From assembly GCA_051003655.1 (NCBI GenBank), contig JBPCLD010000097.1:1-27954 (forward strand): a stretch of 27,954 nucleotides of DNA, given 5' to 3'. Under the pieces are notes generated by a model, which had not been told where the DNA came from, made no database searches, and was given only the letters and a program-made list of their open reading frames with translations. Within the stretch, counting starts at the first letter, position 1; the number at the start of each line of letters is the position of its first letter. This stretch comes from Candidatus Limnocylindrales bacterium. GTDB lineage: Bacteria > Chloroflexota > Limnocylindria > Limnocylindrales > CSP1-4. Positions 1 through 27,954 of this stretch are shown piece by piece. The position numbers were made by a program, and so were the translations under genes.

Positions 1-389
1 CGCTGGACGACTTCACTGTTGGGCACGTTGATAAAGGTGCGTGTTTGGCGGCCGCGGGGGAGCCTGTGTGAGGCGGCAGAGCCGCGAACGACGACGTGTG
101 CGCCGATTGGGTCGTAGTCACATTCCACCGCCACGACATCACCCTTGACCAGCGGCTCATCGGTGTGCTCGACCTGGGCAATGGTCGAGATCTCCACTTC
201 GGCTCCGATGCGCAGGCCCGTTCGATCGAGGATGTCCCGCTCGGGGTCGAGCAGGGTGATCGTGAACATCGGCGGCAGCTGGGTGTGCTCGTCGACGACG
301 ACCTGCTCGACGTGCGTCTCGAGCTCCGCATCAAGCTGCACACCGTCCACCTCGATGAGGCCACGTACGCCGTACTCGAAATCGTCCAT
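1..389 (-). CDS. vgrG: VgrG/Afp8-like spike (phage late control D-like) protein, N-terminal part; truncated at window edge
   Basis: Not in the ORF track. Hand translation from ATG at 389: MDDFEYGVRGLIEVDGVQLDAELETHVEQVVVDEHTQLPPMFTITLLDPERDILDRTGLRIGAEVEI...VVVRGSAASHRLPRGRQTRTFINVPNSEVVQ, open to position 1. Resembles the N-terminus of actinobacterial CIS VgrG-related proteins and lies directly after the LysM tube initiator. Confidence 0.85.
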   Translation of the reverse strand, partial: MDDFEYGVRGLIEVDGVQLDAELETHVEQVVVDEHTQLPPMFTITLLDPERDILDRTGLRIGAEVEISTIAQVEHTDEPLVKGDVVAVECDYDPIGAHVVVRGSAASHRLPRGRQTRTFINVPNSEVVQ

Positions 390-396
390 CAGCGCC

Positions 397-1101
397 CTAC
401 GAGATCCGGGCCGCGTCGCGCGCCAACGGCAAGAGCAACTGGGTGCCCGGCGCGACGCGCGTGGGATCGTCGATGTCGTTGAACTGGGCCAGCGCGCGCC
501 AGTACCTTGCCTGGCCGTACTCGGACCAGGCCACTGAATGAAGCGACTCGCCTTCGATCAGGACATGGACACGCAACCCGGCACGGCTGCCAGAAGTTGG
601 GTTCTGGCGGCGCGACGGGACGGGCACCTCTTCGAGCGAGATGTTGCAGGTGGCCCGTATCGGCGTGCCGTCCATCCGGAACATCGTGTAATTGGCGCTC
701 ACGCTGCTGAGGTAACCACGGAAGCCGGTCAGCACCTGGCTCGAGCCCCAGCGAAATCCCAGCAGAGGCGGCTGCGACACGCCCTTTGTCTTGACCGGGC
801 ATGGCTTGGTCCAGGTGAAGAGCGTCTCGACGTCCTCGGAGACATCCCCGAACAGATCCGAGAAGGCGTCGAAGAAGATGTCCATGGTCACGGAGCGTGG
901 GTTCGTCGATCGGTAAGTCGGCGGCGGGGTGGATTCCGCCTCGCTGGCGGTTGGATGCGTCCAGTCGGATGACTTCGTGAGCGTGAACTGCTCCGGGTTG
1001 TACTGGAACTTGAGCGACATCGGCACGCCCTTGCCCTTGACCACCTCGAGCGTCGCCTTTTCCAGCGCGAGGGACGGAATGTTCGGACCCAGCCTGCCCA
1101 T
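397..1101 (-). CDS. CIS tube initiator (Afp7/Pvc7-like) with C-terminal LysM-like domain
   Basis: C-terminal 234 aa of track ORF 397..1533. ATG at 1101 overlaps the upstream TGA (TGATG). Motifs FQYNPEQFTLTKS, LLGFRWG, MFRMDGTPIRATCNISLEE, then LysM-like GESLHSVAWSEYGQARYWRALAQFNDIDDP. Confidence 0.9.
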   Translation of the reverse strand: MGRLGPNIPSLALEKATLEVVKGKGVPMSLKFQYNPEQFTLTKSSDWTHPTASEAESTPPPTYRSTNPRSVTMDIFFDAFSDLFGDVSEDVETLFTWTKPCPVKTKGVSQPPLLGFRWGSSQVLTGFRGYLSSVSANYTMFRMDGTPIRATCNISLEEVPVPSRRQNPTSGSRAGLRVHVLIEGESLHSVAWSEYGQARYWRALAQFNDIDDPTRVAPGTQLLLPLARDAARIS

Positions 1102-1523
1102 CAGAAGGGACCCGCGAAGCCATTGTGGGAGAGCTCGAGGGTCTCGGTCGCCTGCTGGTTGCCATCGATGTCGAGCGTTGGACCCGACCAGCGGACGGGG
1201 TACACGCCGATCAAGTACCAGTCGGCGACGCTCGAACCGGTCGCGTCCATGACCGAGATCTGGCCCGTCCCGGGCAACGGAAATATCTGAACGCTCTGTA
1301 CCCACAGCGAGACGCGCGAGGTGTGCTCGTCGATGGGTCTCGTGAGCTTGATGTTCTCGAACTTGGCGCGGCCGGGCAGGCGGTGGATGAAGCCGTTCTC
1401 GCCCCCTTCCTTGTGCTCGTAGATGTCGTACTCGATCGACAGCCCATCGCACTTCTGCCAGTTGCCGAAGTCCTGGCCGTCGATGCTGACCTTGAAACGC
1501 AGGCCGAGCGCGGTCTCGGTCAT
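1101..1523 (-). CDS. Phage tail tube protein (T4 gp19-like, Afp5-like, second tube)
   Basis: RFKVSIDG..G.WQKCDGLSIE....EGGENGFIHRLPGRAKFENIKLTR and W.LIGVYPVRWSGPTLD...ATETLELSHNG are typical gp19-family eCIS tube motifs. Confidence 0.92.
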   Translation of the reverse strand: MTETALGLRFKVSIDGQDFGNWQKCDGLSIEYDIYEHKEGGENGFIHRLPGRAKFENIKLTRPIDEHTSRVSLWVQSVQIFPLPGTGQISVMDATGSSVADWYLIGVYPVRWSGPTLDIDGNQQATETLELSHNGFAGPF

Positions 1524-3337
1524 GGCAGGTCAACCATCAGGCCGGCGCGCTCGCGATCGACCAGGAGCTCGCGCCGCAGCCGGCGGCTGATGCGGCCGTA
1601 AAGCTGCCCCGCCAATTCCTCCAGCTCTGTCTCCGACTTCTTGCCGCTGCTGTCCGTGGCCGTGCCGCTCGAGCGCGGCTTCTCGGCGCCTTTGTCCTCT
1701 CGGGCGCGCTGGACACCGGGAAAATTGACCGTCGTCGTCTCGACGACGGAGGATGAGGCGCGGGCGCCATCTGCCGGCTTTCGCTGGGCTGCGGCCATGT
1801 CGTCTGGCCTGGATTCTTCGGTCTGCGTTGGCCGCGCCGGCGGCTGGGCGAGAGGCAGCTCGGGATGGTGCTCGGCAGCTGCTGCAGTCCGCTCGAGCTC
1901 CTGTCCATGGGACGTGTGCTCCTGCGGCAGTCGGCTTCCGTAGGCCCTCTGCTGGGCGACATGCGTCATCTCATGGGCGATGAGCGAGCGCGCTGCGACA
2001 GAGCCCATCGGTCCGGCGCTCGACGGCAGATAGATCTCCCCCTGGTGGGTGAATGCCTTGGCGTCGAGTGACTCGGCGAGCTCGGAGGCGAGGGTCCCGC
2101 GATGGACCTTTACCGGGCCACCGCCGACGGAGGCGGACCTGCCTTCCGCCTCGGCGCTATCGCGCGATGGGCGGGCTCGTGTCGCCGTCATCTGCGCGCG
2201 CTGGACGCGGGTACGCAGCGGACTGGCTGAAAGCAACGGCGCGCTGGGCAGCCTGGCGGCGGCACCAGTGCCGGCGGCGCCCACGAACCGCGTGGCGGTA
2301 CGACGCGCTGCGGAGGTTGGCTCTGGCGTGGGCGTGGGCGTCGCCGTCGCGGCTGACGCGGGCGCGGAGTCCGCCGGCTTGCGCTGCACTTCCGCGCGGG
2401 CCGGCAGGGGGAGCGGGGAGGCTCGGTCTGGTCCGGAGAGCGGTGCCGCGGTGACGGGCGCGGCGGTGATCGGAGCTCCGAGGCCCAACTTGCGCGACTG
2501 GCCAAGTGTCAACCGCGACGGTGCGCTGATTGGAGCCGTGGGCTCGCCACCTCCGCGGCCACGGCCACGGTCCGCGTCCGCCGGTTTGCGCGAGATGGGA
2601 CCGGCCAGTGGCGGCTTGGCAGGAGTGCGCTGGGCCACGGACGCTGATGGAGCCACGGCCGCCAAGTGCGCGGCGATCGGAGTAGGCCCGGCCAGGGTCG
2701 ACGCTGACGCCTGAGCTGCCAACCCCCTCGGTGTCGGCTGGCCGACAACACCCACCGCCCTGGTCGGCCCGAGGGCACCTTGATCGCGTTCGGACAGCCG
2801 CGCCAGCTTCAGCGGGGCGCGTTGAACCGCGGCGGCCGGGGGAATGGGGCGAGCACGCACCTGGGGCACCGCGCGCTCTTCGGCAAGCGCAGCAGGCAGG
2901 GGCGCGGGCATGGGCAGCGGGACAAGCTCGGCCTACGATGCCGGCTCGGGCGCCTGGGCCGACATCTCCGCGCCGGCTCGCACGTTTGGCCTCCGCTGCA
3001 GCAGGGGCCGCGCATCAGGCTCAGCCGCGCGTTGGACGGGCTTGGCCATGCCCACGACGATGCCGCTGGGAGCGTCGAGACCTCGGCCATGCCCCAACGG
3101 TGCCAGCACTGGCGGGGGCGGATGGCCGGCGCCCAGATCTGCGGCGAATGGCGCCGTCGGCGCGATCAGCGGCGGCGGCCCCACGGTTTCGGCCATCGGC
3201 GGTACCTGGCGCCACTCGGCCCGCCGCTCTGATTGCGCGCCGAATGGCAAGGGCGCAGGCGCGGACGCAGGTGCAGCCACCGCGCCACTCGACGCGGGTG
3301 CGCGCTGAAAGAGTCGGAACGGCCAGGACAGCCGCAT
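1520..3337 (-). pseudogene. Pro/Ala-rich DUF4157 (eCIS core domain) protein, interrupted by an in-frame TAG at 2933-2935 (split gene, nonsense allele, readthrough or sequencing error)
   Basis: Track ORFs 2933..3337 and 1520..2911 are in the same frame (...EPAS*AELVPLPMPAP...). The 3' part has the DUF4157-type motif AFTHQGEIYL...LIAHEMTHVAQQR (HEMTH at 1961-1975) and the C-terminal helix ELEELAGQLYGRISRRLRRELLVDRERAG seen in actinobacterial-type CIS loci. The downstream ORF may still be expressed from ATG 2911. Confidence 0.65.
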
Positions 3338-3343
3338 GCGGAG

Positions 3344-3502
3344 CTACTCCTCCTCGCTGAGGCGGCGATTGATGCTGGCGATCTCGTCGACGAAACGCTG
3401 CCGGTCGGCGTGCTCGAGATCCAGGATCTCGTCGAGCGACCAGTGGAAGTGGTAAGCCACGTACGCAACCTCCTCATACAGCCGCTCGGCTGCGTACGTC
3501 AT
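3344..3502 (-). CDS. DUF6760-like small CIS protein (52 aa)
   Basis: MTYAAERLYEEVAYVAYHFHWSLDEILDLEHADRQRFVDEI. ATG at 3502 overlaps the chaperone stop (ATGA). Confidence 0.88.
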   Translation of the reverse strand: MTYAAERLYEEVAYVAYHFHWSLDEILDLEHADRQRFVDEIASINRRLSEEE

Positions 3503-3924
3503 GACCCCCCCAGGCGCTCTCCTGCCATCTCCACCGTGAACTCGTGGTTGCACGCCGGACAGCTGACGGCCGCCTGGGTGGTGCCTTCCTGGTTGATCCG
3601 CTTGTAGAGGTCTTGCAGGAAGGCGAGGTCTGAGGCGAACATGTTCTCGACGATCCCCGGGTGAACCTCGCCGAGGCGGCCCAGGCGGGTGATCACGCGC
3701 GAGAGAAGGAGCACCGTGAGGTACGCCTCGTTCTCGCGGACGCGGGGATCGCGCTGCGGAACGATCTCGTCCTTGGCTGTTGCCAGGCGCATGACGCCGT
3801 CCCGATGGACGATGCCGGTTGTGTCGACGTAGCCGCGCGGCAGCAAGAACGGGAACTCGGTCCGCAGCTCGTTATCGGCTGCGGCCGCCGGCCCACCGCC
3901 GGACATGTTGGCCGGATTGATCAT
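3499..3924 (-). CDS. Phage tail assembly chaperone-like CIS protein
   Basis: TEFPFLLPRGYVD...HRDGVMRLATAKDEI.PQRDPRVRENEAYL.VLLLSRVITRLG...ENMFASDLAFLQDLY.RIN, ending in CPAC. Located directly after the tube gene. Confidence 0.88.
   Translation of the reverse strand: MINPANMSGGGPAAAADNELRTEFPFLLPRGYVDTTGIVHRDGVMRLATAKDEIVPQRDPRVRENEAYLTVLLLSRVITRLGRLGEVHPGIVENMFASDLAFLQDLYKRINQEGTTQAAVSCPACNHEFTVEMAGERLGGS
3505..3511 (-). other. Candidate -1 slippery heptamer G GGG GGG at the end of the chaperone gene
   Basis: mRNA reads CUG GGG GGG UCA UGA. The -1 frame is open into the DUF6760-like ORF. Confidence 0.4.
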
Positions 3925-3942
3925 GGCTTAACCCCGCTCGCA

Positions 3943-4398
3943 CTAAACGCGCTCGATGGACTCGGTGACGATCGAGACCTCTTCCATCAGCATCTCGTTC
4001 GCGCCGGCCTTGAGCGTGCCGGTACTGATCTTGGATACCCAGGCGTTGGTGAAGTTGTAGCGGCCGACCTCCGAGCCGTCGAAGCTCTTCAAGATGATCG
4101 AGCCGTTGCGCCGGGCGTCGCCAAGCTTGCCCTGCATCACCGCCTGGTGCCAGTCCCACAGCGCCGTGGACGAGTTCTTGGCTCGCTTGAGCGTGAGGGT
4201 GGCCGGCTTGACGGCGCCGGGGGCCTTGTGGATGACGAGCTTGCCGTCGAGGGTGTTCTCCTTGAGCTCGATTACGTCGACCTCGGAGGCGAGTCCGCTC
4301 AGTTCCGAGAACTGGGCGATCTCGGTCCGGTCGACCTCGATTGCGAAGGTGTACGACGCGAGTGCGTCAGAGGGGAGGTCGGGTAGGCCCTTGGCCAT
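3943..4398 (-). CDS. Major tail tube protein (T4 gp19-like, Afp1/Cis1-like)
   Basis: YTFAIEVD...FSELSGLASEV.VIE....LTLKR....LWDWH....ARRNGSIIL....RYNFTNAWVSK. AAAGGAG RBS upstream. Follows the sheath gene. Confidence 0.95.
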   Translation of the reverse strand: MAKGLPDLPSDALASYTFAIEVDRTEIAQFSELSGLASEVDVIELKENTLDGKLVIHKAPGAVKPATLTLKRAKNSSTALWDWHQAVMQGKLGDARRNGSIILKSFDGSEVGRYNFTNAWVSKISTGTLKAGANEMLMEEVSIVTESIERV

Positions 4399-4444
4399 CT
4401 GTCGGCTCCTTTTCGCTTTGTGCTAGCTGGTGAATCGGTGCCGC

Positions 4445-5971
4445 TTACTCGCTCAGCGCCGCGCCACCCGACATCTGCGCGATGCGGAAGACGACGAACT
4501 CGGCCGGCTTGACCGGCGCAATGCCGATCTCGACGACCAGCTGGCCGGCGTCAACCACCTCGGGCGGATTGGTCTCAGCGTCGCACTTGACGTAGAACGC
4601 CTCGCCCGGCGTTGCCCCGAAGAGGGCGCCGTCGCGCCAGACGCGAACGAGGAACGCGTTGAGCGTTCGCTTGACGCGCTGCCACAGGTTCAGGTCGTTC
4701 GGCTCGAAGACGACCCATTGAGTGCCCTCGAGGATCGACTCCTCGACGTAGTTGAAGAGCCGCCGGACGTTGAGGTAGCGCCATGCCGGGTCGCTCGACA
4801 GCGTCCTGGCGCCCCACACCCGGATGCCCCGGCCGGGGAACGCGCGGATGCAGTTGATGCCCGCTGGATTGAGCTGGTCGTGCTCGCCCTTGGTGATCTG
4901 CAGCTCCAGCGACAGGGCGCCGCGGATCGTCTCGTTGGCCGGCGCCTTGTGGACGCCTCTGGTGTCGTCGTTGCGTGCCCAGATGCCCGCCATGTGCCCG
5001 GACGGCGGCACGAACATGCCCGTGCCCGAGAGCGGGTCCTGGACCTTGATCCAGGGCCAGTAGAGCGTTGCGTACTTGGAGTCGTAGCCGACCTTGTCGA
5101 CACGCCACTCTCGCACCTGCTGGGCATTCAACCCTGGCGGCGCGTCGAGGATGGCGACCCGATCGCCCATCAGCTCACAGTGGGCAATCATCGCCTGCTG
5201 TACCGCCTGGACGCCTTCGAGGTCGATCGTGCCCTTCTGGTAGACGCCCATCAGGTCGGGCACCGCGAGCATGGTCACGGTATCGACTGCCTCCAAGCCG
5301 CCGAAACCGGTGCGGTCGGCTGAGTCGCCGACGTAGTCGTCGGGCGTCAGCCGAACCGGCTTCGCGCCGTCGGCGCCGGCGAGAGTGGTCTTGCCTCGAG
5401 CCGGGATGCGCTCGAGGGCGCCCGCGCTTCCGATCTCCTCGATCTGGATGAGCTTGGACTGCTCCTTGACCATCGTCACGACGTTGTTCTTGCCGCGCTT
5501 GGTACTGACGTTGTCATAGGTCTCTGTGTCGCGGCCGGGAGCGGTGACGGTGAGCTTGAACGTGTCCTCGGCGGCGTCGGCGGCCTCGGTGATCTCGACG
5601 TTGATCTGGTTTCCGGCCGGGCCGGACTCCAACGCGCTGATCCGATAGCCAGCAAGCTTGACGTCCTTCTGGCTCGCGATCTCGGCGCGTGCTGACGACA
5701 TCGGCGCGTCGCCTCCGATGCGTACGACGTAACAGGCGCCGCCGCCATTGAGGAAGTAGCCATAAACGGCGTGCCCGAGATACGCGCCTTCGGTGAAGTC
5801 GCCGAACGTGTTCACGAACTGTGACCAGTTGGTGACCAGCGTCGGTGCGTTCGTTGGTCCCGTGGCGGCCAGGCCGACGAACGCGGCAACGGCCGTGCCT
5901 ACGCCTTCGATCGGGCGCGATCCGGCCTCGACCTCCTCGACATAGACGCCGGGCGAGAGATAGTTCGGCAT
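4445..5971 (-). CDS. Contractile tail sheath protein (508 aa)
   Basis: True start MPNYLSPGVYVEEVEAGSRPIEGVGTAVAAFVG with GGAGG RBS (the track ORF extends upstream). Contains YATLYWPW, PPSGH.AGIWARND..RGVHKAPAN, GRGIRVWGARTLS, WRYLNVRRL and APVKPAEFV. Confidence 0.97.
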   Translation of the reverse strand: MPNYLSPGVYVEEVEAGSRPIEGVGTAVAAFVGLAATGPTNAPTLVTNWSQFVNTFGDFTEGAYLGHAVYGYFLNGGGACYVVRIGGDAPMSSARAEIASQKDVKLAGYRISALESGPAGNQINVEITEAADAAEDTFKLTVTAPGRDTETYDNVSTKRGKNNVVTMVKEQSKLIQIEEIGSAGALERIPARGKTTLAGADGAKPVRLTPDDYVGDSADRTGFGGLEAVDTVTMLAVPDLMGVYQKGTIDLEGVQAVQQAMIAHCELMGDRVAILDAPPGLNAQQVREWRVDKVGYDSKYATLYWPWIKVQDPLSGTGMFVPPSGHMAGIWARNDDTRGVHKAPANETIRGALSLELQITKGEHDQLNPAGINCIRAFPGRGIRVWGARTLSSDPAWRYLNVRRLFNYVEESILEGTQWVVFEPNDLNLWQRVKRTLNAFLVRVWRDGALFGATPGEAFYVKCDAETNPPEVVDAGQLVVEIGIAPVKPAEFVVFRIAQMSGGAALSE

Positions 5972-6070
5972 GCGATGCCCTCCGAATTTGTGCAGAGCGG
6001 ACTCGCCGAGGCTCCCATCGCCCGTGGCACGCGGATAGGTGCGGCCGGACCGCGATTCGGGAAGGCACGG

Positions 6071-6086
6071 CTGCCCGTTCGGGCAG
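6071..6086. promoter_or_regulatory. Inverted repeat CTGCCC-gttc-GGGCAG in the divergent sheath/DUF4255 intergenic region; candidate operator
   Basis: 6-bp arms with a 4-nt spacer. GGCTGCCCG recurs at 6069 and 6103. Confidence 0.4.
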
Positions 6087-6157
6087 CGCCGGTCGCCCCA
6101 ATGGCTGCCCGGTGTTCGGTTGCCGCATCCCTCGCGCGCGCGGAACCTGCCTATCCG

Positions 6158-6967
6158 ATGATCCACGACGTCGACGAATCGCTGCGCGCGCTTGTCCGCC
6201 GCGACGCCCTGAACGGTTCAGGGGTCGAGGTCGCCTTCGACGCGCCAACCAAGGAATGGGTGGCAAGGCGCAACTCGCCGGTTGTCGACCTCTACCTGTA
6301 CGACATCCGCGAGGACACGACCCGCCGCCAGACCTCGTGGGAGGACGTCAAGGATGAGACGGGGCGCGTCATCGAACGTCGCCTGCCGCCACGCAGATTT
6401 CGCTTGTCGTACCTGGTCACCGCCTGGACGCAGCGACCTGAGGACGAGCACCGGCTGCTTTCTGCGTTGCTCTCGTGCTTCGTGCGCCACGAGTTCATGC
6501 CGGCTGAAGTGCTCGCCGGCTCACTCGAAGGCGAGACCGTGCCGGTCCTGCTGACCGTCGCCCTGCCGCCGACGGAGGACCGCTCGATCGCAGATGTCTG
6601 GTCGGCCATGGGCGGCGAGCTCAAGCCGTCTCTGGACCTGGTCGTGACCGCGCCGATGAACATCGCGCGCAGCATCGAAGCCGGTCCGCCGGTGCTCGAA
6701 CTGCCGCGTCTCACCGTACTCGGGGCGGACGGCGTCGCCGAAACGACCGGCGATGGGCAGGCCGACCCGCCTGCGGCTGCCAGGACCACAGCGCCGAAGA
6801 CGTCACCCGGCAAGAAGCGCTCGGCGAGTGATTCGAAGGTTGTTCGACTGCCCGCCATCGCACCGGCTCCCGACGCACCCGAAGGCGTTCCCGACGAGGT
6901 GCTGGCCGCCGGCTCGCCCGACCAGCCAGGCCGGAGGATCAGGGTCCGCCAGTTCAATCGGCGATGA
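6158..6967 (+). CDS. DUF4255 / Pvc16 (Afp16-like) tail terminator/cap protein
   Basis: Start MIHDVDESLRALV at 6158. Motifs VAFDAPTKEW, VDLYLYDIRED, LSYLVTAW, EDEHRLL, WSAMGGELKPSLDLVVT. Low-complexity C-terminal tail. Confidence 0.92.
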   Translation: MIHDVDESLRALVRRDALNGSGVEVAFDAPTKEWVARRNSPVVDLYLYDIREDTTRRQTSWEDVKDETGRVIERRLPPRRFRLSYLVTAWTQRPEDEHRLLSALLSCFVRHEFMPAEVLAGSLEGETVPVLLTVALPPTEDRSIADVWSAMGGELKPSLDLVVTAPMNIARSIEAGPPVLELPRLTVLGADGVAETTGDGQADPPAAARTTAPKTSPGKKRSASDSKVVRLPAIAPAPDAPEGVPDEVLAAGSPDQPGRRIRVRQFNRR

Positions 6968-9057
6968 CCGAGCCGTTCGAATCGAGAGGAGGCCACGACA
7001 GGGCGCTGGAGCATCTGCTATTGCGGCTCGACCTGCTTTCAGCCCGTGTCCATGTCGCCGTCGCGCGTCGGCGGGAGCGAGATCCCGACCCGGAAGATCG
7101 TTTCCGCGGCCTGTACATCGGAGAGGCGGCGATCGACGATCTGCTCAGCACGCCCCGATCGTCGCTCTGGGACCCGTCCGCGGACGATATTTCGCGGCAG
7201 ATCGAGCAGCGCGCTGACGAATGGGAGGTCGAAGGCGAGCGCCTCCGTCTGCGCCGGTTGGCGGGCGCGTTCGCCCTCGATCTGGTCGACATCGACATCA
7301 TGCTCGTGGCGCTCGCCCCAGATCTCGATCCGCGCTTCGAACGCTTCTACGGGTACCTCCACGACGACGTGACGCGCAGGCGCGCGAGCGTGGGTCTCGC
7401 TCTCGAGCTGTCTGGGATAGAACCATCAAGCGCCGACGGTCGCTCTCGCCTTGCGCCATCCAGTGACCTTGTCGCGGGCGGGCTGCTGACCATCGAGGAT
7501 CCGGACCGACCGCTGCTCACGCGTGCCATTCGAGTCCCCGATCGCGTATCGGCGCACCTCGTCGGCGATGACTCCTTCGAGCCCGGCACCGCGGCCCAGT
7601 TGCTCGACGTTCCCTCTCGCGAGGGCACGGTGTGGGCGCCGCTCGACAACGCTCTCGCCAAGGGCATGTCGCCCGTTTATCTGCGCGAGCCGGGCGGAAC
7701 GTCGGCCGCATCGGTAGCCGCAGCATCGGTCGTGCGTGCCGGTCGGGTGCCACTGCTCGTCGACTTTGCCCGGCTGGTCGGCGCGCCAGACCCATTTGGC
7801 TCGGCCAACGCCGTGATTCGCGAGGCGAGAATGCGCGATTGGATCTTGGTTGGCGTGCCGGTCGACTCGCTGTTGGACCGAGCGCCGGGTGTAATCGACC
7901 TTTTCGCCGAGGCACTGTGCCCTGTTGTACTCGCTGGGGCGCGCGCGTGGGACCCGGCCTGGTCACGCGCCGTACCGCTGTTGCTGGAGGTGCCCCAGCC
8001 CACGGTCGCCGAGCGGGCGGATCAGTGGGCAGCAGCGCTCAACGGCCATTCGGCGGACCCTGCGCTGCTCCGGGCCACGATGGCCTTCCGGCTCACCCCG
8101 ATCCAGGTGGCCCGCGCTGCCAAGGCCGGCCGGATGTCGGCGAGCGCCTACGATCGCGAGGTCGAGGCGTTGGACGTCCAGGTTGGCGCACGCTCACAGA
8201 ACGCGGCGGGCCTCGATCGCCTCGCACATCGTGTCCAGCCACGGGCGAGCTGGAGCGATCTCGTCCTGCCCCATGGCGTCGTTCAGCAGCTGCAGGAGCT
8301 CGCGGCACGGGCGCGCCACCGTGAACGCGTCTACGACCAATGGGGCATCGGTGGCCGAGCGTCGCGCGGACGTGGCATCACGACGCTCTTTGCCGGTGAC
8401 TCAGGTACGGGCAAGACGCTGGCCAGCGAGGTCATCGCGGGCGAACTTGGGCTTGATCTCTACGTCATCGACCTCTCGACCGTGGTCGACAAGTACATCG
8501 GCGAGACCGAGAAGAACCTGGATCGCATCTTCGCCGAGGCAGACTGGGTCAACGGCGTATTGCTGTTCGACGAGGCAGACGCGATCTTCGGCAAGCGATC
8601 AGAGGTCAAGGACGCGCGCGACCGCTACGCGAACGTGGAGATCGCCTACTTGCTGCAGCGGATGGAACGATTCGACGGCCTTGCTGTTCTTACTACGAAC
8701 TTACGGGCGAATCTGGACGATGCGTTCACCCGACGGATCGACGTGATCGTGGACTTCCCGATGCCGGAGGACGACGACCGCCGCGCTCTGTGGGGGATGC
8801 ATCTACCGCCGGAGCTTCCGAAGGCGGACGACATCGACCTCGAATTCATGGCCCGCCAGTTCCGATTCAGCGGCGGCAACATCCGCAACGTCTGCCTGAC
8901 CGCTGCGTTCTTCGCGGCCGAAGGCGACCGACCGGTGACGATGGGCGACTTGATCCGTGGGACTGACCGCGAGTACCGCAAGCTCGGCCGCCTCACGGTC
9001 GAAGACGAGTTCGGCCAATACATGGCCCTGATGGCCGCAGAGCGCCAACCAGCGTGA
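6964..9057 (+). CDS. eCIS AAA+ ATPase (Afp15/Pvc15-like)
   Basis: Walker A GDSGTGKT (8395-8418), Walker B LLFDEAD, LDLYVIDLSTVVDKYIGETEKNL, LLQRME, TTNLRANLDDAF.RR. N-terminal LALAPDLD.RFERFYGYLHDD..RR motif typical of eCIS ATPases. Confidence 0.95.
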   Translation: MTEPFESRGGHDRALEHLLLRLDLLSARVHVAVARRRERDPDPEDRFRGLYIGEAAIDDLLSTPRSSLWDPSADDISRQIEQRADEWEVEGERLRLRRLAGAFALDLVDIDIMLVALAPDLDPRFERFYGYLHDDVTRRRASVGLALELSGIEPSSADGRSRLAPSSDLVAGGLLTIEDPDRPLLTRAIRVPDRVSAHLVGDDSFEPGTAAQLLDVPSREGTVWAPLDNALAKGMSPVYLREPGGTSAASVAAASVVRAGRVPLLVDFARLVGAPDPFGSANAVIREARMRDWILVGVPVDSLLDRAPGVIDLFAEALCPVVLAGARAWDPAWSRAVPLLLEVPQPTVAERADQWAAALNGHSADPALLRATMAFRLTPIQVARAAKAGRMSASAYDREVEALDVQVGARSQNAAGLDRLAHRVQPRASWSDLVLPHGVVQQLQELAARARHRERVYDQWGIGGRASRGRGITTLFAGDSGTGKTLASEVIAGELGLDLYVIDLSTVVDKYIGETEKNLDRIFAEADWVNGVLLFDEADAIFGKRSEVKDARDRYANVEIAYLLQRMERFDGLAVLTTNLRANLDDAFTRRIDVIVDFPMPEDDDRRALWGMHLPPELPKADDIDLEFMARQFRFSGGNIRNVCLTAAFFAAEGDRPVTMGDLIRGTDREYRKLGRLTVEDEFGQYMALMAAERQPA

Positions 9058-15600: not shown

Positions 15601-18465
15601 CGGCTCAAGGCGAACTTCGAAACGCTGACGGACGTCGTCGCCGTGCTCGCGCCCATGGCTCAGGGCGCAACCAAGCTCGTGGACAAACTTGGGCGAAGCA
15701 CCAAGGGCGCGTACGTCCTGCAGACCTTCGCGAAAACGGCGGATGTCGCGAACGAATTCATGATGCCCGCCACATTCGTCAACGACCTCGACAAGATCGT
15801 CAAGGACAAGAGCATGGGCGGGCCCGAGAGGGAAGCCGCGATCGTGATGCTCTTCGGCCGCGGCCTTCGCGACGGCACAGTCCAATACGTCAAGGTGACC
15901 CGATCTCACCGCGCGGGCGGAGACCAGCTGGCTCCGGGCTCCCCGGACCCGTCCCCAACTGGACCACCTGCGACCGCGGTGGGCGTCGCGACCCCCGCCG
16001 GGGGGGCTCCAACCACGAAGCCCATCCCGGCTCCCGACATGGGAGCCACTGGCACGGCCGCACGACCCCCCGTCGGGGAGGGCGCACCATCCGCCCCGAC
16101 GCCCATCCGCGCACCCACAGCGCGTCGCGCCGATGTTGACAAGCAGTTCGACGTATCCGACGTCACGCCCGTGGAGCCGGCTCGGCGACGGGACCGTGGC
16201 GAGTCGAGCGAGATGCCACCCGATCCAACTCGGCCGGCCATCCGCCTGCCCGAAGCTGAAGGTGGCCCGTCACCCAAGCGGGCAGGCGACGGGCCAGAGG
16301 CGGCGCCTGGGACAGAAAAGGCACGCAAGACAAACATCGAGATCATCCAGCAGGAGACCAGGGCTGACGCGCGGGCGAAGGCGCGTGCGGCCGAGTTTGC
16401 GCCACTTTTCTTCAAGTGGAAGGATCTCCATACCGTCCAGCGTCAGAAGCAACTCGAGCAGCTGATCAACGCTCACCTGGCGAGCGAAGGCGTGCCGCGC
16501 ATCATCGTCGACCCGATCGACGTGCGCGCCGGTAACGCGTCATTCCGGTTCCAGGAATGGCGCATCCATATCAGCGAACACTCGCTCAACAACAAGAACA
16601 TGACGCCTGACAAGTTCGCCGAGCTCGTAGACAACGCAACACACGAAGCGCGTCACGCGGTGCATCACTATCGCGGCCTGCGCATCGCAATCCGTGAAGG
16701 CCGACACAACTCCGATGCGAAGATTCACCAGCCCATAGTTGCTGCGGCAAGAAAAGCGAATAGGCAGGGCGATCCTCGAAAGGAAATGTCGGAAGAGGCT
16801 TACGGTGAAGCGAAGGAGATATACGAAGTAACGCATCTGGCTGATCAACGGCAGGCCAAGATCGGCGGAGACGCACTCAACCGCGAGGCCGTTCTCAACC
16901 GTAAGGACGTCACGCGGGACTCAGCGGCGCTAGCCGCCAAGAAGCTCAACGAACTCGAAGCACAGGGCAAGAAGGGCACGCGCGAATACGCCGACGCTTT
17001 GGCCGACCACCGGATCGCGCTGCGTGAGGCGCAGAATGCGCACGACGGGTACGTGGGCCTTCCCCAGGAAACCGACGCCGGGCGGTACGGGAGCTCCGTG
17101 CGCAAAGCTACCGCTGAGCGTCTGGCTTTGATGATGCGCGTCAACGGGGCGAAGCTGGCGCGCGAGCAGGCGGCTCAGGCGGCCCGTGACGCACGTCGCA
17201 TCGGAGACCGCGCCGACATGGACGCCGCAGCACAGGCATATCTGGCCGCTCACAAGCGCGCGCTCGTGGCTCAGGCAGAGCTCGATGGGCTCGTGAGCAA
17301 AGAGCCAAGGGAAGTCGGCGGACGCGTCATGACTCAAGAGATCCCTGCGGACCCGAATCTCGGCCGCAGAACCGGTGCGTCCGAGGAGCCGGGGGCCGGT
17401 GCAGGAGAACGACTACGGCCTGGCGAAGTCCGCCTCCCGCCCCGCGAACATGGCCGTGGCGACGAGTCATCGCCGCCGCCGGGGGCCGAGCCCGACGCTC
17501 CTGACGCAGCAAGGACCGCCGATACGACCGCCACCAGGCCCTCTGCTGGAGCGGGCATGCCCGCGGCGAAGGCCCCTAAGGCCGCGCCAATGCTGCCGGG
17601 CTCGGAGGTACCGGCGGACCTTGGCAAGGCCGCACGACCGACAATCGAGCCCAAACCGGCCGACATGAGCTTGGACAGGGGTCGCGACCTGGCCGCTCAA
17701 CCTCACCCTCGCGCCTCGATCCCAGACGCGGAATACGCTCCGGACCAGCCCGGCCGATACGTCCGCACGGGTGATAAGCCGGTATCAGGGGTCTCGCAAG
17801 AATCGAACTTCGTCGTAAAGGACAGCAACGACGGCACGCTTCACCTCTTCAAGCCCACGGCGGGCGAGAAGCCGGTTGACCGAGCGGAAGACCGAGGGAT
17901 CCGGGCGGGAGAGCAGGCGCCCCGCGAGGTCGGCGCCCACATGGCTGCGGAAGCGCTCGGCGTTCCATCGGTTAAAGCGAGGCTTGTCACCATCGACGGA
18001 ATTCCAGGCGTCCTGGTCGAGTGGCGCGCACAGAACACCCTGATGGACCTGCGGCTTACCGACCCACCGGCGTTCATGCGCCTCATTACCTCCGAGAAGT
18101 TTAAGCAGGCCATGCGCGGCCTGGACGCGCTCGACTACCTCATCAACAACCTCGATCGATCGCACAACTGGGGCAATTACCTGTATGAATTCCTCCCCGA
18201 CGGCACGTTGAAACTCACCGCCATCGACCATGGGCTCACATTCACAAGCACGAAGGATCGTGCCGACATCGTCGGTTGGACGCGCGAACTTCCGGACGCC
18301 TACTCGTCGGAGCTCGCCGGAAAGCTGCGCGACCTGAGCGCCAATCGGGCCGAGTTCATCGACAAGCTCAAGCCGTTTGTCGGCGATGAGGCGATACCGG
18401 GCGTTCTTCAGCGCCTGGACGCGATGGTCAAAGACATGGAGTCCAAGGAGCAAGCGTCGAAATGA
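12631..18465 (+). CDS. Putative CIS effector 2 (1944 aa): LQKTAGNHAV leader, large unassigned region, HExxH metallopeptidase-like module, C-terminal HipA/PI3-PI4-kinase-like domain
   Basis: ATGA overlap with the upstream gene. LQKTAGNHAV at 12802-12831, HEARH at 16642-16656. Kinase-like LFKP, REV, LDYLINNLDRSHNWGN, AIDHGLTF. Confidence 0.82.
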   Translation: MTAPQAPAAEKATHKPEIAPIAEAPERNRVDELASLSGLLPIAGSDLTFLDPGQVITLQKTAGNHAVNSLLQRSPTDAPPKPPPKLKGRRRGRPVPQMPMDPPSTLFDTIDDMPWLVDSISHVVEEDTERSRRKGFQPDIVDGSVSAAVIFARDAVFFFNSSATLYAVESNLDGEVSPDRPQELPKPKFTLPNENMILVSEPSTGRSWRVFAMLRKELGDDDEAPEVIGLHLVRTESKPHLPPGFRSGELVVSVYVPARLAARSPVPHPGWKAKQGPAKEQPKETPAWAKSKYARVQKLLAAPDGDDEAEKAPPQGTGLGMEGTGPGGGGTGTQGVPGARAGVAPVPDQKVKKPATKGRIVTKKRRAKPDKVALFQGDQGPLLNVWEGKSHQTIPLKPGEPDRELKQRIEEAAGKQVSTGQTLAEAVTETGFTGGQGQGRPTLEQILEATEFTANAAEYPSKMEMQGGSGAEVSPSGWATTITGGKHKFDMILDYDARNFGLANQVFARLGFIDYYWQVIDISGMDPGAGALRARGETESREDFDLEMRKRARVAALNQDRAREVGEFEGLKEDVSDMASNKWEDAKEDLWASKAQGVGLVALDAAWNIGKALLSAFISKMTEPENRQEIAFAKPGEYLIRCLANPQPNKDAPLDKQTRRATSIAVFPVRVVDVNKRALEVTRQDATQLKQAQYLFTQMQAKLDADPKNESLRAAVRIAKREAGLSEAKYKYTASEKAESELADFDKQIAVLEKLADAKKGLQPIDLPGEERTIGLQLKDDVLKRWGRSGGIAAWYEYQYQIEDVKKARKQKAEQKAIADKKASQIAVGSEMRPRPRVTFVSEENGALVKMDMVLGRTPGSSQDKPRWILADVTTEKTSRSYNGKSDKSGTEGDAEAIKNAFREFCDKAEYGRGTIAIDLPGNATLIPSGTTMLMKPGEAARWKARLDSLVEIAGLVAPYVKGGQLIGRVIAAYGALGAAEKLYDRAVNDRLKANFETLTDVVAVLAPMAQGATKLVDKLGRSTKGAYVLQTFAKTADVANEFMMPATFVNDLDKIVKDKSMGGPEREAAIVMLFGRGLRDGTVQYVKVTRSHRAGGDQLAPGSPDPSPTGPPATAVGVATPAGGAPTTKPIPAPDMGATGTAARPPVGEGAPSAPTPIRAPTARRADVDKQFDVSDVTPVEPARRRDRGESSEMPPDPTRPAIRLPEAEGGPSPKRAGDGPEAAPGTEKARKTNIEIIQQETRADARAKARAAEFAPLFFKWKDLHTVQRQKQLEQLINAHLASEGVPRIIVDPIDVRAGNASFRFQEWRIHISEHSLNNKNMTPDKFAELVDNATHEARHAVHHYRGLRIAIREGRHNSDAKIHQPIVAAARKANRQGDPRKEMSEEAYGEAKEIYEVTHLADQRQAKIGGDALNREAVLNRKDVTRDSAALAAKKLNELEAQGKKGTREYADALADHRIALREAQNAHDGYVGLPQETDAGRYGSSVRKATAERLALMMRVNGAKLAREQAAQAARDARRIGDRADMDAAAQAYLAAHKRALVAQAELDGLVSKEPREVGGRVMTQEIPADPNLGRRTGASEEPGAGAGERLRPGEVRLPPREHGRGDESSPPPGAEPDAPDAARTADTTATRPSAGAGMPAAKAPKAAPMLPGSEVPADLGKAARPTIEPKPADMSLDRGRDLAAQPHPRASIPDAEYAPDQPGRYVRTGDKPVSGVSQESNFVVKDSNDGTLHLFKPTAGEKPVDRAEDRGIRAGEQAPREVGAHMAAEALGVPSVKARLVTIDGIPGVLVEWRAQNTLMDLRLTDPPAFMRLITSEKFKQAMRGLDALDYLINNLDRSHNWGNYLYEFLPDGTLKLTAIDHGLTFTSTKDRADIVGWTRELPDAYSSELAGKLRDLSANRAEFIDKLKPFVGDEAIPGVLQRLDAMVKDMESKEQASK

Positions 18466-18749
18466 CCGTGGTGGAAATCCGTCGCCGGCGTCCGGACGAC
18501 GGTCAAGTCGAGCGACTGGCGCGCGTCTACGCCCGTGGACCGGGATGCCCAGCCGAGTACGAGGTGCTGGCTCCGGATTTTCGAGAGGGTCTCGACATGG
18601 TCATCGCGGACGGCGTCACCGGCATCAGCGGCCGTCAGCTTTACCTCGCCGACGGAGATGAGTTTGTCGCTGCTCTGCCCGAGTTCTATCGGGGCTCGCG
18701 CTTCTGGGCCGAAGAAGTTTCGGATGTCGACGTGGAGCAGCCGGGTTAG
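18462..18749 (+). CDS. Small protein (95 aa), putative immunity protein 2
   Basis: ATGA overlap with effector 2. Paralog of 12359..12634. Confidence 0.8.
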   Translation: MTVVEIRRRRPDDGQVERLARVYARGPGCPAEYEVLAPDFREGLDMVIADGVTGISGRQLYLADGDEFVAALPEFYRGSRFWAEEVSDVDVEQPG

Positions 18750-19393
18750 ATCAACCCCTGCTTGATCGCGTAGGCGACGGCGTGGGTGCGGTTGCGCAGC
18801 TCGAGCCGGCTGGTGATGTCGTGGATGATGTTTTTAACGGTCCGCTCCGAGTAGTAGAGCTTGCCGCTCACCTCGGACGTGTCCAGACCCTCCGCGAGTA
18901 GCTTCAAAACGTTCAGCTCCCGCTCGCTCAGGCCGGAGAAGGTCAGGCCGCGCGGCGCCAGCACCTGGCGCTGCAGCTGGCCGACCTGGTGAAGCAGCCG
19001 GGCCAGCATGTCGGGCGGTAGCGTCCCTTCACCGGATGCCACCGACCGGATCGTCGCCACGATGTTGCCGACGGTCGCCTGCGAGCGTCGCAGAACGCCA
19101 CTGACGCCCGCCTCAACTGCCGCCAGGAGGGAGCGGTCATCGATTCGCGTCACGAGGAGCCCGACACCGTCCGCTCCTCCTCGCCGAAGGCCACGGATGG
19201 CGCGGAGCGCCTCTCCGTCGACCTCGTCGGCCACCACCAGCGCAACGCCGGGTTCGCTCAGATCCTCTTCATCGACAACGCGAACCCCGGCCGTCCCCCG
19301 AAGCTGCGCGACGGTTCCTGCGCGTGACAGCGGATCAGCGGCCCACACGCAGACATCGATCCTCGCCGCTGTCGGCTCCCCAAGCGCGTACAT
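18746..19393 (-). CDS. LuxR/NarL-family transcriptional regulator (degenerate receiver-like N-terminus + HTH)
   Basis: Start MYALGEP at 19393 with GGAGG RBS. HTH region LSERELNVLKLLAEGLDT.EV..KLYYSERTVKNIIHDITSRLELRNRTHAVAYA. LuxR genes of this type commonly flank actinobacterial CIS loci. Confidence 0.92.
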   Translation of the reverse strand: MYALGEPTAARIDVCVWAADPLSRAGTVAQLRGTAGVRVVDEEDLSEPGVALVVADEVDGEALRAIRGLRRGGADGVGLLVTRIDDRSLLAAVEAGVSGVLRRSQATVGNIVATIRSVASGEGTLPPDMLARLLHQVGQLQRQVLAPRGLTFSGLSERELNVLKLLAEGLDTSEVSGKLYYSERTVKNIIHDITSRLELRNRTHAVAYAIKQGLI

Positions 19394-19489
19394 GACCCCT
19401 CCAGATCCTGGTGACGGCCCCCTGCGCGAACGATTGCCCACGAAGGCTGCGTCACGACACTTGCCAATGACTAAACACTGACTTAACGG

Positions 19490-19531
19490 GCCCGCCCAGT
19501 TGCCCGAAAGCCCGCCCAGGCGGCCCCGAAA
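19490..19531 (+). repeat. Imperfect direct repeat in the LuxR / membrane-protein divergent intergenic region
   Basis: GCCCGCCCAG-tt-GCCCGAAA followed by GCCCGCCCAG-gcg-GCCCCGAAA. Confidence 0.55.
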
Positions 19532-19560
19532 GCGGACTGTTCGTGCGTCCGATACGCGGC

Positions 19561-19566
19561 TATGCT
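19561..19566 (+). promoter_or_regulatory. Candidate -10 element TATGCT, possibly giving a leaderless transcript
   Basis: TAnnnT hexamer 8 nt before ATG 19575, with no Shine-Dalgarno sequence in between. Confidence 0.35.
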
Positions 19567-19574
19567 GGCCGCCG

Positions 19575-20768
19575 ATGGGCGCCCTGGCAGTTCTCGAAAC
19601 GCGTCTGCTGCCGGTGGAACCGGGCAGTCAGGCATCGGCCCAGGTCCGCGTGCGCAACACCGGCACTGTCGTGGACCAGTTCACGTTCCAGATCCTCGTT
19701 GATGCGCAGGGCTGGGCTGCCGTTCAACCGCCCACGCTGTCGCTCTTCCCCGGCGCCGAGGAAACGGTCACGGTCACCTTCAGCCCGCCGCGGTCGCCGC
19801 AGGTACCCGCCGGCCAGATGCCCTTCGGCGTCCACGTCATGTCCAAGGAGGACGCCGCCGGGTCCGTCGTCGAGGAAGGCGTCCTGGACATCGCGCCGTT
19901 TAGCGACGTATTCGCCGAGCTTGCCCCACGGACGTCGCGTGGACGCGGCAGCGCCAGTCACGACCTGGCCATCGACAACCGTGGCAATGCTCCGCTGAAT
20001 GCCTCGCTGAGCGCGGCTGACCCGGACCGGCTGCTCACCTTCGAGGTCATCCCGCCCGGGATCGTCGCCGATGCGGGTACTGCGTCGTTTGCCAAGGTCA
20101 GCGTCAAGCCGCGCCAGCGGTTCTGGCGGGGATCGGCCCGAACGCGGCCGTTCCAGGTCCTCGTCGAGCAGCCGGGCAGCGGCTCCATCACCGTTGACGG
20201 GACCATGGTCCAGGAGGCGATTCTGCCGTCCTGGTTCATGCGTGCGCTGCTCCTGCTGCTGGGCCTTCTGGTGGCGGCCGCCATCCTTTGGGTTTTCCTG
20301 ATTCGGCCGGCCATCCAGGCGACGGCGGAGGAGCGGGCTGAAGAGGTCCTGGCAGCGGTTGGCATCACGCCTGGCCCAGATCCGATACCCAACCCGAACC
20401 CCAACCCGAACCCAAACCCGACGCCGACGCCGGTGCCAGGCAGCTCGCAAAGCCCAGCCCCACCTGTGGTCGCCGGTCTGGGCGAGCTGATCGATGGCCG
20501 CATCGACGCCGGCGGCGCGCCCCTCGTCGGAGACGCGGGCAAGACGCTGTTCATCACCGACCTGGTCTTCAGTAACCCGATCGACGCAGCGGTGGGCGAC
20601 CTGAGCCTGGACCGGGCCGGACAGCGCCTGCTCGGTTTGCGGCTCGAGAACTTCCGCGACCTTGACTTCCACTTCGTCACCCCGATCGCCGTGCTTGCGG
20701 GCCAGCAGGTCTCGCTGAACTGCGGCGGATGCACCGCGTCGGTGTACTACTCCGGCTACCAGAGGTAG
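19575..20768 (+). CDS. CIS-associated bitopic membrane protein (COG1470-like Ig-fold N-terminus, TM, Pro-Asn linker, small C-terminal domain)
   Basis: V.VRNTGTVVDQF.F..L, TLSLFPG, FGVHV.SKED, DNRGN motifs; TM WFMRALLLLLGLLVAAAILWVFLIRP; C-terminal ITDLVFSNP...LENFRDLDFHFVTPI. Resembles the so-called hydrolytic proteins of Streptomyces CIS loci. Confidence 0.78.
   Translation: MGALAVLETRLLPVEPGSQASAQVRVRNTGTVVDQFTFQILVDAQGWAAVQPPTLSLFPGAEETVTVTFSPPRSPQVPAGQMPFGVHVMSKEDAAGSVVEEGVLDIAPFSDVFAELAPRTSRGRGSASHDLAIDNRGNAPLNASLSAADPDRLLTFEVIPPGIVADAGTASFAKVSVKPRQRFWRGSARTRPFQVLVEQPGSGSITVDGTMVQEAILPSWFMRALLLLLGLLVAAAILWVFLIRPAIQATAEERAEEVLAAVGITPGPDPIPNPNPNPNPNPTPTPVPGSSQSPAPPVVAGLGELIDGRIDAGGAPLVGDAGKTLFITDLVFSNPIDAAVGDLSLDRAGQRLLGLRLENFRDLDFHFVTPIAVLAGQQVSLNCGGCTASVYYSGYQR
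20388..20432 (+). repeat. Coding (PN)5(PT)2P low-complexity linker
   Basis: ccc aac ccg aac ccc aac ccg aac cca aac ccg acg ccg acg ccg. Confidence 0.85.
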
Positions 20769-22774
20769 GAACTCCCACGGCCGGGGCACCTCGATGGGCG
20801 GCTGCGGGCCTGGCCGCGCTGCTGGCGGCCGGTCTGCTTGTCGCGCTCGATCCCTCCCCGGCACGCGGGGCAGACCTTCCCGCCGCTCCACTGATCGAGA
20901 TAGACCCGGGCTGTACGGATGGCGTGTTCGAGGGCTCGTTCGACATGCCGTTCACGGTCAGGCTGCGGAACTTCACGCCTAATGCGGCCGTAACGGTCTT
21001 CTTCGGGTTTGGCGATCAGCCTGAGGTGGAGAACGTCGTCGTCGGCCCATACGGATCCGTGGACGCACAGCTGACTTTCACCCTCGGAACAACGAGGCCG
21101 GTACCTCTCCGAGCATTAGAGACGAACAATCCCGCGATCAATGCCTCAACGACCCTCCGGGCCCCGTGCGAACCAGCACTCCAGCTGACGCCCAAATGCG
21201 ATGCGCCGGCGGATCCGCTTGCCCCTCGTGCACTCAGCATCGGAGTCCTGGGGACTGACTGGCGGTACCTGACGGAAGTTCGGCTGATGCAGCGCGTAGA
21301 CGGGACCGAGAGGCAGATCAGCGCTACGGCATCGGGAGTGCCTACGGCCGAGCAGCCCACCTTCAACGTGGTCCTCAATGCCGCGAATCCCGGCAGCGAC
21401 GACGTCACCCAGCCATTGATGGCCCTTCCGTCCGGCGACTACTTCGTCCGGGCCACCCGCCGCGCGACCGAGGCGATTCCAGAAGTCGTCGTCGACATCG
21501 ACTTCGCCGTCCCATGTCCGCAGGTCTCGCTGAATCCCAACTGCGGTGAACCAGGTGGACCGCTGGACATCTATGACCTCGCCGTTTCCGGGTCGGGCTG
21601 GCGACCTTTCCTCCAGGCCCAGGTCATCTTCGATGCCGGAGGCGGCCCACAGGTGTTCCTGCTCGACGTCGGCGGCACGGGCCAGCTGTTGGTGGGTGAC
21701 GTCGAGGAGGCTCGGATCAAACCGTGGCGAAGACCCGAGTCGCCCGGCAGGTACACCGTGACCGTTCGGCAGGGCCGTGCGCCGGACAGCGTCATGCGTG
21801 AAGCCAGCACCGAATTCATCGTACCGTGCCCACCACAGGCAGACGTGGTCATCACTCCGGTGTGTGGCCCGCCGCAGCTACTTGGAGACGACCCGCGCAC
21901 GACGACGTTGCGCGTGGTCGGCTCGAACCTTCCCGCCGGATTGCTGACCATCACCGTTCAGCCCGCGGCAGGGGGAACCCCCCATATCCAGCAATACGGA
22001 GTCGCCGGCAACCTTGACGAGTCTTTCGAGCTACCGCGGCGTCCACTGGGCAGCTACCAGGTCGACGCGACTGTGATTGACGCCGCTGGAGCCATCCTGT
22101 TCGTCAAGCCTCCTGGCACGTTCACCGTGCCCTGCGAGCAGCCCAACGTCAGGCTGCGATTTCGATGTGATCCGCCAGAGACGAATCTGCCCGACCTTGC
22201 CGATGTAGTGCTCGAAGCGAGGGGCTTCTACCCAGACGCGCCGCTCGAGCTGGCCGTGGGTGGCACCACCGAGACGGTGCGGACCGATGCCAATGGGACG
22301 TTCAGCAGGCGAACGCCCGCGTCCTCGCTGCCGAACGGGCCGATCGAGTCGCGGGCCATGCAGAGGGACATCAACGGCGCGGTGGCGGTGGTAGCCACGA
22401 GGACCCTGATCCTGCCGTGCGGCACGCGCGTGCCGACGCTGGTCATCTCGCCGCTGGCAGGGTCACCCGGCCAGGTGGTCCTCGTCAGCGGCTTCAACAT
22501 TCGGCCCAACGTCGGTTTGAGCCTGCGCTGGAGCCGTGGCATTGGCAGCGGACGGACCATCGATGTCACGACCGACGAGGACGGGATCTTCGAGCGCCAG
22601 GTCCTTCTATTCCATAACGACTTCACCGGCGTGCGTGTGCTGACAGTCGAATCGTCGGACGACCCGCTGGCGGTCGGGATCTCGGTGACCTTCGTCGTCG
22701 CGCCGGGCAGAGGCACGCCGCCGGGCTTTTCCGAGTCGGCGCCAGGATTTCCGCCGCTGATATTCCGCCGTTGA
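20729..22774 (+). CDS. Putative secreted protein with tandem Cys-bracketed beta-rich (Ig-like) modules
   Basis: Signal-peptide-like RWAAAGLAALLAAGLLVALDPSPARGA followed by repeated PC...P.C junctions. Start uncertain: the only in-frame ATG before the signal overlaps the upstream gene by 40 nt. Confidence 0.7.
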   Translation: MHRVGVLLRLPEVGTPTAGAPRWAAAGLAALLAAGLLVALDPSPARGADLPAAPLIEIDPGCTDGVFEGSFDMPFTVRLRNFTPNAAVTVFFGFGDQPEVENVVVGPYGSVDAQLTFTLGTTRPVPLRALETNNPAINASTTLRAPCEPALQLTPKCDAPADPLAPRALSIGVLGTDWRYLTEVRLMQRVDGTERQISATASGVPTAEQPTFNVVLNAANPGSDDVTQPLMALPSGDYFVRATRRATEAIPEVVVDIDFAVPCPQVSLNPNCGEPGGPLDIYDLAVSGSGWRPFLQAQVIFDAGGGPQVFLLDVGGTGQLLVGDVEEARIKPWRRPESPGRYTVTVRQGRAPDSVMREASTEFIVPCPPQADVVITPVCGPPQLLGDDPRTTTLRVVGSNLPAGLLTITVQPAAGGTPHIQQYGVAGNLDESFELPRRPLGSYQVDATVIDAAGAILFVKPPGTFTVPCEQPNVRLRFRCDPPETNLPDLADVVLEARGFYPDAPLELAVGGTTETVRTDANGTFSRRTPASSLPNGPIESRAMQRDINGAVAVVATRTLILPCGTRVPTLVISPLAGSPGQVVLVSGFNIRPNVGLSLRWSRGIGSGRTIDVTTDEDGIFERQVLLFHNDFTGVRVLTVESSDDPLAVGISVTFVVAPGRGTPPGFSESAPGFPPLIFRR

Positions 22775-22798
22775 GCCGGCGCTGATCATCGTCCGTCG

Positions 22799-24040
22799 CT
22801 AGGGCTGTGGCCCTCGCTCGAAATCGATCCTCACGCTGCCGTTGCACGTACCGTTCGTGCCGCAGCCGACAATCTCGAAGCTGACGATCGTCCCGCCGGG
22901 GATGTATTCGTATCCGTTCGGGTACGTGCAGTCCGGGCTGTATTCGGTCGAGGAGGCGAAGTTGTTCTCGATGCTTGCCTCGCACGCCCCGCCCGACCCC
23001 GGCCAGCCGATCTTCGCCATTCCGTAATTGCCAGGTGGCCCGATGAACTCCTGGTTCTCGAGATAGAGCTTGAGCGTGCCGGTTGCGCCCGGGATGCTCA
23101 GATTCGTGAATGTGACGTTGTGGACGCACCAGGCGAATGACTCAGGAATCGTGCGCGTCGGGGATTCTGTCGTTAACGTCACTGATCGGTCTGCCTGCGT
23201 AGAAGCGAGGCAGTTGACTGGCGTCGGTTGCACCGTCGGTGACGGCATCGGCGATGGCCGGCATCCCCGCGGCGCGCCATTGATGTTGCATGTGGGCCGC
23301 GGCGTTCGCGTCGGCTCTACCGTTGCCGGCGGTGGGATGGTGGGGCCGACGACGGTGGCGGGGACAGTCGGCAGCAGGCCACTCGCCGAGGGCGATCCGA
23401 AGCCTGGTGAGAGGCTTGGGAAGCCAGACGCCGATGCCTGTGCAGATGGGCTGACGGCAGCCACGAGCGTCGGGCTGGCCGTTGGGCCGTTGAATGCTCC
23501 GAGCAGTAGCGCCGTCCCAAGGCCGGCCAGCACCAAGAGGGCGATGAACGCGGCGCCGATCGCGAGCATCTTCCCGCCCCCACCGTCACCGGCAGGCTCT
23601 GGCTGCGGGGCATGTACCGGTGGGCCCGTGCCCGCCGCGCCGCCGGCGAACGCCCCACCGGCTGCGGCGCCCGTGGTCAGCTTTGTCCCGCACTGCATGC
23701 AGAACGCTCGCCCAGCGGGATTTCGACGGCCGCAGTTCCAGCAGATGATGTCCGACGCGCGTCCGAACGAAGGCGAGACCGGCTGGGTCCCGCCCCCGCC
23801 CGACGGCGGGATCGGCGGGATCGGAGGCACCACCGGTTGGACTGTCGTCGGGCTGTCTGCGGATGGCTTGTAGCCGGTCGGATAGCCGGTGCCAGATTGC
23901 CCGGTCGGCCCCTGTTGGCCGGCCGGCTGCCCTTGCCCATCGGCTGCCGGCTCATTGGCAAATCCGAGGTAGGTCCCGCAATTGCCGCAGAACTCGTCGC
24001 CAGGCTGATTGGTGAAGCCGCAGTTTGGGCAGATCATCAT
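22799..24040 (-). CDS. Double zinc-ribbon bitopic membrane protein with Pro/Thr/Ser linker and Cys-containing C-terminal domain
   Basis: CPNCG...FCGNCG and CWNCG...FCMQCG; TM MLAIGAAFIALLVLAGLGTALLLG; AGGAGG RBS. Confidence 0.85.
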   Translation of the reverse strand: MMICPNCGFTNQPGDEFCGNCGTYLGFANEPAADGQGQPAGQQGPTGQSGTGYPTGYKPSADSPTTVQPVVPPIPPIPPSGGGGTQPVSPSFGRASDIICWNCGRRNPAGRAFCMQCGTKLTTGAAAGGAFAGGAAGTGPPVHAPQPEPAGDGGGGKMLAIGAAFIALLVLAGLGTALLLGAFNGPTASPTLVAAVSPSAQASASGFPSLSPGFGSPSASGLLPTVPATVVGPTIPPPATVEPTRTPRPTCNINGAPRGCRPSPMPSPTVQPTPVNCLASTQADRSVTLTTESPTRTIPESFAWCVHNVTFTNLSIPGATGTLKLYLENQEFIGPPGNYGMAKIGWPGSGGACEASIENNFASSTEYSPDCTYPNGYEYIPGGTIVSFEIVGCGTNGTCNGSVRIDFERGPQP

Positions 24041-24049
24041 CCCCTCCTG

Positions 24050-25156
24050 TCATCTACGAAGATCGACGAACAGCTCGATCGGACCGCTGCCCGACCAGGA
24101 CGCTGGAGAAATCTCGTAGCAGCCTTCGCCCGCGACGCCCATCACGACGCGGACACGTCTCGGCCCAGCCCGAACCACTTGAACTTCCTTGAGCGCGCGA
24201 AGGCCCGGCTGGCCGCCGAAGCTCCCATCCGAGCCGACCTGTTCGTTGAACGCCAGCAGCAGCGCGATGTCGCCAGACTGCGGAGGGTCGACCCCGAAGC
24301 GCGATGAAACCTCCGTGAGCGGCAAGAGCGCGGCGTCGACAGCGGCAATCTCAGCAGATTCGCTGCTCGGCGCGAGGAGCAGGGCAAGGTAATCGTTCGA
24401 GTTACGTCGACCCCAGCGGACTTCCGTCACCAACCATCGACCGGGTGCCGCCGCCTGTATGGGCTGGTCCTGACAGCGCAGGCCCGTGACCGGCGGAGGA
24501 GTGCCTTCAGTCGGCGCCGGCGTCGAGCCATCCGGACTGGCACTCGGCTCCGTCGTTTCCAGGGGCGTGGTCGGTGCTGCCGATCCCGCGATTGAGCTGG
24601 CAAGCGGCGTCGCGATCGGCAATGAGCTGCTAACCGCGACTGGCGATGCCCCGGGCGATCTGTTCGGCGTGCCGGGATTCAGGAATCCACCGAACACGAC
24701 GGCTGCGCCCAGCAGTGCCAGCCCCACCATGACGGCGCCGGCAATGACGTATTTCGTGTTGACGCCTGAGCCCCCGGCGGTCGTGCCGGTACCTGTGGCA
24801 CTAGCCCAGGGGCGTCCGCGGACGATGCCCGTCCTCGTGAGCGGCGCGCGGCAGTTCAGGCAGAACGCGCGGGTCGCCTCGTTGGCGGTGCCACATCTGT
24901 CGCAGCGAACGAGTTGCGGGGCAGGTGTGTAGCCGGTCTGCGGCACAGCACCCAGACCGGTTGTGACCGTCGTATCGGGCACTGGCACAGGGTCAGGGAC
25001 GGTAACAGGGACGGGACCGGGCCCAGGCGCAGGTGTGGCTAGCAAGACGGTAGTGGGCGTGTCCGTGGGTTCAGTGGCCCACTCGAGGAACTTCCCGCAG
25101 GAGCCGCAGAACTCGTCGCCAAGCTGATTCTGAAAACCGCAGTTGCCGCAGATCAT
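24050..25156 (-). CDS. Double zinc-ribbon bitopic membrane protein with AMIN-like C-terminal domain
   Basis: Start MICGNCGFQNQLGDEFCGSCGKFLEW at 25156; second ribbon CDRCG...FCLNCR; TM YVIAGAVMVGLALLGAAVVFGGFL. The C-terminal VTEVRWGRR..DYLALLL...IELFVDLR resembles actinobacterial AMIN-like domains (tentative). Confidence 0.8.
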   Translation of the reverse strand: MICGNCGFQNQLGDEFCGSCGKFLEWATEPTDTPTTVLLATPAPGPGPVPVTVPDPVPVPDTTVTTGLGAVPQTGYTPAPQLVRCDRCGTANEATRAFCLNCRAPLTRTGIVRGRPWASATGTGTTAGGSGVNTKYVIAGAVMVGLALLGAAVVFGGFLNPGTPNRSPGASPVAVSSSLPIATPLASSIAGSAAPTTPLETTEPSASPDGSTPAPTEGTPPPVTGLRCQDQPIQAAAPGRWLVTEVRWGRRNSNDYLALLLAPSSESAEIAAVDAALLPLTEVSSRFGVDPPQSGDIALLLAFNEQVGSDGSFGGQPGLRALKEVQVVRAGPRRVRVVMGVAGEGCYEISPASWSGSGPIELFVDLRR

Positions 25157-25325
25157 CGGCCCCTCTTCCGGCGCACGGCCCCACCTGCAACCCGGTCGGC
25201 GCAGCGGGCCAGCAAAGAGGCGGAGTATACGTAGGTCCACCGCGGCTTCCGACTGCTAGGACGGTGCAACCCTCCGCGCCTTACGGCCGGCATTGACTTT
25301 TCCAGGTTGGGCGTACCGTGGCTGT

Positions 25326-25778
25326 ATGGATACAAGATCTGCCCAGATCGCCCGTGGCTGGTCGGTCGTGGGTTCCGACGGGGGCAAGATCGGCGAAGTT
25401 GAGGAGACGCATGAGGACCACATCGTGGTCAGCAGGGGAATGCTTCTCAAGCACCACCTCTACGTCCCAATCGACCACGTTACGCAAGCGGCCGATGGCA
25501 AGGTGACGGTCAGGGTTGCCGCCAACAAGGTCGAGGAGGAGGGCTGGCGTTACCCGCCGAATGCGGGCTTCGCTCACGAAAAGCCGGCCTATCCCACCGT
25601 TCCCGAGACGACGACCATTCAGGCGGCCGGATATTCAGCCGGCCGCCTATCAGCTCCCGAACCACAGGGCGCCGTGCTGGATGACGGACTGATCGATCCG
25701 GACGAGGTCCCGAACGAGGATGTCGGCCCTGACGACGAAGATCCCGAAGGGCTCGACAGCGACGCAAAGGTCCGTTAG
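25326..25778 (+). CDS. PRC-barrel / DUF2171-like protein with acidic tail
   Basis: IARGWSVVGSDGGKIGEV....DHIVV.RG.L....LYVPIDHV. Probable start ATG 25326, with TACCGT (-10-like) 6 nt upstream and TTGACT at 25293. Confidence 0.78.
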   Translation: MDTRSAQIARGWSVVGSDGGKIGEVEETHEDHIVVSRGMLLKHHLYVPIDHVTQAADGKVTVRVAANKVEEEGWRYPPNAGFAHEKPAYPTVPETTTIQAAGYSAGRLSAPEPQGAVLDDGLIDPDEVPNEDVGPDDEDPEGLDSDAKVR

Positions 25779-26043
25779 CCCCGAAACTCCTTCTGGACAT
25801 AGAGCGCGGCTCTAGGGTCTGGCCGGACAACACAAGGCGGGCGAACCGCCGCGGCCCTTGATTTCGCGGGAAAAGGAGGAATCTCATGCGCCATGATCGC
25901 TGCGACGACTGCTGCTGCGACAAGCATTGCTGTGGCTGCGGCACCAAGTAACCGAAGAGTGTCGGCCAGGGAACCCTCCCTGATGATTGCCACCACCGCT
26001 GGGGGAACTCGCGGGTGAATGCGACCGTCTGGAGGCCATTCCG

Positions 26044-26574
26044 ATGAAATTGCCAATTCTCCTGGTCGCCCTCACAATCATCGCCATCGGTTGCGCCGGC
26101 CCTGCCTCCACGCCGGGAGCTCCGACCGCCTCGCCCCGACCGGCGACAAGCGAACCCGCAACGGTCGCGCCGCCTAGTTCATCTCCGACGGACTTCCGCC
26201 ACGGACCTGAGGGTCTGATTGCGGACCTTTCCGACGCTGGCGCCGACGCGGAGGTATCTGATTCCTTCGACGGAGAGCCTCTGGCGGCCGTACAGACAAT
26301 CGTGTGCGTAAACGGAGAGGACGTGCGCGTGTTCGCGTATGGAACTGAGCAGGAGCGCGTAGCCGCTAGCGCCGGGATAGACCCGACCGACCCGTCGCAC
26401 GTCGGGACGTCGATCGTCGAATGGGACGGCTGGCCGAAGTTCTGGCAGCGTGATCGGATCCTCGTGCTCTACCTCGGAAGGGATGAAGCCACTATCGATC
26501 TGCTGACCGAACTGATGGGCGATCCGTTCGCACAAGGCTTGGATCGCCCCCAGCGACTTCCTGGGGCCTGCTAA
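26044..26574 (+). CDS. Hypothetical lipoprotein
   Basis: MKLPILLVALTIIAIG-C lipobox, Pro/Ser/Thr linker, then a globular domain (VRVFAY...VEW.G.PKFWQRDRILVLYLG). Confidence 0.8.
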   Translation: MKLPILLVALTIIAIGCAGPASTPGAPTASPRPATSEPATVAPPSSSPTDFRHGPEGLIADLSDAGADAEVSDSFDGEPLAAVQTIVCVNGEDVRVFAYGTEQERVAASAGIDPTDPSHVGTSIVEWDGWPKFWQRDRILVLYLGRDEATIDLLTELMGDPFAQGLDRPQRLPGAC

Positions 26575-26642
26575 GCCGCGATCAAGACTTCGGTCTAAGC
26601 TAGCGGCGGTTTCTCGCGGACCCAAATTCTTGCCGGTGTGGC

Positions 26643-26659
26643 ATACTCCCCGGGAGTAT
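26643..26659. promoter_or_regulatory. CsoR/RcnR-family-like operator ATACTCCC-C-GGGAGTAT
   Basis: Perfect 8-bp inverted repeat 22 nt upstream of the cupredoxin start. Matches the TAC(T)-C/G-tract-(A)GTA pattern bound by CsoR/RcnR-family metal sensors. Confidence 0.75.
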
Positions 26660-26681
26660 CCAAGACACCGCGGAGGAACCT

Positions 26682-27116
26682 GTGATCGCTTCCCGACTTG
26701 TCCTCGCGCCTCTTTTGGTGGTGCTCGTCGCATGCTCCACTGGTGGCACTGTCGGTCCTACGCCGTCAGCGGCTGCAACGCGCATAGACGTCACGCTTAC
26801 GGACGCGTTGCGCATCGAGCCGGCCACGATGACGGTGCCGGCGGGAGTGCCGGTGACGTTCGTGGTCACCAACGCCGGCGCCATCGACCATGAGTTCTAT
26901 CTGGGCGACGAGGCTGCCCAGGCTGAGCACGAGTCCGAGATGCAGAGCACGGACGGCATGATGCATGACGACCCTCGTGGCATCTCTCTCGACCCGGGCC
27001 AGACCATGGAGCTGACCTTCACGTTCGCCGAGGCGGGCGCCACGCTCGCTGGCTGCCATGTGGCCGGACACTACCCCGGCGGCATGAGGGCCGCGATCAC
27101 CGTAGCTGCCCCGTAG
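26682..27116 (+). CDS. Cupredoxin (plastocyanin/azurin-family) lipoprotein
   Basis: GTG start with GGAGG RBS; lipobox LVA-C; type-1 copper ligands in DHEF and GCHVAGHYPGGM; His/Met-rich loop. Confidence 0.9.
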   Translation: MIASRLVLAPLLVVLVACSTGGTVGPTPSAAATRIDVTLTDALRIEPATMTVPAGVPVTFVVTNAGAIDHEFYLGDEAAQAEHESEMQSTDGMMHDDPRGISLDPGQTMELTFTFAEAGATLAGCHVAGHYPGGMRAAITVAAP

Positions 27117-27126
27117 GGCCCGATCC

Positions 27127-27954
27127 GTGGAGCATGACCGTCACGACCACGCCGCCCCGGGCCAGGGCCACGGAGCCGAGGGCATGCCCGCGGGCATGAC
27201 GGACCCCGCGCCTATGGCAGGGGGTCATGACAGCCATACGTCCGGCCAGGGCGCGGCGCACGACCGTCATGCGGGTCACTCCGTGGCCATGTTCCGGGAC
27301 AAGTTCTGGTTGAGCCTGGTCCTCACGATCCCCGTCGTGCTGCTCAGCATGGACGTGCAGATGTGGTTCAGCTACTCGGTACCCACCTTCGCGGGCTCGC
27401 AGTACCTGCCTGCGATCCTGGGCACGATCGTCTTCCTGTACGGCGGCCTCGTGTTTATCCGCGGCGCGATGACGGAGCTGGCCGATCGGCAGCCCGGGAT
27501 GATGACGCTGATCTCGCTGGCGATCGTCGTCGCCTTCGTCACCAGCTGGGCCGGTACCCTCGGGCTGTTCGAGGTCGAGATCTGGTGGGAGCTGGCCACG
27601 CTGATCGCGATCATGCTGCTCGGGCACTGGCTCGAGATGCGATCGATCGCCCAGGCACGAGGCGCGCTGACGGCGCTGGCCGAGCTGCTGCCCGATACGG
27701 CCGAGCGGGTGACCGACACCGGGACGGAGACCATTGCCCTCAGCGAGATCAAGGTGGGCGACATCCTGCTCGTCCGCCCGGGAGCCCGTGTTCCGGCTGA
27801 CGGCGTGGTTGCCGACGGCGAGGCGGACGTCGACGAGTCGATGATCACCGGCGAATCGAAGGCGGTGTCGAAGCAACCGACAGACAAGGTGGTTGCCGGA
27901 ACGGTCGCCGCCGGCGGCAGCTTGCGCGTCCGTGTGTCGGCGGTCGGCGAGGAG
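27127..27954 (+). CDS. copB: Copper-translocating P1B-type ATPase (CopB-like), N-terminal part; truncated at window edge
   Basis: Not in the ORF track. From GTG 27127: His-rich N-terminus (EHDRHDH...HDRHAGHSVAMFRDKFW), PGMMTLISLAI, WELATLIAIMLLGHWLEMRS, actuator motif VDESMITGES. Confidence 0.93.
   Translation, partial: MEHDRHDHAAPGQGHGAEGMPAGMTDPAPMAGGHDSHTSGQGAAHDRHAGHSVAMFRDKFWLSLVLTIPVVLLSMDVQMWFSYSVPTFAGSQYLPAILGTIVFLYGGLVFIRGAMTELADRQPGMMTLISLAIVVAFVTSWAGTLGLFEVEIWWELATLIAIMLLGHWLEMRSIAQARGALTALAELLPDTAERVTDTGTETIALSEIKVGDILLVRPGARVPADGVVADGEADVDESMITGESKAVSKQPTDKVVAGTVAAGGSLRVRVSAVGEE

Follow-up and report, generated by a model that had tools for sequence, protein, structure and literature searches.

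Two putative kinase effectors with translationally coupled small partners in a Streptomyces-type CIS locus of Limnocylindrales (Chloroflexota)

Introduction

What is the function of two very large genes that lie directly behind the ATPase gene of a CIS locus and end in the same kinase-like domain, and why is each of them followed by a small, coupled gene? This arrangement is found on contig JBPCLD010000097.1 of a Candidatus Limnocylindrales bacterium, of which a stretch of 27,954 nucleotides, termed "the window", was analyzed. An initial annotation read the large proteins (BIG1 and BIG2) as HipA-family kinase toxins delivered by an eCIS, probably to bacteria or to the producer lineage itself, and the small downstream genes (S1 and S2) as providing the cognate immunity. 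In this report we describe the architecture of the locus and the domains of its proteins, compare them with related loci, which were collected with a 17-sequence kinase alignment, and discuss what the two gene pairs may do.

Architecture of the locus

Six genes on the forward strand form one operon in the order Pvc16, AAA+ ATPase, BIG1, S1, BIG2 and S2, and neighboring genes overlap by 4 nt (ATGA or GTGA) at all five junctions. The operon, or cargo arm, begins with a Pvc16/Afp16-like gene (5975-6967; PF14065 Pvc16_N, E 7e-43), the start of which lies approximately 62 codons downstream of position 5975 in relatives. Its stop overlaps by 4 nt with the start of a gene for an Afp15/Cis15-type AAA+ ATPase (6964-9057; PF22977 WHD, 1e-29; PF00004 AAA, 1e-21). 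This ATPase, the presumed unfoldase and loader of the cargo, is 55-70% identical in the CIS loci of relatives. BIG1 (9054-12362, 1102 aa), S1 (12359-12634, 91 aa, GTGA overlap with the BIG1 stop), BIG2 (12631-18465, 1944 aa) and S2 (18462-18749, 95 aa, ATGA overlap with the BIG2 stop) follow, and the two small genes code for putative cognate immunity proteins or inhibitors. These open reading frames are exactly as first described: two large genes behind the ATPase, which share a kinase-like C-terminus and are each coupled to one of two paralogous genes of 91-95 aa. A public gene call (P0008) places the start of BIG1 48 codons later, yielding a protein of 1054 aa; the GTG at position 9054 is the better start, since the residues upstream of the later one align with the BIG2 leader.

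On its conserved right side, the cargo slot ends at a convergent GerE/LuxR regulator gene (18746-19441, reverse strand; PF00196, E 8e-13). Where this gene was found in the loci of relatives, it is syntenic and shares 64-78% identity. GerE is a known eCIS-associated regulator (PMC8213781). On the left, the structural arm of the CIS occupies positions 397-6166 of the reverse strand and is cut by the contig end. Pfam matches assign to it the sheath (4445-6166), the tube (3943-4398), further structural genes (3499-3924 and 2933-3337), an eCIS_core protein (1520-2911) and a CIS_tube protein (397-1533).

The sheath matches the Streptomyces coelicolor CIS sheath over residues 66-569 (8BKY, E 7e-203; 8BL4, 1e-199; entry identified via PMC10066040). 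By sheath and tube homology, and by the divergent Cis16-Cis15 arm, the system is assigned to the Streptomyces CIS-Sc type, which is cytoplasmic in Streptomyces (PMC10066040). The "eCIS" of the initial annotation may therefore be a cytoplasmic CIS: the cargo status of the kinases was upheld (see below), while the term "eCIS" and delivery to other bacteria are not established. In the related genome G016, a Zn-ribbon protein and a regulator are encoded past Baseplate_J and Tail_P2_I, and no fibre domain was detected there by Pfam; the window itself does not contain the baseplate end.

Leaders and middle regions of BIG1 and BIG2

The similarity between BIG1 and BIG2 is limited to an N-terminal leader of about 70 aa and a C-terminal domain of about 290 aa, and the middle parts are unrelated. 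The leaders (BIG1, 9054-9266; BIG2, 12631-12843; both forward strand) share 28 of 71 residues (39%, E 2e-7) and the motif LQRxAGNxAV, which reads LQRAAGNRAV at residues 57-66 of BIG1 and LQKTAGNHAV at residues 58-67 of BIG2. The leader is a candidate loading signal. When a query of about 85 aa was run against an index of 5.8 billion proteins, the window's own protein was the sole match, because the leader is too short and too variable for this method.

In BIG1 the leader is followed by a helical region, a Gly/Ala-rich stretch (residues ~400-640), a Pro-rich linker (~640-870) and the kinase domain, and residues 263-680 are 47% identical to a cargo of a related genome (G027). BIG2 comprises, after its leader, approximately 1000 aa of unassigned domains, a Pro-rich linker, an HExxH module (~1230-1600), a second Pro-rich linker and the kinase domain. 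Over residues 1-1226 it shares 37% identity with the cargos of two related loci (L019 and L023), and its HExxH region is weakly similar to the cargo of a third relative (G013); a search of the Atlas gave weak metallopeptidase leads for this module, with scores below 0.9. Pfam returned nothing usable for the middle regions at E <= 5, and neither protein has a clear TM helix. The eCIS_core domain (DUF4157) was not detected by Pfam in BIG1 or BIG2; it is present in the product of gene 1520-2911 of the same locus.

A variable cargo slot in related genomes

That BIG1 and BIG2 are CIS cargo proteins is well supported. [quoted passage not shown] In five further genomes of the genus, including G016 (locus L026), the slot between the ATPase and LuxR genes holds other leader-bearing proteins. 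The leader motif heads every cargo found in the slot of relatives, and the same leader and slot are combined, in different genomes, with kinase, ADP-ribosyltransferase or HExxH modules, or with unassigned domains; one of these cargos carries ADPrib_exo_Tox (E 3e-9). Furthermore, 9 of the 33 full-length relatives of the kinase family carry eCIS_core, and a distant kinase relative adjoins a CIS ATPase. Orphan kinase-partner pairs, located far from a CIS cluster, keep the leader, and in four of the five genomes concerned a sheath is encoded elsewhere. Three short family members (P0013, P0015 and P0021) were considered as stand-alone toxin-antitoxin modules and rejected, as each is a fragment of a larger gene that a contig end interrupts. 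One unpublished genome (G004) gave a weak match of housekeeping type and underlies none of the conclusions.

In the AlgoCIS, AAA+-dependent loading requires a disordered N-terminal domain common to the cargos; the ATPase homologue Alg15 is likewise needed for this process, and eCIS_core is optional for cargo (preprint 10.64898/2026.05.27.728243).

A different role of BIG1 and BIG2 was weighed on the same evidence. Being encoded by the largest open reading frames present here, and resembling Tme and Sle1, effectors related to tape measures, in their helical, Gly/Ala-rich and Pro-rich regions, they could be tape-measure or tube-lumen proteins, the kinase being regulatory (e.g., phosphorylating CIS parts) and the partner being its substrate or a regulatory subunit, the invariant R-G-S-R motif of which (see below) could act as phospho-acceptor or pseudosubstrate. 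Yet, two such proteins lie in tandem, orphan copies occur far from the CIS cluster, and the slot also houses an ADP-ribosyltransferase toxin domain. Moreover, the length of the slot proteins varies between about 130 and more than 4000 aa among genomes that share 87-90% identity in sheath and tube. Such a variation beside so similar a sheath and tube is incompatible with a length ruler; the tape-measure role was rejected on these grounds, and the account as a whole is very improbable.

The C-terminal kinase domain

The C-terminal regions of BIG1 and BIG2 are identical at 190 of 289 positions (66%, E 3e-118), and the kinase domains proper (11595-12359 in BIG1, 17698-18462 in BIG2, forward strand) share 68% identity. 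The BIG2 copy was modeled with AlphaFold2 at high confidence (pLDDT 96.2, pTM 0.93). Judged from this model, the domain is a kinase fold of the PI4K type II/HipA-like kind with intact catalytic residues; the BIG1 copy likewise retains the catalytic K, D, N and D. In an alignment of 56 relatives K52, D153, D177 and R239 are invariant and N160 nearly so, and the Lys of LFKP and the Asp residues of NLDR and IDHG, which the initial annotation had named, are among the invariant positions.

Database searches place the domain nearer to type II PI4-kinases than to HipA. When BIG1, BIG2, S1 and S2 were scanned against Pfam and NCBIfam, the sole result was a sub-threshold match of TIGR03843 to the kinase domain (E 3.7e-7), and a single-sequence search of the PDB found no match. 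The family profile matched PI4K type II beta (PI4K2B, E 1.7e-5), and in this alignment the FKP, DR..N and ID.G motifs correspond to VFKP, NTDRGNDN and IDNG. In Foldseek, PI4KIIalpha was closest (E 1.2e-9, probability 1.00, TM 0.57), HipA entries ranked below (E 6e-7 to 5e-6, TM 0.40-0.50), and CtkA scored E 6e-6. The window's domain reaches 15.3 bits (E 0.019) against PF00454, where the gathering cut-off is 27.1, and full-length BIG1 and BIG2 had no match to this family at E <= 0.1; 15 of 33 full-length relatives match it at E <= 0.001 (best 6.9e-8). HipA_C, HipA_N and Couple_hipA were not matched by Pfam in the window proteins, and HipA_2 was weakly matched (4.5e-6) in just 2 of the 33 relatives.

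By sequence profile and by fold, the domain is thus closer to type II PI4-kinases, and the term "HipA-family" is imprecise: it is borne out by the fold similarity (Foldseek E 6e-7), not by Pfam or by a HipB-like antitoxin. Hence, an argument for toxicity from analogy with HipA is weak, since type II PI4K is the nearer relative and a HipB-like antitoxin is missing. The substrate of the kinase could be a lipid, a protein or something else. Of 117 family representatives, 95 have this domain at their very C-terminus, where toxins are usually located.

The small partner proteins

S1 and S2 are identical at 53 of 92 positions (58%, E 1e-36) and belong to an unnamed family of 58 clusters. The partner is predicted to be cytoplasmic, has an acidic tail and an invariant R-G-S-R motif, and lacks a signal peptide or TM segment. 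It matched no Pfam family, Imm-type ones included, and had no HTH and no usable match in the Atlas, and a model of S2 (alpha/beta, pLDDT 89) found no fold match in the PDB (best Foldseek E 0.26).

The partner is linked 1:1 to the C-terminal kinase. In 9 of 11 named loci, as well as in further metagenome contigs, it directly follows the kinase gene with a 4-nt overlap; the two named loci that lack it (L026 and L027) both have an internal kinase, and in L026 a different C-terminal domain has its own, unrelated coupled ORF of 112 aa. The identities of kinase and partner are correlated (r = 0.56). Of the other slot cargos, those with a checked downstream context (G012 and G014) have no space there for such a gene. 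The layout of polymorphic toxin-immunity pairs, as which the genes had initially been read, thus holds in that the downstream partner is specific to the domain and the arrangement recurs in relatives. Intact-motif kinase domains without a partner do occur, both internally (L026 and L027) and at the C-terminus (P0061), and therefore the partner is not universally needed. Orphan partner genes were not found in 60 relatives, though they would be expected if neighbors attacked each other by means of these kinases.

Given this gene layout, the partner is most likely an immunity protein or protective inhibitor. As it resembles neither an immunity family nor a solved fold, inhibition is a guess from gene position.

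Comparison with known systems

The closest counterparts in position are Sco4256-4258 of S. coelicolor (Casu et al. 2023, PMC10066040), which are likewise encoded directly after the ATPase in an arm with Cis16 and Cis15 that diverges from the sheath, and which have N-termini similar among themselves. Unlike BIG1 and BIG2, these proteins are small, contain one TM helix and ricin-type C-termini and have neither a kinase nor a partner gene, whereas the 1102 and 1944 aa proteins of the window end in a kinase, are coupled to a partner and belong to Chloroflexota rather than Actinomycetota. Large modular cargos with exchangeable C-terminal domains, associated with an eCIS_core (DUF4157) protein, are also known as Sle1-type or Tme effectors (Nagakubo et al. 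2024, 2026; PMC11126660, PMC13277306). As set beside BIG1 and BIG2 by description, their genes adjoin those for the sheath and the DUF4157 protein, and they show tape-measure homology and carry nuclease-type domains; the kinase domain and partner family of BIG1 and BIG2 differ from them. For the pair RS14790/RS14785 of M. eburnea, the small downstream gene has been shown to neutralize the effector (PMC13277306).

The eCIS toxins of Geller et al. (2021, PMC8213781) share with the present locus a neighboring GerE gene and, in some cases, cognate immunity genes; compared with the DUF4157 toxins, BIG1 and BIG2 have only the leader motif that precedes DUF4157 elsewhere, not the domain itself. As CIS cargos, the published surveys consulted list nucleases, deaminases, NADases, proteases, ADP-ribosyltransferases and membrane-active proteins, with no kinase among them, and a PI3_PI4-type kinase was not found in the searched parts of the tables of Geller et al.

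Among kinases, the type II PI4-kinases (PI4KIIalpha/beta; 4HND and 4WTV) are the best match in fold and profile, and their G-rich loop, VFKP lysine, DR..N loop and metal-binding ID(N/H)G motif align with the window's domain. The latter differs by its low identity (17-18%, TM 0.57), the absence of a palmitoylation insert and the context of a bacterial toxin. HipA/HipB and CtkA of H. pylori share the kinase superfold, and HipA, a toxic bacterial kinase neutralized by a small partner, sets a precedent for the mechanism. In contrast to HipBA, the partner here is encoded downstream (HipB upstream), has no HTH and a different fold, and the kinase is fused to a secretion carrier.

The combination had at first not been recognized as described, pending a check of literature and databases. 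CIS effector-immunity pairs have already been published (PMC8213781, PMC13277306), and domains of the HipA superfamily figure in a list of polymorphic toxin domains (PMC12419801, citing Zhang 2012). The layout is therefore already known; the type of enzyme and the partner family are new.

A model for loading and inhibition, and its alternatives

We consider it probable, at roughly 60%, that BIG1 and BIG2 are modular effectors of a Streptomyces-type CIS in Limnocylindrales (Chloroflexota), each consisting of a leader-loaded toxic kinase that is held in check by an inhibiting partner. The leader of about 70 aa with its LQRxAGNxAV motif would direct both proteins to the co-transcribed AAA+ ATPase, which would unfold the cargo and load it into the tube, and the long, unrelated middle regions would serve as linkers or accessory modules. 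The C-terminal ~250 aa would be an atypical, catalytically active member of the PI3/PI4-kinase superfamily and act as the toxic warhead. Since such a kinase would be active in the ATP-rich cytoplasm of the producer, it would be co-made with its partner: the translationally coupled cytoplasmic protein of about 90 aa would bind and inhibit its own kinase and be stripped off at loading. The cassette of kinase and partner would have been duplicated in tandem in this lineage and now reside on two different carriers. Against the model, the domain's closest relatives are eukaryotic lipid kinases, and a role against eukaryotes that requires no immunity is conceivable.

In the manner of class I type III secretion chaperones and T6SS adaptor proteins, the partner might also serve the kinase domain as its own chaperone or adaptor, maintaining it in a soluble state or in one that the AAA+ ATPase can load. 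No immunity would then be needed, since the kinase would be aimed at a eukaryotic target such as phosphoinositide metabolism in a protist or fungus. Eukaryotic type II PI4-kinases as the nearest matches in structure and profile fit with this idea, as do the small size, acidic tail and cytoplasmic location of the partner, its strict pairing with the kinase, the lack of orphan copies in 60 relatives and the kinase domains without a partner; in addition, immunity genes are missing for most validated eCIS toxins (PMC8213781). However, the partner tracks the C-terminal domain and not the leader expected to mediate loading, other cargos with the same leader lack a partner, and Foldseek retrieved no secretion-chaperone fold. 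The overlapping downstream position is typical of immunity, no eukaryotic target is known for the nearest characterized CIS, a cytoplasmic one (PMC10066040), and no tail-fibre gene was seen past the baseplate genes of G016. We regard a chaperone as unlikely. The cytoplasmic nature of this CIS type leads to another thought: the system might fire inside the producer, free a kinase devoid of its antitoxin into the producer's own cytoplasm or membrane, and function as a CIS-gated toxin-antitoxin system for regulated cell death rather than as a weapon against other cells. Such a self-directed death module is a sub-case of the favored explanation, with the partner still an inhibitor. It would suit a sheath that is a near full-length homologue of the cytoplasmic CIS-Sc sheath (E 7e-203), the absence of orphan immunity genes and of a visible tail-fibre gene in the relatives mentioned, and the finding that under stress the producer dies through the action of CIS-Sc effectors encoded past the ATPase (PMC10066040). 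Against it stand the ADP-ribosyltransferase and other slot cargos, which would likewise be released in the producer yet have no antitoxin; furthermore, the structural arm is cut off in the contig. We regard this variant as quite unlikely.

To return to the inhibitor model, its most far-reaching form is a tentative and rather doubtful one. BIG1 and BIG2 would be the first CIS-delivered kinases, and a PI4K-II-like enzyme would be kept inactive by a new inhibitor fold of about 90 aa, with the R-G-S-R motif of the partner as pseudosubstrate, until the AAA+ loader strips the inhibitor off. Firing of the cytoplasmic CIS would then either kill the producer, as a CIS-gated toxin-antitoxin switch, or lead to the phosphorylation of a membrane lipid or essential protein of a neighbor.

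Conclusions

If BIG1 and BIG2 indeed carry a kinase warhead restrained by its own inhibitor, the biochemical activities of CIS effectors would be extended by a new one, and the partner would represent a small inhibitor of atypical kinases with a new fold. With their conserved leader motif, a hypervariable slot sharply bounded by ATPase and GerE genes, and orphan cargo islands, the Limnocylindrales loci constitute a tractable comparative system, in which the signal for loading into Streptomyces-type CIS could be delimited and additional cargos could be found. They extend the lineage range of CIS-Sc to an abundant, uncultured group of soil and freshwater Chloroflexota.

A duplicated kinase-partner cassette behind the CIS ATPase

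The tandem arrangement of kinase and partner genes at this contractile injection system (CIS) locus is real. The window is the whole of contig C97 from a 1.77-Mb metagenome-assembled genome (completeness 70%), which named relatives assign to Candidatus Limnocylindrales within the Chloroflexota. On the plus strand of the window a Pvc16-like gene (ending at 6967) is followed by the genes for an AAA+ ATPase (6964-9057; 697 aa), the large protein BIG1 (9054-12362; 1102 aa), its small partner S1 (12359-12634; 91 aa), the second large protein BIG2 (12631-18465; 1944 aa) and its partner S2 (18462-18749; 95 aa). Starts and stops of these six consecutive ORFs overlap as ATGA or GTGA at every junction, and from this classic signature the run is read as a single translationally coupled operon.

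The similarity between BIG1 and BIG2 is confined to their two ends, while the middles are unrelated. Their first ~70 residues (28/71 identical, E 2e-7) form a common leader harbouring the motif LQRAAGNRAV (BIG1) or LQKTAGNHAV (BIG2) at residues 57-67, and their last ~290 residues are identical at 190/289 positions (E 3e-118). S1 and S2 share 58% identity (E 1e-36). The initial annotation had described two large genes behind the CIS ATPase with a common C-terminal domain and coupled, paralogous genes of 91-95 aa, and the ORFs, overlaps and alignments agree with this description. The public gene call puts the BIG1 start 48 codons downstream of the GTG at 9054, which is the better start because residues upstream of the public one align with the BIG2 leader. 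At ~73% DNA identity the duplicated core reflects an old duplication and not an assembly artefact. The closest relatives of the two cassettes are each other, and the pattern points to a kinase-plus-partner cassette duplicated in tandem onto different carriers.

A Streptomyces-type CIS with a hypervariable cargo island

The minus strand of the window encodes a tail sheath, two tube proteins, an eCIS_core (DUF4157) protein and a CIS_tube protein; the contig stops short of the baseplate genes. In the related genome G016, on a contig of 1 Mb, this arm goes on with a VgrG-like spike, PAAR, Baseplate_J and Tail_P2_I, then a zinc-ribbon protein and a regulator, and no fibre gene was detected by Pfam after these baseplate genes. 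The window sheath matches PDB entries 8BKY (E 7e-203) and 8BL4 (E 1e-199) across nearly its full length, whereas the PVC, AFP, AlgoCIS and Anabaena sheaths match in their C-terminal domains only (E about 1e-45 to 1e-53). The 8BKY structure stems from the study of the Streptomyces coelicolor cytoplasmic CIS, CIS-Sc (PMC10066040). Judged by its genes, the locus is a Streptomyces-type CIS. The label “extracellular CIS” (eCIS) is therefore only partly right: CIS-Sc, the nearest characterised system, remains in the cytoplasm and mediates the death of the producer (PMC10066040).

Downstream of the cargo arm (18746-25240) lie genes for a GerE regulator, an Ig-like (Cep192_D3) protein, a 681-aa protein and two zinc-ribbon proteins. 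This GerE/Ig-like/zinc-ribbon block is syntenic in most relatives' CIS loci (G016, G025, G014, G012, G011 and L031), and its products may serve the CIS as membrane or anchoring partners.

There is good evidence, in five agreeing lines, that BIG1 and BIG2 are CIS cargo. Both are encoded directly behind an Afp15/Cis15-type ATPase; likewise, the S. coelicolor effectors Sco4256-4258 follow a Cis15-type ATPase and have “a highly similar N terminus” among them (PMC10066040). Moreover, AlgoCIS cargos share a disordered N-terminal domain needed for AAA+-dependent loading, while DUF4157 is dispensable (preprint 10.64898/2026.05.27.728243).

The slot between the ATPase and the convergent GerE/LuxR gene was compared in eight more genomes of Limnocylindrales that carry this CIS, with sheath identities of 87-90% wherever these were determined. 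It holds a kinase protein of 1375 aa in G030 and of 1284 aa in G027, in G025 a protein of 773 aa whose kinase domain is divergent, and a 1351-aa protein in G016 (L026:7325-11718) that combines an internal kinase with intact motifs and a different C-terminal domain of ~110 aa. The G014 slot (L039:1824-7010) encodes a protein of 1728 aa that includes an ADP-ribosyltransferase exotoxin domain (E 3e-9), the G012 slot (L041:2169-6224) a 1351-aa protein of unknown type, the G013 slot (L040:2089-13571) four proteins, one with eCIS_core, and the G011 slot (L042:1396-8628) several short proteins. The G011-G014 slots carry one to four proteins of about 130-1730 aa, two with a weak Peptidase_M6-type HExxH match. 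A leader of the LQxxxGNxAV type heads all slot proteins checked, which came from genomes other than G025. The neighbourhood, whose conservation was proposed earlier as a check, recurs in these relatives, and throughout the genus the stretch forms an island of hypervariable cargo. Next to nearly identical sheaths, the slot proteins vary in length between about 130 and more than 4000 aa, which excludes a tape-measure role.

Among 33 full-length kinase relatives, nine contain eCIS_core and one CdiA_C, and a distant family member adjoins a CIS ATPase. Kinase and partner also occur together at five loci with no CIS gene nearby. The leader is retained in all five, and in four of these genomes the sheath is encoded elsewhere. 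The two such loci examined (L021:4917-11903; L023:10001-13466) sit among housekeeping genes, one between metG and tatD and one near ftsZ. In two genomes orphan pairs and the CIS cluster share a contig, at a distance of 150-360 kb.

Some loci appear damaged. Kinase cargos are split by frameshifts in two long-read MAGs (L022:6902-10769; L024:6989-11042), and five in-frame stops interrupt the CIS ATPase of G009 (C4:74554-76392); either sequencing errors or decay of the loci could account for this. BIG2 also harbours an HExxH motif, THEARHAV, within 16300-17400 (residues about 1230-1600). Pfam gave no match for this module, Atlas gave weak SprT-like, LPD23 and DUF6782 metallopeptidase leads, and a leader-bearing G013 cargo of 993 aa shares 25% identity with the region. 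The module may provide a second activity or act as a protease in self-processing.

An atypical kinase as C-terminal domain

Pfam scans of BIG1 and BIG2 gave no direct match for the C-terminal domain, which aligns over its full length, at a sub-threshold E of 3.7e-7, with NCBIfam TIGR03843 (SCO1664 family). An exhaustive search of 1.84 billion representatives returned only 135 relatives, and hence the family is rare. A 56-domain alignment shows no variation at K52 (LFKP), D153 (NLDR), D177 (IDHG) or R239, and very little at N160. The family profile matches type II PI4-kinase beta (E 1.7e-5), FAM20A and actin-fragmin kinase, with the G-rich loop, FKP lysine, DR..N loop and ID.G aligned. An AlphaFold2 model (pLDDT 96.2, pTM 0.93) retrieved by Foldseek PI4KIIalpha (E 1.2e-9, TM 0.57), then HipA (6e-7) and H. 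pylori CtkA (6e-6). PF00454 was found at E <= 0.001 in 15 of 33 full-length relatives; the window's domain scores 15.3 bits, below the cut-off of 27.1. Based on these matches, motifs and models, we call it a predicted active atypical kinase of the PI3/PI4K-HipA-CtkA superfold, nearest to type II PI4K. The earlier term “HipA-family kinase” captures a likeness in fold, but the domain is no HipA-family member and type II PI4K ranks closer.

Stand-alone proteins of 250-350 aa with weak similarity to the kinase domain (E 1e-4 to 1e-8) occur in many relatives, including a small-genome sister family (G002, G005, G008, G017, G018 and others; also L009-L013). They probably represent a housekeeping kinase of the SCO1664 type, a possible origin of the toxin domain. 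Giant relatives of 4086-4308 aa from groundwater metagenomes (P0010; L031:1-10282) carry an internal and a C-terminal kinase domain, followed by one small partner and then a GerE/Ig-like block as in the window.

A small partner tied to the kinase

The S1/S2 family is a tight one of 58 clusters, all of 87-102 aa, unnamed and devoid of Pfam domains. Its confident model (pLDDT 89) adopts an alpha/beta fold with no similar fold in the PDB (best E 0.26). A partner follows the kinase with a 4-nt overlap in nine of 11 named loci, namely all nine with a C-terminal kinase, and is absent from the two with an internal kinase. In one of the latter, L026 of G016, a 112-aa ORF unrelated to the partner family is coupled to the different C-terminal domain (1-nt overlap with the stop); this is probably another kind of toxin-immunity pair borne by the same carrier. 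The kinase-then-partner pattern is repeated on metagenome contigs. Behind a distant kinase with an eCIS_core N-terminus, a 223-aa protein (L037:4863-5534) resembles the partner family in its C-terminal half (E 3e-7, small search) and has a Cys4 zinc-ribbon-like N-terminus. The other slot cargos whose downstream side was checked (G012, G014) have no partner and run straight into the regulator gene. Among 60 relatives every copy of the small gene adjoins a kinase, with a single copy for each kinase, and kinase and partner identities co-vary (r = 0.56). So the partner is specific to the kinase domain, and not to the leader or the system.

Proposed mechanism and alternatives

In the reading that we favour, with a probability of roughly 60%, the leader would bring the cargo to the ATPase, which would unfold and load it; the kinase domain would act as the warhead, and the partner would block the kinase inside the producer until taken off at loading. 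The warhead might then strike neighbouring bacteria or, as in Streptomyces, its own producer. The partner's tie to the kinase domain is best fitted by a cognate inhibitor, and a putative immunity role is plausible; a loading adaptor fits less well, since it would be expected to track the leader. Against a universal immunity role count kinase domains with intact motifs that lack a partner, the lack of orphan immunity genes among the 60 relatives, and the eukaryotic lipid kinases as nearest structural relatives of the kinase. The same structural likeness bears on a rather unlikely alternative, in which the partner serves as a chaperone and eukaryotes are the target of the kinase. A CIS-gated, self-killing toxin-antitoxin module, which overlaps the favoured reading and recalls the self-directed action of CIS-Sc, is unlikely as a separate account. 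A structural or regulatory function of BIG1 and BIG2 is highly improbable.

Parts of this picture are known. At CIS loci, effector-immunity pairs, DUF4157-linked modular toxins with long linkers and adjacent GerE regulators are on record (PMC8213781). Modular effectors with swappable C-termini have been described for Streptomyces-type CIS, one having an immunity gene downstream (PMC13277306), and HipA-superfamily and Zeta kinase domains are listed as polymorphic-toxin domains (PMC12419801). The initial claim of an undescribed combination is accordingly narrowed: CIS effector-immunity pairs have been published, but a kinase as CIS cargo, this kinase subfamily and the S1/S2 family were not found in the portions of the CIS literature and effector tables searched.
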